DNA of 64,000 nucleotides from an uncultured Pseudomonadota bacterium (GTDB lineage: Bacteria > Oederibacteriota > Muellerivitia > Muellerivitales > Muellerivitaceae). Positions 1 to 64,000 of the stretch are shown one piece after another (within the stretch, counting starts at the first letter, position 1; each line of letters opens with the position of its first letter). The notes beneath the pieces are model-generated. The model saw only the letters and a program-made list of their open reading frames with translations, did no database searches and was not told the DNA's origin. Made by a program: the position numbers and the translations under genes. Location of the stretch: the NCBI GenBank assembly GCA_963836235.1, contig CAWIIP010000002.1, positions 128,001 through 192,000 of the forward strand, given 5' to 3'.

Positions 1-2626
1 TCAAGGTCGTCCAGGGGGAAGCGGTGGTCGGGTCGAACTGGGAGAGCGGGTTGGGGATGACCACCGGGAAGGGCGATCCTCCCCTGTTCGAGACGACCAT
101 GTAACCATCGTCCGAGGTGAAGGCCGGTTCCCAGACGCCCGAAATATTCGGGGCGCCGGGCGGCACAAAGGTTTTCAGGGCGGTCGTGCTCCCCTGCATT
201 TCGTAGGTATGGACCTCTGCGGCGGTGATGGAGGTGTTAAAAAGGCAGGTGTTTGAGTTGTTGACTAGGGCCGAGGCCTGGTATTGGAGCAACCTTGTGT
301 TCCCGTTGGATTCTTCCCAAAAATCCGAAATATAGAGGTTCCCATGATGGTCCATGGCAAGGGACCCCGGATTGGATAATACCTTGTAGGTCGGCGGCCT
401 ACTGCATCCATCATAAGCCCCGGAACCAAAAGCCCCTCCCCCGTTGCATCCCGTTGTGGTGGAATTGGCCTGTCCCAGGATGAAATCCACCTTGGGAGCG
501 GGGCCCAAGGGATCCCGGACGCGAAAGACGCGGTTGGTCGCGGGGTCCGCGACCCAAAGCCAGGAGACGGCCCCATTGGTAGCGGTCACCGGCACCATAT
601 CGGTGACATTATCGAGACTAAGGGTTTGCAAGGGACCCGACGGCTTCAAAACTGGGATGTTTTCGTTGAGGATGAAAGCGGGCGTCGCGTAGGAGGTTAA
701 AGGCAGGTTATAAACCTGCATATAGTGATCCCCCAGATTTTCCGCCACCGCCCAAAGTTTCTGGGGATTCGCCTGGTCCACATGGACCCGGCCAAAAACT
801 GTGACCCCCGTGTTCTCGGCGTCAGTGGCATTCACTCCCGCGTATCCGTCCGGAGCCTTGCCGTTGGCGAGGGAAAGGTCCCCGGGGCCGCCGGACATGT
901 TCCAATACATGATCCGGTCGTGGTCAGAAATGACCAACTGGGCAGGGCTGACGTTCTCGGCCACCGCCACGCCTTTGCCCTGGTTGAAATTCGCTGGCCC
1001 TACCGTGTTCACCATCCCTGTTTGGGTCTGCTTGAAAATATCTACGTCCGCCGATTCCGCGACGCCAATGGTCGGGGTTCCCGGGGGCGGAAAGCGCCAG
1101 ACGTCCATGTAAGTGGAGGTGCCGCCGACATAAGCGTACCCATTGGAGTCGAATGCCACACCGCGCGGGCCTGTAATCTGCCAGGCGTTTTGCGAGGAAC
1201 CCGTGGGCGGGGGATAGGGATAATAGAAATAGGGAGAAACTCCACTGCCACTCGGGGGAAAGGGGTTGTGATCGTTGGGTGTACCCGAGGCCGTGGTCCA
1301 TACTTTGCCCTGCAGGAGCACTTTGGGGGCGGTCACGATGGGCGGATAGGGTTTGGGATAATGGGTGTATTGAAACTGGAACTCGACGACTTGGTTCATT
1401 TCAATAGACGCATTCTGGGTATAAGCCGCCCAGAGATTGCCGTTATTGTCAAATTCCAGACCTAAAGGACTTCCGTCAATGTTAGTGATCACCCTTTCCG
1501 CGGCTTGGCCCGAAGTGTAAAGGGGAATCCCCGCGCTAACGGAGGTCGGCTCAAAAATCACTATTCTCCCATTGCCCACGCTGTCCGATACGTAAACATT
1601 CCCCAAATTGTCCACCCTTACCGCGATGGGTTCGGTCAGGCCCTTCGTGCCGGTTACCGGTACTTGTCCATATCCATAGTTGAAATCCGGTTGTCCCAAA
1701 ACCACATCGGCGCCCTTCGCGGGGGCGCCACCGTTGTAGGCCGGATTGGTTGGGTCCGTGATCAGGGGAAAACGCAGGACCCGGTTATTCGCATAATCCG
1801 CCACCCAGAGGTTGCCCCAGGGATCGATGGCCGCACCGCCGGAAGCGTGGTTGAAACTCAAAGTGGAGTTGCTGGGATAGGCCACGACAGTAGAATCGGG
1901 GGGTTGTTGGTTGGACCCGTAACTCGTGAAATCCGGTTGGCCCCAAACGAAAGCGGCCGCAACCGCGGTCCCATTCGTGAAATTGGCGATATCGGCCGCG
2001 TTATAGCGAAGCACCCGGTTGTTGCCCGGGTCCGGCACGTAAAGGTTGCCCTGGGAATCCACCGCCATGTAAGAGCTGGTGTTGAATTCGAACGGGGAAT
2101 AATCGTCCTCCATGCTTCCGCAAAGGCTGGAGGAACTGGGCTGGGGGAAATTGGGATAGTCCTGGTAATTGGAATCCCCGTTGCAGGTGCAGTGGCTGAA
2201 ATCCGGCTGGCCCAATACGATGTCCGCGTTATAGCCAAGCTGGCCCATGGGCGCGTTGGGCTGGAATTCGCCGACGTTCAAAAATCCCAGGACCCGGCTG
2301 TTTCCCGCGTCCCAGACGTATAACCGATTCGGCGTCTGCGAGCGGTCTACCACAGGAGCGCCAGGATTGAAAACACCTCCGCTGGACGCCTGATTGGGCC
2401 TGTAGTCTCCAAAAGCGGAATTCGGGATATTGATGGCCCCACCGCCAACCGGCCCGTCCGTTTGGCCCAAGATCACGTCCGCCCAAAGATCTCCCGAAAC
2501 GCCCCGGGGGGGGAGCACCAAGGGCAAAGCGTTCAAAAACTCCGGCAATAAAAAATATAGGGTGGCCAATAATGCCACCCCAAAGCCAAAATACTTATGA
2601 CTGTAAATACCAGTTTTCTGGTTCAT
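1..2626 (-). CDS. Large secreted NHL-repeat (beta-propeller) protein, 3' end beyond the window
   Basis: Absent from the ORF track because it runs off the left edge. Manual translation from the ATG at 2626 gives MNQKTGIYSHKYFGFGVALLATLYFLL (signal-like), then NHL-type repeats: RLYVWDAGNSRVLGF, AVDSQGNLYVPDPGNNRVLRY, AIDPWGNLWVADYANNRVLRF, ADVVLGQPDF. Confidence 0.8.
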   Translation of the reverse strand, partial: MNQKTGIYSHKYFGFGVALLATLYFLLPEFLNALPLVLPPRGVSGDLWADVILGQTDGPVGGGAINIPNSAFGDYRPNQASSGGVFNPGAPVVDRSQTPNRLYVWDAGNSRVLGFLNVGEFQPNAPMGQLGYNADIVLGQPDFSHCTCNGDSNYQDYPNFPQPSSSSLCGSMEDDYSPFEFNTSSYMAVDSQGNLYVPDPGNNRVLRYNAADIANFTNGTAVAAAFVWGQPDFTSYGSNQQPPDSTVVAYPSNSTLSFNHASGGAAIDPWGNLWVADYANNRVLRFPLITDPTNPAYNGGAPAKGADVVLGQPDFNYGYGQVPVTGTKGLTEPIAVRVDNLGNVYVSDSVGNGRIVIFEPTSVSAGIPLYTSGQAAERVITNIDGSPLGLEFDNNGNLWAAYTQNASIEMNQVVEFQFQYTHYPKPYPPIVTAPKVLLQGKVWTTASGTPNDHNPFPPSGSGVSPYFYYPYPPPTGSSQNAWQITGPRGVAFDSNGYAYVGGTSTYMDVWRFPPPGTPTIGVAESADVDIFKQTQTGMVNTVGPANFNQGKGVAVAENVSPAQLVISDHDRIMYWNMSGGPGDLSLANGKAPDGYAGVNATDAENTGVTVFGRVHVDQANPQKLWAVAENLGDHYMQVYNLPLTSYATPAFILNENIPVLKPSGPLQTLSLDNVTDMVPVTATNGAVSWLWVADPATNRVFRVRDPLGPAPKVDFILGQANSTTTGCNGGGAFGSGAYDGCSRPPTYKVLSNPGSLAMDHHGNLYISDFWEESNGNTRLLQYQASALVNNSNTCLFNTSITAAEVHTYEMQGSTTALKTFVPPGAPNISGVWEPAFTSDDGYMVVSNRGGSPFPVVIPNPLSQFDPTTASPWTTL

Positions 2627-2692
2627 ATCTTGCGCAACCACTTTTTAAAGAATTCCAAACTTTAAAAATACTCCGATATCTGACGTATAAGA

Positions 2693-2723
2693 GTGACGGA
2701 AACGATCTCGTTTATTCCAAAAT
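2693..2723 (-). promoter_or_regulatory. Putative ECF-sigma promoter upstream of the NHL gene
   Basis: Minus strand reads ATTTTGGAATAAA-N12-CGTCAC. The same 13-mer and spacing recur upstream of the ECF sigma gene. Confidence 0.5.
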
Positions 2724-2820
2724 TAAAAAATATTTTTGTTTAGAAAGGTTTGATTCATAGACAGTTTATGGGCGAAAAACAAATAGCGACTTGCCATTAA
2801 CAGGATTGACGTCAAAGAAT

Positions 2821-3702
2821 TTAGTGAATCTCAACATTTTTACGTTCAACAAAAAATCCAGCTCTGACCTCAATTTGATAAAAGCCGACTCCCGCTTTTA
2901 GCCCATTAGACACATGGCCATCCCATTCAAAGACCCAATGACCTGGCCCTAAGGTGCCGTTATACAAGGGTTGTATCTGAATTCCCTTTGAATCCAAGAC
3001 ATTTACAGTTAGAGCCGTTGGAGTACTTAAATGGACAACGGCCGAAACACTCGAGTAATCGTTTTTAGAGGTTTGATCCAAATTTATTGGTTGAGAAGGA
3101 ATCCGGACCTTGGTTAGAGATTCAGACTGACCTTCATAAGAGGGTGAAATCGATGCCTTCATTTGCTTTGTTTCGGATCCCGGTTGAATCCTATGAGCGG
3201 GCATGTCGTTATGCGGGGATGAAGTATCTTGATCCATACTCTTGGATTCTATTTCGATGGACTTCTGTTCGGTCTGTTTTGAACGTATTTCAACGTTAGA
3301 TTTTGAGGTGTTTAGAGATTCGGATTGGCTTCTTTGGTTTGACTTTAATCCCTCCCCATTCAAGACTGGAACTGTCCTCGGTTGGACTGCGTTAACCGGA
3401 ATACCCCAACTGCCGACTATAACCTTCAATTCCCCGCCCCATTTATTCCAACCTAAATAAGTCGCGCTCAGTCCTAAGATGAATAAACCAGCACCAATCC
3501 ATGGTTTAATCCCGCTTCCGGGATTTGAGGAAGGTCCATCTGGTTCTTGCGGTTCGGGGTACCCATAACGGGTATAGGCCGCCTGAGCTAGCCCAGCGAA
3601 TTTCTCCGTCAATTCTTCCGAAGCCCATAGGGCATCGCTCAGAAGCTGTTCCTCGGCTTCCGTCAAACCTTCCATAAAAAATTTTTCCACCAGGTCAGGC
3701 AC
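2821..3702 (-). CDS. Putative membrane anti-sigma factor with C-terminal FlgD/CTD-like Ig domain
   Basis: Overlaps the ECF sigma stop. It has a short cytoplasmic N-terminus, one TM helix (WIGAGLFILGLSATYLGW), a low-complexity linker and a C-terminal VLDSKG..HWVFEWDG..GFYQIEV motif. Confidence 0.65.
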   Translation of the reverse strand: MPDLVEKFFMEGLTEAEEQLLSDALWASEELTEKFAGLAQAAYTRYGYPEPQEPDGPSSNPGSGIKPWIGAGLFILGLSATYLGWNKWGGELKVIVGSWGIPVNAVQPRTVPVLNGEGLKSNQRSQSESLNTSKSNVEIRSKQTEQKSIEIESKSMDQDTSSPHNDMPAHRIQPGSETKQMKASISPSYEGQSESLTKVRIPSQPINLDQTSKNDYSSVSAVVHLSTPTALTVNVLDSKGIQIQPLYNGTLGPGHWVFEWDGHVSNGLKAGVGFYQIEVRAGFFVERKNVEIH

Positions 3703-4267
3703 GAGTTCCCTCCCGGAGGATATTTAGCACCAATTGTTTCAAGGCTTCCTTACAACGGGTCAACCGGGACATGACGGTACCTATGGGAATTTTCAAATTT
3801 TCGGCGATGACGGCGTAGCTTAGGTTGTCCTCGTCCCATAATTTCAAAAGCTCCCGACAGGGATTTCCCATCATATCTCTTTGAGACCTCACCAGCTGGA
3901 TCATCCTTTTCTTCTCATCTTCTACTTCCACCTGCCTTTCCTGTTGGACCAAAGCCGGGGCCGAAAGACTTTCCAATTCACTTTCCAGTTGGACTACTTG
4001 GCGTTTGCGCTTTCGAATACGCTCATAGCAAAGGAAAACGCAGATGCGGTAAAGCCACCGGTTCAGGCTGGAACGAAACTCGAATTCTGGAAGTTTGCGA
4101 AGGGCCACCATAAAGGCTTCCTGGGCCACATCCTCGGCCTCCGGATCCTGGTAACCCAATATGTAAACGCAAGTTTTGTAGAGTTTAGTCCGATAAGTAT
4201 GAAAAAAATATTTTTCCGCTTCCTCATCTTTTGCGAGAAGCTTTTGTACCAATTCACGATCTTCCAA
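3695..4267 (-). CDS. ECF-family RNA polymerase sigma-70 factor
   Basis: Region 2 AEDVAQEAF..WLYRI and region 4 LSYAVIAENLKIPIGTVMSRLTR. TTG start at 4267 chosen because an AGGAG RBS precedes it; the track start is 4318. Confidence 0.92.
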   Translation of the reverse strand: MEDRELVQKLLAKDEEAEKYFFHTYRTKLYKTCVYILGYQDPEAEDVAQEAFMVALRKLPEFEFRSSLNRWLYRICVFLCYERIRKRKRQVVQLESELESLSAPALVQQERQVEVEDEKKRMIQLVRSQRDMMGNPCRELLKLWDEDNLSYAVIAENLKIPIGTVMSRLTRCKEALKQLVLNILREGTRA

Positions 4268-4326
4268 TGACTTCTCCTGATAAGAATAAAAAGCGGTTAA
4301 ATAATAAATGGCGTCCATAACAATAA

Positions 4327-4357
4327 GTGGTGGATCAAGATGGTTTTATTCCAAAAT
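4327..4357 (-). promoter_or_regulatory. Putative autoregulatory ECF-sigma promoter
   Basis: Minus strand reads ATTTTGGAATAAA-N12-CACCAC, matching the motif at 2693-2723. Confidence 0.45.
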
Positions 4358-4397
4358 GCCCAATAAAACCCTTTTGTCATGTCATTAGGCCCAAATT

Positions 4398-5858
4398 TTA
4401 GGGGGAAGCACGGTATTTATTCAACCATACTTTGAGGGCCTGGTCGTCCGGCCTTAAATCAAGCACCTTTTGAAAACATTGGATGGCGTCGGTTTTTCGA
4501 TTCGCTTGATAATAAATCTTACCCATCTTCCACCAAGCCTGTAGGTTTTGTGGATCTTGTTGGACAGCTTTTTGATATAGCACCAAGGCCTCCACGAGAT
4601 GACCCTGTGTAGCCATTTGATCCCCTTGGGATGTGAAGTCGGCAGGAATATCAAAATGAAGTGCAAGGCTATTTCCGGCTTCCCTATCCTTTTCAGTTTG
4701 GGGAGCAGCTACGGTGGAAGGTGTAGAGGGAACAGTAATTACAGTGGATGTAGGTAAAGAAGACCCGTTCCCTCCCGCTTGAGTGGGTGACAGAGGGACC
4801 GACATCCCGGTTAAAGACGCGGATGTACCAGGGGTCCTTTTTGACTGCGAGTTCGATAAAGATTGGGCGTTGGAAGGCGCCAGAACGGACCTTGAATTTT
4901 TAGGTCTTTGCCCCAAAAAATAAGAGAGGCTGAATCGGTTCGAATCGGAAAGATTCCCGGAAGGGGTGTAAGCATAATCCAGCCCAAAATCAGATAAAAT
5001 TATGCCCGCCCCAATAGAAATGTTAGAAAATCCCTCATAACCGTTGTCATTGAACGGGATTTGATAACCCGCCCTTAAAAAATACATGTGCCGATAGGAA
5101 GCTTCGATTCCGGCCTGTAGGTAATCCAAAGAATTAGACTGGAGAGCGTTGCCGAGGGCCGTCAAAATCTTTGTGGAAGAATCCAAAGAAAAATCCCAAG
5201 AGGCGCCTGTTTTCAGAACCGAAACGAGAGGGCTTCCAAAAGAGCCCCAACCGGGGGCAAGGTAATCCAGGCCGATCTTCCATCCCTTCCAAGGGTTCAA
5301 GAGCACTCCCACATCCGCGGTAAGAAAAGAATAAGAACTACCCACAATTTCTTGCTGCGAATAATGGAGAGCCGTCCCTGCGGCAAATCCCTTGAGAAGG
5401 GTTATCCCCCATCCGGCCTGAAAACCAAAACGACCAGCGCTGTAACTGGGAGTCAGGGAACCGGAGGTGTCACGCCCCTCAAAAGTTCCGTAATCAAGAT
5501 AGCTACCCGCTAGGCCTATCCCCCCAAAACTACCCGCCGGTATTGCGAGAACACCCGTTTCTTGGGCCGCATCCACCAGCCCAAAATAACTATCGAAAGC
5601 CACTTGCGCCCTAATCAAGGAGGCCAATCCAGCGGGGTTGTTGAAAAGAGCCGAGGTGTCGTCGGCCACCCCAACAAAAGCTGGTCCCAGGATCACCGAA
5701 CGGGCGGAGTAACCCAGATCTTGGATGGAGTTTGATTGGCTGGCGGCATCGTACAAGGTCTGAGAAGTTTGAGAGCTGGCTTGGCCCGAGAGAAAAAAAA
5801 ATAAAGCAATAACTCCTATAGCGGTCTTGTGAACGGAATTGCCTTTTATTAAATTCAT
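4398..5858 (-). CDS. PorV/PorQ-like outer-membrane beta-barrel with C-terminal TPR
   Basis: GYSARSVILGPAFVGVADDTSALFNNPAGLA motif, YLDYGTFEGRD, barrel end LDYAYTPSGNLSDSNRFSLSY, Ser/Pro linker, then TPR helices. Confidence 0.8.
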   Translation of the reverse strand: MNLIKGNSVHKTAIGVIALFFFLSGQASSQTSQTLYDAASQSNSIQDLGYSARSVILGPAFVGVADDTSALFNNPAGLASLIRAQVAFDSYFGLVDAAQETGVLAIPAGSFGGIGLAGSYLDYGTFEGRDTSGSLTPSYSAGRFGFQAGWGITLLKGFAAGTALHYSQQEIVGSSYSFLTADVGVLLNPWKGWKIGLDYLAPGWGSFGSPLVSVLKTGASWDFSLDSSTKILTALGNALQSNSLDYLQAGIEASYRHMYFLRAGYQIPFNDNGYEGFSNISIGAGIILSDFGLDYAYTPSGNLSDSNRFSLSYFLGQRPKNSRSVLAPSNAQSLSNSQSKRTPGTSASLTGMSVPLSPTQAGGNGSSLPTSTVITVPSTPSTVAAPQTEKDREAGNSLALHFDIPADFTSQGDQMATQGHLVEALVLYQKAVQQDPQNLQAWWKMGKIYYQANRKTDAIQCFQKVLDLRPDDQALKVWLNKYRASP

Positions 5859-5865
5859 GATGGCC

Positions 5866-7299
5866 TCAACGAACCACAGCGAATTTCTGGGTCTTGAGCC
5901 TTTCCGTGTTTCCTGAATCATAGTTTAAGGTGACCACATAATAGTAAATTCCGGGTGGCAACCGCGTCATGTCAAAAGAAGTGGTTTGGATGCCCATCGC
6001 TTTCCGGTCCGTGATATCCATGACTAATTCACCATTTTCATTGAGTATCTTCAGATCCATTTGGCCACTACCAACCATGTAATAAGCGAGGGTTGCCTGA
6101 TTGCCTCTGACAGGAGAAGGGTAAATGAAACACTGTCCTTCCAGGGGTGGATTAGAACCGAAATTAAACGGAAGCGGGGTTGGGCTCTGTGTCGCGGTTG
6201 GGCTTGATGTCGCGGTCGGAATGGATGTCGAGGTTGGGCTGGGTGTCGAGGTTGCAATGGATGTCGGGGTTGGGCTGGGAGTTGGAACCACGCACCCCAG
6301 CTTCACCAAACCACCATTATCTTGCGTAGACCCTACATAAACTGAGCCCGAACTATCTAAGGCGACTGCTTGAGCGTCATAATCTGACGGCAAGGAACTG
6401 CAGTTGGCTAATACTGCCAAGAAATTGGGGTCAAAAGCCCAATAACCTCCCGAACCCACTAAATAAATTTCGCCAGATCCGTTCTTCGCCATTTGGTGGG
6501 GATAAATGAATCCTCCCGTTGTAACGGTTGAAACATACCCGTAAGTCAGACTTCCAGCCGAAGCCTGGACAAACTTCAAAAGACGGCTATTCAAGGGGTC
6601 AGAGTAATAAAGCGTTGAAGGTGCCCCTCCAGTTCCCTCCTGCAACAAAAGCCCCCAATTGGGTCCTCGGGCGGGCGTGGGCGCATCCGGTGAAAAAATT
6701 AACTTTGCGGTTACTGGACCCGCTTGCGTTACCTTATAGGCGTTGCCAGAGCCGCCACCGACATAAATATCCTCACCCACGCTTTGGTCATCCGCATAAA
6801 CAGTGTCAAGCGTATCGGATGGGAAGCTGAAAGTGGCCGCCCTCGCCCCACCAGGCAGGGCAACCTTAAATACCGCATGATTACTATTATCCGCCACATA
6901 AAGGAATCCATCCTGGCCGCAGGTCATCATATTGACACCTCCATAACTGCCAGGCAAAGTCCCAATAGTAACTCCGTCAGTCGGGTTGACCGACTGAATC
7001 ACCGAAACTCCTCCGACATAAAGAGTTCCAGGCCCGGCGGGATCATAGGCCAACCCATTTGTATCAGTGCTAAAGGTTGTGTTTCCTTCGGGATAGGACC
7101 ATAAAGTGTTACAACAAAAGGTTGCAATAGGGGTTGGGGTTTGAGCCATGGCCTTTTCACACCAAACGATTCCCATAAAAACCGAAACAAGACCTATGAA
7201 AATAAATTTATTTTTTTTAAATAAATAATACTTTGGGCATTCAAAGAAGAGGAGGGCTTTGGTGGAGGCGAAAACTGTTCCAAAATAGTCTAATAACAT
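5866..7299 (-). CDS. Secreted beta-propeller protein with Thr/Pro linker and T9SS-like C-terminal sorting domain
   Basis: Signal peptide (..EKAMAQ), NHL-like repeats (LYVADNSNHAVFKV), PTPSPTPT linker, and C-terminal IYPSPV..LPPGIYYY..KFAVVR. Start uncertain. Confidence 0.75.
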   Translation of the reverse strand: MLLDYFGTVFASTKALLFFECPKYYLFKKNKFIFIGLVSVFMGIVWCEKAMAQTPTPIATFCCNTLWSYPEGNTTFSTDTNGLAYDPAGPGTLYVGGVSVIQSVNPTDGVTIGTLPGSYGGVNMMTCGQDGFLYVADNSNHAVFKVALPGGARAATFSFPSDTLDTVYADDQSVGEDIYVGGGSGNAYKVTQAGPVTAKLIFSPDAPTPARGPNWGLLLQEGTGGAPSTLYYSDPLNSRLLKFVQASAGSLTYGYVSTVTTGGFIYPHQMAKNGSGEIYLVGSGGYWAFDPNFLAVLANCSSLPSDYDAQAVALDSSGSVYVGSTQDNGGLVKLGCVVPTPSPTPTSIATSTPSPTSTSIPTATSSPTATQSPTPLPFNFGSNPPLEGQCFIYPSPVRGNQATLAYYMVGSGQMDLKILNENGELVMDITDRKAMGIQTTSFDMTRLPPGIYYYVVTLNYDSGNTERLKTQKFAVVR

Positions 7300-7677
7300 A
7301 CAAAACCACCAGCTTGCGTAAGATTAAAAGCTTTGTAGAAAATTTCCCGCAAGATCAAGTCGTCCTTTGAGGAATCAACCAGAGCGAACCTCTAAATATG
7401 AAAAATAATAGCATAGTAGTCGTTCTCGAGGTTTAAAAGCTTAGGAGAAAGTGGCGCGTATAATAAACAGCCTAATTTTTAACAACACGTTTTCGAAATT
7501 CATCCAAAAGCCCTAAAGTTATCGTCGCATAACACTACAAGTAAAACGTTGCAAATGCTCTTAGAACCTGACGATAAAAGAATATTTGAAAAAAATTTCC
7601 CGCTAGATGAGTAACGCGGTAAACGACGAAATGAGTCGGACCTCTTCAGAAAAATAAAAAGACTATTAATCTAAAAA

Positions 7678-7764
7678 TGGTGCCCGAGGTCGGACTTGAA
7701 CCGACATGACCGTGAGGTCGATAGATTTTGAGTCTATTGCGTCTGCCAATTTCGCCACTCGGGC
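7678..7764 (-). tRNA. tRNA-Leu(CAA)
   Basis: GCCCGAG acceptor stem, D-arm GTGGCGAAATTGGCAGACGC, anticodon arm ATAGA-CTCAAAA-TCTAT, long variable arm, GTTCAAGT T-loop, encoded CCA. Confidence 0.97.
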
Positions 7765-7824
7765 AAGGAGGGACAAGCAGGGACGGCATTCTAATAAAAA
7801 AAGTTTGGAATGAGAAGATAGAAA

Positions 7825-8790
7825 TTAGACGCGTGAACCTGCCGATTCCCAAAATTGGCTCAGATCGTCGGGGAGAGGGTCCTCAAAAACCATTTTGTCG
7901 CAGGTTTTTAAGTGGGTGAATTCCAGCCGAAAAGCGTGAAGCGCTTGTCGGGGCAAAAGCACTCGATTCTTCACCCAATCATCCCAGCCATTCTCATGGA
8001 AATAGGGAAACACTTCATCGTTACCTGAATAAATCTTATCTCCGACAATGGGATAGCCTAGGTGTTCCAAATGAACCCTGATCTGATGGGTTCTTCCGGT
8101 TAAAAGTCTCGCTTCCACCATTGAAAATTTTCCGCGCTTTTCTAAAAGTTTGAATTCAGTGACAGCGGGATGACCCCCATCTCCATTCACTGCCAATTTC
8201 ATTCGAATGGAGCTTCCTACTTTGGAACCGATGGAAGCTTCCAACCGAATGGGAGATTCGTCAAACATTCCAAACACAATGGCTTTGTAAGATTTCTTCA
8301 CCCTCTCGTCCCACTCTTTCTGGTAAAGAGCGACCAAGCCCTTGTCCTTTGCGAGAAGTAAAAGCCCACTGGTTTCGGAGTCCAAACGGTGGACCAAATG
8401 ATAATTTTGGGCTTCAGGCCGGTCCCGACGCAGGAGATGCATGAGGGTATTCTGGAAATAAGCACCGATGGCGTGAACTGGCAGAGGAGCCGGTTTGGAA
8501 ATAACCAACACTGTCTCGTCCTCGAACACCACCCTGTAATTGGGGTTCACTTCCGGTTCTTCCCATGACTGGGTGGTATAGGCCACTTCGTCCCCCGGCC
8601 TCAATGGCTGACCCTCCGAGGGAGTAAGTCCGTTCACCTTGACCTTCCCTTCTTGGATGCGTTCCCGCCATTCATCAGGGTTGTGGTAAGAAAAACGCTT
8701 AGACAGGAATTCCAGCAAGGTCTGGGAGCTTTTATGCTCCAGTCTCGTCACAAGGGTGATCGGTTTTTTCGTTTTAGGTTCAAGTTTCAT
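7825..8790 (-). CDS. RluA-family pseudouridine synthase with S4-like N-terminus
   Basis: HRLDSETSGLLL catalytic motif, TGRTHQIRVHL, RQALHA. Confidence 0.93.
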   Translation of the reverse strand: MKLEPKTKKPITLVTRLEHKSSQTLLEFLSKRFSYHNPDEWRERIQEGKVKVNGLTPSEGQPLRPGDEVAYTTQSWEEPEVNPNYRVVFEDETVLVISKPAPLPVHAIGAYFQNTLMHLLRRDRPEAQNYHLVHRLDSETSGLLLLAKDKGLVALYQKEWDERVKKSYKAIVFGMFDESPIRLEASIGSKVGSSIRMKLAVNGDGGHPAVTEFKLLEKRGKFSMVEARLLTGRTHQIRVHLEHLGYPIVGDKIYSGNDEVFPYFHENGWDDWVKNRVLLPRQALHAFRLEFTHLKTCDKMVFEDPLPDDLSQFWESAGSRV

Positions 8791-8888
8791 GTGGCTATTT
8801 AACCATAGAGTCAGGCGTCTGGGCCAAGACCTTGCGATATAATTCATCCATTAAGAGACACTCTATTTTCATAAGACGGGAGGGCGAT

Positions 8889-9152
8889 ATGACCGAAGGC
8901 GGATTGGAACCGTTGTTATTGGAAATTCAGACGTTGTCCCAAAAATACGCTATGGGCAAAATGGCCCGGAGGAAATTCGAGACTCAGTTAAAAAACCTGC
9001 AGGACCACCTGGATTCCGAAGTTATTATCCAGCGAATCCACCAGGAAAAGAAATCGGGCTTCTACCAAGGATTCATCGCGGCCAGTATTTGTTTGGCTCT
9101 CCTGTACTTATTCGTAAAAATGATTCCTTGGATTATGATTGCTCGTTTTTAA
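8889..9152 (+). CDS. Small membrane hypothetical protein
   Basis: GGAGG RBS before the ATG at 8889, C-terminal TM helix, fills the gap between flanking genes. Confidence 0.6.
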   Translation: MTEGGLEPLLLEIQTLSQKYAMGKMARRKFETQLKNLQDHLDSEVIIQRIHQEKKSGFYQGFIAASICLALLYLFVKMIPWIMIARF

Positions 9153-9169
9153 CCGAGTGCTGAACCCTG

Positions 9170-11374
9170 TTAGAGCATGGATTGAGGGTCCAGATCCACA
9201 ACCCGAAAGACCCCCCTTGGCGTCTGGTACCGCGAATCCAGAGACTGAAGCAGTTGACGAAGCACTTGTGGTTTCGCAGACTTCATCATCACCTGGAATC
9301 GATAATGGCCCCTCAATTTAAATATACCGGCCGGTGCTGGGCCTACGATCTCTACTCCGCAATTACGCGCTTCCCTTTTTAAAATCTCAGCGGCCTTATC
9401 CGCCGCCATGTGGGCCTTTTTTTCATCCTTGGCCCGATACACCAAAAGCCCCAATTTCATAAAAGGGGGATAGCCCAGGTCTTTTCTTAATTCCAGTTCC
9501 TTTTCCCAAAAACCTTGCGTGTCATGCCGGATGGCTGAAAGAATGCTGACATGCTCGGGATGGAAGGTTTGCAAGTAGATGATTCCTTCTTTTTCCGCCC
9601 GCCCCGCCCTTCCCGCCACCTGCACCAAAAGCTGGAAAACCCGCTCCGACGCCCTAAAGTCCGGCAAGGCCAATCCAACGTCCGCCCCCACTACACCCAC
9701 CAGGGTCACACCCGGAAAATCATGGCCCTTAGCTATCATTTGGGTTCCTACCAACATGTCGGTCTCGTGGCGACGAAAACGGTTAAGAATATCTTCATGG
9801 CTTCCCTGCCTGCGGGTTGTATCCAAATCCATTCTTTCGATCCGGGCATGGGGAAATCCAGTCTTCAATTCTTCTTCCAAACGCTCCGTGCCTAACCCCA
9901 CCTGTTGGATGGGCCCGTCTCCGCAACCGGCGCATTTTTCGGGAATGGGGCCAGTCCAGTTACAGTAGTGACATAGAAGCCCGGGTTTGGCTCCCCGATG
10001 GTAGGTCAAAGGAATCGAACAGGAAGGACAATGAACCTGTTCCCCACATTTCATGCAAAGAGTGACCGTGTTAAAACCCCGGCGGTTGAGGAACAAAAGC
10101 GCCTGTTCTTTTTTATCGAGGGTATCCCTGATAGCTTCCCTTAAAGCCAAGGATAGAACCGGTCTGTCTTCCCCGCGTACTTTCCACTCCGCTCTCAAGT
10201 CCACCGCTTTGATCCGAGGCAGGGGCTTTTTGTTCACCCTTTCCGGCATGGAAAGTAACTGGTATTTACCCAACCTGGCGTTGTGGACCGATTCCAGCGA
10301 CGGGGTGGCACTGCCCAAAAGAGCTACCACTTTACAAATTTGAGCCCTTTTCACTGCGGCGTCACGGGCATGATAGCGAGGCGCGTCTTCCTGCTTGTAG
10401 GAAGACTCATGCTCCTCATCCACCACGATGAGCCCTAGGTTCGAAGCCGGAGCGAAAAGAGCGGAACGTGCTCCCACCGCCACCTTCGCTTCACCCAGGG
10501 CAATCCTCTGCCATTCATAGGTGCGTTCTCCGGTGGAAAGACGGCTATGCAGGACCGCCACTTGGTTGCCGAAACGACCCGTGAACCGCTCCACCGTTTG
10601 GGGAGTCAGAGCGATTTCCGGAATCAGCACGATAGCCTGCTGTCCTTTGGCGATCACTTCCGAGATAGCCCGCAAATAAACTTCGGTCTTGCCCGATCCG
10701 GTCACCCCCTGCAAAAGAAAGGTCTTAAAGTCACCTCCCTCAATAGCCCTCTTAATCGCCGTAAAGGCCGCCTGTTGTTGGAAATGGAGCTCGGGAATGG
10801 CCGCCGTACCGGCGGTGCGAATGGTTTTCTTGGCCCGAGAGGTATCCGGTATTCCTTTCAGCCTTAATACCCCTAACGAAGCTTGTTTCAGCGCTTCTGC
10901 CAGTCCACGGGTACGGGCCGTCAAAGGGACTCGGCCCCCATTGAGACTTTCCCAATGGACCCCTCTCAAAGGACCCATCTTTTCCAACAAATCCTCGACA
11001 ACCGACTGTTCCGCTTCGGCATTCAACTCCAGAAAAGCCTTTGGATTTTTTCGGTATCCCGTGGGTAACATGGCGAAAAGGGCCTCACCCAGCGAACAAT
11101 AGTAGTAATCGGCAATCCAAGCCCCCAGTTGCAAGAGATCAGGCGTTAGCGATGGCACGGTATCCAAAAGCGAATCAATAGGCTTGATGTTTTTAATGTG
11201 GACAGGCGCTTTGGTGGTAATTCCCGTAATAAGCCCCACGGTCTGACGGCGGCCGAAAGAAACCGAGCAACGCATGCCGGGCTGGAGCAAACCTTCGAGA
11301 GTTTTGGGGATCCGATAGGAAAATATCTGTTTTAAAGAAACGGGAAACACAATTTCAGCGAATTGCTCAGCCAT
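9170..11374 (-). CDS. priA: Primosomal protein N' (PriA helicase)
   Basis: GVTGSGKTEVY, DEEHE, two Cys4 zinc motifs, QVAGRAGR, DLDPQ end. Confidence 0.96.
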   Translation of the reverse strand: MAEQFAEIVFPVSLKQIFSYRIPKTLEGLLQPGMRCSVSFGRRQTVGLITGITTKAPVHIKNIKPIDSLLDTVPSLTPDLLQLGAWIADYYYCSLGEALFAMLPTGYRKNPKAFLELNAEAEQSVVEDLLEKMGPLRGVHWESLNGGRVPLTARTRGLAEALKQASLGVLRLKGIPDTSRAKKTIRTAGTAAIPELHFQQQAAFTAIKRAIEGGDFKTFLLQGVTGSGKTEVYLRAISEVIAKGQQAIVLIPEIALTPQTVERFTGRFGNQVAVLHSRLSTGERTYEWQRIALGEAKVAVGARSALFAPASNLGLIVVDEEHESSYKQEDAPRYHARDAAVKRAQICKVVALLGSATPSLESVHNARLGKYQLLSMPERVNKKPLPRIKAVDLRAEWKVRGEDRPVLSLALREAIRDTLDKKEQALLFLNRRGFNTVTLCMKCGEQVHCPSCSIPLTYHRGAKPGLLCHYCNWTGPIPEKCAGCGDGPIQQVGLGTERLEEELKTGFPHARIERMDLDTTRRQGSHEDILNRFRRHETDMLVGTQMIAKGHDFPGVTLVGVVGADVGLALPDFRASERVFQLLVQVAGRAGRAEKEGIIYLQTFHPEHVSILSAIRHDTQGFWEKELELRKDLGYPPFMKLGLLVYRAKDEKKAHMAADKAAEILKREARNCGVEIVGPAPAGIFKLRGHYRFQVMMKSAKPQVLRQLLQSLDSRYQTPRGVFRVVDLDPQSML

Positions 11375-12206
11375 TCCTACCACTTCCCCTCAGACGGGGG
11401 TCCATATAGTCCCGCAAACCCTCGCCGAGAAGGTTATATCCGAGAACCGTAAGAAAAATAGCCAATCCCGGAAAAGTGATGAGCCACCAAGCGTCGGTTA
11501 AATGATCCCGTCCCTCTTCCAGCATATTTCCCCAGCTCGGGGTAGGCGGCTGGACCCCTAGGCCGAGGAAACTAAGCGAGGACTCAATCAGGATGGCCCC
11601 CCCAATTCCCAAGGTCGCCACCACCAAGACTGGACCCAAGGCATTTGGTAAAAGATGCCTCAAAATGATGCGGGAATCGGTCATACCAATAACCCGGGCT
11701 GCCTGAATGAATTCTCTTTCCTTCAAGGAAAGAATTTCACCCCGAACCAACCGGGCAACATCCGTCCAGGAAGTGATTCCGATGATGACCATGATGTTAA
11801 GAATACTCGGGCCCACAAAAGCTATGACCATTAGGATAAGAAAAAAAGTCGGGATACAAAGCAGAATATCCACTAGCCTCATCAAAACCGAATCCAATAG
11901 CCCGCCATAATAGCCTGCTACGGCACCGACAAAGGTCCCGATAAATATATAGATGGAGACAGCCACTAAACCGACGGCCAGGGAAACACGGGAACCATAA
12001 AGCATTCGAGAAAGGACATCCCGACCATATTGGTCCGTACCCATCCAATGGTGGAGGGAGGGTGACAGAAGTCGGTCCGCCAAAGTTTGCTGGAGCGGGT
12101 CGTAGGGCGAAATCCACTGGGCGGTTAGGGCCGTCAAAACTAAAATTGAAACAACAACTAAACCCCAAAACATCAAGGGATGTTGAAGAAACAATCGCTT
12201 AATCAT
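11367..12206 (-). CDS. oppC: Oligopeptide/dipeptide ABC permease (OppC-like)
   Basis: HWMGTDQYGRD, EAA-type loop, SFLGLGVQPPTPSWG. Confidence 0.9.
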   Translation of the reverse strand: MIKRLFLQHPLMFWGLVVVSILVLTALTAQWISPYDPLQQTLADRLLSPSLHHWMGTDQYGRDVLSRMLYGSRVSLAVGLVAVSIYIFIGTFVGAVAGYYGGLLDSVLMRLVDILLCIPTFFLILMVIAFVGPSILNIMVIIGITSWTDVARLVRGEILSLKEREFIQAARVIGMTDSRIILRHLLPNALGPVLVVATLGIGGAILIESSLSFLGLGVQPPTPSWGNMLEEGRDHLTDAWWLITFPGLAIFLTVLGYNLLGEGLRDYMDPRLRGSGRNG

Positions 12207-13170
12207 AGCGGATCCTCGGATCCAGCCAAGCATAGGTAATATCCGCCAACAGGTTCCCAAAAAGCGTTAAGAAACCTGAAATGACACCGATCCCCATCAA
12301 CAAGGGGTAGTCATGGGCTAGAACGGCCTCAAACCCCAGGCGCCCCATTCCCGGCCAGGAAAAAAGGGTTTCGATAATGAAACTCCCGCCGATGATCCCG
12401 GGGAGCGACAAACCCATCAATGTCACAATCGGGATAAGGGCGTTAGGTAACGCATGTTTGAAGATTACTTGAAACTCGGATAAGCCTTTAGCCCGGGCAG
12501 TGCGGATGTAGTCCTGACGGATAACTTCCAGCATGCTGGTCCGGGCGTATCTGGAAACAGAAGCCAGGCCACCGAAAGTCGTCACGACTAGAGGCAAAAC
12601 CAGGTGGGAAATCAAATCCCAAACCTGGGACCACCAGGGCAGAAACTCGGCTTCGGTACTGGTCATTCCGGAAATGGGAAAGAGGTTCATTTTAACCCCA
12701 AATAAAAGCATCAACATGAGGGCAAACCAGAAACTGGGCATGGAAAAACCAACGAATGAAAAAAGAGTGACGAACCGGTCAAACCACCTATTTTGATAGT
12801 AAGCCGCCATAACCCCCATAGGCACCGCCACGAGGAATAAAAGCACTTCAGACAATCCCGACAACAAGAGGGTTGCGGGAAGACGCTCGGCGATGACGGC
12901 AATCACCGGCCGGTTGTCCCGAAAAGTATTGCCGAAATCCAGGAAGCATATGCGGTTGAGCCAATGCCAATATTGGACCATCAGGGGATCATCCAAGCCG
13001 TAGGACTGGCGGAGTTTGATAAGGTAACTGGGGTCAATCTTGCTGTTCATCCCTACGTTCAGGGAGGCAGGATCTCCCGGCGCCAACTGCATGATCACAA
13101 AGCTGATGAAGGAAATCCCCAAAAGGAGGGGCGCCATCATCAAAAGACGACGGATGACATACTTTCTCAT
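12199..13170 (-). CDS. oppB: Oligopeptide/dipeptide ABC permease (OppB-like)
   Basis: QLAPGDPA, DYIRTARAKGL, ETLFSWPGMG, LDPRIR. Confidence 0.9.
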   Translation of the reverse strand: MRKYVIRRLLMMAPLLLGISFISFVIMQLAPGDPASLNVGMNSKIDPSYLIKLRQSYGLDDPLMVQYWHWLNRICFLDFGNTFRDNRPVIAVIAERLPATLLLSGLSEVLLFLVAVPMGVMAAYYQNRWFDRFVTLFSFVGFSMPSFWFALMLMLLFGVKMNLFPISGMTSTEAEFLPWWSQVWDLISHLVLPLVVTTFGGLASVSRYARTSMLEVIRQDYIRTARAKGLSEFQVIFKHALPNALIPIVTLMGLSLPGIIGGSFIIETLFSWPGMGRLGFEAVLAHDYPLLMGIGVISGFLTLFGNLLADITYAWLDPRIRYD

Positions 13171-14822
13171 GGTTTGATCGAATATTTTTGCTGAGCCAGG
13201 GGCACATACCATTTATTAACGGTCAATAAAGAAGGATCCACCAGTTGGGCAATCCCAAATCCTTTGAACCGCTTGTGGATGGCGGCAAGGTGGTTGGGAA
13301 CGACAAGAAAAGTATAAGGCTGGTCCTCGTGTAGGATGGACTGTATTTTCCAGTAGATTTTTTGGCGTTTGGCCGTATTCAGAGTCTGGCGCCCTTCCAC
13401 TAACAAGCGGTCCATCTGTTTATTGTTGTAGTCCACAAAATTAAATTGGTGCTCTCCCCTTTGACTGGAATGGAAGAGCTGGTAGCAATCCGGGTCCGGG
13501 GTAATGGCCCAAGATCCGATGTAAGCGTCGAACTTCCGGGGATACATGTACTGGGAAAGAAGAGTGGTCCATTCATAAACCTGCAGGTCCATCTGAATGC
13601 CCATCTGCTTGAACTGTTGCTGGATGATGGTGGCCACCCTCTCGGCGCTAATGGACCCTTGGGCCAAGATGAGTGTGAATTTAAACGGCGTATCCTTACC
13701 GGCGATGACCTTGTGGAGCAGGCCGTCCCCACTCGGCTTCCAACCCACTTCCTTCAGGATTTGTCCCGCTTTAGCCGGATCAAAGGGCCAGGGCTTGTCG
13801 GCAGGATTGTTAGCCCAAGAATGGAGCGGGTAAGGGCTATCACAAACCACTCCCTGCCCATAACTGACATTTTGAATGATGGTTTGACGATCAATGGCCA
13901 TGGTCAAGGCCTGTCGTACTTTCTTATCCTTGAAGATGGGGTTTTTCGGATTCCAACCAATGTAACTGAAAGCCAGCGAATCTGTTTTGTAGGTGTTGTA
14001 ATAATCCTCAAACTTCGGGGTATCCGTTTCCTTGACATATTGTTCCGCCCTCATACCCCCATGCATCCAGGCGCCCATGGCGTCGATTCCGCCGTTCATT
14101 AGCTCAAGAAATTCGGTGGTTTGGTCCGGAATAATTCGCATGACGAATTTTTGGATGTGGGGCTTTCCACCCCAATAGTCGGGGTTGGCTTCCAGCACGA
14201 CCTTTTGGGCCGTCTGCCATTCGACGAACTTGTAAGGCCCTGTCCCGATCGGGTGGCGGTCGAAATCCGATTTATTGATGTCCTTGCCTTCCAACAAATG
14301 CTTGGGAAGAATCATGTCGAAGGTTTGGGACAAGGCCGGAGCAAAGGGCTTTTTGTAGGTTACCCGAACGGTATAGAGGTCCATAATTTCGACATTCTTA
14401 ATGTCCTGGTACATGGCCCCTTCCGGGGTGTTCACCGTCGGATCGGAATAAACCTTATAAGTAAAAAGAACGTCATCGGCCGTGAATTCCACCCCATCCT
14501 GGAAATGAACTCCCTTGCGGAGGTAATAGGTGATGACCTTGCCGTCCTTGGAAACAGTCCATTTTTCGGCCAGGCATGGCACGGGATTGAAATTCTCGTC
14601 CATGCGGGCCAGTCCCTCAAATATCAAATAGTCAATATCCTCTCCGCCCGTCTCATCCACCAAGGGCGGCATTAAGTGCCTGGGATCGGCAGACCCCGAT
14701 TCCACTAACATGTCCCCATCTGCCACCGGGCCATCCTGGGTGTAGATTTTGGGATCTTTTTTCCCGCAACCGGAAAAGAGAACCGCCGCCATCGCCAAAA
14801 CGACCAGTGACTTTCGGTACAT
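13167..14822 (-). CDS. oppA: Peptide ABC substrate-binding lipoprotein (family 5)
   Basis: Lipobox LFSGC, LAEKW..FQDGVEFTADDVLFT, PIGTGPYKF. Confidence 0.9.
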   Translation of the reverse strand: MYRKSLVVLAMAAVLFSGCGKKDPKIYTQDGPVADGDMLVESGSADPRHLMPPLVDETGGEDIDYLIFEGLARMDENFNPVPCLAEKWTVSKDGKVITYYLRKGVHFQDGVEFTADDVLFTYKVYSDPTVNTPEGAMYQDIKNVEIMDLYTVRVTYKKPFAPALSQTFDMILPKHLLEGKDINKSDFDRHPIGTGPYKFVEWQTAQKVVLEANPDYWGGKPHIQKFVMRIIPDQTTEFLELMNGGIDAMGAWMHGGMRAEQYVKETDTPKFEDYYNTYKTDSLAFSYIGWNPKNPIFKDKKVRQALTMAIDRQTIIQNVSYGQGVVCDSPYPLHSWANNPADKPWPFDPAKAGQILKEVGWKPSGDGLLHKVIAGKDTPFKFTLILAQGSISAERVATIIQQQFKQMGIQMDLQVYEWTTLLSQYMYPRKFDAYIGSWAITPDPDCYQLFHSSQRGEHQFNFVDYNNKQMDRLLVEGRQTLNTAKRQKIYWKIQSILHEDQPYTFLVVPNHLAAIHKRFKGFGIAQLVDPSLLTVNKWYVPLAQQKYSIKP

Positions 14823-14966
14823 TTTAAAAAAACTCCTTAAAAGATTGTTAACCACCAAGATACCAAGAGCACCAAGAACGACAAAAAGATCGAAACACAA
14901 GAAAGATATTAAAATAAAAGATTTTGTCTTTCCCTTTTCTTGGTGTCTTGGTGGTTCAAATAGATT

Positions 14967-17654
14967 TTAAGCGCCGTGGCACTTCTTGTATTTCTTGCCG
15001 GACCCGCAAGGGCAAGGGTCATTCCGACCCACCTTGGGCTCATCCCTGCGGATGGTGGCGACCTTCCCCGTTTCCTGAGACTGGTTTCCTTGGGCCTGCT
15101 GCCAAGTGTCCATGCCCGGGGGCGGCGCTATTCCTGGCGGCATATTTCCTCCCAACATTCCCATAGGCTGGGTCTCCATAGGTGCCGGAGCGGGAGTGGC
15201 CTGTGCGTGCGGATCGAAATCCGGGTGTTCTTCCTTGATGTTCTTGAGATCTCCTTGGGGAAATAATTCTTCTTTGGAACTCACGGTTTGAATGAGGAAC
15301 AAAAGCTTAAGAGAATCTACTTTAATTTGTCCCACCATCTCCTGGAACATTTGGAACCCTTCCCTTTTATATTCGATCAAGGGGTCTTTTTGACCATAAG
15401 CTTGCAGTCCGATGCCTTCTTTCAAATGATCCATCGATAGAAGATGGTCTTTCCAAAGGTTATCCACAACTTGGAGAATAATCGCCCTTTCCAGAGAACG
15501 CATAACATCAGGCGTCAGGGCCTTTTCCTTGTCTTCGTAGGCCTTGATAATTTCGTCTTTCAGCGCGGCGTAAAAAGCATCTCGGTCCAGTCGGCGGAAG
15601 CTTTCTTCCTTCCATCCCAGCTCTTTTTGAAAAACCTCTTGATACCACTTTTTCAAACCCTCATGGTTCCATTCCTCGGGTTTAGTTTTCTCCGGCAGGT
15701 GGGTATCGATACCCAATACCGCCACATCTTCCAGAATTTCAAGCATGTGGGCTCGAATGTCTTTTTCCCTTAAAACCCGGTTTCTTTCCCGGTAAATCAC
15801 CTCGCGCTGCTTGTTCATAACGTCGTCATATTCGAGCAAGTGTTTACGGATGTCGAAATTGTGGGACTCGACCGCTTTCTGCGCCCTTTCAATGGATTTA
15901 GACACCCAAGGATGGGAAATCACTTCCCCTTCCTCCATGCCCAACCGGGTCATCCAATCCTTTAGTTTGTCCGAACCGAAGATACGCATCAGATCATCCT
16001 CAAGGGACACGTAAAAGCGGGACAATCCCGGATCGCCCTGGCGCCCCGACCGGCCACGAAGCTGGTTATCGATACGGCGGCTCTCATGCCGTTCCGTGCC
16101 AAAAACAGCCAACCCACCGACCTCTTTAACACCAGGGCCCAACACGATATCCGTGCCTCGGCCTGCCATGTTCGTGGCGATGGTGACCGCGCCCGGCTGT
16201 CCAGCTAGGGAGATGATGTCCGATTCCCGGTCATGGAACTTGGCGTTCAAGACCTCATGCTTGACCCCCCGCTTCTTCAATAAGCCGGAGAGCATTTCAT
16301 TTTTCTCAATGGAAACGGTACCAACCAGCACCGGTTGGCCTTTTTGGTTCAACTCGACGACGTCGTCGACGATCGCGTTGAATTTTTCCTTGATCGAGCG
16401 GTAAACCGCGTCCGAATCGTCTTTGCGAACCATGGGGTTATGGGTGGGAATAGTCAAAACGTCCAGATTATAAATGTCCTTGAACTCCGCAGCCTCGGTT
16501 TCGGCAGTCCCGGTCATTCCCGCTAGCTTTTTGTACATACGAAAGAAATTTTGGAAAGTGATCGTCGCCAGAGTTTGATTCTCCGCCTCGATCTTGACTT
16601 TTTCCTTGGCTTCCAGGGCTTGATGCAGGCCATCGGAATAGCGACGCCCCGGCATGAGGCGGCCCGTGAATTCATCGACGATGATGACTTCACCGTCTTT
16701 CACGATGTAATCCACGTCCCGTTTGAAGACGACATGAGCTTTCAAAGCCTGGTTGACGTGGTGGACCAACCGGACATTTTTATGGTCATAAAGATTGTCT
16801 ACCTTAAGGAGACTTTCCACGTGGCGCACTCCGGCTTCGGTTAAAAAGGCCGACCGGGTTTTTTCTTCCGTGTCATAATCCTTGTCTTTTCCGAGAGCAA
16901 GCGAAGGGATAATGCGATCAATTTTGTAGTAGAGGTCGGTTGATTCTTCGGAGGGCCCCGAAATAATGAGTGGCGTTCGCGCTTCATCCACCAAGATACT
17001 GTCCACTTCGTCCACGATGGCATAGTTCAAGGCCCTTTGGACGGTATAACCCGGACCGGTCGCCATGTTGTCCCTCAAATAGTCGAAACCCAATTCGTTA
17101 TTGGTACCATAAGTGATGTCACAACCATAGGCGGCCTGGCGCTCTTCATGTTCCAACCCGTGTTTGATAACGCCGGTAGTAAGACCCAAAAAATTATAAA
17201 TGTTCCCCATGCCCTTGAAGGTTCCCCGGCCCAAGCTGTCGCGCTCAGCCAAGAAGTCGTTGACGGTCACCAAGTGGACACCCTTGCCTTCCAGGGCATT
17301 CAAATAAATGGGTAACGTGGCGACGAGGGTTTTACCCTCACCTGTTTTCATTTCAGCGATACAACCCGAGTGAAGCACCATGCCGCCGACCAATTGCACG
17401 TCAAAATGGCGGAGCCCCATCACGCGTTTGGAGGTTTCCCGCACGACGGCAAAAGCCTCCACCAAAAGGTCGTCGATGGTTTCCCCATGGGTAAGGCGGT
17501 CTTTAAATTCGTCGGTTTTCTTGCGTAAATCCGCGTCGGAAAGCGCCTGAAATTGGGGTTCCAAGGCGTTGATTTGCTGTACTTTAGGCCAAAGTTTTTT
17601 CAGTTCCCGGTCGGCCTTGCTTCCGAAAATCTTGGTTAAGACGTTACCTAACAT
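14967..17654 (-). CDS. secA: Preprotein translocase ATPase SecA
   Basis: [40 protein letters not shown] motif [18 protein letters not shown]. Confidence 0.98.
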
Positions 17655-17784
17655 GTTTCCTCGTTTCGATGGGGTAGGGGTGGTAAAGAGGCCTAAGTAT
17701 AAGGAGTTTGATGGGGTGGTTCAAGGCGGGAAAAGGCTAGCTGACAGTCGGTAGATTTCGGTTCCAAGCAAAGGCTTTTAAATC

Positions 17785-21054
<3,270 letters not shown>

Positions 21055-21189
21055 GGAACCCCGCTGGTTGGATGGTTAGGACCGGGGTAGTTTATCACGT
21101 AGTTTTGATGAAACATATGCTTGAAATGCGTTCGCCGTTCGCGGCCAGACTTTTAACAGTCAACGGTCAATTTTGAACCTTTGGCTGGT

Positions 21190-21546
21190 TTATCGGATCT
21201 TCTTCTGGAGGAGATAGCTAAGAATTCGCAAGCGGTTTTCCTGACTTTCATTGTAGGCCCAAAAGCGTTCCAAATTTGAAAAACGCTCGGATTTCTTGTT
21301 GAGGCGGCAAACTTGCTCCCCATCAACGCGTTTCTCAAAAGTGGCCAAACCCAACTTCTCAAGCTTTCGCGTGGGTTTCAAGACGTCTTCGGTTGTCCGG
21401 CCCAAAAGTTGGGCGATACGGGCGGGAGTTTCCACCTCCCCCATTTTTTTGGAAACGAATATCAGCAAATCCCACATGACAAAGGAATCTACCACCTCGT
21501 CGATAAAGGCCCGGATGTCATCGGGAATGTCAATTTCCACTTTCAA
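21190..21546 (-). CDS. Hypothetical protein, possibly winged-helix
   Basis: Co-oriented after nusB with a GGAG RBS; HTH-like segment TPARIAQLLGRT. Confidence 0.65.
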   Translation of the reverse strand: MKVEIDIPDDIRAFIDEVVDSFVMWDLLIFVSKKMGEVETPARIAQLLGRTTEDVLKPTRKLEKLGLATFEKRVDGEQVCRLNKKSERFSNLERFWAYNESQENRLRILSYLLQKKIR

Positions 21547-21592
21547 CTCCTAAAGAACCCCTAGCCATTGTCAAATGGCTACAAGCCACCCA

Positions 21593-21997
21593 TTACGCGC
21601 TGGTTTTATTTAATTTGTCCAAAATGCCGTTCACAAACTTGCTCGATTCTTCGGTGCTGAAACGTCTCACAATCTCGATGGCTTCATTGATGGCCACCGA
21701 TTTTGGAATTTCCGAATCATAAATAATTTCATAGGTCGCCAGCCTCAAAATGTTGCGATCCACGGCGGCCATGCGAGTCAAATCCCAATTCTCGGCCAAT
21801 CCCCTTAGATGCTTGTCGATATCAGCCAGCTTGTCCCAGGTGTTTCTCACCATACGTAGAGCCATGACCTTGGCGGCTTCCGGTGCGCTGGCCTGGGGCA
21901 AAAAACTTTCTTCAATTTCCTTTAATTGAACCGTCCCCATGTCCATTTGAAACAACATCTGGAGCGCTAGTTCGCGGCTGCGGCGTTTCAATCCCAT
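21593..21997 (-). CDS. nusB: Transcription antitermination factor NusB
   Basis: RRSRELALQMLFQ, DRNILRLA, AINEAIEI, FVNGILD; follows ribH. Confidence 0.96.
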   Translation of the reverse strand: MGLKRRSRELALQMLFQMDMGTVQLKEIEESFLPQASAPEAAKVMALRMVRNTWDKLADIDKHLRGLAENWDLTRMAAVDRNILRLATYEIIYDSEIPKSVAINEAIEIVRRFSTEESSKFVNGILDKLNKTSA

Positions 21998-22009
21998 TTC
22001 AAATAATCC

Positions 22010-22480
22010 TCATTGGATTTGGTCCATAACCGAAAGGGTTTCTAAAAGATGCAAGGCCGCCTCGGCACCCTTGTTTTCGTTTTTCTCCCCCGCCCGAGCC
22101 AGGGCTTGGTCCAAACTATCTGTCGTTAAAACGCCAAAAGCCACGGGCAAGCTCGATTTTTCCGAAATCCGCCGCAATCCCGAAGCTACTTCCGCGGCAA
22201 TGTGTTCGTGATGGGTGGTCTCTCCCCGGATAACCGCCCCTAAAGTGATAACCCCTTGGAATCGGCCAGTCCTCACGAGTTTCGCGGCGACCACCGGTAT
22301 CTCCCACGCGCCGGGCACCCAGGCAACCTCAATATTTTTCTCGATTACACCCCGGGCCGCCAAGGTTTCCAAAGCGCCCCGCAACAAGCGTTGGCCGATC
22401 AAATCGTTGAATCGGCTTACGACAATGGCAATCCGATATTTGGCGCCTTCCGGTTTTCCTTCGTAAATTTTGACGGTCAC
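22010..22480 (-). CDS. ribH: 6,7-dimethyl-8-ribityllumazine synthase
   Basis: SRFN, VPGAWEIP, LGAVIRGETTH, FGVLTT, NKG. Confidence 0.96.
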   Translation of the reverse strand: MTVKIYEGKPEGAKYRIAIVVSRFNDLIGQRLLRGALETLAARGVIEKNIEVAWVPGAWEIPVVAAKLVRTGRFQGVITLGAVIRGETTHHEHIAAEVASGLRRISEKSSLPVAFGVLTTDSLDQALARAGEKNENKGAEAALHLLETLSVMDQIQ

Positions 22481-22572
22481 TCAATCTCCTTAAAAATCAG
22501 CACCACCGAAAAGGTCCTTAATGCCGCAAAACATTGAAAGGCTAAACCGGCAGGCATTGTAGTGCATCTTTT

Positions 22573-23784
22573 CTATTTTGGTTCGGAATTCTTGCTTAAA
22601 AAATGTCCCATCTTCAAACGTTTTGCGTCCAAATACCTGGCATTAATGGAATTAGCGGGGATTTCAATAGGAACACGTTCGACTACCTTTAACCCATATC
22701 CTTCCAAACCCACGATTTTTTTCGGGTTATTGGTCAAAAGACGAATTTCCTTAATTCCTAAATCCACAAGGATCTGGGCGCCAATACCATAGTCCCGTAA
22801 ATCGGCGGGAAAGCCCAATTTTTCGTTCGCTTCTACCGTATCCAATCCCTGGTCCTGAAGTTGATAAGCTTTTAATTTATTGAGAAGGCCGATTCCACGG
22901 CCTTCCTGTCGCATGTAAAGAACGAGTCCTTGCCCTTCTTTTTCAATCTGGGCCATCGCGGCGTGAAGCTGCTCACCGCAATCACAACGCAAAGAACCAA
23001 AAACGTCCCCCGTGAGACATTCGGAATGCACCCTGACCAGAACCGGTCCCTGAACAATGTCGCCTTTAATAAAAGCCAAACTGTCGTCATCTTCCGTTTC
23101 GGCCTTATAGATAACGACTTTCCATTCACCCGTTTCGGTCGGTATCGGAACTTCTAACACTCGCCGTACCAATTTTTCCTTCTGGCGGCGGTAACGAATG
23201 AGCTCCGCGATGGTGATCATCGTGAGTCCGTACTTGGCCGTAAAGATTTTCAAATCGTCCATGCGGGCCATCGTACCGTCATCTTTCATGATTTCACAAA
23301 GAACGCCAATGGGCCTTAAACCCGCCAGCTTGGCCAAGTCAACCGTGGCTTCCGTGTGCCCCGCTCGGCGGAGCACTCCTCCGGATCGGTATTTCAGGGG
23401 AAAAATATGCCCCGGTCTCACCAAATCGGAAGGTTTTGATTTCCGGTCGGCAAGGATTTGAATCGCCTTCGCCCGGTCGTGAGTTGAGATGCCGGTCGTG
23501 ACCCCTTGGCGAGCATCCACGGAAACGGCGAAAGCCGTGCGAAATTGATCTTGTTGTTCCGTAACCATCAAAGAAAGATCCAAGCGGTCTAAATCCTCGC
23601 CCAGCATAGGCACGCAAATAAGGCCACGACCTTCTTTCGCCATGAAATTAACCGCCTCGGGAGTCGCCTTTTCGGCTGCGATGACCAAGTCTCCTTCATT
23701 TTCTCGGTTCTCGTCATCCACCACGACCACCATTTTCCCCTGGCGGATATCTTCAATGGCTTGTTCTATTCTCTTGGTTTCCAT
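22573..23784 (-). CDS. ribBA: Bifunctional DHBP synthase / GTP cyclohydrolase II
   Basis: [45 protein letters not shown]. Confidence 0.96.
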
Positions 23785-23936
23785 TTCAACACCTTTAACC
23801 CCGCAATACACGAAAAGTACGAAGTTTAATATTTAACTTTTCTAAACTCATTTATTTACTTTGCTTAGTACACAAATGCTTTCGAGAAACCCAAGGCCCA
23901 AGCAAGTCGGCCAACTCATGCTTGAATCCGCCCTAT

Positions 23937-24368
23937 TTATGAATAAGTATCTAAAAGCATCCCACGAATCTCATCTAAAGCCGCCAGGATCCTCATGGAA
24001 TCCTGCTGGCCTGCCAAAAGCAGTTGGCCCAGGTTTTCGATGGCTTCATCCACCTTCTGCATCGTTAAATAGACAACGAACTTTCCGTCCTTTTTCTTGC
24101 CATGATGTTCCTCCATACGAAAGGAAGAATTCACCACCTTATTCATGAACTTCTTGACCGAAGCCTTATATTCCTCAAATTCTTTACGACCTTTGCTGGA
24201 AAATAGTTTCCTCCCTTTTTCCTCGACCTCGACGATCATCATGCTTAATTCCGCTTGCAAGGCGGAGTTGGTCACCCTTTTAATGCGCTCATTCAACGCG
24301 GGCGCAAAGAGCGGGGAAATGGGTTGGGGCTTTTCAAATTCACTATCACCCAATTTTTCTATTTTCAT
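23937..24368 (-). CDS. YaaR/DUF327-like protein
   Basis: VEEKGRKL..EYKASVKKF..IL..LDEIRGMLLD pattern. Confidence 0.75.
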   Translation of the reverse strand: MKIEKLGDSEFEKPQPISPLFAPALNERIKRVTNSALQAELSMMIVEVEEKGRKLFSSKGRKEFEEYKASVKKFMNKVVNSSFRMEEHHGKKKDGKFVVYLTMQKVDEAIENLGQLLLAGQQDSMRILAALDEIRGMLLDTYS

Positions 24369-24973
24369 AGGTTTTGTACCGTCCGATATCCCGCCGAAAG
24401 CTTCTCCACGTATTTGGCGAGGAGGTCCGCTTCCACATGCAAATAATCGTCCGCCTTCCTGAATTTCAAATCGGTATTTTGAAGGGTATGGGGGATAAGC
24501 GCCACTTCCACTTCGTCGCCTTTTACCGTCACAACCGTCAAGCTGATCCCATTCAGCGCGATGCTTCCCTTTTCAATTACATAAGGCACGAGTGCGTCAG
24601 GAATCCGAACCTTTAAGCGTGCGCCTTGACCGTCCTGGTTCAATTCCAAGATTTGACCGACACCGTCAACGTGGCCCTGAACAAAATGTCCACCTAAGGG
24701 CTCGCTGAGGGTCAAAGGAGGTTCCAAATTGACGGCCTCCCCTTTTTTCAAAAGTCCAAGCACGGTACGTTTGATCGTCTCTGGAACCGCCTGGAAGGAA
24801 ACAACAGGCGGCTTCACCTCCACCACCGTAAGGCAGCAACCATTGACGGCTACGCTATCCCCAATCCTTAACTTTGGGGACAACCGGGGAGCTTCCAGCG
24901 AAAGCCACAACTCATGACCTTGCTTTTCAGCCTTTAATACAGTCCCCACTTCTTGAATCAGACCCGTGAACAT
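24365..24973 (-). CDS. ribE: Riboflavin synthase alpha chain
   Basis: MFTGLI start, GDSVAVNGCCLTV, GGHFVQGHVDG, KGSIALNGISLTV. Confidence 0.95.
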   Translation of the reverse strand: MFTGLIQEVGTVLKAEKQGHELWLSLEAPRLSPKLRIGDSVAVNGCCLTVVEVKPPVVSFQAVPETIKRTVLGLLKKGEAVNLEPPLTLSEPLGGHFVQGHVDGVGQILELNQDGQGARLKVRIPDALVPYVIEKGSIALNGISLTVVTVKGDEVEVALIPHTLQNTDLKFRKADDYLHVEADLLAKYVEKLSAGYRTVQNL

Positions 24974-24974
24974 T

Positions 24975-26069
24975 TCACATTTTTCCCGTGAGTAAAAAAT
25001 CAATACCAACTTTCCGCACTTGGATATCCTTTAAGTAAGGCGCAGTGTTGGGATTTTCAACACCCACTCCACCCACCCAACCGGGAGCCTTTCCTCCGAA
25101 AATTTTGGGTGAAATAAAGAGATCCACCTCATCAACTTTCTTTTCCCGCAAAAATGAAGCAAATACTTCACCGCCGCCTTCCACTAAAATTGAACGAACC
25201 TGGAGTAAATAAAGCACCTTTAAAACAGCTCTTAACGATAACATCTTTCCTTGTGAAGGCACCCGAAAAACAACCGCACCGCGCTTCACGAGGGCTTTTT
25301 CTTTGGTCTTAGAAGCTATTTGGGAGGTGAAAAGGATGGTTTTCGCCCGGCCTTGTAAAACTTTGGCCCTCAGGCCCAACCGCAAGCGGGAATCTAAAAT
25401 AACTCTAAAAGGCCATCCGTCGTTTCGACGATAGCCGGGAAGCCGAATTGTAAGAGAAGGATTATCCTTCAAAGCCGTGCCACTACCCACCAGGATAGCG
25501 TCGGATTGGACCCGCATTTCGTGGGTTTTCCGGCGAGCTTTTTCCCCCGTAATCCACTTGGACTTACCCGAAACGGTGGCAATTTTTCCATCCAAACTCA
25601 TGGCCGCTTTCAAGATGACCCGAGGCCTTCGATGGGCAACACTAAACAGAAAAGCCCGATTGATTTCTTGCGCTTCTTTTTCCAATACTCCCGTCTGCAC
25701 TTGTATGCCAGCTTCCGTTAACGCTTTGAATCCTCGTCCATTGACCAAGGGAAATGGGTCTTTCATAGCCACCACAACTTTTCGAACTTCCGATTGGATG
25801 ATAGCGTCTACACATGGTGGAGTTTTTCCATAATGGACGCAAGGTTCTAGGGTGATGTATAAAGTTGCGCCTTTAGCCCGCCTTCCGGCCTTCCTAAGCG
25901 TTACCCGCTCGGCGTGGGGGCCGCCATAAGGTTGGGTAGCTCCCTCCGCCACAATCCTGCCCTTCTGAACCAAAACGGCTCCGACCCTGGGATTTGGCGA
26001 AGCATATTTCGCCCGGTTCTGCGCCAGGAAAAGCGCTCGTCTCATAAATTTTAAATCCGCCTGAGCCAC
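24975..26069 (-). CDS. ribD: Riboflavin biosynthesis deaminase/reductase RibD
   Basis: SPNPRVGAV, HAE, TLEPCVHYGKTPPC, SLDGKIA, VEGGG. Start approximate. Confidence 0.95.
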   Translation of the reverse strand: MAQADLKFMRRALFLAQNRAKYASPNPRVGAVLVQKGRIVAEGATQPYGGPHAERVTLRKAGRRAKGATLYITLEPCVHYGKTPPCVDAIIQSEVRKVVVAMKDPFPLVNGRGFKALTEAGIQVQTGVLEKEAQEINRAFLFSVAHRRPRVILKAAMSLDGKIATVSGKSKWITGEKARRKTHEMRVQSDAILVGSGTALKDNPSLTIRLPGYRRNDGWPFRVILDSRLRLGLRAKVLQGRAKTILFTSQIASKTKEKALVKRGAVVFRVPSQGKMLSLRAVLKVLYLLQVRSILVEGGGEVFASFLREKKVDEVDLFISPKIFGGKAPGWVGGVGVENPNTAPYLKDIQVRKVGIDFLLTGKM

Positions 26070-26241
26070 CTCAACCACCGTTTTAAAAATTTTGACCTCG
26101 GGCCACAGTATGCAATAGGCTCCATTGCCAATCAAGGCGTGCCGGCCCTTAGCCATTCCCCTTTTCAAAAAGGATTTCAAAGGTTAAAATCACACCGCTT
26201 TTATAGCCTCCCTATCCTGATTCCAACAAAAGGGGTTTTCA

Positions 26242-26865
26242 ATGCCGACTCTCGTTTTGGTTCGTCACGGCCAATCACAATGGAACTTGGAGAACAAATT
26301 CACCGGGTGGGTGGATGTTCCCCTAACCGAACAGGGAGAAAAAGAGGCTCACCGAGCGGGTCAACTTTTGAAAGGCTCAAAATTTGACATCGCTTTCACT
26401 TCCGATCTTCAACGCGCCCAAAAAACGTTAAATATCATTCTTCAGGAAATCAGCCAGACCAATCTCATGATTATTAAGGACAAGGCTCTCAACGAGCGAC
26501 ATTACGGCGCCCTCCAGGGTTTGAACAAGGCTGAGACCACCCAGAAATACGGCGAGGAGCAAGTCAAGATCTGGCGTCGTAGCTATGACGTGCCCCCGCC
26601 CAAGGACAATACCGGTTATTCCGAATCCCTCAAGGATACCGCCGCCCGGACCCTTCCCTATTTTGACCACAAAATCGTGCCCTACTTGAAAGACGGAAAA
26701 AACGTCCTCGTTGCCGCCCATGGCAATTCCTTGCGGTCCATCGTCATGCACCTGGAAAATCTGACCAAGGAACAGGTTCTGGAATTGAACCTTGATACCG
26801 GCGTTCCCCGGGTTTACGAATTGGACAAAAACTTGAAGATTCTTTCCTCAAAAGACCTGAAGTAA
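26242..26865 (+). CDS. gpmA: 2,3-bisphosphoglycerate-dependent phosphoglycerate mutase
   Basis: [34 protein letters not shown]. Confidence 0.96.
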
Positions 26866-26879
26866 AGCTAACAGTCGAA

Positions 26880-27770
26880 ATGAATAAAACAGGGAAGATA
26901 TCGCAGTCCATCTATTGCCTTCTGGTCATTGCTCTCTTGGCCTTGAACTGTCTTTGTGGTTGTGCCCCCCATCGCTTTGCCCTCAAGCCTTCCTCTGCTC
27001 CCGCTCCCTCCCCACCCCCGCCCCAACCTCCCGTTTTAACTATTGACCAACTTTTTGGGCTTCAAAGACCACCTGATCTTATCCGCGACAACGATTCGGA
27101 CCAATATGCGCAGCGGCCCGTCATGGAAAGCTTTTGGAAGCTAAAGGAGAAGGCGGCCCAGGACGGCTGGCGTTTGATCCTAGTTTCGGGTTACAGGTCT
27201 TTTAGCCACCAACGCCACATTTGGAACCACTTTGACTCCCTTTATAAAAAAACAGACAACTTGGACGAAAAAGGACGGGCAAGGGCGGTTATGAGCTTAG
27301 TCTCGGTACCTGGACTTTCCCGGCATCATTGGGGTACCGAACTGGATATATCGGAGGCCAGCTTGAGAGGACAGTTAGTGAACGTGCACCCCGATACTCC
27401 GAGTAAGGTAGTCCAGTTTTACGATTGGATGGAACAAAACGCGCCTTTATTTGGTTTTTGCAAGACTTACGTCGGAAAACATGGGGCAGTAAGGGATGAA
27501 CCTTGGCATTGGAGCTACTTACCTTTTTCCAGGGTTTACCAACAGCAGTTTATGGCGATAAAAGATTTCCACGAAATCATGAACGACAAAGTTTTCAATG
27601 TTGGTTTCTTGATGAAGAATTTTCCGAAGATATTGAAACAGGAGATTCGGTCCATCAATAGCGAATGCTTTCCGGGAGAACCAACCGAAAAAAGTCAAAA
27701 CTCCGGCGTGGAAACGGAAGGCAAGGGACAACTACCCCCAACCCCGAAAGGCGCTGAAGGGGCGGATTAA
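26880..27770 (+). CDS. M15/VanY-like D-Ala-D-Ala carboxypeptidase lipoprotein
   Basis: Lipobox LCGC, SGYRSF..Q, PGLSRHHWGTELD, EPWHWSY. Confidence 0.88.
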   Translation: MNKTGKISQSIYCLLVIALLALNCLCGCAPHRFALKPSSAPAPSPPPPQPPVLTIDQLFGLQRPPDLIRDNDSDQYAQRPVMESFWKLKEKAAQDGWRLILVSGYRSFSHQRHIWNHFDSLYKKTDNLDEKGRARAVMSLVSVPGLSRHHWGTELDISEASLRGQLVNVHPDTPSKVVQFYDWMEQNAPLFGFCKTYVGKHGAVRDEPWHWSYLPFSRVYQQQFMAIKDFHEIMNDKVFNVGFLMKNFPKILKQEIRSINSECFPGEPTEKSQNSGVETEGKGQLPPTPKGAEGAD

Positions 27771-27832
27771 GTTCTTTGATCAGATACGGTCACTTATGGC
27801 GCCTCGGATTCCATCCCCAAATGAATTCGTCT

Positions 27833-28708
27833 CTACTTTTTGAGCCCGATAACCTTGAGGGGATAGTTTGAGTTTTGAACCCTTAAGCGGTCCCCCAATC
27901 GGAAGGGATAAGCCAAGTTGGCTCCATCGATAAAAAGCCGACCCTCCTTCATGCGGGAAACCACTTCTAAAATTCTACCCGGTTCCAATACTCCTTTTAA
28001 CAAATGGCGGGTTCCAAATTTCTTTTGATAGGCTTCTCGAACCACGTACTGGAATTTTCCGGAGGTGGGCGGCAAGGCCTTTCCCCCCGCCGAGAAAATA
28101 GCTGCCGTGGAGCCCGCAGCCGTGCTGATCCAGATGCCACTCGACATCTGCTCCTCGGCCCGGGAACCAACTTTAAGAACGTAACGGGAAGTACCGGCGG
28201 GGCTCAAGGTGGTCACCAATAGGTCGTTTAAAACCAGCCAAGGGTTCTTTCGGCCGTTCACCCAAAACTCAAGCCGGGGAACCGCGGTCGGCTTTAACCT
28301 GCCATCGAGATAGGTTTTTAAAACCATTGGAAAGGTCTTTAAATTACAACCGCTAAAGCGGGCCACGCTTCTTAAGGGATCGGAATTGACTCCCAAGATC
28401 GGAACCCGAACAGCATGATGGGAAGCGTCCAGTAACGTTCCGTCTCCACCCACAGAAACGAGAAATTTGAACTTTCCATCCACTCCCTTTTCGCGGTGAA
28501 CCTGGTCTCGGAGAACCAGGGTCACATTCATTCCTTCTTTTTCCAAAGCTTCCCTGACGCCATTCAGAGTAAGATTGTGGCGTTGATGGCTTCCCAAAAC
28601 GATGTCCCAGTAGCCGCCCTTTTTCAAGCTTTTAGCCAACTGGTTTTTGGATAGGTATTGGCTATAGGCGCTTTCTTTATAAACAACCAAAACTCGTGGT
28701 CTGGACAT
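27833..28708 (-). CDS. nadK: NAD(+)/NADH kinase
   Basis: VGGDGTLL, LND, SSGIWISTAAGSTA. Confidence 0.88.
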   Translation of the reverse strand: MSRPRVLVVYKESAYSQYLSKNQLAKSLKKGGYWDIVLGSHQRHNLTLNGVREALEKEGMNVTLVLRDQVHREKGVDGKFKFLVSVGGDGTLLDASHHAVRVPILGVNSDPLRSVARFSGCNLKTFPMVLKTYLDGRLKPTAVPRLEFWVNGRKNPWLVLNDLLVTTLSPAGTSRYVLKVGSRAEEQMSSGIWISTAAGSTAAIFSAGGKALPPTSGKFQYVVREAYQKKFGTRHLLKGVLEPGRILEVVSRMKEGRLFIDGANLAYPFRLGDRLRVQNSNYPLKVIGLKK

Positions 28709-28716
28709 GAAATATC

Positions 28717-29316
28717 CTAATTCAGTAGGAATTGCTTGAGGGACACGAAACCCACCCGGATCATCATAACCGCGTAAGCGGCCAAAAGAAGCGCGGCTAG
28801 TTTGGATAGTACCCGGGTGCCAGTCAGGCCCATCCACTGCATGAGTACGGTGGATTTACGGAAAATGGACCAGGACAGGAACAAGTTCAAAATGAGGCAA
28901 CACCCGATCTCGACGACAGAAAACCTATCCCGAAGAAGAATAAGAGTCGCAAAAACCGCGGGACCTACCAAAAGCGGAATTCCGAAAGGCACGATCCCCG
29001 TCGCTTCCGAGGACTCACTCATGGCCATCATTTTCTGGTCCCACACCACGTCACGTAAAGCTACCACAAGGACCAAAAGACCGCCCGCCACCTGAAAGTC
29101 GCCGTTTTTAAGACCCAATACATCCAGCACCAGGGGGCCCAGTGGAATAAAGAGAAGACCGACCATTCCGGCCGTCAGAATGGAAAGGTTCAACATCTTC
29201 TGCCTTCTGGCAGGGGAAAGATCGGAGGTCATTTGGATAAAAATCGGCAGGACGCCCAAAGGATCCATAGCCACAAAGAGGGGGAGAAAAAGGCTGAGGA
29301 AGTCGGAGAAGGTCAT
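28717..29316 (-). CDS. MarC-family membrane protein
   Basis: LFVAMDPLG, FQVAGG, VPFGIPLLVGP; multiple TM helices. Confidence 0.9.
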   Translation of the reverse strand: MTFSDFLSLFLPLFVAMDPLGVLPIFIQMTSDLSPARRQKMLNLSILTAGMVGLLFIPLGPLVLDVLGLKNGDFQVAGGLLVLVVALRDVVWDQKMMAMSESSEATGIVPFGIPLLVGPAVFATLILLRDRFSVVEIGCCLILNLFLSWSIFRKSTVLMQWMGLTGTRVLSKLAALLLAAYAVMMIRVGFVSLKQFLLN

Positions 29317-29390
29317 AGCGCCTCGAATAAAATGATTCCCATGTTGCCATTATAAGGCGGAGAGAGTTCCTGGTCGGAAAACCTCTAAAC

Positions 29391-31661
29391 TTATTTGGTT
29401 TTCATTACAAAAACACCATCCCAATTAACGCCGGGAGGGTCTTGTTTGAGATGATGACACCGTTTCACGAAAATCTCAGCGGGGCCGTCTTTCGGGTCCA
29501 AGTCCAAACAATTTTTGAAGCATTTGACCGCCTCGTCCCATTTTTGGGTGCGGTAGAAAGCCAGGCCCTCTTCAAAAGCCTTCACTTTCATTTCTTTGGC
29601 GCCCGCGCCTTTCAAACGGTGGTCCACCAATTCGTAAATGCGGATCGGCTCGTTTTTCCCCTTCACCTTGATCAGGTCCAGTTCGCGGCAAAGCATGTCA
29701 TTTTTTACTTGTACATAGGTGGTTTCAGAAATGATGATTTCCACGTGATATTCTTTCGTGGTCCCTTCCAGGCGGCTTCCCAAATTGACCGCATCACCGA
29801 TAAGGGTATAGCTTTTCATGGATTCGGACCCCACGAACCCTACGACCATGGGCCCGCTATTCAATCCGACCCCGATCTCGAGTTTTTCCTTGCCTTCTAA
29901 TTCCCATTTGGGATGCAGGACCGTATGTAGCAAATCCACCATTCCGAGCGCCGTACTGCAGGCCCGATAAGCGTTGTCCTGTTGAACTGTTGGCGCCCCC
30001 CAGAAGGCCATAATGGCGTCGCCGATGTACTTGTCTAAAGTGCCCTCGGTCTGGAAAACCAGGTAGGTCATCTGGGTCAAATATTCGTTGAGAATCTCAA
30101 CCACATCGTGGGGTTTATGTTTTTCGGAGAAAGTCGTGAATCCGCGAACATCGGAAAACATGACGGTCAGGTTCTTTTCTTCCCCGCCCAGCTCGATTCC
30201 CGCCGGCAGTTTCAGGATTTCTTCGACAACTTGAGGCGCTACCATACTCTGGAACATCTGCTTCATGTAGCGGCTATGGCGCACTTCCGTACGGAACTTG
30301 TAGGTAGTCAGCATGAGGAAAGTTACGACTAATGCCGCGGAGGGATAGGCCAAGTTGACCACATAGTTGAATTGACCAAAAAGGACACAGGCCACCGCGA
30401 AGTAAATGATGAAGACGAGGAGAAACCAAACCGTGCCCATGATGGGGGTCAGACGGGGGATCAAGTACCACATGAGCATGGCCGCCACTACGATTAGAGC
30501 CAGGGTCAAAGGTTCAGGGGCTTTCCTGAGGAAATTTCCGGAGATGGCGTTTTCCAGGACGTTGGCGTTGACATCCATCCCGGGCGCATTGTGGGTAAAA
30601 GGCGTGGGCCTCAAGTCGAAAAGCCCCGTGGCTGTCGCCCCGAAAATCACCACCGAATCCTTCAACTCCTCGGGCTTGATCCGGCCGTTCAACAAATCAC
30701 TAGCGGAATAGGTGGGAAAAGTGAAAGTTGGCGGATTCTTTCCGTAATCGATGAAAGGCCCGCAATAATTGATAAGGGCGATGCCCAGGTCCTGGATGGG
30801 GATTTGGTGCTTCCCTACCTTCACGTATTCTCCCATGTTAAACTTGATCGGATCCTTGTCCCCCAGGAAGTAGCGGGCCATCTGGAGTGACGCATGGGGA
30901 ATCAATTTTCCCTGGTAGGAAAGGACTGTCGGATAATAACGATAGATTCCATCCCAATAAGGGAACACGGTCGTGTGGCCCGAGTCCAGCGCGGATTGCT
31001 GTAGGAGAGGTATGGAAACGAGTAATGACTTGGCGTTGATCAAATCATCGGTTGATCCCCCGAACAACTCCGCCGGGGTGAAATGAAGCTTCCGGGGGTC
31101 GGGGATGGATCCCTCGGTTTCGGAGACATAGGGCTCGATCAAGAGGAAAACATTGCCCGCCTCCCGGATCGCCGCCGCCAATTGGGCGTCCCCGTCCTCC
31201 GACTCTTGAAACTTCTTGACGTCCGACCGGACCTTCTCCCGCATCGAGTTGGCCGTTTTGGAGGAACCCTTGAGTGAGGCTCCCAAAACTTCGTCCAGTT
31301 GGGCGAGCATTTTTTCCTGGGTGCGTTCGGGTTCCGGGAAAAAGACGTCGTAAAAAACGAATTTAACACCGTCCGCCTTGAGAAGACGGACAATCTTGGC
31401 GTGGGTGGCCCGGGGCCAGGGCCATTGGCCCACTTCCTTCAGGCTTTTCTCGTCTACCGTGATCAATTTAATGGGAGCCTGGGGAACCCTGGCACCGCGG
31501 ACGGAGAAACGTAAGTCGATCGTCTTGTTTTCCAGCAAAACAAAAAAACTAAAATCCTGGTTTTCACATGCGAAAAGAAGGAGGATCACCCCGAAGGCCA
31601 TCCAAAAAGCGGTTTTTTTGCTGTAATTAACTTTGATTTCTTTGGCTTGGGGCTGGGGCAT
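29391..31661 (-). CDS. CHASE2-domain class III adenylate/guanylate cyclase
   Basis: GQWPWPR CHASE2 motif, three TM helices, FSDVRGFT, DKYIGDAIMAFWGAP, GDAVNLGSRLE. Confidence 0.93.
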   Translation of the reverse strand: MPQPQAKEIKVNYSKKTAFWMAFGVILLLFACENQDFSFFVLLENKTIDLRFSVRGARVPQAPIKLITVDEKSLKEVGQWPWPRATHAKIVRLLKADGVKFVFYDVFFPEPERTQEKMLAQLDEVLGASLKGSSKTANSMREKVRSDVKKFQESEDGDAQLAAAIREAGNVFLLIEPYVSETEGSIPDPRKLHFTPAELFGGSTDDLINAKSLLVSIPLLQQSALDSGHTTVFPYWDGIYRYYPTVLSYQGKLIPHASLQMARYFLGDKDPIKFNMGEYVKVGKHQIPIQDLGIALINYCGPFIDYGKNPPTFTFPTYSASDLLNGRIKPEELKDSVVIFGATATGLFDLRPTPFTHNAPGMDVNANVLENAISGNFLRKAPEPLTLALIVVAAMLMWYLIPRLTPIMGTVWFLLVFIIYFAVACVLFGQFNYVVNLAYPSAALVVTFLMLTTYKFRTEVRHSRYMKQMFQSMVAPQVVEEILKLPAGIELGGEEKNLTVMFSDVRGFTTFSEKHKPHDVVEILNEYLTQMTYLVFQTEGTLDKYIGDAIMAFWGAPTVQQDNAYRACSTALGMVDLLHTVLHPKWELEGKEKLEIGVGLNSGPMVVGFVGSESMKSYTLIGDAVNLGSRLEGTTKEYHVEIIISETTYVQVKNDMLCRELDLIKVKGKNEPIRIYELVDHRLKGAGAKEMKVKAFEEGLAFYRTQKWDEAVKCFKNCLDLDPKDGPAEIFVKRCHHLKQDPPGVNWDGVFVMKTK

Positions 31662-31750
31662 GGCTGCATTCTATGTTTGACCCAACAAAGGGTCAAACAG
31701 TTTTGAATTCTTAACTCGGAATTTTAACTGAATGTAACCGTGTTTCGAGG

Positions 31751-32548
31751 CTAAGAGGACGCCGATCTGTACCGCTGAAGACCCTTCTTCCAAATCCACA
31801 CCGTAAAAGCCATAAACGAAAGTCCTAAGGCAAATCCGTAGAATATCCAGCCGCTTTCCAGCTTATGAATCAGGAGCCCGGCTGGGAAATTGGAAACGAT
31901 CAGCATCGGGATTACCGTCATCAACACCCGGCGGATCAACCAGGGGTAAATATCCCCGGGATAGCGGGAAAATTGACCGAACTGCCAATAAAGCTCCATG
32001 AGGTTGTTGGAGCGCCCGATCCAAAAGGTCCAAACCGAAAGGGTGAAAAGCATGGCGTAATAAATAAGGACGCTGTTCACAACGAGGGCGGCGAAAAGAA
32101 CCGCTTCCCCTAAACTAACGGTCGCCCCCATTTTATGCAGCGCGAAAAGGATCACCCCAACACCAATCGAGCTATTGGCGATGGAAGAATAATCGGTATA
32201 GCGCAACGACACCAGGAACTGGGTGTTGATAGGCTTGATCAGGTTGAAATCCAGGTCACCTTGGCGGATCTGGTCCGTCAGCCTTGTACAGTTATCGTAA
32301 AAGAGCGCCTCGAAAAGTTGGGTGATGACGTGATTGGTGCCGGCCAAAACGACCATCTCCCATAAAGTCCAACCCGCGATTTCCTTCGTCTGCCCGAAAA
32401 TGACCCCTATATAAACAAACTGCATCGCCAGCCACATGAATTCGGTGACAAGGCGGATCAGGAAATTGGACTTGAACTGCATTTCCCGGATCAGGCAGTT
32501 TTTCATCATTAAGCCGGTCAGCCGCAGATATCTTCCCAATGGGTTCAT
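31751..32548 (-). CDS. ABC-2 family permease (DUF990-like)
   Basis: IAGW, IRQGDLDFNLIKP, RYP, WKKGLQRYRSASS. Confidence 0.88.
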   Translation of the reverse strand: MNPLGRYLRLTGLMMKNCLIREMQFKSNFLIRLVTEFMWLAMQFVYIGVIFGQTKEIAGWTLWEMVVLAGTNHVITQLFEALFYDNCTRLTDQIRQGDLDFNLIKPINTQFLVSLRYTDYSSIANSSIGVGVILFALHKMGATVSLGEAVLFAALVVNSVLIYYAMLFTLSVWTFWIGRSNNLMELYWQFGQFSRYPGDIYPWLIRRVLMTVIPMLIVSNFPAGLLIHKLESGWIFYGFALGLSFMAFTVWIWKKGLQRYRSASS

Positions 32549-32549
32549 T

Positions 32550-33404
32550 TCATCCCCCCACCGCCGAATAGCGTTTTAGGCCCGTCTTCCACGTGGCCTG
32601 ACTGATCAAGTAAAAAACGCCCACCCATAAAAATCCGATTCCCAGCACCTGGGGCAATTGGGCTTGGGATACCTTCCCCATCAAAATCATACAGGGCCAA
32701 TAGCCCTCATAGCCAAAAGGGGAAAGGGATAAAAAGGGCTGCATGGCCGCGGGCAGGATGTTCAACGGAATCATTTGGCCCGAAAGGAAAAACTCGATCA
32801 TCATCACCACGAAAAGGAAGGTCGATATTTCCAGAAACCAAAAAGCGAGGGTTCCAATGACGAAGCAAAAAAGCATCCCGATGGCAAAAGCGATGACCAA
32901 TGAAACCACGAAGGCAGCCCATTCCCACAAGGTGGGGATATGGCTGAAAAAATGCCGCATCAGGAAAAAAATAGGCGGAAAGGTGAAAAGAGCCACGTAC
33001 CAGAAAACCAATTTATGGGCCAGGCGGTACATCACTTGATACCACAGGTAACTGATCGGCCGGATAAGGTAACGGTTGAGCAGACCGTCCTTGATATCCT
33101 TGGTGATGTCCGATGTGGTGCCGGGAACGCTGGAGAAGCCCCGGGCGATATACATCAACGCGTTATAGGTGACCATATCGGCATAGCTCATGCCCATAAT
33201 GTTAGGGGTGCCGCCTCCGGTCTTGCGGGATTGATAAACGGCGTACCAGAGAAAAATCAAGGTCACCAAGGGCAGGAAGCGGAAAACCGCCCCGAAGACA
33301 TAATTAGCCCGGTAGGACATATCCTCTTGGGTGCGGGTCGAAAGGATAACCCAGTATTTGTGAAGGGGGGACTTGGATAAGGTTGTCGAGGTTGGAATCG
33401 CCAT
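32550..33404 (-). CDS. ABC-2 family permease (DUF990-like)
   Basis: YRANY, IKDGLLNRYLIRP, LSGQMIPL, GLKRYSAVGG. Confidence 0.88.
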   Translation of the reverse strand: MAIPTSTTLSKSPLHKYWVILSTRTQEDMSYRANYVFGAVFRFLPLVTLIFLWYAVYQSRKTGGGTPNIMGMSYADMVTYNALMYIARGFSSVPGTTSDITKDIKDGLLNRYLIRPISYLWYQVMYRLAHKLVFWYVALFTFPPIFFLMRHFFSHIPTLWEWAAFVVSLVIAFAIGMLFCFVIGTLAFWFLEISTFLFVVMMIEFFLSGQMIPLNILPAAMQPFLSLSPFGYEGYWPCMILMGKVSQAQLPQVLGIGFLWVGVFYLISQATWKTGLKRYSAVGG

Positions 33405-34387
33405 TAGCTCTCAGATCCTTTAAAGACCTTCTCGATTACTTCCTCGATCGGCACTTCCTCAATATTGATATCATCTACGTCGAATTGGTTCAAAATCTCG
33501 TTGGAGGCGCTTTTCACCTTTTCCCTCGGTACCTTCAAAACCGATTTCGCCTTGGTATATTCCAGCACTTCCCCCAGGGCCGCCATCTGCTCCCGGCTCA
33601 CCCCCCCGTTTTTAAAAGAAACCGAAATCAACTTGGTTTGGGAGAATTTTTCCACCACATCGTCTAGTCGCCCGTCGAATATCTTTTTCCCATGATTGAT
33701 GACGACCACTCTTTCGCAAAGCGCCTGGATGTCGTTCATATAATGGCTCGTGAGGAGAATGGTTGTCTTGGTGCGACGGTTATAATCCTTGATGAATTCC
33801 CGGATGTTCTTTTGGGCCACAACATCCAATCCGATAGTAGGCTCGTCCAGAAACAAAACCCGGGGGCGGTGCAAAAGGGACGCGATCAGCTCGAATTTCA
33901 TGCGCTCTCCCAGAGAAAGTTCGCGCACCATGATCCCCAGGAGTTTTTTCACCTGCAAAAGCTCCGTCATTTCGTCCAAGACCTTTTGATAGGCCTCATC
34001 CTCCACCCCATAGATTTCTTTATTGAGGTAAAGGGATTCTTGGGCTGGCAGGTCCCACCAAAGCTGGTTTTTCTGGCCCATCACCAGCGCGAATTGGCGG
34101 CGATATTCATTTTTGCGTTCCCAGGGAGTGAATCCCATGACTTTCGCGGTTCCCGAAGTCGGAAAGAGAATTCCGGAGAGCATTTTTAAAGTGGTAGTCT
34201 TCCCCGCCCCATTAGGGCCCAGGAAGCCGACCAACTCTCCCTCTTCGATGTTAAAGGAAACTCCATCCACCGCTCGCACTTCGGTATATTCCCGATTAAA
34301 GAGGCCTTTAAAGGCCCCGCCCAAGCCTGGAAGGCGTTTTTGAGTGCGATAGATTTTGCTGAGGTTTTCCACTTCAATAATAGGCAT
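33404..34387 (-). CDS. ABC transporter ATP-binding protein
   Basis: GPNGAGKTT, LSLGERMK, FLDEPTIGLD, TSH. Confidence 0.94.
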   Translation of the reverse strand: MPIIEVENLSKIYRTQKRLPGLGGAFKGLFNREYTEVRAVDGVSFNIEEGELVGFLGPNGAGKTTTLKMLSGILFPTSGTAKVMGFTPWERKNEYRRQFALVMGQKNQLWWDLPAQESLYLNKEIYGVEDEAYQKVLDEMTELLQVKKLLGIMVRELSLGERMKFELIASLLHRPRVLFLDEPTIGLDVVAQKNIREFIKDYNRRTKTTILLTSHYMNDIQALCERVVVINHGKKIFDGRLDDVVEKFSQTKLISVSFKNGGVSREQMAALGEVLEYTKAKSVLKVPREKVKSASNEILNQFDVDDINIEEVPIEEVIEKVFKGSES

Positions 34388-34508
34388 TGGGAGGCGTCCT
34401 CTTTCTTTTTGGTGAGTGGCGGTTATTATAGGAACCGCCATAAGCCTCAAACAAGGCAAGCCACAAAATATTTAGCCGTAAATCGAGGCGAATTTTAGTT
34501 GTAAGTCT

Positions 34509-34868
34509 TTAAGTGACGATTTGCCAATTCCCCACTTCCAGCTGGGACGGCAAGAAGTAGGCCTTCCCATCGGGTTGGGTCGTTTTGGTGTAGGTGACGC
34601 TGTTGGAGGGTGGGATCGCCTGGACCGACAAGCCCGTGACCGGAAAGGAATTAAGGACAGGGGTTGAGCCGGGCGTGGGGTAGGTGAGGTAATTATCGGT
34701 GACATAGACCTCAAGCGGCCCTGAGATTGGCAAGGGAGTTGGCGTGGCCTGGTTCAACGAGGGGGCGTCCGCCGCGGTGGGTACGTTTTTTTTACAGCCG
34801 TCGAGCAAAGCGAAGCCACAAGCGAGAGAAACGATTACCGACACGACCAGCATATTTTTCTTTTTCAC
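34509..34868 (-). CDS. Lipoprotein, probably C-terminally truncated
   Basis: Lipobox LDGC and a Pro/Thr segment; ends abruptly in a beta-rich segment (VGNWQIVT). Confidence 0.55.
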   Translation of the reverse strand: MKKKNMLVVSVIVSLACGFALLDGCKKNVPTAADAPSLNQATPTPLPISGPLEVYVTDNYLTYPTPGSTPVLNSFPVTGLSVQAIPPSNSVTYTKTTQPDGKAYFLPSQLEVGNWQIVT

Positions 34869-34887
34869 ACGAACCCCTATTGAATTA

Positions 34888-35073
34888 CTAGACCTTGTTT
34901 TTCCTCTGATACCTTGCGTCAAGTTCCTGCTTTACGATTTCCGAAATAGTAAGCCGCCTGCCCCTCGAAGCTTCCTTGGAGATCTCCTCTTCCATCATTT
35001 CCTTGTGCATCGGCAGGACCATCGCGTGTAAACGAACGAGCTTGATCCTTTTGTTTTCCTTTGCTTGTTCCAT
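34888..35073 (-). CDS. Small putative ribbon-helix-helix DNA-binding protein
   Basis: 61 aa; beta-strand VRLHAMV, helix, then TISEIVKQELD; GAGG RBS. Confidence 0.5.
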   Translation of the reverse strand: MEQAKENKRIKLVRLHAMVLPMHKEMMEEEISKEASRGRRLTISEIVKQELDARYQRKNKV

Positions 35074-35402
35074 GGAACCTCGCGGGATTACACATTAGAT
35101 GTGGTGATAGTGTGGTGAGCGTGTGCGAGGGTTTTAACATGAGAAAAAAATTATGCGAAAGGAAAAATGAAAATAATTCTCAAACCGAGAATGACGGACA
35201 GGCTTTGTGCGGATATCGTTTCGATGAGGAAAAGGGTATTAGTTGGACAGAAAAGTTGCGGAAAATAATTTAACCGCTCAATGAAGATAAATTCCTCCCG
35301 CCCGAATTCATTAGTGTTCAATGACTACAGACGGAGTAGGAACGATTTATTACAGAAAATTATTAAGGAAAAGTGAAAAACGTTATGAGGTGGTTGTTGA
35401 AG

Positions 35403-35678
35403 TCACTTGAGGTAGAAGCCGCGGTGGGTGAGAAAGTTGTCAACACGCTCCAAAACCAAAGTGACTGCTTCCCCGACCGCTGGTTCTCCGGTTTCTTTTA
35501 AAATGATCGAATTGATTAATTCAAGCAGATCTATTCGGACGGTTTTGTGCCGGGCGATTAGGTCTTCGTGGGAGAGAAGCACTTCTTCCATTGCAATTAA
35601 AGGGGGGTACACCTGGTCAAAAGTGGCCGTTGTCAGACGGGTGTCCAAGATGCGCCTTATTAAGGCCAAATTGTCCAT
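35403..35678 (-). CDS. Hypothetical protein
   Basis: Helical ORF with AGGT RBS, divergent from the recombinase. Confidence 0.5.
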   Translation of the reverse strand: MDNLALIRRILDTRLTTATFDQVYPPLIAMEEVLLSHEDLIARHKTVRIDLLELINSIILKETGEPAVGEAVTLVLERVDNFLTHRGFYLK

Positions 35679-35826
35679 GGAACACCTATGAGGTAAACGG
35701 TATATCCAAGAGGTCAATTTGTCAATTTTAGGGGGTAATGGAATACTCAGGCGCTCCGGATCGCCAATAAGAGGGGCCGCTACGGCGAAGAATTAAGGTT
35801 CGTTTAGCCCCTCAAAGGGAGAGGCA

Positions 35827-36663
35827 ATGAAAACAAACCTTAAATTAAAACCGTCCATACAAGCCGTCCTTTATGTACGGGTATCTTCTAAAGAACAAGA
35901 AAAAGGGGGGTTTTCAATCCCCGCCCAATTGAGATTGCTTCGGCAGTACGGGGAAACCCAGGGGTTTACCATTGTTAAAGAATTCCGGGACGTGGAAACC
36001 GCCAAGCAATCCGGCCGGGAGGGGTTTGGGGAGATGGTTAATTTCCTTATCAAGAATACGAACTGCAAATATTTACTGGTCGAAAAGACCGACCGTCTTT
36101 ACCGAAATTTCAAGGATTACGTTTCATTAGAGGATATGGATGTGGAGATCCACCTGGTCAAGGAAGGGTCCATCGTTTCGAATAATTCCAAATCGGCGGA
36201 AAAGTTTATCCATGGGATAAAAGTCTTAATGGCAAAAAATTACATCGATAACCTCTCGGAGGAAACGCGAAAAGGGATGACTGAAAAGGCAGAACAAGGG
36301 ATTTGGCCCTCGTTAGCCCCGGTTGGTTACAAGAATGTTTTGGGAAAAGCCGGGAAAAGAACAATAAAACCTGACTCCCGGTCTGCTCCTCTTGTTATCC
36401 GCCTTTTCAAAACCTATTCATCGGGAAATTATTCCCTAGAAGGGATGGCACGAAAGTTTAAAGGAAAAGGTTTTGTTAGTGCTAAAAGGCCCTTGCACAG
36501 GAGTACCGTCCATAAAATTCTTTCGAACCAAATGTATTCAGGGCATTTCAATTGGAAGGGGAAACTTTACCAGGGGAAATATCCGCCCTTAATATCGGAA
36601 AAATTATGGGAAAAGGTACAAGGAAAATTGAGGACCAGGTGCACAACCAAATTGCAGGTTTAG
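35827..36663 (+). CDS. Serine recombinase: catalytic plus recombinase (RD) domain, no zinc ribbon or coiled coil
   Basis: YVRVSSKEQ catalytic Ser, SIPAQ, EKTDRLYRN, APVGY, ILSNQMYSG, PPLISEKLWEKVQ, then a stop about 12 residues later. No CxxC follows. Confidence 0.92.
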   Translation: MKTNLKLKPSIQAVLYVRVSSKEQEKGGFSIPAQLRLLRQYGETQGFTIVKEFRDVETAKQSGREGFGEMVNFLIKNTNCKYLLVEKTDRLYRNFKDYVSLEDMDVEIHLVKEGSIVSNNSKSAEKFIHGIKVLMAKNYIDNLSEETRKGMTEKAEQGIWPSLAPVGYKNVLGKAGKRTIKPDSRSAPLVIRLFKTYSSGNYSLEGMARKFKGKGFVSAKRPLHRSTVHKILSNQMYSGHFNWKGKLYQGKYPPLISEKLWEKVQGKLRTRCTTKLQV

Positions 36664-36696
36664 GGCCTTCCACGACCCCAAAAAGGGTCAAGGGGG

Positions 36697-36726
36697 TCGT
36701 CCCCTAGGGGTCCCCATCGTGGACAA
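36697..36726. repeat. Putative recombination site 1 (B-P' type)
   Basis: TCGTCCCCTAGGGG-TC-CCCATCGTGGACAA; 24/30 ungapped identity to site 2. Confidence 0.8.
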
Positions 36727-36735
36727 ATACCTTTT

Positions 36736-37755
36736 TTAGTCGCCATTCACCTGTTGATAGCGCTTTGTTTTAAGATCAATGCCCCAACTATCTGTAACCC
36801 TTCCCGACCCAGCTCCGGGATTCTGTTCGATATCAATGTAGTAATAATCTTCTTTTATTTTTTTTGAAGTAACTGACTGAATAACATTCAACACATTTTC
36901 AGTTAATATCATTGCTTGGGTAGGCTTTCGGGTATCGATCAAATAGGTTTTGTCGTAAATCATCCAAAGAATTAAAGGGGTATCATTAATTTCCAAGTAG
37001 TAACCCGCCCCGGTAGAATTGTCATTATCCAAGCCTAAGCTTTTAAACCTTTTCTTTAAATCAATATTTTCATCGTCGTCGCCGTCAATATCGTAAACCT
37101 CGGCGAACCTTGAATCTGGAAAAATAATCTTCGCCTTAACGAGGTCTGATGAAAGCTTAACCAAATCTTCCTTGAACGTTATTACGGTTGTGGGTTCGAA
37201 ATCGGTTTCATCATTCAATCCCTTAACTTTCGATTCAGACTCAGTCGAAGCCTGATAAGAATTTTGAAATGCTTGCATCCTTAAAATATCCCTAAATTTC
37301 GGATCGCCTTTAACTTTTGCCTGTAGCGATGGGTCGAATTTCAATGCCAAAACCAACTCACGAATCGCCAAATTTGTGTTTTGTGATGAAAGCCCGTTTT
37401 TGAAAACCCAATAACTCAAAGCTAAATTGTAATGAGCCAGGGAGGATTGCGGATTTAACTTTATTGCTTTTTTATAAGTCTCTTCGGCTAACGCGGGTTG
37501 GTTGTTTCGATAATAGGCATATCCTAAATAGATGAATGCTTTTTCGTTCTTATCATTTAATTCAATTGCACTTTGATAAGTTTTGATCGCCCCTAAGTAA
37601 TTCTTTTCTGATATGTATTTTTTTCCAATAATTAAACATTTTTTATATTCATCGGAAACGCTTCCACTACTTTCCGCCGACAAAAGAGGACAAAGTGGAA
37701 TGAAGAGGCACAAAAATACAAATTGAATTTTAACGTAGTCTTTTTTTCGCGTCAT
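36736..37755 (-). CDS. Secreted TPR-repeat protein (cassette 1)
   Basis: Signal peptide; TPRs (AFIYLGYAYY, AHYNLALSY); visibly AT-rich DNA. The ATG at 37755 lies just inside site 2. Confidence 0.85.
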   Translation of the reverse strand: MTRKKDYVKIQFVFLCLFIPLCPLLSAESSGSVSDEYKKCLIIGKKYISEKNYLGAIKTYQSAIELNDKNEKAFIYLGYAYYRNNQPALAEETYKKAIKLNPQSSLAHYNLALSYWVFKNGLSSQNTNLAIRELVLALKFDPSLQAKVKGDPKFRDILRMQAFQNSYQASTESESKVKGLNDETDFEPTTVITFKEDLVKLSSDLVKAKIIFPDSRFAEVYDIDGDDDENIDLKKRFKSLGLDNDNSTGAGYYLEINDTPLILWMIYDKTYLIDTRKPTQAMILTENVLNVIQSVTSKKIKEDYYYIDIEQNPGAGSGRVTDSWGIDLKTKRYQQVNGD

Positions 37756-37790
37756 AAAATCACTTTTCCTGTAAAACAGCAACCTCTGGG

Positions 37791-37820
37791 TTGTCCACGA
37801 CGGGTCCCCGTCGTGGACAG
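37791..37820. repeat. Putative recombination site 2 (P-P' type)
   Basis: TTGTCCACGACGGG-TC-CCCGTCGTGGACAG; perfect 13-bp inverted arms around TC. Confidence 0.85.
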
Positions 37821-37830
37821 GTAGAATCAA

Positions 37831-39960
37831 TTATTTAAATGACCCCAGGATATAGGCTTTGAAAAAATCATAGGGGGGATTTCCCTCAGCCCCCGGTGTA
37901 TAGTTCCCGGCCGTGATGCCGCAAACCAGATCCAATTCCGGGACCACGAAAATAAATTGTCCCCCACGGCCGGAGGCATAGAAAACCTTGGTTTTCCTGC
38001 CCTTAAAAGGCATCTGTTCCTCCCACCAGAGGTAGCCGTAATCCCCGCCACCTTGGGTCGTTGCCTGGAGCTTGGTGGATTCTTCCACCCATTTTTCCGA
38101 AACCACTTGTTGGCCGTTCCATTTCCCTTTCTGAAAAAATAATTGGCCCAGCTTGGCCATGTCGCGCGGCTTCAGCCAAAGACTTCCGCCAACCTCGGTT
38201 ACCTGGTGGGGGCCGCTCTTTCCCCAACTATGTTCTTGGATACCAAGGGGATCAAAAAGGTATTTCTGGGCGAATGCCGGTATGGACATTCCACTTTTGC
38301 GGGCAATGATGGCACCCAGAGGTTCCATGCAGGAAGTGCAATAGCCCCAATGCTCCCCGGGGCGGTATTTCGAGGGGAGCGAGAAAACAAAGTCCAGCCA
38401 ATCGGATGTGCCCAACATCTCCCCCATGTAGTCCGATGTCCAACCATCGTTGATCCCGATAGTCATGCTCAGAAGGTGCTTGAGGAGGATCTTGTCTTTT
38501 TGGTCCGTCCAGTCCTTGGCACGGTATTCGGGGAAATAGTCGAAGAGCTTGTTATTCACGTTCACCCAGCCATGGTCCTGGGCGATCCCGAAGAGGATGG
38601 AAAGAACGGATTTGCTGGCAGATTGTAACTGGTGGGTGTCCCCGGGCTCTTCACCCATGAAATACTCGTCTAGGATCAATTTTCCATTTTTGACGACCGA
38701 CAAACCCTCGATGTTTGAAAGACGCCCGTTCAATATCTCATCGATGCCCCTAGCCACTACCTGGGGGTCCAAGGCGCTTTCCAAAAGGTTCCCCACCGGC
38801 CAGCCGTCGGCCAGGGTTTGGGGAAGCTGGTAGCTGTACTCCGTGACAGCCCCGCCGTCCGCGTCCACACGGGGCAGGAGGTAATCCAAGCCTCTTTTAA
38901 AACTGAGGGGGTGGCCGGCTTCATTCCATTGGCCATGGCCGGTCAAGGAATCACCGGCCTCGTTCAGGGTCACGCTCGCTTGGACGAGGCCATTCTCCAG
39001 CAATAAGGTCCGCCCCTTCCGAGTGACATTGAACCAATCGTTCATGCCGTTCCCAAACTGATCCAGGTCGTGGAAATAGGCCAGGTATTTCCCCTTTAGC
39101 TTTTTGATTCCCAGGCAGATCCGTTCGCGGCCGTCCAGCCCATCGACCCTCCCATACCAGTAACCCGTCAATTCCTGGGAAGCCTTCGGTTGTTCGGTTG
39201 GAAGAGTGGCGAAATCACGGTTGAAACTCAAATTGAAATCAAAATCCTTAGATTCCCCCGCCTTCCAAATCCAGGGCTTATCAAGGGATTCACCGTGGCT
39301 CAGGATCACCGAAAGGTTGCTATACCATTCCCATTGCCGGTAGTCCTGGAGGATCGCGGTGAGCCCTGTTCCGGCAAATCGGACCTTGAGCTCCCCATGA
39401 TGGATTGCGGGTCCAAGGGAAAGACCGTCCAGCCCTCCCGTTGCAATCAGGACATTGGAAGTTTTTTTCCATGGGATCTTCCCTTTGCTTTTTGAAAATC
39501 GATAGTCGGTTTCCGACCAGTCGGCGTAGGGAAAAGCAAGGTTTACCCGGGCGGCAATGACCGTGACCGGGCTCAAAGCGGTCATAACCGTATGGATATG
39601 GATTTCCGTTTTTTGGACATCCATGCTGGTCTTGATCCCAACCCTTTCCTTGTCCGTGATCTCGGTGGAACCGTCATAGCTACCTTCCGCATCCCCCGAT
39701 ACGAAGTAATGGTCCTTCCATCCCTCGGTGGAAACGATTGGGAGGACTATGAGCACCTGGCCCTGGGCATCGCCAATGCTGACCGCCCCGTTCCCGTAGG
39801 CCTGGACTTCCAAAGGTCCCAAGAACCGATTGTCCACGGGGGCAGTGGTGGCCGGTTCCGTGACAGGCGGAGGTGGGATCTCATCGTCATCCGCGTAAGC
39901 CCGTCCAACGGCAGTCAGGAGGGCGAGCCCGAGGAAAAACGAATAGATAAGTTTATTCAT
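37831..39960 (-). CDS. Secreted serine hydrolase, beta-lactamase/AmpC-like family, with N-terminal accessory domains (cassette 2)
   Basis: Signal peptide (RAYA), SxxK motif QSASKS, PGEHWGY, LFDPLGI, PRDMAKLG, YGYLWW, ASGRGGQ. Confidence 0.9.
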   Translation of the reverse strand: MNKLIYSFFLGLALLTAVGRAYADDDEIPPPPVTEPATTAPVDNRFLGPLEVQAYGNGAVSIGDAQGQVLIVLPIVSTEGWKDHYFVSGDAEGSYDGSTEITDKERVGIKTSMDVQKTEIHIHTVMTALSPVTVIAARVNLAFPYADWSETDYRFSKSKGKIPWKKTSNVLIATGGLDGLSLGPAIHHGELKVRFAGTGLTAILQDYRQWEWYSNLSVILSHGESLDKPWIWKAGESKDFDFNLSFNRDFATLPTEQPKASQELTGYWYGRVDGLDGRERICLGIKKLKGKYLAYFHDLDQFGNGMNDWFNVTRKGRTLLLENGLVQASVTLNEAGDSLTGHGQWNEAGHPLSFKRGLDYLLPRVDADGGAVTEYSYQLPQTLADGWPVGNLLESALDPQVVARGIDEILNGRLSNIEGLSVVKNGKLILDEYFMGEEPGDTHQLQSASKSVLSILFGIAQDHGWVNVNNKLFDYFPEYRAKDWTDQKDKILLKHLLSMTIGINDGWTSDYMGEMLGTSDWLDFVFSLPSKYRPGEHWGYCTSCMEPLGAIIARKSGMSIPAFAQKYLFDPLGIQEHSWGKSGPHQVTEVGGSLWLKPRDMAKLGQLFFQKGKWNGQQVVSEKWVEESTKLQATTQGGGDYGYLWWEEQMPFKGRKTKVFYASGRGGQFIFVVPELDLVCGITAGNYTPGAEGNPPYDFFKAYILGSFK

Positions 39961-40007
39961 TTTAGATTTATCAATTGATAGCTCATTCCAGTTTTAATGG
40001 CGTTACC

Positions 40008-40037
40008 TTGTCCATGACGGGTCCCCCAAGGGGACAA
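40008..40037. repeat. Putative recombination site 3 (P-B' type)
   Basis: TTGTCCATGACGGG-TC-CCCCAAGGGGACAA; 24/30 ungapped identity to site 2. Confidence 0.8.
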
Positions 40038-40173
40038 CCATTTTCCTCGTAATTTACTCGATTTTACACCTTTTGAAGCATATCGGGGTGTGGTTCTTGC
40101 GTTGATTACCCCTTGCCAAATCGAGGACTGGGTTCGCTGGGCGTTAAAATTTCTTTTTTCAAAACCGACCCCT

Positions 40174-40968
40174 TTAACCCTTTGGGCCGACCCATTTCTG
40201 AAACTTGTAACGAGAGTTTGAGGGATTCGAAGGTTCCCCCGTGCTAATCGGGACACGTTTGCAGCCCCTTTTGCGGAACTGTACCCCGACCGTATTTTCA
40301 TGCAAGTGGACACCCCATTTTTCCAGGATTAAATCCCTGACCTGCGTTAGGTTCCAATGGACGGCCTTAATGCCGAATTTTTCCGGGCTGAACTCCAACC
40401 AGCCAACCGTTTCCCGCCACTGTTCTTCCGTTAAGGGTGAAGTCTGCTCCGGGCGTTTCCTTTTCGCCATTTTCCTCCGGAAGGAAGGCGTTCTCCAAAG
40501 TTTTCGAAGCACCTTGCTGCGCCGCCGACGGAAGCTTTTCGTTCCACTAATTCGCCTGGACATTTCCGACATCTCGGCCTTGTAAGTAGGGTCCGACCAT
40601 CTGCCCCGCATATAGACCTGATGTTTCCCCCTCATTTCCCCGGACTTCCACGCCTTTTTCATTCCCTGGACAATTTTTTTCCTAAGCCGCGGGTTCTTCC
40701 ATAGCTTTTTTCCCCTTTTAGAGTTTTTCTTAATTTCATCGGGAGTATGTTTCCGACCGATATTATGGGTGTTTCCGATGTGGATTTTTGAAAGGATTTG
40801 TCTGGTTTCGGGGCTGATAATGGTGCGAATTTTAAAATCTTTTATGTATTCAGCCTGTGTGAGGGAATGTTTGAAAAAAAGATGGGTGTGGCTGATGCTC
40901 CTGAAGGATTTATGGCAGATTTTGCAGTCGATCAAGGGTATTCCAGTCAAGGTTAGATTCACGACCAA
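40174..40968 (-). CDS. Basic DNA-binding protein: C2H2-like zinc finger, NUMOD3-like repeats, IS630-type winged HTH
   Basis: CKICHKSF..HTHLFFKH; GRKHTPDEIKKNS; LTEEQW..WNLTQVRDLILEKWGVHLHENTV. In frame with the upstream ORF across one TGA. Confidence 0.7.
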   Translation of the reverse strand: MVVNLTLTGIPLIDCKICHKSFRSISHTHLFFKHSLTQAEYIKDFKIRTIISPETRQILSKIHIGNTHNIGRKHTPDEIKKNSKRGKKLWKNPRLRKKIVQGMKKAWKSGEMRGKHQVYMRGRWSDPTYKAEMSEMSRRISGTKSFRRRRSKVLRKLWRTPSFRRKMAKRKRPEQTSPLTEEQWRETVGWLEFSPEKFGIKAVHWNLTQVRDLILEKWGVHLHENTVGVQFRKRGCKRVPISTGEPSNPSNSRYKFQKWVGPKG

Positions 40969-40995
40969 CGATGTGGGCGAAGCATGGCGAATAAG

Positions 40996-41571
40996 TCATT
41001 CAGGCTGGCCTTTTCCGAAAGGAACCGCCACAACGGTCCTTTTACTTGATTGGAGAACCCAACCGATTCCTGACTTGTAATAACGGCCCAACCACTGTCG
41101 GATAAGGCCTGGGCTAACTCCGAGCCGTTTTCCGACCTCGTTTACTTTCATCCCCTTCGCAAGCCAGGAAAGCGCCTGTAACTTTTCCTTCACCCAGGGC
41201 CGATCCTCTTTTTCCAAGAAAGATTTAATCTCTTGTGTGTTCATATTTCGTTCTGTGCGAGCGTTGAAATAACCTTTTTGGTTCCAAATCTTTGACAGCG
41301 CATGGAAAGGAATCTTTTGTTCAAGGAGCTTCGCTATTGATGAAAAAGAACCATCAAAAAATACCGAAAGTTTCAGCAGGACATGAACATCCCGTGATCC
41401 TTCCCGCTCCCATCGCTTCCATTCCTCAAGGGTGCATCCACAACTAGCGGCGGCCTGTTTTGGGGATAGGTTCTTTTTCAGCCGAAGTTCCTGGATCACT
41501 TCCCCGATTTTTCGTTCAAACTCTTGGCGGGTCAATATCCCCTTGTCTGGCTTCTTTGATGATGATTTCAC
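40996..41571 (-). CDS. XRE-family HTH fused to an IS630-type N-terminal HTH
   Basis: IGEVIQELRLKKNLSPKQAA..WKRWE; KLQALSWLAKGMKVNEVGKRLGVS..IRQWLGRY. Confidence 0.8.
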   Translation of the reverse strand: MKSSSKKPDKGILTRQEFERKIGEVIQELRLKKNLSPKQAAASCGCTLEEWKRWEREGSRDVHVLLKLSVFFDGSFSSIAKLLEQKIPFHALSKIWNQKGYFNARTERNMNTQEIKSFLEKEDRPWVKEKLQALSWLAKGMKVNEVGKRLGVSPGLIRQWLGRYYKSGIGWVLQSSKRTVVAVPFGKGQPE

Positions 41572-41574
41572 CGA

Positions 41575-42243
41575 TTATTTATTTTTAAGGAGTTTTTCAA
41601 AGAAATTCTTGGTTTTTGCAACTTCCGCCCTCGCATGAGCAATTGGGGCGGGTTTAACATTAACCTGGTTCCCGATGTTGTCCTCGGGACCGGGTTCTGG
41701 ATCGGGCGTTGAAGGGAAAATCTTCGACTTAAACTTATCCAAAACCTCGGAAAGAGGAAGTATCCGGTCGGATGCCTTTAGTAATTCTGAGGGCTGGGAA
41801 TCCTTGAAAAAACCGATCTCCACGGCTTTGCCTAGTTCCTTCACCGCATTAAGTACCGGTGAGTATTCCGAATCTTCGGTCACTACAATGGCCGTGTCAA
41901 AAAGGCCGCGGGCGGCGAAGTAGACCAAATCTGCCGAAAATATTGTTTTTTCACCCTTTGGTTTAAAGTTTCCATCCGCTCCTGAGACAAGCCGTCCAAG
42001 GCGTAAATCCAGGTAAGGGGTCTTGCGGAGGGAATCAAAAAAGGATTGTTGCGTTTTGGATTGCTCGGTTGCAATGACGGGATCATAGGCGGAATTGTAA
42101 TAATAGGTGCGAACAAGTTCCCGGTCGGGCCCGGCCAGGGCTTTGGAAAGCTCGTAATAGTCCACGCGGGTGGGGTAGTTGTTCCGCTTCAAGGCGAAGT
42201 AGAAGTTGCTACCGTCGATGAAAATACAAACACGGTTCTTCAT
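41575..42243 (-). CDS. NYN/LabA (DUF88) PIN-like domain protein
   Basis: VCIFIDGSNFY, LVRTYYY, DTAIVVTEDSEY, GKAVEI, SELLKASD. Confidence 0.88.
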   Translation of the reverse strand: MKNRVCIFIDGSNFYFALKRNNYPTRVDYYELSKALAGPDRELVRTYYYNSAYDPVIATEQSKTQQSFFDSLRKTPYLDLRLGRLVSGADGNFKPKGEKTIFSADLVYFAARGLFDTAIVVTEDSEYSPVLNAVKELGKAVEIGFFKDSQPSELLKASDRILPLSEVLDKFKSKIFPSTPDPEPGPEDNIGNQVNVKPAPIAHARAEVAKTKNFFEKLLKNK

Positions 42244-42633
42244 GGAAAACCTTCTTCGATTAATTTTAGGTGGGTGTTGGGGTAAGGTACAGTCAATCAG
42301 CGTCGAAATGAACGGCTGTTATGTCAAAGATCCAGGGTTGGTTAGACCTATTTTCCTTTGGCTTTTCTCGTATTCTTTTTATTTAGGGGATTTTTCAATG
42401 TTTGGATTGCGGATCCTAGGTTTCGATCCGCCATTTTGCCCCATTCCTTCACTTGCTTTATCCATTCCCGCATTTGATATCCTGAAGACTTCAAAGCTTT
42501 TGATTTTTTACCAACGGTTTTCTGGACCACTATTCCTACTCCGGTCACACATTTTCCCATGAGAGACTATCAAGCAAGCGGGTTAAGTTTAGACGCTTAA
42601 AAGAGGGTTTCAAGCCGATGGAAAAAATTGAGA

Positions 42634-42822
42634 TTAATGCCGGTTTGTTGAGTCTATGAGTTCCATTTCGTGGGGAAACCACACCTTTTCCAAGGTGCCA
42701 ACCGTCACCAAGAAGCACTCTCCCGTATTATTCCCGAGCCTGAAGGATTGGGGGCTCTTGATTAAGCCTTCCTCGCGGGTTAGTTTGTGGACGACCGGGT
42801 CACCGGGTTTGAACTCAGCCAT
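42634..42822 (-). CDS. Small SH3-like hypothetical protein
   Basis: FKPGDPVVHK..G.I..VWFPHEMELI pattern; AGGTG RBS. Confidence 0.55.
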   Translation of the reverse strand: MAEFKPGDPVVHKLTREEGLIKSPQSFRLGNNTGECFLVTVGTLEKVWFPHEMELIDSTNRH

Positions 42823-42975
42823 TAAAACCCACCTGTTAAAAGTACCTTGGGAACCGCCCCAATATCACCTGTCTTAAGCCCTTCCGCAAATAAAATGTGG
42901 GTGGTTTATCAGGTCAAAAACGCCCTGGTTGCCGTTGATTTTCATTAAAAAGAACTCCTACCCTATAATGCCGAA

Positions 42976-43158
42976 ATGCACAAAGCCAACTTTCAACTCC
43001 GTGACATGTTAATCCACAAAAAAATCAAAATCGTTGGCATGGTTGTTTTCGTGGACCGGAAGAAGGGAATTTATCGGGTCAGTGTGGACGATGACATGCC
43101 GGTGGAAAACTGGAGTTTTGGCGAGGTGGAACTTTACCAAAAAGAAATCACCCAATAA
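42976..43158 (+). CDS. Small SH3-like hypothetical protein
   Basis: FQLRDMLIHK..GMV..NWSFGEVELY; TATAAT just upstream suggests a leaderless or short-leader transcript. Confidence 0.5.
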   Translation: MHKANFQLRDMLIHKKIKIVGMVVFVDRKKGIYRVSVDDDMPVENWSFGEVELYQKEITQ

Positions 43159-43224
43159 AATCTACTGGCGAAGTACGGGCGATTCTTTTATTTCTAGAAT
43201 TTCAGCTTATCTGGCAGTAGGTGA

Positions 43225-43683
43225 TTATTCCATTTCACCAAATTTACTTAGAAACAGGTTTTGGAGCGCCATTTGTGCTTCCCCTGCATCCTCCCCTTCA
43301 AATATTAGAGTGAGTTCTGATCCATAGCTGGCCGCCAAAGTAATGAGATTTAAAATGGCATCCGGCAGATTGGCGATCTCATAGACCGCTTTTACAGGGT
43401 CCGAAACCTGGAAATAAAGCAAAACATCAATAATGATGGTGACGTTATCTTTGGTTATGACATTTTGTTTTGGAAATTCATAAACCGTCTCTCTTAAATC
43501 AATTCTTTCGACTTCCACTTTTCGGACAATATGATTGCCACCGATATCTGTCAGGGAATACCGCCATTGAATTTTTCGGGGACGGTCAAAGAACGGCCAA
43601 AGGATATTCACGCCGCTGTGAAGCAAGCGGTGATAACGTCCCAAACGCTCAACGACGACGACTTCCGCCTGTTGCACGATCAT
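43225..43683 (-). pseudogene. Chimeric remnant: SPFH/band-7 fragment fused to an HPr C-terminal fragment
   Basis: VVVVERLGRYHR..IDLRE..QNVITKDNV..DPVKAVYEI (SPFH) joined to ILNLITLAASYGSELTLIFEGEDA (HPr-like). Confidence 0.75.
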
Positions 43684-43690
43684 AAAACCT

Positions 43691-44227
43691 TTAATCGGTA
43701 AAGACCCCGTTGCCGTAGGTCACCGAAGACCAGGCTTGGGAACTAGGAAGGGTTTGGGTCGTCCAATTGATTCCATCCGGCGAGGTTGCCGCCACCGCGC
43801 TGTTTTGCGCGACCGCCACAAAGACACCGTTCCCAAAGGTCACCGAAACCCATTGTTGAGAACTGGGCAGGTTTTGGGCCGTCCAATTGACCCCGTCGGG
43901 CGATGTCGCGGCCACCGCGCTCGCCTTTGAAATCGCCACAAAAATTCCTTTCCCATAGGTCACCGAGCACCAGCTCTGGAGACCAGGGAGGGTCTGAAAG
44001 GTCCAGGACGACCCGGCCAGGGGGGTTGGAGTGGGCGAACAGGTGACGGTTGAGGTGGGGGTTCCGGTGGCCTGGTTCGTGGTGGTGGAGGTGGGGGTTG
44101 AAGTGGCGGTGGCGGAAGCCACCGGGGACGCCGAGGAAGGCGATAGGGGGGTGCTAAAAGGTTTGGTACAAGCCAGCGGTATGCCCAAAAGAACAGCGGC
44201 CAAAAAAACCAGGGTCCATAATTTCAT
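43691..44227 (-). pseudogene. Truncated lipoprotein with ~39-aa beta-propeller repeats
   Basis: Lipobox PLAC, Thr/Pro linker, repeats W.SVTYGNGVFVAV..AATSPDG.NWT; ends within the third repeat. Confidence 0.65.
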
Positions 44228-44483
44228 AGATCATCCCCTCCTCAATACTGAATTCGAAATATGGATTGAATAAAGCAATTTTGATTCCAGAAAAAGGCGT
44301 GGTTTTATTGTGGTTTTGTAAGGGAAAAGCCCGGAAAGAAGGAAGCCCCTTGGCGGAAGCCCGGCGCAAATTTGACGAATCCCTGCCCCCGGCAGGTTCT
44401 TTTTTGACTTGGGACCGGAATTTCCCGGAATTGCGGGGATGGATTATTAAACCCGCGGGTCGCGGTTCAAAGCGGAGTGGTAA

Positions 44484-47400
44484 TTACCGCAGGACCAGCA
44501 ATTTGAGGATATTCCGGCCCCGGTTGGTTTGCACCACCACATAGTAAAGGCCGTTGGCCAAGGGCGTTCCCCACTCATCGGCCAAAGGAATGGGCACGCT
44601 GACCCCCGGTTGGACATTGTAATAAGTTAAATCCGCTACCTTCCGGAAGGCGGTCGTGAAGATCTCGATGCTCACGTTCGATTCAAACGTCAACCCCGGA
44701 TTGAGCTGAGCCACTCCCCCCGTGGAAACGGGGTTGGGATAAAGCACTGGTTTGGCCGGAGGGGCCGGGGTCCGGGTAGCCGTGGCCGTCGGCGGTGGCG
44801 TTAAAGTTTTAGTGGCCGTTGGGGTGGCCGACGCACTGGGGGTATAAGTCGGCGTGGCGGCGGCGATGGTGACCGTGGCGCCTGGAACGGGCAATCCGGT
44901 AAAGAGAAGGGCCTGGCCGTTGCTTCCCGTGGCGTCCGTGGCGCTGAAGGAATAGTTCCCCGCCGGTGAAGAGGAGGAGAAGTTCGCGGTGACTTCGTAG
45001 GTCACTGCTCCATTGGCCCCCGGAATGGCGCTGTTGAAGCTGAGGGTGGCGTCCGGCCCGCTGAAGGCGGCGGTGGCGATAAGCGTTCCATTGGCTGATA
45101 AATTGATCGATGTGATCCCGGTGGGAGGGGTTCCCGTCTCGGAGAGGGTGATACTGGTGAGCGTCACCGGATTGCCGCTGGGATTGTTCACCTGGATCTG
45201 TTGGATGGGTACCCCGGAAGCCCCCGGAATTTGGATGGAGTTACCCGGCGGGCTCAACCCTTGCGAGGCCGAAACCGTCACCGGCGTGGGGCTGAAAGTG
45301 GGAGTCACCGACGCCGTTGAAGTGGCGGTTTGAGTTGGCGAAGCCGAAGGCGTAGCCGTGGCGGTAGCTGTGTTTGCCGGCGTTAGCGTCCGCGTGAGGG
45401 TAGGGGTCGCCGTAGTCGAAGCCGTGGCGGTGGAAGTGGGGGTCAAGGTACTGGTCCTGGTCGGGGTTCCGGTGTTGACCAGCGTCTCGGTAGCCGTGCC
45501 CGTAGGAGTACTTGACGGCGTAGCCGTCAATGTATTGGTCGGCGTAACCGTCGGCGTAGTGGTGGCCGTTGCCGTCGAGGTGCCGGTGGGGCTGTTGGTG
45601 GCCGTCCCGGTCGGGGTCAACGAAGAGGTGGTAGTTGGGCTGTTGCTGGCGGTATTCGTGGCCGTAACGGTGGCGGTTGAGGTCGGGGTTCCGGTGTTGA
45701 CCAGCGTCGCGGTAGCCGTGCCCGTAGGAGTACTTGACGGCGTAGCCGTCAATGTATTGGCCGGCGTAACCGTCGGCGTATGGGTGGCCGTTGCCGTCGA
45801 GGTGCCGGTGGGGCTGTTGGTGGCTGTCCCGGTCGGGGTCAATGGGGAGGTGGCAGTTGGGCTGTTGCTGGCGGTATTCGTGGTGGTTGCCGTGGCGGTA
45901 CGGGTTGCGGTGGATGTCGCGGTTAAAGTCGCCGTATTGGGCAGGGTAGTCGTGGGCGTAGGGCTAAGGGTTGGGGAGAAGGTGGAAGTAGGGCTGTTGC
46001 TGGGTGTGTTCGTGGCCGTTTTGGTGGCCGTGCCCGTAGGAGTACTTGATGGCGTAGCCGTCAATGTATTCGTCGCGGTGCTGGCAGCCGTATTCGTTGG
46101 GCTGTTCATCGGGGTATTCGTGGACGTTGGAGTGGGGGTCGAAGTCGATGTATTCGTGGGGCTGTTCGTTGCGGTCTTGGTGGGCGTATTGGTCACGGTG
46201 GGTGTGGCGGTATTCGTGGCCGTGGGGGTGGCCGTATGGCTGGGTGTGGCGGTGGGGGTATTCGTGGGAGTGTTGGTCCGGCTAAAGGTGGGGGTGCTGG
46301 AGGCGGTGCTGGTCGCCGTACTGGTGGGAGTGCTGGTTTTCGTGGGGGTAACCGTGGCCGTGGCGGTTTTTGTGGCGGTCGCCGTCGCGGTCGCGGTCGG
46401 CGTGGATGTTTTGGTGAAGGACGCCGTGGCGGTGGGGGTCGCCGTGGCGCCGCTGGAGGAGCAACCTGGATGGGTAAGTCCCTTCAGCCAGCCATAGACC
46501 TGTTGGCCTTCATAAGACGTCAGCACCCAGCCGCTGCCGGTGGAAACCGGGGCGGACAGAGTTGAGGACCAGGCCGAAAGCAGGAGAGGCGTCGCCGAGA
46601 TATCCATGTCCCAAGCCATGCCCCCATAGACGTAATTCTTGTCGTTTGTGCCGTTCATGAAGGTAATCACGCTGTTCACGAAAGTGCCGCCGTCGGTGGT
46701 ATTGGCCGAATTCCCGAATTCCTCGATGAACACCGGGCCGTAGGTGAGGGCCGTATCGATGTTGGACTCCCAACCCGCCGGGGTGTTGGTGCCCTTGTTG
46801 TTGTAGATATGGGCCGAGTAGACGATGCCGTTGCCTCCGGCCTTATCCACCACAGGACTCATGCCCACGTAATAATAGGAATACTGCTGGCCGCCGACGA
46901 TGCAGATGTTTTCGGCGTTGGTGCCGCTGGCCAGGGTGCTGCCGGCGCTGGCGGTAGTGCCCCGGATGGTGTTCACGATGGACTGAAGGCCGGGCGTGGT
47001 AAAGCCCTCGGAGGCCGTGCCTCCGTTTAACCAGACGGTCCAGGAAGTTGTGTAGGGCTCGTTGAAGGTGTCGAAGAGCACGGAGGGGTTGTTGGCGTAA
47101 CGGGCGGCGACGCTGGCCCAGAAAACCAGGCTGTTCTCATCAGGCATGGAGTATTGCCCGGTGGCCGAGCCCGTGGGCCCGTCGCCGGACCATTGCAGGT
47201 CCAGGTCGCAATAGATGTTGTTGGCGTTGCAGTAGGCCACGAGGGAGTCCACGAAGCTTTGGTATCCCGATTGGCTGGTGGAACCCCTGGAGCTTTGCGC
47301 GTTGCCATCCCACCAGTCCTGGTCCAGGGGGATGCGGACGCAATTGACATTCCAATATTTGACCGCCTCCTGCAGCATTGTCAGGACCCCATTGCCGCCG

Positions 47401-47597
47401 GCCGGATTGTCCCCTGGCGGTACGTCCCATTCCAAAGAATCCAGATTCACCCCGGTCAGGCGCACGGTGCAGCCGCCGCTGGCGGTGACGATTTCGTTTC
47501 CGGAAACCTTAAGCAGGGGAGGAGCGGCTTGCGCGGGAGTTGGACCGAAAAAAGTGGAACCCAAAAGCACAAAAAGCGAAAGAAAGAAAAAGTTCAT
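44484..47597 (-). CDS. Glycoside hydrolase family 5 with long Thr/Pro linker and T9SS-like CTD
   Basis: [25 protein letters not shown] (acid/base Glu), HIY, VFIEEFG (nucleophile Glu), C-terminal [21 protein letters not shown]. Start uncertain; the track start at 47756 lies inside the IS end. Confidence 0.9.
45459..45882. repeat. Near-identical 222-bp tandem duplication within the GH5 linker
   Basis: The unit beginning GGTCGGGGTTCCGGTGTTGACCAGCGTC occurs at 45459 and 45681; a partial third copy lies near 46027. Confidence 0.85.
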
Positions 47598-47700
47598 TTC
47601 GCCCCGGGACGTTTTAAGCCGGGAACCAAAGAACGTTTTCGTTTTGAAAAATAAGTTTTGTGGAGACCTGTTCAAAGTGTCACCCGATACACTGGTTAAA

Positions 47701-48357
47701 CCGGAATTTCCCAGATGACCTTCTCTGAAAACATTGCCGGGTAATTTGTTTCTCATTATATCGCCCCCCCCCCCCCCGCTTCTTCCATCCGAATCCGGAA
47801 TTTTCCGTCCTGGGCCACTGAAATAAGCCCCAGGAAAAGGTTTCTGTGCCCAAAAAAGCTGAAATTGACCTTCTGGAAAGCCAATTCTCGTTGTGAGCGC
47901 ACACCTATCCTGCGGTAGTCGCTCGGGTTGAAGCCTTGATGCCTTCCTGCGGTTATCGCAGTACTGGCGCTCGCGGCCTTACCATTGCCAGTAGCCGTAT
48001 CCGATTGAGGATTTCAGCAAACAGGCGTCGGGAAACCATCACCTCCGCCATCTGGAAAATAACGTACCGCGAATGACGGATGACATTAGCCCCGATCTTG
48101 ATGAGTTTTTCCCTCAAGGTCGTTAGCGACCAATGTTTCACCAGTTCTGGCAGTGCCAGTCGGCGCAGGAAGTTGCCCAGATTGTAGGCCAGGGCGAATA
48201 GTTGTAAGCGCACTTGGTTGTCCGCGAAGTCGTGGCAGCTTAGTCTTGTCCACTTCATCGCATACTTTCCCTCTTTGATCCACTGCTCAGCCGTGCCTCT
48301 TCCGTTGTAGAATTTCACCACCTGGGGTGCCGGTCGTCGCATGTTCGTTACGAAGAA
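47701..48357 (-). mobile_element. IS1380-family remnant (3' part)
   Basis: Transposase C-terminal fragment plus a candidate right end CATCTGGGAAATTCCGG at about 47701-47717. Boundaries approximate. Confidence 0.75.
47953..48342 (-). pseudogene. IS1380 transposase C-terminal fragment
   Basis: (VTN)MRRPA..FYNGRGTAEQWIKEGK..RLSCHDFADNQVRLQLFALAYNL..LREKLIKIGA. Confidence 0.9.
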
Positions 48358-49276
48358 ATCCCATTAGTGTTGATTTACCTGTTCCTCTACCTCCGATAAT
48401 GGCATTTAACCAAGGGTTAAATTTTGCTGTTAGTGGTACTCCATTACCCATGTACTTAGCGCTTTTTACCTCAATTTGATCAATTATTATTGGACTGTGG
48501 ACATTTGGATCGTCCTGGGTATCTGTAGATCGTTTTATCGAATGAATACCATCAAACAAACCTAGCCGTAAACCCTCCAGACTTGGGTATGTCATTTTCA
48601 CCCACGTAAATCTTCGATTTATTTCCGAAGGTTTGTGAGAATCCGATCCAATAATTTCCGAGAGAACCCTTTTTGAAGAATGATCAGTAAATATTTGTGG
48701 TCTTTGGGAACCAATATCTTTAAATTCGACGGCCGTCAAACCTTTTGAACCTAGAGCCTGTTCTAATGCTTTCCCTGTAAGTTTAAAAAGACCTGCATGG
48801 GAATCATCGACATGCGCGGGAATTGGAATTCCACCTGCGGAAACGACTACTTCTACAACCTTTTCAAATGTTAGATCAGTAACGGCATCAGATTCACCAG
48901 CAGTTCCCTTATATCCAACCGCTCCTCTTAAAGCATCCAAATCGGCCGTTGTTTTGTTTGGGTCCAAAATAACCAATAAATGAATGCCGGGATTTACACT
49001 TATTTCCATTCCCGGGAATAAAACTAATGGTTTATAACCCACGGGCTTTTCTTGATCTAAAACTGCCAAGGCATTTTTTAAAGGATCAACCCAAGCTCCA
49101 GAATTGTGGTCTGTAATAACAACACCATCAAAGCCACCACGCATAAAATCAAGAATCCAATCTCTTGGGGAACGAGCTTTTAAACTTGGATCACCCTTTC
49201 CATAGTCAATGGAGGCGGGAGTATGCGTGTGAAAATCGAATTTCCACCAGCGAGAACCTGGGAATTCTAAACTCAT
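48287..49276 (-). pseudogene. PHP-domain/AAA-ATPase (TrlF/Ppl-like), truncated by the IS1380 remnant
   Basis: WWKFDFHTHTPAS, ITDHN, GMEIS, PAH, GSDSH, then Walker A GGRGTGKST followed immediately by IS-derived sequence. Confidence 0.85.
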
Positions 49277-51942
49277 TAAGACTCACCAAAAAGTCTGATT
49301 AATTGTTTAAATGATTCCGGTTTGTGTTCATCCCACGCTTCTTGCCGTATATATAACGGTTGGTAGGTTTTACCGCGTTCGGCTTTGGTAGCGTCTTCGC
49401 ACCATTGAATAAGACGGCCCCACTTTTCCGGGTCGTCCAAGTCTTCTCTACCCTTCGTCTCAATGATCCAAACGTTTTTCTGATCCTGTTTTACGATGAA
49501 ATCTGGGTAGTAGTTAGAAATGAACCCATCGGCGGTTCGGTATTCGATCTTGAAAAAGGTACTTTGGGAATTCTTAATGAACGAGATTATGTCGTCACAA
49601 TCGTCAAGGAAGAAAGCAAACTCAAGCTCAAGGTGGCTATCGCCGATGATCTTATTAAAAATTGATTTTTTAGGAATCAAATATTCCTGGTTTTTAACCA
49701 CAAAGGGGCGAGTCTTGCTCAATTTAATGTAATCCTTAACCTCGGTAGCCCCCTTGTCTTGGACAGTTAGATCATTAATGGCCTTTTTCAGCGTCTCCCT
49801 TAAGGTCTTATTTACTTCCGGTTCAGAAAGGTTCCTAAGAGTATTAAAGTCATCCAAGGGGACTTTTTGGCCAAAGAGGTACTTTTCAGTGAACTCCATT
49901 AGCTTTCCAAAAAGAATGTCTTTTCCGCCCACCAACCGAAGGTCTCGCATTATTGAGGTGGTAAAGTAGGAAATGGCGTTCTGAAAATTCGGCTCGGAAT
50001 CGGTGTCTAATTCGGTAACGTGGCTGATTTCATCCTTGTCGATATCCTTAAAGACGATCTGCCTTTTCTCTTCCTCGGTGTACTGCTTTAGGGAAACAGG
50101 TTTAAACTTTAGGTTCCCCACTTTGATGTCGTTTAAGTTCTTATATTCCCTATAAATCCTGGGCGCTAATACAGGCAGAACAATATCCAAGCTTTCTATG
50201 TCTTTTTTGGGATTTTCCCGATCTACTTCAATCACTAAAGGGGATCTAGGGTTTTTATCCCCCATAGGGGTGTACTCGAACTCAACACCTTCGATCTTGA
50301 TGGATTCCACAAATTCAATGAATTTAGAGGTCCCGATAACGCTTACTTTTTCTGATACGTCTTCACCCCGGAACATCCGCCTAAGGCCACGACCTAGCGT
50401 TTGTTCAGGTAATATTTTGGATTCGTATTGCCTTAACCCAACAATGGAAACAACGTTTTGCACATCCCACCCCTCTTTTAATACCATTACCGAAACGACT
50501 GCTTTATAGGGGCTTTCCATGCTGTCAATTTCTCTGCTGGCTTTACGAAGTATGTCCAAATCTTCTTTGTTTTTGTTGGTATTGCTTTCGGAGATTTCGC
50601 CGTTGTTTTTAGTATGAATAACCAACACCGCGTCTTTTAATTCTTTAAAAGTAGCTTCCAAATATTCGGCTACTTCATCGCAATTTTTGGTGTCATCGGT
50701 CATTATGAAAAGAACCGATTTCTTGTTAAGTTTGATCAATTCATCGTAAACCTTTTTCCATTCATAAACCCCAAGATGTAAATAATCCCGAAATTGTTCA
50801 CAGAATTTAGAACTTTTTCTCTCCTGTAATTTTGCCCTAGAAGCCTCATCAGGGAGAACGGGTGTTTTGACGACTTGTTGGCGAATGGCTTCCACAAGGG
50901 GATAATCGCTGATCGTTTGGACAAAGATCCCACCCCCTTCATGTTTTGGTGTGGCCGTAACGTCAAACTGGGCAGAAAGTTTCCCACCCTTTATCTTCAA
51001 TTTATTGGAAATTTCCTCGATAGCCTTAAACCCAGCTTGGGTATTGCTGTGAATATGATGGGCCTCGTCGTTGAGGATTACTAAATCGGAAACCTCTCGA
51101 ACGATCTTCCCTAAATCAGCTTGGGAATCGTTCGTTTTGCCGGTTGGTTTAGTCCCCAGAAAATAATCCTCTGTGTTTTCATCCTCTAAAGAAGGATTAG
51201 TCTCATTGAGGTGGATACGGTGGATATTGGTTAAGAAAATGTTCCCAGTATTGGAAATGTTCCCAATCTCGTCCTGAATATGTAGAGTCACTTGAAAATC
51301 ACTTCTCCAATCCTGGCCCTCGTAACCATTCTCCGGTAGAACAGGGTCCTCGTTGAATATCCTAAGACCATCAAAGTCCACCCGAAGCCGATCCAAAACG
51401 ATGATGTTCGGAGCCGTAATCAAAAAATTGGTGGAAAGATCAGAATCGGGCTCATATCGCTTGTGGAAGTAGGACCAGGCCACCAACAAACTCATTACCT
51501 TGGTTTTTCCTGCCCCGGTGGCGAGCTTCATGACGTAACGGGTCCAGGTCTCTTCAAACATCCCCTTGCTTACTTGTTCGGAAGAGTCGTAACGAAGCAA
51601 GGAATAAGGATCGTGCGCCTTTTCTATCTCATAAAGCCAAATAGCCGATTCGACTGCTTCTCTTTGGGCGAAGTAATATTGAAATTGACGGGGATCCCCA
51701 TTGGGACCCGGGACGAAATGTTCTGTGTTGAACCAATAATTCAGGAGGGTCCTGGTCGTATGGCACGCACCTTCATAACCCCGTTTTCGCCAACTTTTCA
51801 CACCTTCCCTAATCTTATGAACAAGAGGGGGTAAAAGAAGGGTAAAAGTATCGCCAAGGACAGTCTGTTCTCCTGGATACCAACGAATTGCAGGATCGAG
51901 AATGACATGGGGATCGCGAGGGAAATCAGGTGAAAGGGGCAT
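49276..51942 (-). CDS. res: Type III restriction enzyme Res subunit
   Basis: KLATGAGKT, NDEAHH, LKEGWDV, EQTLGRGLR, C-terminal YPDF..IETKG nuclease motif. Confidence 0.92.
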   Translation of the reverse strand: MPLSPDFPRDPHVILDPAIRWYPGEQTVLGDTFTLLLPPLVHKIREGVKSWRKRGYEGACHTTRTLLNYWFNTEHFVPGPNGDPRQFQYYFAQREAVESAIWLYEIEKAHDPYSLLRYDSSEQVSKGMFEETWTRYVMKLATGAGKTKVMSLLVAWSYFHKRYEPDSDLSTNFLITAPNIIVLDRLRVDFDGLRIFNEDPVLPENGYEGQDWRSDFQVTLHIQDEIGNISNTGNIFLTNIHRIHLNETNPSLEDENTEDYFLGTKPTGKTNDSQADLGKIVREVSDLVILNDEAHHIHSNTQAGFKAIEEISNKLKIKGGKLSAQFDVTATPKHEGGGIFVQTISDYPLVEAIRQQVVKTPVLPDEASRAKLQERKSSKFCEQFRDYLHLGVYEWKKVYDELIKLNKKSVLFIMTDDTKNCDEVAEYLEATFKELKDAVLVIHTKNNGEISESNTNKNKEDLDILRKASREIDSMESPYKAVVSVMVLKEGWDVQNVVSIVGLRQYESKILPEQTLGRGLRRMFRGEDVSEKVSVIGTSKFIEFVESIKIEGVEFEYTPMGDKNPRSPLVIEVDRENPKKDIESLDIVLPVLAPRIYREYKNLNDIKVGNLKFKPVSLKQYTEEEKRQIVFKDIDKDEISHVTELDTDSEPNFQNAISYFTTSIMRDLRLVGGKDILFGKLMEFTEKYLFGQKVPLDDFNTLRNLSEPEVNKTLRETLKKAINDLTVQDKGATEVKDYIKLSKTRPFVVKNQEYLIPKKSIFNKIIGDSHLELEFAFFLDDCDDIISFIKNSQSTFFKIEYRTADGFISNYYPDFIVKQDQKNVWIIETKGREDLDDPEKWGRLIQWCEDATKAERGKTYQPLYIRQEAWDEHKPESFKQLIRLFGES

Positions 51943-54125
51943 TAAACTTTCACCTCAACTACTTTGGTTGTGTCGTTTCCAAAAATGTCGATCACTTTGA
52001 CTGCAATTTTATATTTACCCTTAGAAGGATACTCGTACTCGGCGCTTTCCATCTCGAGGGAGCGATCTTTATCAGTGCGGAAAGTCTGCCATTGGTTCTC
52101 AAAAATAAACCCTCCGGTCCAAACATCTCTTTCTTTTCCCTTTTCGTCCACCTGCTTTATTATCTCCTTACGGCTCTCATAGTCGAAGTCCACGGCCCAA
52201 TAGTCGATCCAGTCTGTCCATTTCTTTGTGAGCACTTCCCTTTTTACAATGCCCTTTTTGTCCTTGGTGATCTTCACGACCTGGCCGTTCTCAACGGTTA
52301 CTTTAGAACCGCCTGGTTTAAGGGATTCGGAAACAGCTTCCACGTCATCCTGGGTGTAGAAAACACCAAAATTTTTGAGGACAACGGTGGCTTTCATCCC
52401 TTTTATTTTGGGCAACACCTCACCATAAGCCGCGTCAAAGAATTTAACCTGATTCTTTTCAACAGCACGGCGGTCAAAAACATCTTTAGGAATGTACTTC
52501 AGGGACAAGTTAATTCCGTGACGGTTAGCTTCATCTTTATAGGTTTCGATTAGGCCCATTTCAAATTCAAACCCAAGAACATCAACCTTTGTAAGCTTTA
52601 ACTTTTTACAGGACTCAATTATTTCCTGAACCTGGCTAATGGTAACAGGTGCATCCAAGGGGCCAACGAAAACAGCTACACCGCCTCTTTTACCATGAAA
52701 TGGAGCTAGCTGTTGAACACGCTCTCCTTTGTAAGCTTGCAAGATAAGCTTTAGATAATCCTCCTCCTTCTGAAGGGATTGTTTCTTTCGTTCCTTCTCT
52801 GGTAGGTTTGGGTTAATTCCTACAAAGTATTGACGTTCATATTTGCCTAAGTTGAGAATTTCAAAACTACGATAGGGTTTTGTATCCTTTTTTAGTTCTC
52901 GTTGTGCCCCTATAAGGCGTTTACGAGTCGTATGAATTGAGAAACGACCTAGGTCACACCCGATCCATTTGCGGCCAAGTTTTTCAGCAACTGAAAGAGT
53001 CGTCCCGGAACCACAAAAAAAATCAGCAACCAGATCAGTGTCATTTGAGGAGGCTTTAATAATTCGTTCTAGTAATGTTTCAGGTTTTTGGGTCGCATAA
53101 TTAGTTCTTTCCTCGGCCATTGAGTTAACTTCTGAAATATCAGTCCAAATATCACCCAATGATTCCCCTTTTTCTTCATCTAAATATCTTATTAATCTTT
53201 TATTCCCACTTGAGGTTACCCAAATTTTGTTTTGTTTTTCAAACTGTTTAATTGAATCTTCCGAATAATCTCCCAAATCACAATCACGAAATAATCTTCC
53301 TTTTTTATCAGGTCGAAATTTTGTTTTAATAAAATTTTCGTCGTAGGGTTTATAAGCACCGTTCCAAGTCCATTTCTCGGACTTGGAATAAAATAGTATA
53401 GAGTCAGAATTCCTAGCATATTGGCCAGATGTCGCTTTAGCTCCCCGGACTGGCTGCCTTCGCCATCTAATTTCATTTCGAAAATTTTCTAACCCAAATA
53501 ATTCCTGCATTACCAGACGAATTACACTATTCAACCTCCAATCACAATGAACGTAAATAGAGCCATCGTTTGCCAATAAATCCTTCATTAATTTTACCCG
53601 CTCGTACATCATTGATAAATATGAGTCGGCTCCTCTACCCCATGTGTCTCTATAGGCCACGTCTTCTATTACACTTGGCTCTTTTTCTAACAGTCCTTTG
53701 TCGCCAATCTCTAAGTTAATAGAAAAATCTGATCCAATATCAAAAGGAGGGTCGATGTAAATGAGTTTCAAACCACCCACTTCATCGATCTCTTGGCGCA
53801 AAGGCCCATTTTTTAGAGATGAAAGGACTAGTTTATTGTCACCCCAAATAAGTTTATTACTCCAACCACTAGCCTGACGGCCGCTTTGGAGATCTAAAGA
53901 AAAGAGATCCGCCACCTGGCCAGTTTTTTCTGACCTTGGTTCGTCGATTTGTTCGATGACTTGGAACGGAAGAACTGCATTCGTGACTTCTTGGGACTTC
54001 CCTTGCCACACAAGCTCAACTTCAGGAGCATCGGCAAAGAGAGAAAGGCGGTATTTGGGTGGAAGAGGTTCTCCCCGGTCGACCATGGCTTTGATTTGTT
54101 CTTTTTCTTGATCGGAAAGGTACAC
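51942..54125 (-). CDS. mod: Type III R-M adenine methyltransferase Mod
   Basis: IYIDPPF, YATQKPE, DFFCGSGTT; coupled to res. Confidence 0.92.
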   Translation of the reverse strand: MYLSDQEKEQIKAMVDRGEPLPPKYRLSLFADAPEVELVWQGKSQEVTNAVLPFQVIEQIDEPRSEKTGQVADLFSLDLQSGRQASGWSNKLIWGDNKLVLSSLKNGPLRQEIDEVGGLKLIYIDPPFDIGSDFSINLEIGDKGLLEKEPSVIEDVAYRDTWGRGADSYLSMMYERVKLMKDLLANDGSIYVHCDWRLNSVIRLVMQELFGLENFRNEIRWRRQPVRGAKATSGQYARNSDSILFYSKSEKWTWNGAYKPYDENFIKTKFRPDKKGRLFRDCDLGDYSEDSIKQFEKQNKIWVTSSGNKRLIRYLDEEKGESLGDIWTDISEVNSMAEERTNYATQKPETLLERIIKASSNDTDLVADFFCGSGTTLSVAEKLGRKWIGCDLGRFSIHTTRKRLIGAQRELKKDTKPYRSFEILNLGKYERQYFVGINPNLPEKERKKQSLQKEEDYLKLILQAYKGERVQQLAPFHGKRGGVAVFVGPLDAPVTISQVQEIIESCKKLKLTKVDVLGFEFEMGLIETYKDEANRHGINLSLKYIPKDVFDRRAVEKNQVKFFDAAYGEVLPKIKGMKATVVLKNFGVFYTQDDVEAVSESLKPGGSKVTVENGQVVKITKDKKGIVKREVLTKKWTDWIDYWAVDFDYESRKEIIKQVDEKGKERDVWTGGFIFENQWQTFRTDKDRSLEMESAEYEYPSKGKYKIAVKVIDIFGNDTTKVVEVKV

Positions 54126-54142
54126 GAAAACTCCTCAGAGGG

Positions 54143-54318
54143 TTATTTCTTCTTGTAAACGTTCAGCCCAATTTTCTCGTCCCGTTCAGGGACGGAGATG
54201 TTCCCCTCTTTGGAAGCAACAATGGTTGTCTTTCCGGAAGAAGAAGGCCCAAACTCCTTGGACAAGTCCACCTTAATAGTGAGGATGTTCCCTCAACTTT
54301 TATTTCGACGTTTTTCAT
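54143..54318 (-). pseudogene. Small conserved hypothetical gene with a 1-nt frameshift
   Basis: MKNVEIKVE, then a missing base, then NILTIKVDLSKEFGPSSSGKTTIVASKEGNISVPERDEKIGLNVYKKK; AGAGG RBS. Confidence 0.7.
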
Positions 54319-54330
54319 TTTTACCCTCTT

Positions 54331-55347
54331 TTAAGTACCGGATTTAAAAGCGCTTGGGTTTATGTTTACCAACGAAAGATGCCCACCGTCGGAACCTTCA
54401 TTTTTAGAAAAACCGGTGGGTTGAGGGGAAAAAATACACTCAGCGGCCTTGGTGAGAACAACGTCTCTATTAGCCCCTTCTTTTCCGGCTTTTACTAAAG
54501 CTTCATAAGTTGCTAAAGCATTTTGCCTGTGACGGTCAATTACGGAATTGTGTCTATGTGCTGAAAAATTCTTTACCGAAAGAATTAAAAAATAAGAAAT
54601 TGTAATAAAAATTAAAAATTTACTTACAGAAAGTTGAATGGAATCAAAAACCGTAACAGGGACAAAAAATGGAATTTTATGAATAAATAGTGTCGAAACG
54701 GCATAAACCAAAAGGCAAACAGTTAACCAAATAGTTGTTGTTAACCATTTAGATGCTTCTTCCGCGTGTTTATCAGCTTCGTTTTTAAAATATATGGCTT
54801 GTTGAGAAACACCTTGTTCCGCTGCAACTTTTCTAACAGCTTCTAAAACTTTATCTGCTTCCAATTTCCTTTTTTCAAGTTCTGTCTGAAGTTCTCCAGC
54901 CCTATCCGTAACATCCTGAATTAATGCACGCGCCTCACGTTCAAGACGACCAAAATCGGTTGATTTTCTAACAGAATACGAAATGAATGGATGTAATGTT
55001 TTGAATGAGTTCCCATAGCCAGCTTCTAAGGCCTGGACAGAACTATCTCTTGTTTGCGTGGTAAGTCCCGGGGCCGCCTTTAAAATAGTTTCAAGCAAAC
55101 GAAAATCATTGTTTGAAACATTTTTAATATTTGTCAAGATTTCATCCGGGAACGCGTCCAAAACCTCTAAAGGTATTTGTTTATATAAATCAATAATCCT
55201 CGTTGCTGGTTCAACCGCATTGGTAAAATTAATTGCTGTCCCGAACTCCTGAACCCTAGGTAATGAATTTACATCGAAATTTTGGAGTCTTACCAAAGAA
55301 CCTTTTACTTCCTCTATTAACTTATTAGTTGTTTCAGAAATCGGCAT
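54331..55347 (-). CDS. Hypothetical coiled-coil protein with two TM helices
   Basis: 338-aa AT-rich ORF, GGAG RBS, coiled coil followed by two TM segments and IFSPQPTGF. Confidence 0.8.
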   Translation of the reverse strand: MPISETTNKLIEEVKGSLVRLQNFDVNSLPRVQEFGTAINFTNAVEPATRIIDLYKQIPLEVLDAFPDEILTNIKNVSNNDFRLLETILKAAPGLTTQTRDSSVQALEAGYGNSFKTLHPFISYSVRKSTDFGRLEREARALIQDVTDRAGELQTELEKRKLEADKVLEAVRKVAAEQGVSQQAIYFKNEADKHAEEASKWLTTTIWLTVCLLVYAVSTLFIHKIPFFVPVTVFDSIQLSVSKFLIFITISYFLILSVKNFSAHRHNSVIDRHRQNALATYEALVKAGKEGANRDVVLTKAAECIFSPQPTGFSKNEGSDGGHLSLVNINPSAFKSGT

Positions 55348-55444
55348 TTTTATCTCCCGTTTATATTTTTATCAGAAGGTTTTCCCTTCCCCTACCATCC
55401 TAAATTAGTGCGCTTGGTGTCCTTGTGGTTCAAAAGAGGTGGCT

Positions 55445-56329
55445 CTATTTAAATATCTCATTCAGCACGTATGCCAACCTTATCCCAGCCTTCTCAAGCT
55501 GTTGGTCCACGATGGGGCGCATTTTATCAAAGTAATCACCCGGAAGGGGCTTATCGCTGTAATCCTGGGTCCCTGGGTCCATTCCTTTGTAGACCTTAGT
55601 CTTGGCGATCATGTAACTCTCGAAAACCCAATTTTTCTCACTCCCCTTGGTCCAGGTGGCCGCCTGGTCCCCGGGGATCGCCTTTTCAAGGGTGGAGGCC
55701 AGCTCCCGGGGATCCTCCTCGGTCTTAGACTCAATTAGATGGTCCCAAAGAGCGTGTAATTTGATTTTAGCCCCGTGGCCACGGTGGCCAGGGGCTTTGA
55801 ACCGGACCATCTTCTCGTTTCCCCCGCGGTCGCCGTCATCGGCACAATGAAGGGGTTGGTGTAAGTCGCCCATGAAGTGGACGACGAATTTTAGGGCCTC
55901 TAAGCGCTTGGATTTAGGTTGGGTTTCATCCCCCAAAACACCTTCAAATATCTGGAGCTGGTTGATGACGCAATCATTATTGGGGCAATAATCCTGCTCG
56001 TCTTTAAGGGTTAGGTCTTTCCGGATAGGGAGGTCGATGAAATGCCACGGGGCTGTCTCACGGCGCGATTCACGGATTTGGTCCGCCCAATTTGAAATAC
56101 TGGCCAGATCGTCCGGCTGCAATGAAGTCACAAGCTGAATTGCGGGCTTTGCCTGTGCCGATTCCATAGAAGAATCGGCCCCCTGGTCCAGGATGGAGGC
56201 TAATTTTGCCTTGGCGGCCGTGGCGAGGTTGTCCTGGGCGATATAGGCAATGGTTTCGTGGCCGACCGGACCCCATGCGGCCGCCGGCAATGTCCCAAAA
56301 AGATTTAAACAAAGTACGGCAAAAAGCAT
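55445..56329 (-). CDS. Secreted S1/P1 nuclease
   Basis: AAA|WGPVGH, WAD, WHFID, HFMGDLHQPLH, DRGGN, LHALWD, AGIRLA. Start uncertain. Confidence 0.92.
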   Translation of the reverse strand: MLFAVLCLNLFGTLPAAAWGPVGHETIAYIAQDNLATAAKAKLASILDQGADSSMESAQAKPAIQLVTSLQPDDLASISNWADQIRESRRETAPWHFIDLPIRKDLTLKDEQDYCPNNDCVINQLQIFEGVLGDETQPKSKRLEALKFVVHFMGDLHQPLHCADDGDRGGNEKMVRFKAPGHRGHGAKIKLHALWDHLIESKTEEDPRELASTLEKAIPGDQAATWTKGSEKNWVFESYMIAKTKVYKGMDPGTQDYSDKPLPGDYFDKMRPIVDQQLEKAGIRLAYVLNEIFK

Positions 56330-56614
56330 CCCGAAAGCCCTCAAGCTTTCGAAGGATTGTGCGAAATTCCTAAAGGTCAAAGGGGGTTTGTTTGACCTGA
56401 TAAATGGAATTTTGCAAAAAAGGAGGGGTATCAGGCCCAGCGAATTGATAATCTTCGCGGCCTTCGACGAGGCTTCAAGCCGAGGAGAAAGCTTTGGGGG
56501 TGCCAATACCGGGGGTATTGGTATACCGGAGAGGTGTGACTTCGTCGAAATTAGGGGCCATAGCGTGAAAAATATTTTCATTTTTTGTACTCAATTCCTA
56601 CTTCTTTTTAAAAA

Positions 56615-57223
56615 TCAATTATTAGGCGTTTGATGAGGTTTAATTCTGGTCCTGGCCCGGTCCGCTCTCGGAGGCTGATTGTGTTTGCGGGAGTTCAGCG
56701 CCCACCCGATTCCTGTCTTATAATACCGCCACAGCCAGTGCTGGATGAGACCGCCTCTCCTCCCTAGCTTTTTTGCCACATCATTAGTTTTCATCCCTTC
56801 CGCCAGGCAGGCAAGCGCCTGCAACTTTTCCCTCACCCACGGTCGTTCCTCTTTTGCCAAAAAGGACTTAATCTCCTGCAAGTTCATATTCCGCACAAGG
56901 CGAGGATGGAAAAATCCCTTGTCTGTCCAATTCTTTGATAGCGCATTGAGAGGGACCTTTCGTTCAAGGATCCTCGTTATTGAAGAAAAGGAACCGGCAA
57001 GAAATACCGAGAGTTTCAATAGCACGTGAACAGATTGGACTCCTTCTTGCTCCCATCGTCCCCATTCCTCAAGCGTGCATCCACAATTGTCGGCAGCTTG
57101 TTCTTGGGTAAGGTTCTTTTCCAAGCGGAGTTCCCTGATTACTTCCCCGGTTTTTCGCTGAACATCTTTCCGTGTGAGCTTTACCCTCGCGGTGAGCGAT
57201 TTTTGGGAGTCGAATCCTTTCAT
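56615..57223 (-). CDS. XRE HTH plus IS630-type HTH protein, paralog of 40996-41571
   Basis: GEVIRELRLEKNLTQEQAADNCGCTLEEW..KLQALACLAEGMKTNDVAKKLG. Confidence 0.82.
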   Translation of the reverse strand: MKGFDSQKSLTARVKLTRKDVQRKTGEVIRELRLEKNLTQEQAADNCGCTLEEWGRWEQEGVQSVHVLLKLSVFLAGSFSSITRILERKVPLNALSKNWTDKGFFHPRLVRNMNLQEIKSFLAKEERPWVREKLQALACLAEGMKTNDVAKKLGRRGGLIQHWLWRYYKTGIGWALNSRKHNQPPRADRARTRIKPHQTPNN

Positions 57224-57543
57224 TTTTCATACTCAATTCTCAACTCTTGAAAGTAATCTAAAATCCGCCGTTTGATGAGGTTGAGTTCAACGACCTTCAG
57301 TTCCCTGCCCAAAAGGCCGACGATTTCCAGCTTGGCGTCCCGGAAGACCATATTGAAAGCTAGTTCAAACCATTCGGTTTGTTCTGCGGGGGCAAGGTCT
57401 TGGTATGGTTTGTGGAGACGTTTGGGCCAAGGATAATCCATGAGCAGTTCCGGGCCCAAAAAGCCATTCATGAAATTCGCCACACGGAGGGCGGCGGGAT
57501 TTTTATTGCTGTGGGGGTTATAAGAACCAGGGGTTTCAGACAT
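57220..57543 (-). CDS. Hypothetical protein
   Basis: AGGAG RBS; overlaps the next start (ATGA). Confidence 0.7.
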   Translation of the reverse strand: MSETPGSYNPHSNKNPAALRVANFMNGFLGPELLMDYPWPKRLHKPYQDLAPAEQTEWFELAFNMVFRDAKLEIVGLLGRELKVVELNLIKRRILDYFQELRIEYEK

Positions 57544-57558
57544 GAATATCTCTCCTCA

Positions 57559-57894
57559 TTAAATCCGCCGTCCGAAAAAGGCCGTTAAGGATGCCCATGA
57601 AGCGACCAGGGCAAAGAGCCAAAACCAAAACGGATGAGGTAAGGTCGTAAAGACCGATACGGTCCCTGACGAAATGAACCGGCCCAAGACCGAGAAGATG
57701 TGGTAGGTGATAATCAGCCTATAGGCCGAAAAGACCAAAAGCACGGCCAAGGCGATCCCGAATAGTATCCTGACGAAATTCATTCCCGCCAATTTTGAGA
57801 AATGGAAAAACCTTTCGAGGTGTTCGTTGTTCATAAGGGCCGACCTTTCAGTCGGTGGTTCCTCCGAAACGATCCTGCTGTCTGTGTTTTCCAT
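57559..57894 (-). CDS. Hypothetical membrane protein
   Basis: Two hydrophobic segments; co-oriented in the cluster. Confidence 0.6.
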   Translation of the reverse strand: MENTDSRIVSEEPPTERSALMNNEHLERFFHFSKLAGMNFVRILFGIALAVLLVFSAYRLIITYHIFSVLGRFISSGTVSVFTTLPHPFWFWLFALVASWASLTAFFGRRI

Positions 57895-57908
57895 AATCCA
57901 ATCCTTCC

Positions 57909-58187
57909 TCAATAGTCGATCACTTCTTCCCACCGGCTCACTTTAGACGCGGGTTCCGCCTCGTGAAAGCCGAGGCCGTTGCACCTGGGGCAATCGGCCC
58001 CGCCGGGCAAGACACCTCTGCCCCCGCACGGCTTACAGCTTTCCAACCATATCGGCTGTTTCCCGCTTCCGTTGCAATCCCCACAAGGGAATTTTCCGGA
58101 ATAAAATATGCCTTCCAGCCAAAAACCCGGCTCCCCTGGCTCGTCGCCCGTCCCCCCGCATTTTTGGCAGTCGACTTCGCCTCTCAT
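57909..58187 (-). CDS. Small DnaJ-type CxxCxGxG zinc-finger protein
   Basis: CQKCGGTG, CGDCNGSG, CKPCGGRG, CPRCNGLG. Confidence 0.75.
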   Translation of the reverse strand: MRGEVDCQKCGGTGDEPGEPGFWLEGIFYSGKFPCGDCNGSGKQPIWLESCKPCGGRGVLPGGADCPRCNGLGFHEAEPASKVSRWEEVIDY

Positions 58188-58298
58188 GGTGCCGTCCTGG
58201 ATTGCATTTTAGGGCCATCCAAAAAAATCCTGAACAGAAAGTCGAATAATTTTAGACCGGGATACCGCCCCGCCGGCCAGGCCGGCGGGGCGAAAATC

Positions 58299-58667
58299 CT
58301 AATACTCGTTGGGGACCATCAGGACAGGTTTACCCTCCTGCATAGCGACGTAAAACTTCCAGGTTCCCTCCGGGAAATCCGTGAATTCGATCTCCTGCCG
58401 CACAATTTCTGGCCGGTCGTCGTCCTCCTTCATCGTAAGGATCGCCTTGGAGGCTTTGACTTCAAGCGTCCAAAACTGGATTTCCTCCTTCCGGGCATAA
58501 CTGAAAATGGCGTCGATCAGCCAATAGGCCCCGGCAATCTCCGCCACGGCCTGGACCCCTTCGGTGTAAATGCCTCCCGTAATGTGCTTGAAGTAGCTCA
58601 CGCTACCCGTGCTCATGGCAAAAACCTCCTCTATCCTCAACTTCTTTACGGCTTCTTCCCTGTCCAT
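58299..58667 (-). CDS. DUF6876-like protein
   Basis: TGS..YFKH..YTEGV..AGAYWLIDAI..IQFWTL..QEIEFTDFP..LMVPNEY. Confidence 0.75.
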   Translation of the reverse strand: MDREEAVKKLRIEEVFAMSTGSVSYFKHITGGIYTEGVQAVAEIAGAYWLIDAIFSYARKEEIQFWTLEVKASKAILTMKEDDDRPEIVRQEIEFTDFPEGTWKFYVAMQEGKPVLMVPNEY

Positions 58668-58681
58668 AGATGCTCCTTATC

Positions 58682-58743
58682 TTTATTTGGGAGGGGCCCC
58701 CTCCGGGGGGCGGCCCTCAAAGAATCTGGGCCGCAACACGGAG
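58682..58743. repeat. Structured leader module A, copy upstream of the DUF6876-like gene
   Basis: CTCCG..GCGGCCC-TCAAAGAATCT-GGGCCGC..CGGAG nested stem. Confidence 0.7.
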
Positions 58744-59043
58744 GCGAGAGAGGGTTGGTGGGTGGAGATTGAGCCGTGCGAAAGAAGCACCTAGCCAACC
58801 CCAGCAAACCGCTTCGGGCAAAGTGCCGAAGGGCGGACGCCGCGGCGGACGCATCTAGGCATTTAGCGGCCCTTGCCCCTGGGCCAGACGGTATTTGGCG
58901 GCCCAGGGGTGCGATCTATCAGGCCAGCGGCACGATGAGGTTTGCGAACCTTGAAGCCGTTCGATCTTGGGGGTCCGGGGGGATCTTCCGCCCGGGCTAG
59001 GAGAGGGGCGCGGGGAGAGGGGTTTTTCTTTCCCCGAAAATTC

Positions 59044-59124
59044 CGAGGCCCGGCATAGGGAAGGTTACACGGCCGCTTTGCGGCCGGCGAACCTTCTTCA
59101 AACCCGCCAGGGTGCCGGGCCGAG
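59044..59124. repeat. Structured module B, copy 1
   Basis: GCCCGGCA..GAAGGTTACACGGCCGC-TTT-GCGGCCGGCGAACCTTC..CCC-GCCA-GGG-TGCCGGGC. Confidence 0.8.
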
Positions 59125-59160
59125 CAAAACAAAAGGCCCCCCTAAGAGGGCCTCCGGTCT

Positions 59161-59550
59161 TCAAGCCGTAGGGTGTGAAGATTTTTCCAAGGGGTGTTTC
59201 TTGGAACACTTAGGGCAAAACTTCCCGTCTCTGCCCTCGACGGGCAAGGAATCCTTCAAGAGAATTTCCGTGTTGCAAACTTGGCACCAAGTGGCGTAGG
59301 TATCATCCGAAAGGATTTGAGGAACCAATTTTTTAATAAGGCCCTTCCCTACCGTGGCCCGGCCAAATTCATAAGCCCAACGGGTGGCGGTGTACTTATC
59401 CTTTCCCGGCCAAGTAAGGCGGCGGTATTCGTCTCCCTGGGCGGCGTCCCCTCCGTCGTCGTCCTCCACCTTGAAAACTTGTAAGCCGGGAATGTCTGAC
59501 ACCACATCGGACAAAACCCCACCTTCCATAAAAATGATAATTTTCGGCAT
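59161..59550 (-). CDS. Hypothetical protein with C-terminal Cys4 zinc ribbon
   Basis: AGGAGG RBS; IIIFMEGGVLSDV; CQVC..CPKC. Confidence 0.7.
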   Translation of the reverse strand: MPKIIIFMEGGVLSDVVSDIPGLQVFKVEDDDGGDAAQGDEYRRLTWPGKDKYTATRWAYEFGRATVGKGLIKKLVPQILSDDTYATWCQVCNTEILLKDSLPVEGRDGKFCPKCSKKHPLEKSSHPTA

Positions 59551-59560
59551 AACGTCCTCC

Positions 59561-59857
59561 TTAAAGTTCGTATTTTTCGGCAAAGTTTGAAAGTGATTCA
59601 GCGGAAGCGGCACAAACGTCCAGCGCGCGCGCGGCGGCCAAGCCGACAAGGGCGCTCCCGCCTTCCTCAAAATCCAGTTTTGAAAATATCGTTTCGGCCT
59701 GGTCGGTGAGGTAGTTGTTTAAAGCTCCCGCAACTTCCAAAAGGCCGTGATGGCTTACGAGAAACGCTAAAACGTCATAAGGCTCGTAAGTCTCAAGGCG
59801 GTATTTTTTAAACTCCTTTACGGTTTCTTTTTCCGGCCCTAACAATTTGATTTCCAT
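59561..59857 (-). CDS. Hypothetical protein
   Basis: AGGAGG RBS; co-oriented after radC. Confidence 0.7.
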   Translation of the reverse strand: MEIKLLGPEKETVKEFKKYRLETYEPYDVLAFLVSHHGLLEVAGALNNYLTDQAETIFSKLDFEEGGSALVGLAAARALDVCAASAESLSNFAEKYEL

Positions 59858-59897
59858 AAATCCTCCTAAAATTTTTCATCCCCAAAGGGGCGATTTC

Positions 59898-60386
59898 TTA
59901 AACCAAAAGCCCTGCGGTGCGGAAGGAAAAGTGGCCTTCGTGGGTGACTATCAAGTGATCATGAACGGTTATCCCCAGGGCACGGGCGGCGGTGATAATT
60001 TGGCGGGTCAATTGCTTGTCCCCTTCCGATGGTTCAAGGCTTCCGGCTGGGTGATTGTGGGAAAATATGATCCCCGTGGCGTTTAACTCCAAAGCTTTTT
60101 TTAGTACCTCTCTTGGATAAACGGCGGTATGGTCCACGGTTCCTTCGCTGTTCAAAACCGTTTCTAAAACGTGGTTGCGGTGGTCGAGGTACATGGTGAC
60201 AAAAGCCTCTTTGTCCCTGCCTCCGATGTATTTGGCAAAATAGGCCACTACATCATCTGGGCTTGTTACAACCGGGCCTCTCTCGTAATCGGTCCTTGCT
60301 TCGGACCATGAAACCGGGGGAACCGTGGGGGGAATTTTGAACATCACTTCCAAAGGCATTTCTAACTGCTTGATTCTCTTGCTCAT
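59898..60386 (-). CDS. radC: RadC-like JAB-domain protein
   Basis: E..LD..N, GTVD..VYPREV, HNHPAG..PS..D, DHLIV. Confidence 0.92.
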   Translation of the reverse strand: MSKRIKQLEMPLEVMFKIPPTVPPVSWSEARTDYERGPVVTSPDDVVAYFAKYIGGRDKEAFVTMYLDHRNHVLETVLNSEGTVDHTAVYPREVLKKALELNATGIIFSHNHPAGSLEPSEGDKQLTRQIITAARALGITVHDHLIVTHEGHFSFRTAGLLV

Positions 60387-60403
60387 TTTGAACGCTCCGC
60401 TTT

Positions 60404-60634
60404 TTTATTAGAGGAGAGAGCACCCTCCGGGTGCGCCCCCTCAAAAATCCTTGGGGGCGCATACGGAGCGAGTAAGGTGTTTGTGTTGGGGCAAATCAAT
60501 GTCGGCGGGTCCTGCGCCTTGGTGTTAGCAGACCGGGAAAATTCCCAAACAGGTTTTGGGCCGAAAGACGAGGAACGAGGCGTGGCCCGTTTGGGAATTT
60601 AGGCGCTGACCGATCCCGGCGGCGATAGCCGCCC
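60404..60634. repeat. Structured ~230-bp leader (extended module A), copy upstream of radC
   Basis: Aligns along its length to 63707-63938 with compensatory stem changes. Confidence 0.85.
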
Positions 60635-60899
60635 GTCGATTTGGTTTGCGTCCTCTATGTCTTTCGTTTCTGGGGTTGCCAGGGGTCACTGTCCCTTGGC
60701 TAGGGTGGGGATATAGGGGAGGGTCTTTTCCCTCCCCCTGGGGGGTCCGGGGGATGGCTCGAACGAGCCCGCCGCCCGGGCTAGGGTGGGCACCTGGCCC
60801 GTCGCTTTCAAAGCGAGGGCCTCGCAGTGGTGGTGCAAACAGCATTGAAGCTGTTTGCAAAAGGGTAGGGGTACTTCCCTTCCCTGCTTTAATGATTTT

Positions 60900-60987
60900 C
60901 GAGGCGCGGCAAAGGGAAGGTTACACGGCCAAAGGCCGGCGAACCTTCCTCAATCCCGATAGGGGCCGCACCGAGACAAAGAACACC
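60900..60987. repeat. Structured module B, copy 2 (includes the 37-bp direct repeat)
   Basis: GCGGC..GAAGGTTACACGGCC-AAA-GGCCGGCGAACCTTC..CCC-GATA-GGG-GCCGC. Confidence 0.8.
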
Positions 60988-61265
60988 TTAATCGGCTTTT
61001 CCCCATACACCTTCCCGACCCTTCTCAAGATAGACGCGTTTCACGTAAAGTGTAATATGTAGGCCTGGCCCCTTTTTCTATGGGGAAACGCCGCCCGGTC
61101 TACCGTGTGGAAATTGGAGTCGCGGGGAAAAGTTAATCCATAAAAACCGACGAACGAATTTGGATTTTAGTGAGGAGGTTTTTAACTTTGAGGGCCGGCG
61201 ATTAAAAAATTACACAGGCAAAAGGAGGAAATCTGTCCAGAGGGTCCAAAGCCCCTTTAATGGAA

Positions 61266-61862
61266 TTACTGTGAGGGTGGGAGAGGGAGAGTTGTGATAT
61301 TTAATTTTTTATTGACGTATTGAATCCATTTCTCAGCGGAATTTCTTTGGTCATCTGTCTGGGCCGTTTGAACAGCCGCATTAAAATATTTTAACGAATC
61401 TTGCCACCTATCCTCTTTAGTTAATTTTACTCCATACGAGAAGTAAGAATTAAAGTTTTCACCACCTTCCAAATTTGAAGAATTGGAAGCTTGGAGGTCG
61501 GCATTCATATTTTTCTGGTTAAGTTTATTCCAATCAGAGGTAATGGCGTCTACGATTAAAGGAATAAAACCTAATAGGAAACCTGGAACAACATCCAAAA
61601 CTATCCATCCACCATCAACACCATTACTCAACGAGCTTGTTTGGGTGGTATATCCAGGTTTCCTAAATTCAACATTATGAGTTTTGTTAGATTCTAGAGG
61701 AACAGAAACTGGGGTAGTTCCCCTTTGCAAACCATCAACATAAACTTCTGCACCAGGGGGATTGGAGGAAAATTCAACAGGTTCTGCACCACCTTTAAAG
61801 ACCGTTGCGCAACCGGTAGAAATAAGGCTGAACACTAACATTAAAGCCATTAACTTTTTCAT
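61266..61862 (-). CDS. PEGA-domain lipoprotein
   Basis: Lipobox STGC-ATVF, SNPPGAEVYVDG..GTTP..KPGY; AT-rich. Confidence 0.85.
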   Translation of the reverse strand: MKKLMALMLVFSLISTGCATVFKGGAEPVEFSSNPPGAEVYVDGLQRGTTPVSVPLESNKTHNVEFRKPGYTTQTSSLSNGVDGGWIVLDVVPGFLLGFIPLIVDAITSDWNKLNQKNMNADLQASNSSNLEGGENFNSYFSYGVKLTKEDRWQDSLKYFNAAVQTAQTDDQRNSAEKWIQYVNKKLNITTLPLPPSQ

Positions 61863-62008
61863 AACACTCCGAATGATCAAGCGTCCACTTATTTCATCGA
61901 GATATAAGGTTAATTGTCGTGACTACCCTTGGTCAACACAAAAATAGGCTAGGAGGGGAGGCACTTCCGTTGCACACCATCCTTTTTGCGACAGCCATGT
62001 GCAGGTAT

Positions 62009-62326
62009 TTAGGCACTCTTTTTCCCGCGGGCGAGTTCCCTTTCAAATAGAATCCGCACCCCGAAAGCGTGAAGAACCTTTTCTAAACTCGAAAGGGTTG
62101 GATTTCCCTTCTCGGAAAGCATCGTGTAAAGGGATTCCCTCGCAAGTTGTGTTTCCTTGGAAAGCTTTTTCATCCCGCCTAGGGCGTCGGCCACGTTCTT
62201 CAATGCCTTCAAAAAGTATTTAAAATCTCCGGTTTCCCAAGCGGCGTTTATGTATCGGACCCGTGTTTTAAGGTCTTGAAGTTCTTCAAACAAATAACTT
62301 TTATGGTCAATCAATCCAAATTTCAT
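62009..62326 (-). CDS. Addiction-module antitoxin (HTH, HI1420-like)
   Basis: YINAA..GD..FLKAL..GGM..L..LARESLYTMLSEKGNPTL. Confidence 0.9.
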   Translation of the reverse strand: MKFGLIDHKSYLFEELQDLKTRVRYINAAWETGDFKYFLKALKNVADALGGMKKLSKETQLARESLYTMLSEKGNPTLSSLEKVLHAFGVRILFERELARGKKSA

Positions 62327-62694
62327 TTCACGCTCCCTTTAAAAGCCGCCCATAGCTTGGTGGCTTTCTTTGTGTCATTATCCTGATTGTCTTTTTCTCC
62401 CCCACAAACCACGACGATGATGGCTCCCTTATGATAGCCGTAATAAACCCGGAAACCTCTTCCGTAATGAATCCTTAATTCCCAAAGGCCCCCGGTCTTT
62501 GGCAGGTCGTGATGATCGCCAAAATTCCCGTCCTCCATCCGGTCAACCGCCATCCGTATAAGGTCCTTGGCGGTTTCGTCCTTTAAGCGGCGGTGCCACT
62601 CCTTGTATAAAACCTTACCGTCTACCTCCAAATATTTAACTACAAAGGGGTGGTTTTCCATGCCTGAACCTAGTGTAATATTTATATTACTCAT
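62323..62694 (-). CDS. RelE/ParE-family addiction-module toxin (HI1419-like)
   Basis: GNFGD..GLWELRIHYGRGFRVYY..CGGEK..Q..D; overlaps the antitoxin start. Confidence 0.9.
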   Translation of the reverse strand: MSNINITLGSGMENHPFVVKYLEVDGKVLYKEWHRRLKDETAKDLIRMAVDRMEDGNFGDHHDLPKTGGLWELRIHYGRGFRVYYGYHKGAIIVVVCGGEKDNQDNDTKKATKLWAAFKGSVK

Positions 62695-62716
62695 TGTCAA
62701 ATCTTCCTTTCGAAAA

Positions 62717-62753
62717 CAATCCCGAAAGGGGCCGCACCGAGACAAAGAACACC
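62717..62753. repeat. 37-bp direct repeat (partial module B)
   Basis: 36/37 identical to 60951-60987. Confidence 0.9.
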
Positions 62754-62755
62754 CC

Positions 62756-62792
62756 AAAAAAAGCCCCCCGGTTTGAAACCGGGGGGCTTTTC
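62756..62792 (-). terminator. Rho-independent terminator after ardC, possibly bidirectional
   Basis: AAAAAAAGCCCCCCGGTTTGAAACCGGGGGGCTTTT hairpin with a T-tract on each strand. Confidence 0.85.
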
Positions 62793-62815
62793 TTCCTGAA
62801 AGGATGGAGCTGTTA

Positions 62816-63688
62816 TTAAGCGGCTTCCTCCTTCTTTTCAAATTTCACGCCTAAGATAAAGTCGGCTGCGGATTGGGCGAGTGATGCCGCCCGGAAAATG
62901 GCGCGGGTGTCATCCTTTAAAACCTTGATCCAGTTTTGGACATAGGCGGCGTGTTGGGTGTCGTATTCGTAGCCGACATGCCCAGCCAAGAAAGCCCCGC
63001 CTATTTCGGCGACAAGTTCCTCGAAGGCATAATCAACTGAACCGAAAACCAGGGACTGCTTGCGGTTAAGCCGTTTCGGGTGGCCGCTCCAGTGGGTTAG
63101 CTCATGGTAACTCGTGGAAAAAAATTTCTCCTCCGTCTTGAAAGAACGGCGAGGGGGAAGGTTGATATAGTCCAAAGTCGGGGAGTAAAAAGCCTTGTCG
63201 GGGTTTTCTTCAACGATCTTCGCCCCGGATTGGGTGAGGATGCGCTCGGCTTCCTCGTTCTTGTTGAAAGGCTTTTCCTCGGCGCTCTTGGGCCGCAAGT
63301 GGTCGAGTCCCTCGGTTTGGTCCAGGTTGAAAACCGTAAAATATTTTAGGTATTTGATAACCTTCTTTTCAAAATCCCCTTCCGCTTTTTCCTCCTTCAC
63401 CGTCAAGGGCTTGAAGAAAATGACCTCAACCCCCTTGGCCCCGGCCTTGATGTTGCCTCCCGCTGTTTTGGCCTGTTGGTAGGTGAGCCAAGAGTTACAG
63501 GAAAAACCCTGGCGGCTCGCAACCGAGGTAAGCCAAATAACATTCACCCCCCGGTATGCCTTCCGGGTGGCGGCGTTCTTGGGGAAGTTTCCGGTTTTAA
63601 TCCAGGGCGTTTCCCAAAAAAGATTTCCTTTCTCCATGTCCTCCAAAATTTGGTTGGTGATTTTCTCCATCAAATCGTTTGTTTTCAT
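62816..63688 (-). CDS. ardC: ArdC-family ssDNA-binding/zincin antirestriction protein
   Basis: PW, YRGVN..L, WLTYQQAK..GG.I..G.KG, VFNLDQ, AFYSP..D.I.LP, HELTHWSGH..RL, YAFEELVAE, YVQNW. Confidence 0.93.
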   Translation of the reverse strand: MKTNDLMEKITNQILEDMEKGNLFWETPWIKTGNFPKNAATRKAYRGVNVIWLTSVASRQGFSCNSWLTYQQAKTAGGNIKAGAKGVEVIFFKPLTVKEEKAEGDFEKKVIKYLKYFTVFNLDQTEGLDHLRPKSAEEKPFNKNEEAERILTQSGAKIVEENPDKAFYSPTLDYINLPPRRSFKTEEKFFSTSYHELTHWSGHPKRLNRKQSLVFGSVDYAFEELVAEIGGAFLAGHVGYEYDTQHAAYVQNWIKVLKDDTRAIFRAASLAQSAADFILGVKFEKKEEAA

Positions 63689-63706
63689 CTGGCCTGCTCC
63701 CTTTGA

Positions 63707-63938
63707 TTTATTAGAGGAGAGCCGCCCTCCGGGTGGGCCCCCTCAAAAATCCTTGGGGGCCCAAACGGAGCGAAAGAGGTGTTGTTGTTGGGGTAAAACA
63801 AGATCGAGGGTCCTGCGGTGTTCCTTTAGCAGATCGGGAAAATTCCAAAACAGTTGTGGGGCCGGATAAGCCGACGAAGGAGGCCCGGCCCGTTTTGAAA
63901 TTTAGGCGCCGACCGATCCCGACGGCGTTTATCCGCCC
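63707..63938. repeat. Structured ~230-bp leader (extended module A), copy upstream of ardC
   Basis: Aligns to 60404-60634. Confidence 0.85.
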
Positions 63939-64000
63939 TCACCCTCCAGGTGAGGGCGAAGGTTGATAATGCCAACTCTATAAGAGTTGGTAAAAGCCGC

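Follow-up and report, generated by a model that had tools for sequence, protein, structure and literature searches.

Why genes as unrelated as ardC, radC and a DUF6876 gene should carry related folded sequences directly in front of their ribosome-binding sites is the question raised by the last part of the window (the whole stretch of DNA analysed here, 64,000 nucleotides long). A sequence-only reading had named these three genes as neighbours of a repeat of about 230 bp. Pfam searches confirmed all three, each on the minus strand: ardC at 62816..63688 (ArdcN 3e-33 and MPTase-PolyVal 4e-44, a zincin metallopeptidase), a radC-like JAB gene at 59898..60386 (RadC 3e-41) and the DUF6876 gene at 58299..58667 (DUF6876 2e-29). 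The repeat itself was equally real. When 60387-60640(-) was used as a BLAST query against its own genome, the ardC copy aligned over 241 nt and was 81% identical (E 7.7e-56); the same contig yielded a further copy, the third, outside the radC/ardC pair (74% identity, E 3.6e-34). A repeat search resolved the similarity into three blocks that are collinear, with identities of 85, 79 and 85% and a spacing of 3301-3303 nt (families D7, D11 and D10).

This repeat, termed module A, is an element of about 270 bases, strongly folded and co-varying as DNA or RNA, which stands in front of establishment genes. Two full copies of about 270 nt lie on the minus strand directly 5' of radC and ardC. The radC copy (class 1; 60381..60648) scored 242.3 bits with the covariance model R1 (E 1e-73) and has an RNA fold z of -3.1. 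The ardC copy (class 2; 63683..63954) scored 244.3 bits and bears an insertion of about 70 nt within the P1 loop, partly beyond the window end. The claim that the element also precedes the DUF6876 gene stands only in part: the minus-strand variant at 58656..58866 (29.7 bits with R1, E 7.7e-8) shares the linker, hairpin P5 and anti-SD box in alignments, whereas its 5' domain is different. Module A is in turn the gene-proximal part of a GC-rich, hyper-structured leader of about 600 nt. Contiguous with the radC copy, at 60649..60990 (-), are further conserved hairpin modules that do not belong to module A, and whose hairpin blocks recur 5' of other module A copies; this upstream part has a GC content of 58.9%, and leaders in general 57-64%, against 50.6% for the genome. 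Folded as DNA, the whole 611-nt radC leader gives z values of -8.3 (plus strand) and -8.8 (minus strand). The leaders are mosaic, as in the case of L033, which joins the 5' part of L034 to the P3 of L093. No open frame is preserved across the copies, and a coding role for this non-coding element was accordingly rejected.

Every stem named in the sequence-only reading could be placed at exact coordinates. The radC copy (all features on the minus strand) has hairpin P1 (60618..60633; GGCGGC-TATC-GCCGCC), followed by a P2-P3 domain (60533..60619) whose apical loop is conserved and which also carries a bulge of 8 nt; in this domain P2 pairs 60533-38 with 60614-19, P3a 60540-50 with 60589-99 and P3b 60558-62 with 60584-88. 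Next come hairpin P4 (60510..60532; TC-TGC / GCA-g-GA, a stem of five pairs with a single bulge) and hairpin P5 (60425..60468), composed of P5a (CTCCG/CGGAG, 60425-29 with 60464-68) and the 9-bp P5b (60432-40 with 60453-61). The expression platform (60395..60418) comprises the anti-SD box CTCTCCTC at 60411-18 and the Shine-Dalgarno sequence (SD) GGAG at 60395-98, and the start codon of radC lies at 60384-86. The ardC copy, again on the minus strand, has its P2-P3 domain at 63834..63922 (P2, 63834-39 with 63917-22; P3a, 63841-51 with 63892-902; P3b, 63859-65 with 63885-91), P5 at 63727..63770 (P5a, 63727-31 with 63766-70; P5b, 63734-42 with 63755-63) and the platform at 63697..63721 (anti-SD box 63714-21, SD GGGAG 63697-701). 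P5 of the DUF6876 leader occupies 58701..58743 (-), with P5a at 58701-05 and 58739-43 and P5b at 58710-16 and 58728-34. CTCCG/CGGAG thus encloses GCGCCCCC/GGGGGCGC in the radC copy, GGGCCCCC/GGGGGCCC in the ardC copy and GCGGCCC/GGGCCGC in the DUF6876 leader. Other stems vary between copies as CCGGGA/TCCCGG versus TCGGGA/TCCCGA and as AATTCCCAAAC/GTTTGGGAATT versus AATTTCAAAAC/GTTTTGGAATT, and a stem CTGC/GCAG is present.

The covariation seen between these copies persisted in larger alignments. Across 26 distinct rows 94.1% of the cells pair, against 78.5% in shuffles (none of 500 reached 94.1%), two-sided change affects 24 of the 46 pairs, and the covariation score reaches 0.293, compared with at most 0.142 when the partners are slid. 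RNAalifold, applied to a structure-blind MAFFT alignment of 18 copies, found compensatory change in 20 of 47 pairs. Six helices are kept by such changes across seven genera: P3a shows two-sided change at all 12 pairs, at three P5b pairs CG and GC are exchanged in 5-7 rows, and the two outer pairs of P4 are AU, UA, GC or CG depending on the copy, with 100% of cells pairing. A large number of unpaired positions are likewise conserved from genus to genus, in the P3 loop, the CACAGAU bulge, the P4 loop and the linker UUUUCCAU-AACCAACA-CCUCUUU. Because the stems covary, selection on the folding of module A is supported, and with it the earlier suggestion of a folded control element. The changes in stems are nearly all from one Watson-Crick pair to another (two-sided in 150 cells versus one-sided in 6), and G-U occurs in 25 of 1076 cells, 21 of these at one terminal pair. 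Such scarcity of G-U and restriction to Watson-Crick changes is unusual for structured RNA, and folding as DNA fits no less well. The sense and the antisense strand fold to an equal degree (mean z -3.0 and -3.3, respectively), and the types of base pairs do not discriminate the strand.

The covariance model retrieved 29 full copies and one cut copy from 10 of the 31 genomes of one family of the candidate phylum FCPU426, no full copy from the phylum's remaining 68 genomes, and a single 20-bit match from the neighbouring family. Searches with blastn of 72,556 plasmids and 50,697 phage records gave no match, nor was module A found by BLAST and pattern searches of plasmid, phage and viral collections. 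Rfam 15 yielded no match to it at the gathering score or at E<=10. The radC RNA motif, RF01754, also precedes other DNA-handling genes on mobile DNA; it matched no copy of module A and nothing in 57500-64000 at E<=10, its best matches in this genome lying elsewhere with 23.1 and 12.7 bits, under the 40-bit cut-off, and an assignment of module A to that motif was rejected. Homology to Frpo/ssi or to EGeRS1 of pLS20 was rejected as well for want of sequence or model similarity: the covariance model found nothing in the F leading region, and its best score on pLS20 was 6.2 bits (E 0.27). The novelty of this putative family, which the sequence-only reading had thought possible, holds against all the collections searched.

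The genes served by the element are diverse. Among 25 copies, RadC follows 6, ArdC 7 and DUF6876 one, while 9 stand before uncharacterised proteins (6 different ones, 31-328 aa long) and 2 are not followed by a gene. In 23 of the 25 the distance to the SD and the start codon does not vary, and the element has the orientation of the downstream gene. Module A is a repeated, non-coding element, linked to genes and set at an unvarying distance from their ribosome-binding sites, whose helices are kept by compensatory change. The conjugative context proposed earlier is supported by the genome of a relative, G051, whose contig 14 carries 4 full copies together with a VirB4/TraC-like ATPase, a VirD4-like coupling protein, ParA/ParB, UmuC and ArdC, with the module-A genes co-oriented with the transfer genes. 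Transfer genes are absent from the island in the window, and a search for a relaxase and an oriT recovered neither. SpoVG-like genes adjoin the module A arrays in both the window's island and G051, on the opposite strand and with a GC-hairpin leader of their own.

Our preferred reading, at a probability of about 0.45, is that module A belongs to a cis-regulatory leader acting like EGeRS1 (establishment gene regulatory sequence 1), in which the 3' hairpin, the CUCUCCUC box and the SD would form an RNA switch. Module A would be the gene-proximal 270 nt or so of a transcribed, cis-acting leader of about 600 nt working as RNA, placed before every operon for establishment or anti-defence (ArdC, RadC, small uncharacterised proteins) of integrative conjugative elements in this one FCPU426 family. 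P1-P4 may constitute a 5' sensor-like domain, with its conserved loops, bulge and junctions, ahead of the expression platform. With P5 closed, the conserved CUCUCCUC box would pair with the SD, shutting off translation and silencing read-through transcripts; if P5 lacked its 5' arm, or that arm were engaged elsewhere, the 3' arm, rich in G (GGGGGCGCACCCGGAGGG), could capture the box and free the ribosome site. The genes would then be silent in the resident element and expressed in a burst upon entering a new cell, the trigger being perhaps a protein, a shorter transcript or processing.

Modelled folds are consistent with this switch. The SD is predicted to be paired in 16 of 16 full copies, which are related and not independent trials (probability of being unpaired 0.00-0.11, mean 0.03; 0.01 in the radC copy), and its main predicted partner is the CUCUCCUC box in 14 of the 16. 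Across 70 other genes of the genome the value averages 0.30, with 26% at or below 0.11. Starting the modelled RNA in the P5 loop raises the mean to 0.65, with an increase in 16 of 16, and when it starts after CGGAGG the mean falls back to 0.07. For the DUF6876 variant, sequestration of the SD is not clear (0.25, close to the control median). A further point against the switch is the inherent complementarity of SD and anti-SD boxes. No sequencing run on record as RNA contains the locus.

Also against an RNA switch, a search of the 450 nt preceding 20 copies recovered no promoter for a leader transcript; no sigma-70 promoter was called near the leaders in 58200-64000 or in the 1-kb ardC/SpoVG intergenic region either. 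The host does employ canonical promoters: of 46 regions upstream of tRNAs, 9 match at 10 or more of 12 positions, against 1.2% of shuffles. This lack of visible double-strand promoters, though the host uses canonical ones, favours the main rival, which we regard as doubtful but deserving attention: a non-canonical, folded single-strand DNA promoter like those of the Frpo/ssi/ssp type that Masai and Arai reportedly described in 1997. Here the incoming strand would be the template strand of the genes, folding as the mirror image of P1-P5, and RNA polymerase would start before the complementary strand is made, expression ending once the DNA is double-stranded. No -35, -10 or UP-like elements can be placed in module A; the hexamer scan likewise detects none in front of F ssb, and missing hexamers therefore do not exclude a promoter of this kind. 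The near-exclusive Watson-Crick covariation, by which the template strand folds equally well, speaks for it, as does an architecture reported also for F and ColIb (PMC11541004; bioRxiv 10.64898/2026.01.09.698686), a dispersed repeat of about 300 nt 5' of anti-restriction and other leading-region genes. The co-orientation in G051 is compatible with transfer of the template strand and recalls F, where oriT separates leading genes and tra genes that point the same way. However, neither sequence nor model searches related module A to F or to any of the 72,556 plasmids, and the F strand in front of ssb forms a single long, imperfect hairpin of about 340 nt, whereas module A strings together 4-5 hairpins that are short and GC-rich, with a longest stacked helix of about 25 bp and no A/T-rich stretch for -10 opening. 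Conserved unpaired positions and an SD/anti-SD/anti-anti-SD logic would be superfluous in a DNA promoter; one transferred strand cannot serve all genes when the SpoVG-like ones lie on the opposite strand; and, besides the missing relaxase and oriT, the analogous pLS20 leaders are reported to lie on the non-template strand.

That the branched domain with conserved loops and the SD-sequestering platform form an ordinary riboswitch-like or protein-binding 5' UTR, unlinked to transfer state and served by an unrecognised promoter further upstream, we consider unlikely. Such a leader might sense a metabolite or an RNA-binding protein encoded by the element, for which the divergent SpoVG-like protein beside the arrays is one candidate. 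A metabolite signal is disfavoured because the downstream genes (ArdC, RadC, uncharacterised peptides) are functionally unrelated, having only their residence in the element in common, and the missing promoter, the near absence of G-U pairs and the lack of an Rfam family also count against it. Less probable again is a DNA-level element without control of expression, be it an ssi/sso priming site or origin, a roadblock to synthesis of the complementary strand or a recombination hot spot for cassette shuffling. The strong folding of both strands, the mosaic leaders and the class-2 insertion in the P1 loop would suit it, and the F single-strand promoter hairpin is reported to double as a replication roadblock (bioRxiv 10.64898/2026.01.09.698686); yet gene-matched orientation and constant spacing to SD and start are needless for a replication or recombination site, and one origin per element would be enough where contig 14 of G051 has four full copies. 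A selfish or neutral repeat with incidental hairpins, such as a MITE-like insertion or the product of promoter duplication, might account for the many copies, narrow taxonomic range and mosaic structure, but is highly improbable and already disfavoured, given six helices preserved in seven genera and copies set at one distance before the start codon; terminal inverted repeats or target duplications were not noticed.

Among known systems, the radC motif RF01754 (149 positions, listed for Proteobacteria in the account of Weinberg et al. 2010, PMC2864571) resembles module A as a conserved structured element 5' of radC. The CUP elements of IncN pKM101, described as short operator-plus-promoter units bound by ArdK (PMC6289460), and EGeRS2 of p576, described as a short repressor-controlled double-strand promoter unit bound by Reg (PMC8708921), likewise are conserved repeats upstream of ard and other leading-region genes; both are repressor-controlled double-strand promoters with a palindromic operator, whereas module A has conserved helices and no promoter seen. 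The single-strand promoters Frpo/ssi/ssp of F-like and IncI1 plasmids, one of them reported upstream of ssb in F-like plasmids (Samuel et al. 2024, PMC11541004), share with it the dispersed repeats of about 300 nt directly 5' of anti-restriction and early conjugative genes, a strong single-strand fold and genes co-oriented with transfer genes, but they are not homologous, F having one long hairpin in place of the multi-branched array of short GC-rich stems. EGeRS1 of the pLS20 family of Bacillus conjugative plasmids, as presented by Val-Calvo et al. 2021 (PMC8708921), is likewise conserved over 400-600 bp, occurs in several copies per element 5' of establishment operons including ardC, has its conserved multi-branched part in the last 300 nt or so before the RBS, and is GC-richer than its surroundings and devoid of a recognisable housekeeping promoter. 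It also folds to an extreme degree as RNA or single-stranded DNA (z -9.6 for pLS20 EGeRS1-B, beside the values given above for the radC leader), and in pLS20 both the blocking of read-through and the non-template nature of the transferred strand are reported as experimentally shown (PMC8708921). The two differ in host phylum and have no sequence or covariance-model similarity, and the SD/anti-SD/anti-anti-SD arrangement of module A does not feature in what sections 3.4 and 4.1 of PMC8708921 say of EGeRS1; the likeness is one of analogy only. Module A lies outside every described family against which it was compared, and is most like the still unexplained structured leaders of the Bacillus plasmid pLS20.

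The repeat in the leaders of the antirestriction-type genes is real: the 254 nt before radC match the region before ardC at 81% identity (E 8e-56), a repeat search of the window recovered three collinear blocks of 79-85% identity, and a third copy on the same contig, 74% identical to the radC leader, is followed by another radC-like gene. The sequence-only reading had placed this leader, module A, before three genes, which Pfam confirmed as ArdC (62816-63688; ArdcN plus a zincin peptidase), RadC (59898-60386) and DUF6876 (58299-58667), all on the minus strand. Two copies of about 270 nt are full, at 60381-60648 before radC and 63683-63954 before ardC. The copy claimed before the DUF6876 gene is a partial one: it keeps the linker rich in pyrimidines, the hairpin next to the gene and the box that follows this hairpin, and its 5' part differs.

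Every helix that had been proposed was found in its place. From 5' to 3' on the gene strand, module A begins with P1, a short GC hairpin whose loop carries an insertion of about 70 nt in class 2 copies such as that of ardC. It is followed by P2 (5-6 bp), a small P2a between P2 and P3, the composite P3 (P3a of 12 bp and P3b of 7 bp, capped by a conserved apical loop of 17 nt, plus a bulge of 8 nt) and P4 (5 bp, one bulged base). A conserved C/U/A-rich linker then leads to P5, in which CUCCG/CGGAG encloses a 9-bp GC stem, and the module ends with a CUCUCCUC box, separated by about 12 nt of A-rich spacer from the Shine-Dalgarno sequence (SD), and the start codon. The class 2 insertion (63943-64000 in the window; 1760-1815 in L002, a locus beyond the window end) contains two extra hairpins, CCAACTC..GAGTTGG and CTCACC..GGTGAG, and reads TTGATA-17 nt-GTTGGT on the opposite strand. 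No reading frame is kept across the copies, and a coding or leader-peptide reading of module A was rejected on this ground.

Module A is under selection for folding. The covariation claimed for its stems persisted in a larger set: in a model-guided alignment (26 distinct rows, 1076 cells) the paired fraction is 94.1%, compared with 78.5% in shuffled controls, and 0 of 500 shuffles reach this level, these figures not being probabilities, as such an alignment favours the model's own structure and the copies are related. Changes on both sides were seen in 24 of the 46 pairs of this alignment, and its covariation score of 0.293 compares with no more than 0.142 after sliding the partners by 1-3 columns. 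From a structure-blind MAFFT alignment, RNAalifold predicted 47 pairs, 20 of them with compensatory change. Among the copies, P3a exists in at least four wholly different self-complementary versions.

The strand on which this folding takes place is less clearly marked. The changes are almost purely Watson-Crick (both sides changed in 150 cells, one side in 6), and wobble is about as rare in either sense: G-U on the sense strand accounts for 25 of the 1076 cells and A-C, corresponding to antisense G-U, for 23, a comparison weakened as strand evidence by the fact that 21 of the 25 G-U cells come from one terminal pair and most A-C cells from a misaligned P2. With RNA parameters the antisense strand folds more stably in all 21 copies, and with DNA parameters in 18 of them, but shuffles show that this is an effect of base composition, because the sense strand has more C than G, the mean fold z being -3.3 for antisense and -3.0 for sense; folding energy was accordingly rejected as strand evidence. 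In the 15 copies tabulated, C exceeds G on the gene strand by 11-29 bases per ~260 nt, and since C and G are equal in the paired arms, the excess must sit in the unpaired segments.

Module A forms no more than the gene-proximal end of a longer leader. Extra hairpin blocks are conserved before most copies, in mosaic order in other genomes, and their recurrence gives a whole leader of about 600 nt. Such upstream modules lie at 58867-59130 and 60649-60990 in the window and at L002 1760-2000; examples are GGGAAGGG..CCCTTCCC, CAAACAGC..GCTGTTTG, and CCCTAGCCCGG..CCCCCGGAaCCCCC followed by GACAACGTGGAaG. With DNA parameters, the 611 nt before radC fold with a z of -8.3 (plus strand) and -8.8 (minus strand), and the GC content of the leader, 57-64%, stands against 50.6% for the genome and 50-53% for adjacent genes. 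A 37-nt repeat occurs in two 97% identical copies: that at 60951-60987 forms the 5' edge of the radC leader, and that at 62717-62753 sits between the ardC terminator hairpin (62757-62795), which immediately precedes it, and the canonical TTGACA-17-TACACT promoter of a HigB/HigA-like pair, which comes shortly after. Before the ardC leader (L002, about 2000-2030) a terminator-like hairpin was noticed by eye, but the scan did not call it, and it is given no weight here.

The leader is new as a family and a member of no named family. Rfam 15 (4227 models) gave no match on module A at the gathering score or at E<=10, its only match in the whole window being a tRNA, and likewise none on 100 kb of related element loci. 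The radC RNA motif, suggested earlier as a possible identity, is RF01754 in the accessible text of Weinberg 2010 (PMC2864571); with a gathering score of 40 bits it does not match module A, and in the whole genome it yields two sub-threshold matches on another contig. A literature search of partial coverage returned no paper describing this leader. A covariance model built on 18 copies (CM R1) detected 29 full copies plus a single cut one, spread over 10 of the 31 genomes of the window's own family within candidate phylum FCPU426, with weaker hairpin-only matches in 4 more; in the other 68 genomes of the phylum it found no full copy and a single 20-bit match, in a neighbouring family. BLAST against 99 genomes of the phylum placed copies in 8, each within the same family. 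An exact-pattern scan of GTDB genomes gave 29 stretches, of which nhmmer accepted 13 as true copies, all in FCPU426 MAGs or in one 'uncultured proteobacterium' MAG, and a metagenome scan gave 24, of which two are true (L081, near-identical to the window, and L079); the remaining 16 and 22 are chance matches in unrelated taxa. No copy was found by pattern scan in IMG/VR, by blastn in a phage collection, or by blastn at word size 11 in the 72,556 plasmids of PLSDB, F included. The leader adds a candidate family for Rfam-type libraries and provides a marker for FCPU426 establishment gene arrays, unknown small proteins included.

The genes that follow tie the leader to the establishment functions of conjugative elements. 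Six of 25 copies examined precede RadC, seven ArdC and one DUF6876, while nine stand before genes for six distinct proteins of 31-328 aa to which Pfam assigns no family; two lack a gene, one being followed only by a 3-codon frame and the other being a truncated module. The window, with two full copies and one partial, has no transfer genes near its own island, which encodes ArdC, the HigB/HigA-like pair, a PEGA protein, RadC, DUF6876, HTH regulators and an S1/P1 nuclease, and is followed by a Type III restriction-modification system. In a relative of the same family (genome G051, contig 14), four full copies form an array downstream of, and co-oriented with, genes for a VirB4/TraC-like ATPase, UmuC, ParA, ParB and a VirD4-like coupling protein, a setting which indicates that these elements are, or derive from, integrative conjugative elements. 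The complete element takes up about 15-78 kb of that contig, on which neither Pfam (at 1e-4, 1e-5 and E<=1) nor NCBIfam detected a relaxase or oriT.

Several neighbours of the arrays deserve mention in their own right. The S1/P1 nuclease gene (55445-56581), downstream of the window's array, has a homologue inside the G051 conjugative element (locus L126, 16857-17753), and the nuclease may therefore be element cargo or machinery. Paralogous regulators with two HTH domains (HTH_31 + HTH_23) are encoded at 56615-57223 and 40996-41571, with 73% DNA identity over 300 nt, and a third homologue lies in the G051 element (locus L066, 8939-9574); they are candidate element regulators. The Type III pair (49276-54125; Mod of 727 aa, Res of 888 aa) is followed by a transposase fragment (47953-48342), and together they may represent the island's truncated edge. 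At 44484-47756 a 1090-aa protein combines a GH5 cellulase domain with a long region of 12-nt-periodic repeats, in which a repeat search counted 46 copies of a 50-nt repeat family. On G051 contig 14, three adjacent tyrosine recombinase genes on the opposite strand (locus L067, 13589-16715) break up the module A array directly before a RadC gene without its N-terminus, and this looks like a recombinase-trio insertion. SpoVG-like genes are divergent to the module A arrays both in the window's island and in G051. Their leaders (350-600 and 3092-3322, plus strand, in L064, a locus just right of the window; 3856-4150, minus strand, in L067) share a conserved long hairpin, TTTTTAC-CGCGCCCCCC ... GGGGGGCGC-GTAAAAA, about 50 nt before the start codon.

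Searches for promoters bear directly on how such a leader might act. A sigma-70 scan gave no match in the leaders and no call in the 1-kb divergent ardC/SpoVG region, although canonical promoters are seen before tRNA genes of the host (9 of 46, compared with 1.2% of shuffles). A hexamer scan of both strands of 20 copies, each of ~720 nt, found no positionally conserved pair, with 4 of the 20 devoid of any candidate; the same scan is also blank before ssb of F, and therefore its silence does not count against a promoter of the Frpo kind. A look by eye for sigma-54, ECF-type and Bacteroidetes-type boxes yielded nothing consistent, and among the 24 sequencing runs listed there was no RNA run holding the locus.

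We favour the reading that module A acts in RNA, as a leader with a switch at the SD, and give it a probability of about 0.45. The SD is predicted to be paired in all 16 full copies (probability of being unpaired 0.00-0.11), its predicted partner being the conserved CUCUCCUC box in 14 of these, whereas 70 other genes of the genome average 0.30, with 26% of them as low as the copies; all these values are predictions on related sequences. In a truncation series, the predicted value was 0.03 for the full leader, rose to 0.65 for an RNA starting in the P5 loop (a rise in 16 of 16 copies), and dropped back to 0.07 when the G-rich arm was removed too; the DUF6876 variant is weaker, starting at 0.25 and rising to 0.96. 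In an RNA starting in the P5 loop, the freed G-rich arm would capture the CUCUCCUC box, so that the P5 hairpin, this box and the SD can be modelled as a three-part switch, with sequestration of the SD as a possible translational block. By prediction, the leader thus combines a covarying sensor domain with an SD-hiding expression platform, as a riboswitch-like element does. An 'on' state formed by long-range pairing of a 5' GGGGGCGG box with the 5' arm of P5 was dropped, as variant copies show no covariation between them.

The main rival places the function in DNA. The single-strand promoters of F-like plasmids (Frpo/ssi) lie in the leading region and are long hairpins whose arms rebuild a -35, a -10 and also a UP element; the transferred strand serves as template for the downstream genes, and the promoters are active on single-stranded and inactive on double-stranded templates. 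That module A is a non-canonical promoter of this kind is, in our estimate, less likely than the RNA leader, even though the absence of sigma-70 promoters from the leaders, the nearly pure Watson-Crick covariation and an orientation of the module A genes compatible with that in F, whose leading genes run towards oriT in the same direction as the tra genes, all speak for it. Against it, the region upstream of ssb in F folds as one long hairpin of ~340 nt, whereas module A is multi-branched, a series of short hairpins rich in GC in which many unpaired bases are conserved; the SpoVG-like genes of the same islands lie on the opposite strand and have their own GC-hairpin leader, and no relaxase was found that would fix the transferred strand. 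The layout itself matches that of Frpo systems as far as these are described in the available text of Samuel 2024 (PMC11541004) and a 2026 preprint (10.64898/2026.01.09.698686). The criterion for Frpo/ssi elements in the former is sequence similarity to known ones, and CM R1 gave 0 matches at E<=10 on the F leading region.

A coupled, two-level 'arrival sensor', combining a start on single-stranded DNA with the RNA switch, strikes us as improbable. The incoming template strand would fold into the mirror of module A, and RNA polymerase would initiate within P5 or immediately behind it, in the absence of canonical -35/-10 boxes; the resulting short transcripts alone would lack the 5' arm of P5, letting the G-rich arm capture the CUCUCCUC box and expose the ribosome site, whereas read-through RNA from the resident double-stranded element would have the full hairpin and be translationally dead. 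If true, this would be a single-strand promoter of a new class, with proof-reading at the RNA level built in. Beyond the RNA leader and the single-strand promoter, the remaining weight goes to other roles. Integron attC sites, for comparison, are by description simple imperfect hairpins at cassette 3' ends next to an integron integrase, unlike module A, a multi-branched element placed 5' of genes with constant spacing to the SD.

On entering a new host, conjugative elements must switch on anti-restriction and related genes immediately and for a short time only. For this early expression two solutions are understood, Frpo-type single-strand promoters and repressor-controlled promoters; the long, structured, promoter-less leaders of the establishment genes of the Bacillus plasmid pLS20, EGeRS1, are a third. 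In the accessible text of Val-Calvo 2021 (PMC8708921), the one paper describing EGeRS1 in our literature search of partial coverage, it is described as 400-600 bp of conserved, GC-rich sequence with abundant inverted repeats; five copies lie before establishment operons, ardC included, the ~325 nt before the RBS adopt a four-branched fold, and there is no sigma-A promoter. According to the same text, EGeRS1 stops read-through only when in its native orientation, the strand transferred is the non-template strand, and the mechanism is unknown. The FCPU426 leader likewise occurs in several copies per element, four full ones on G051 contig 14, each before an establishment operon and with the conserved branched part abutting the RBS, and has a GC content above its surroundings, many inverted repeats and a very stable fold; the fold z of pLS20 EGeRS1-B is -9.6, against -8.3/-8.8 for the radC leader. 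By analogy, EGeRS1 is its best match in kind. The leader shares each descriptive feature of EGeRS1 that could be compared and fails only in homology, the best CM R1 match on pLS20 30000-65774 (6.2 bits, E 0.27) lying away from the EGeRS1 sites, and it is therefore an element of the same kind but unrelated. The EGeRS1 layout has thus arisen independently in an unrelated, deeply branching, uncultured phylum, where a folded, GC-rich leader of ~600 nt precedes ardC and neighbouring genes. The coupled sensor, were it true, could explain the unsolved EGeRS1 problem by analogy. The family offers about 30 natural sequence variants with clear covariation and a concrete, testable model in which P5, the CUCUCCUC box and the SD would form the switch.
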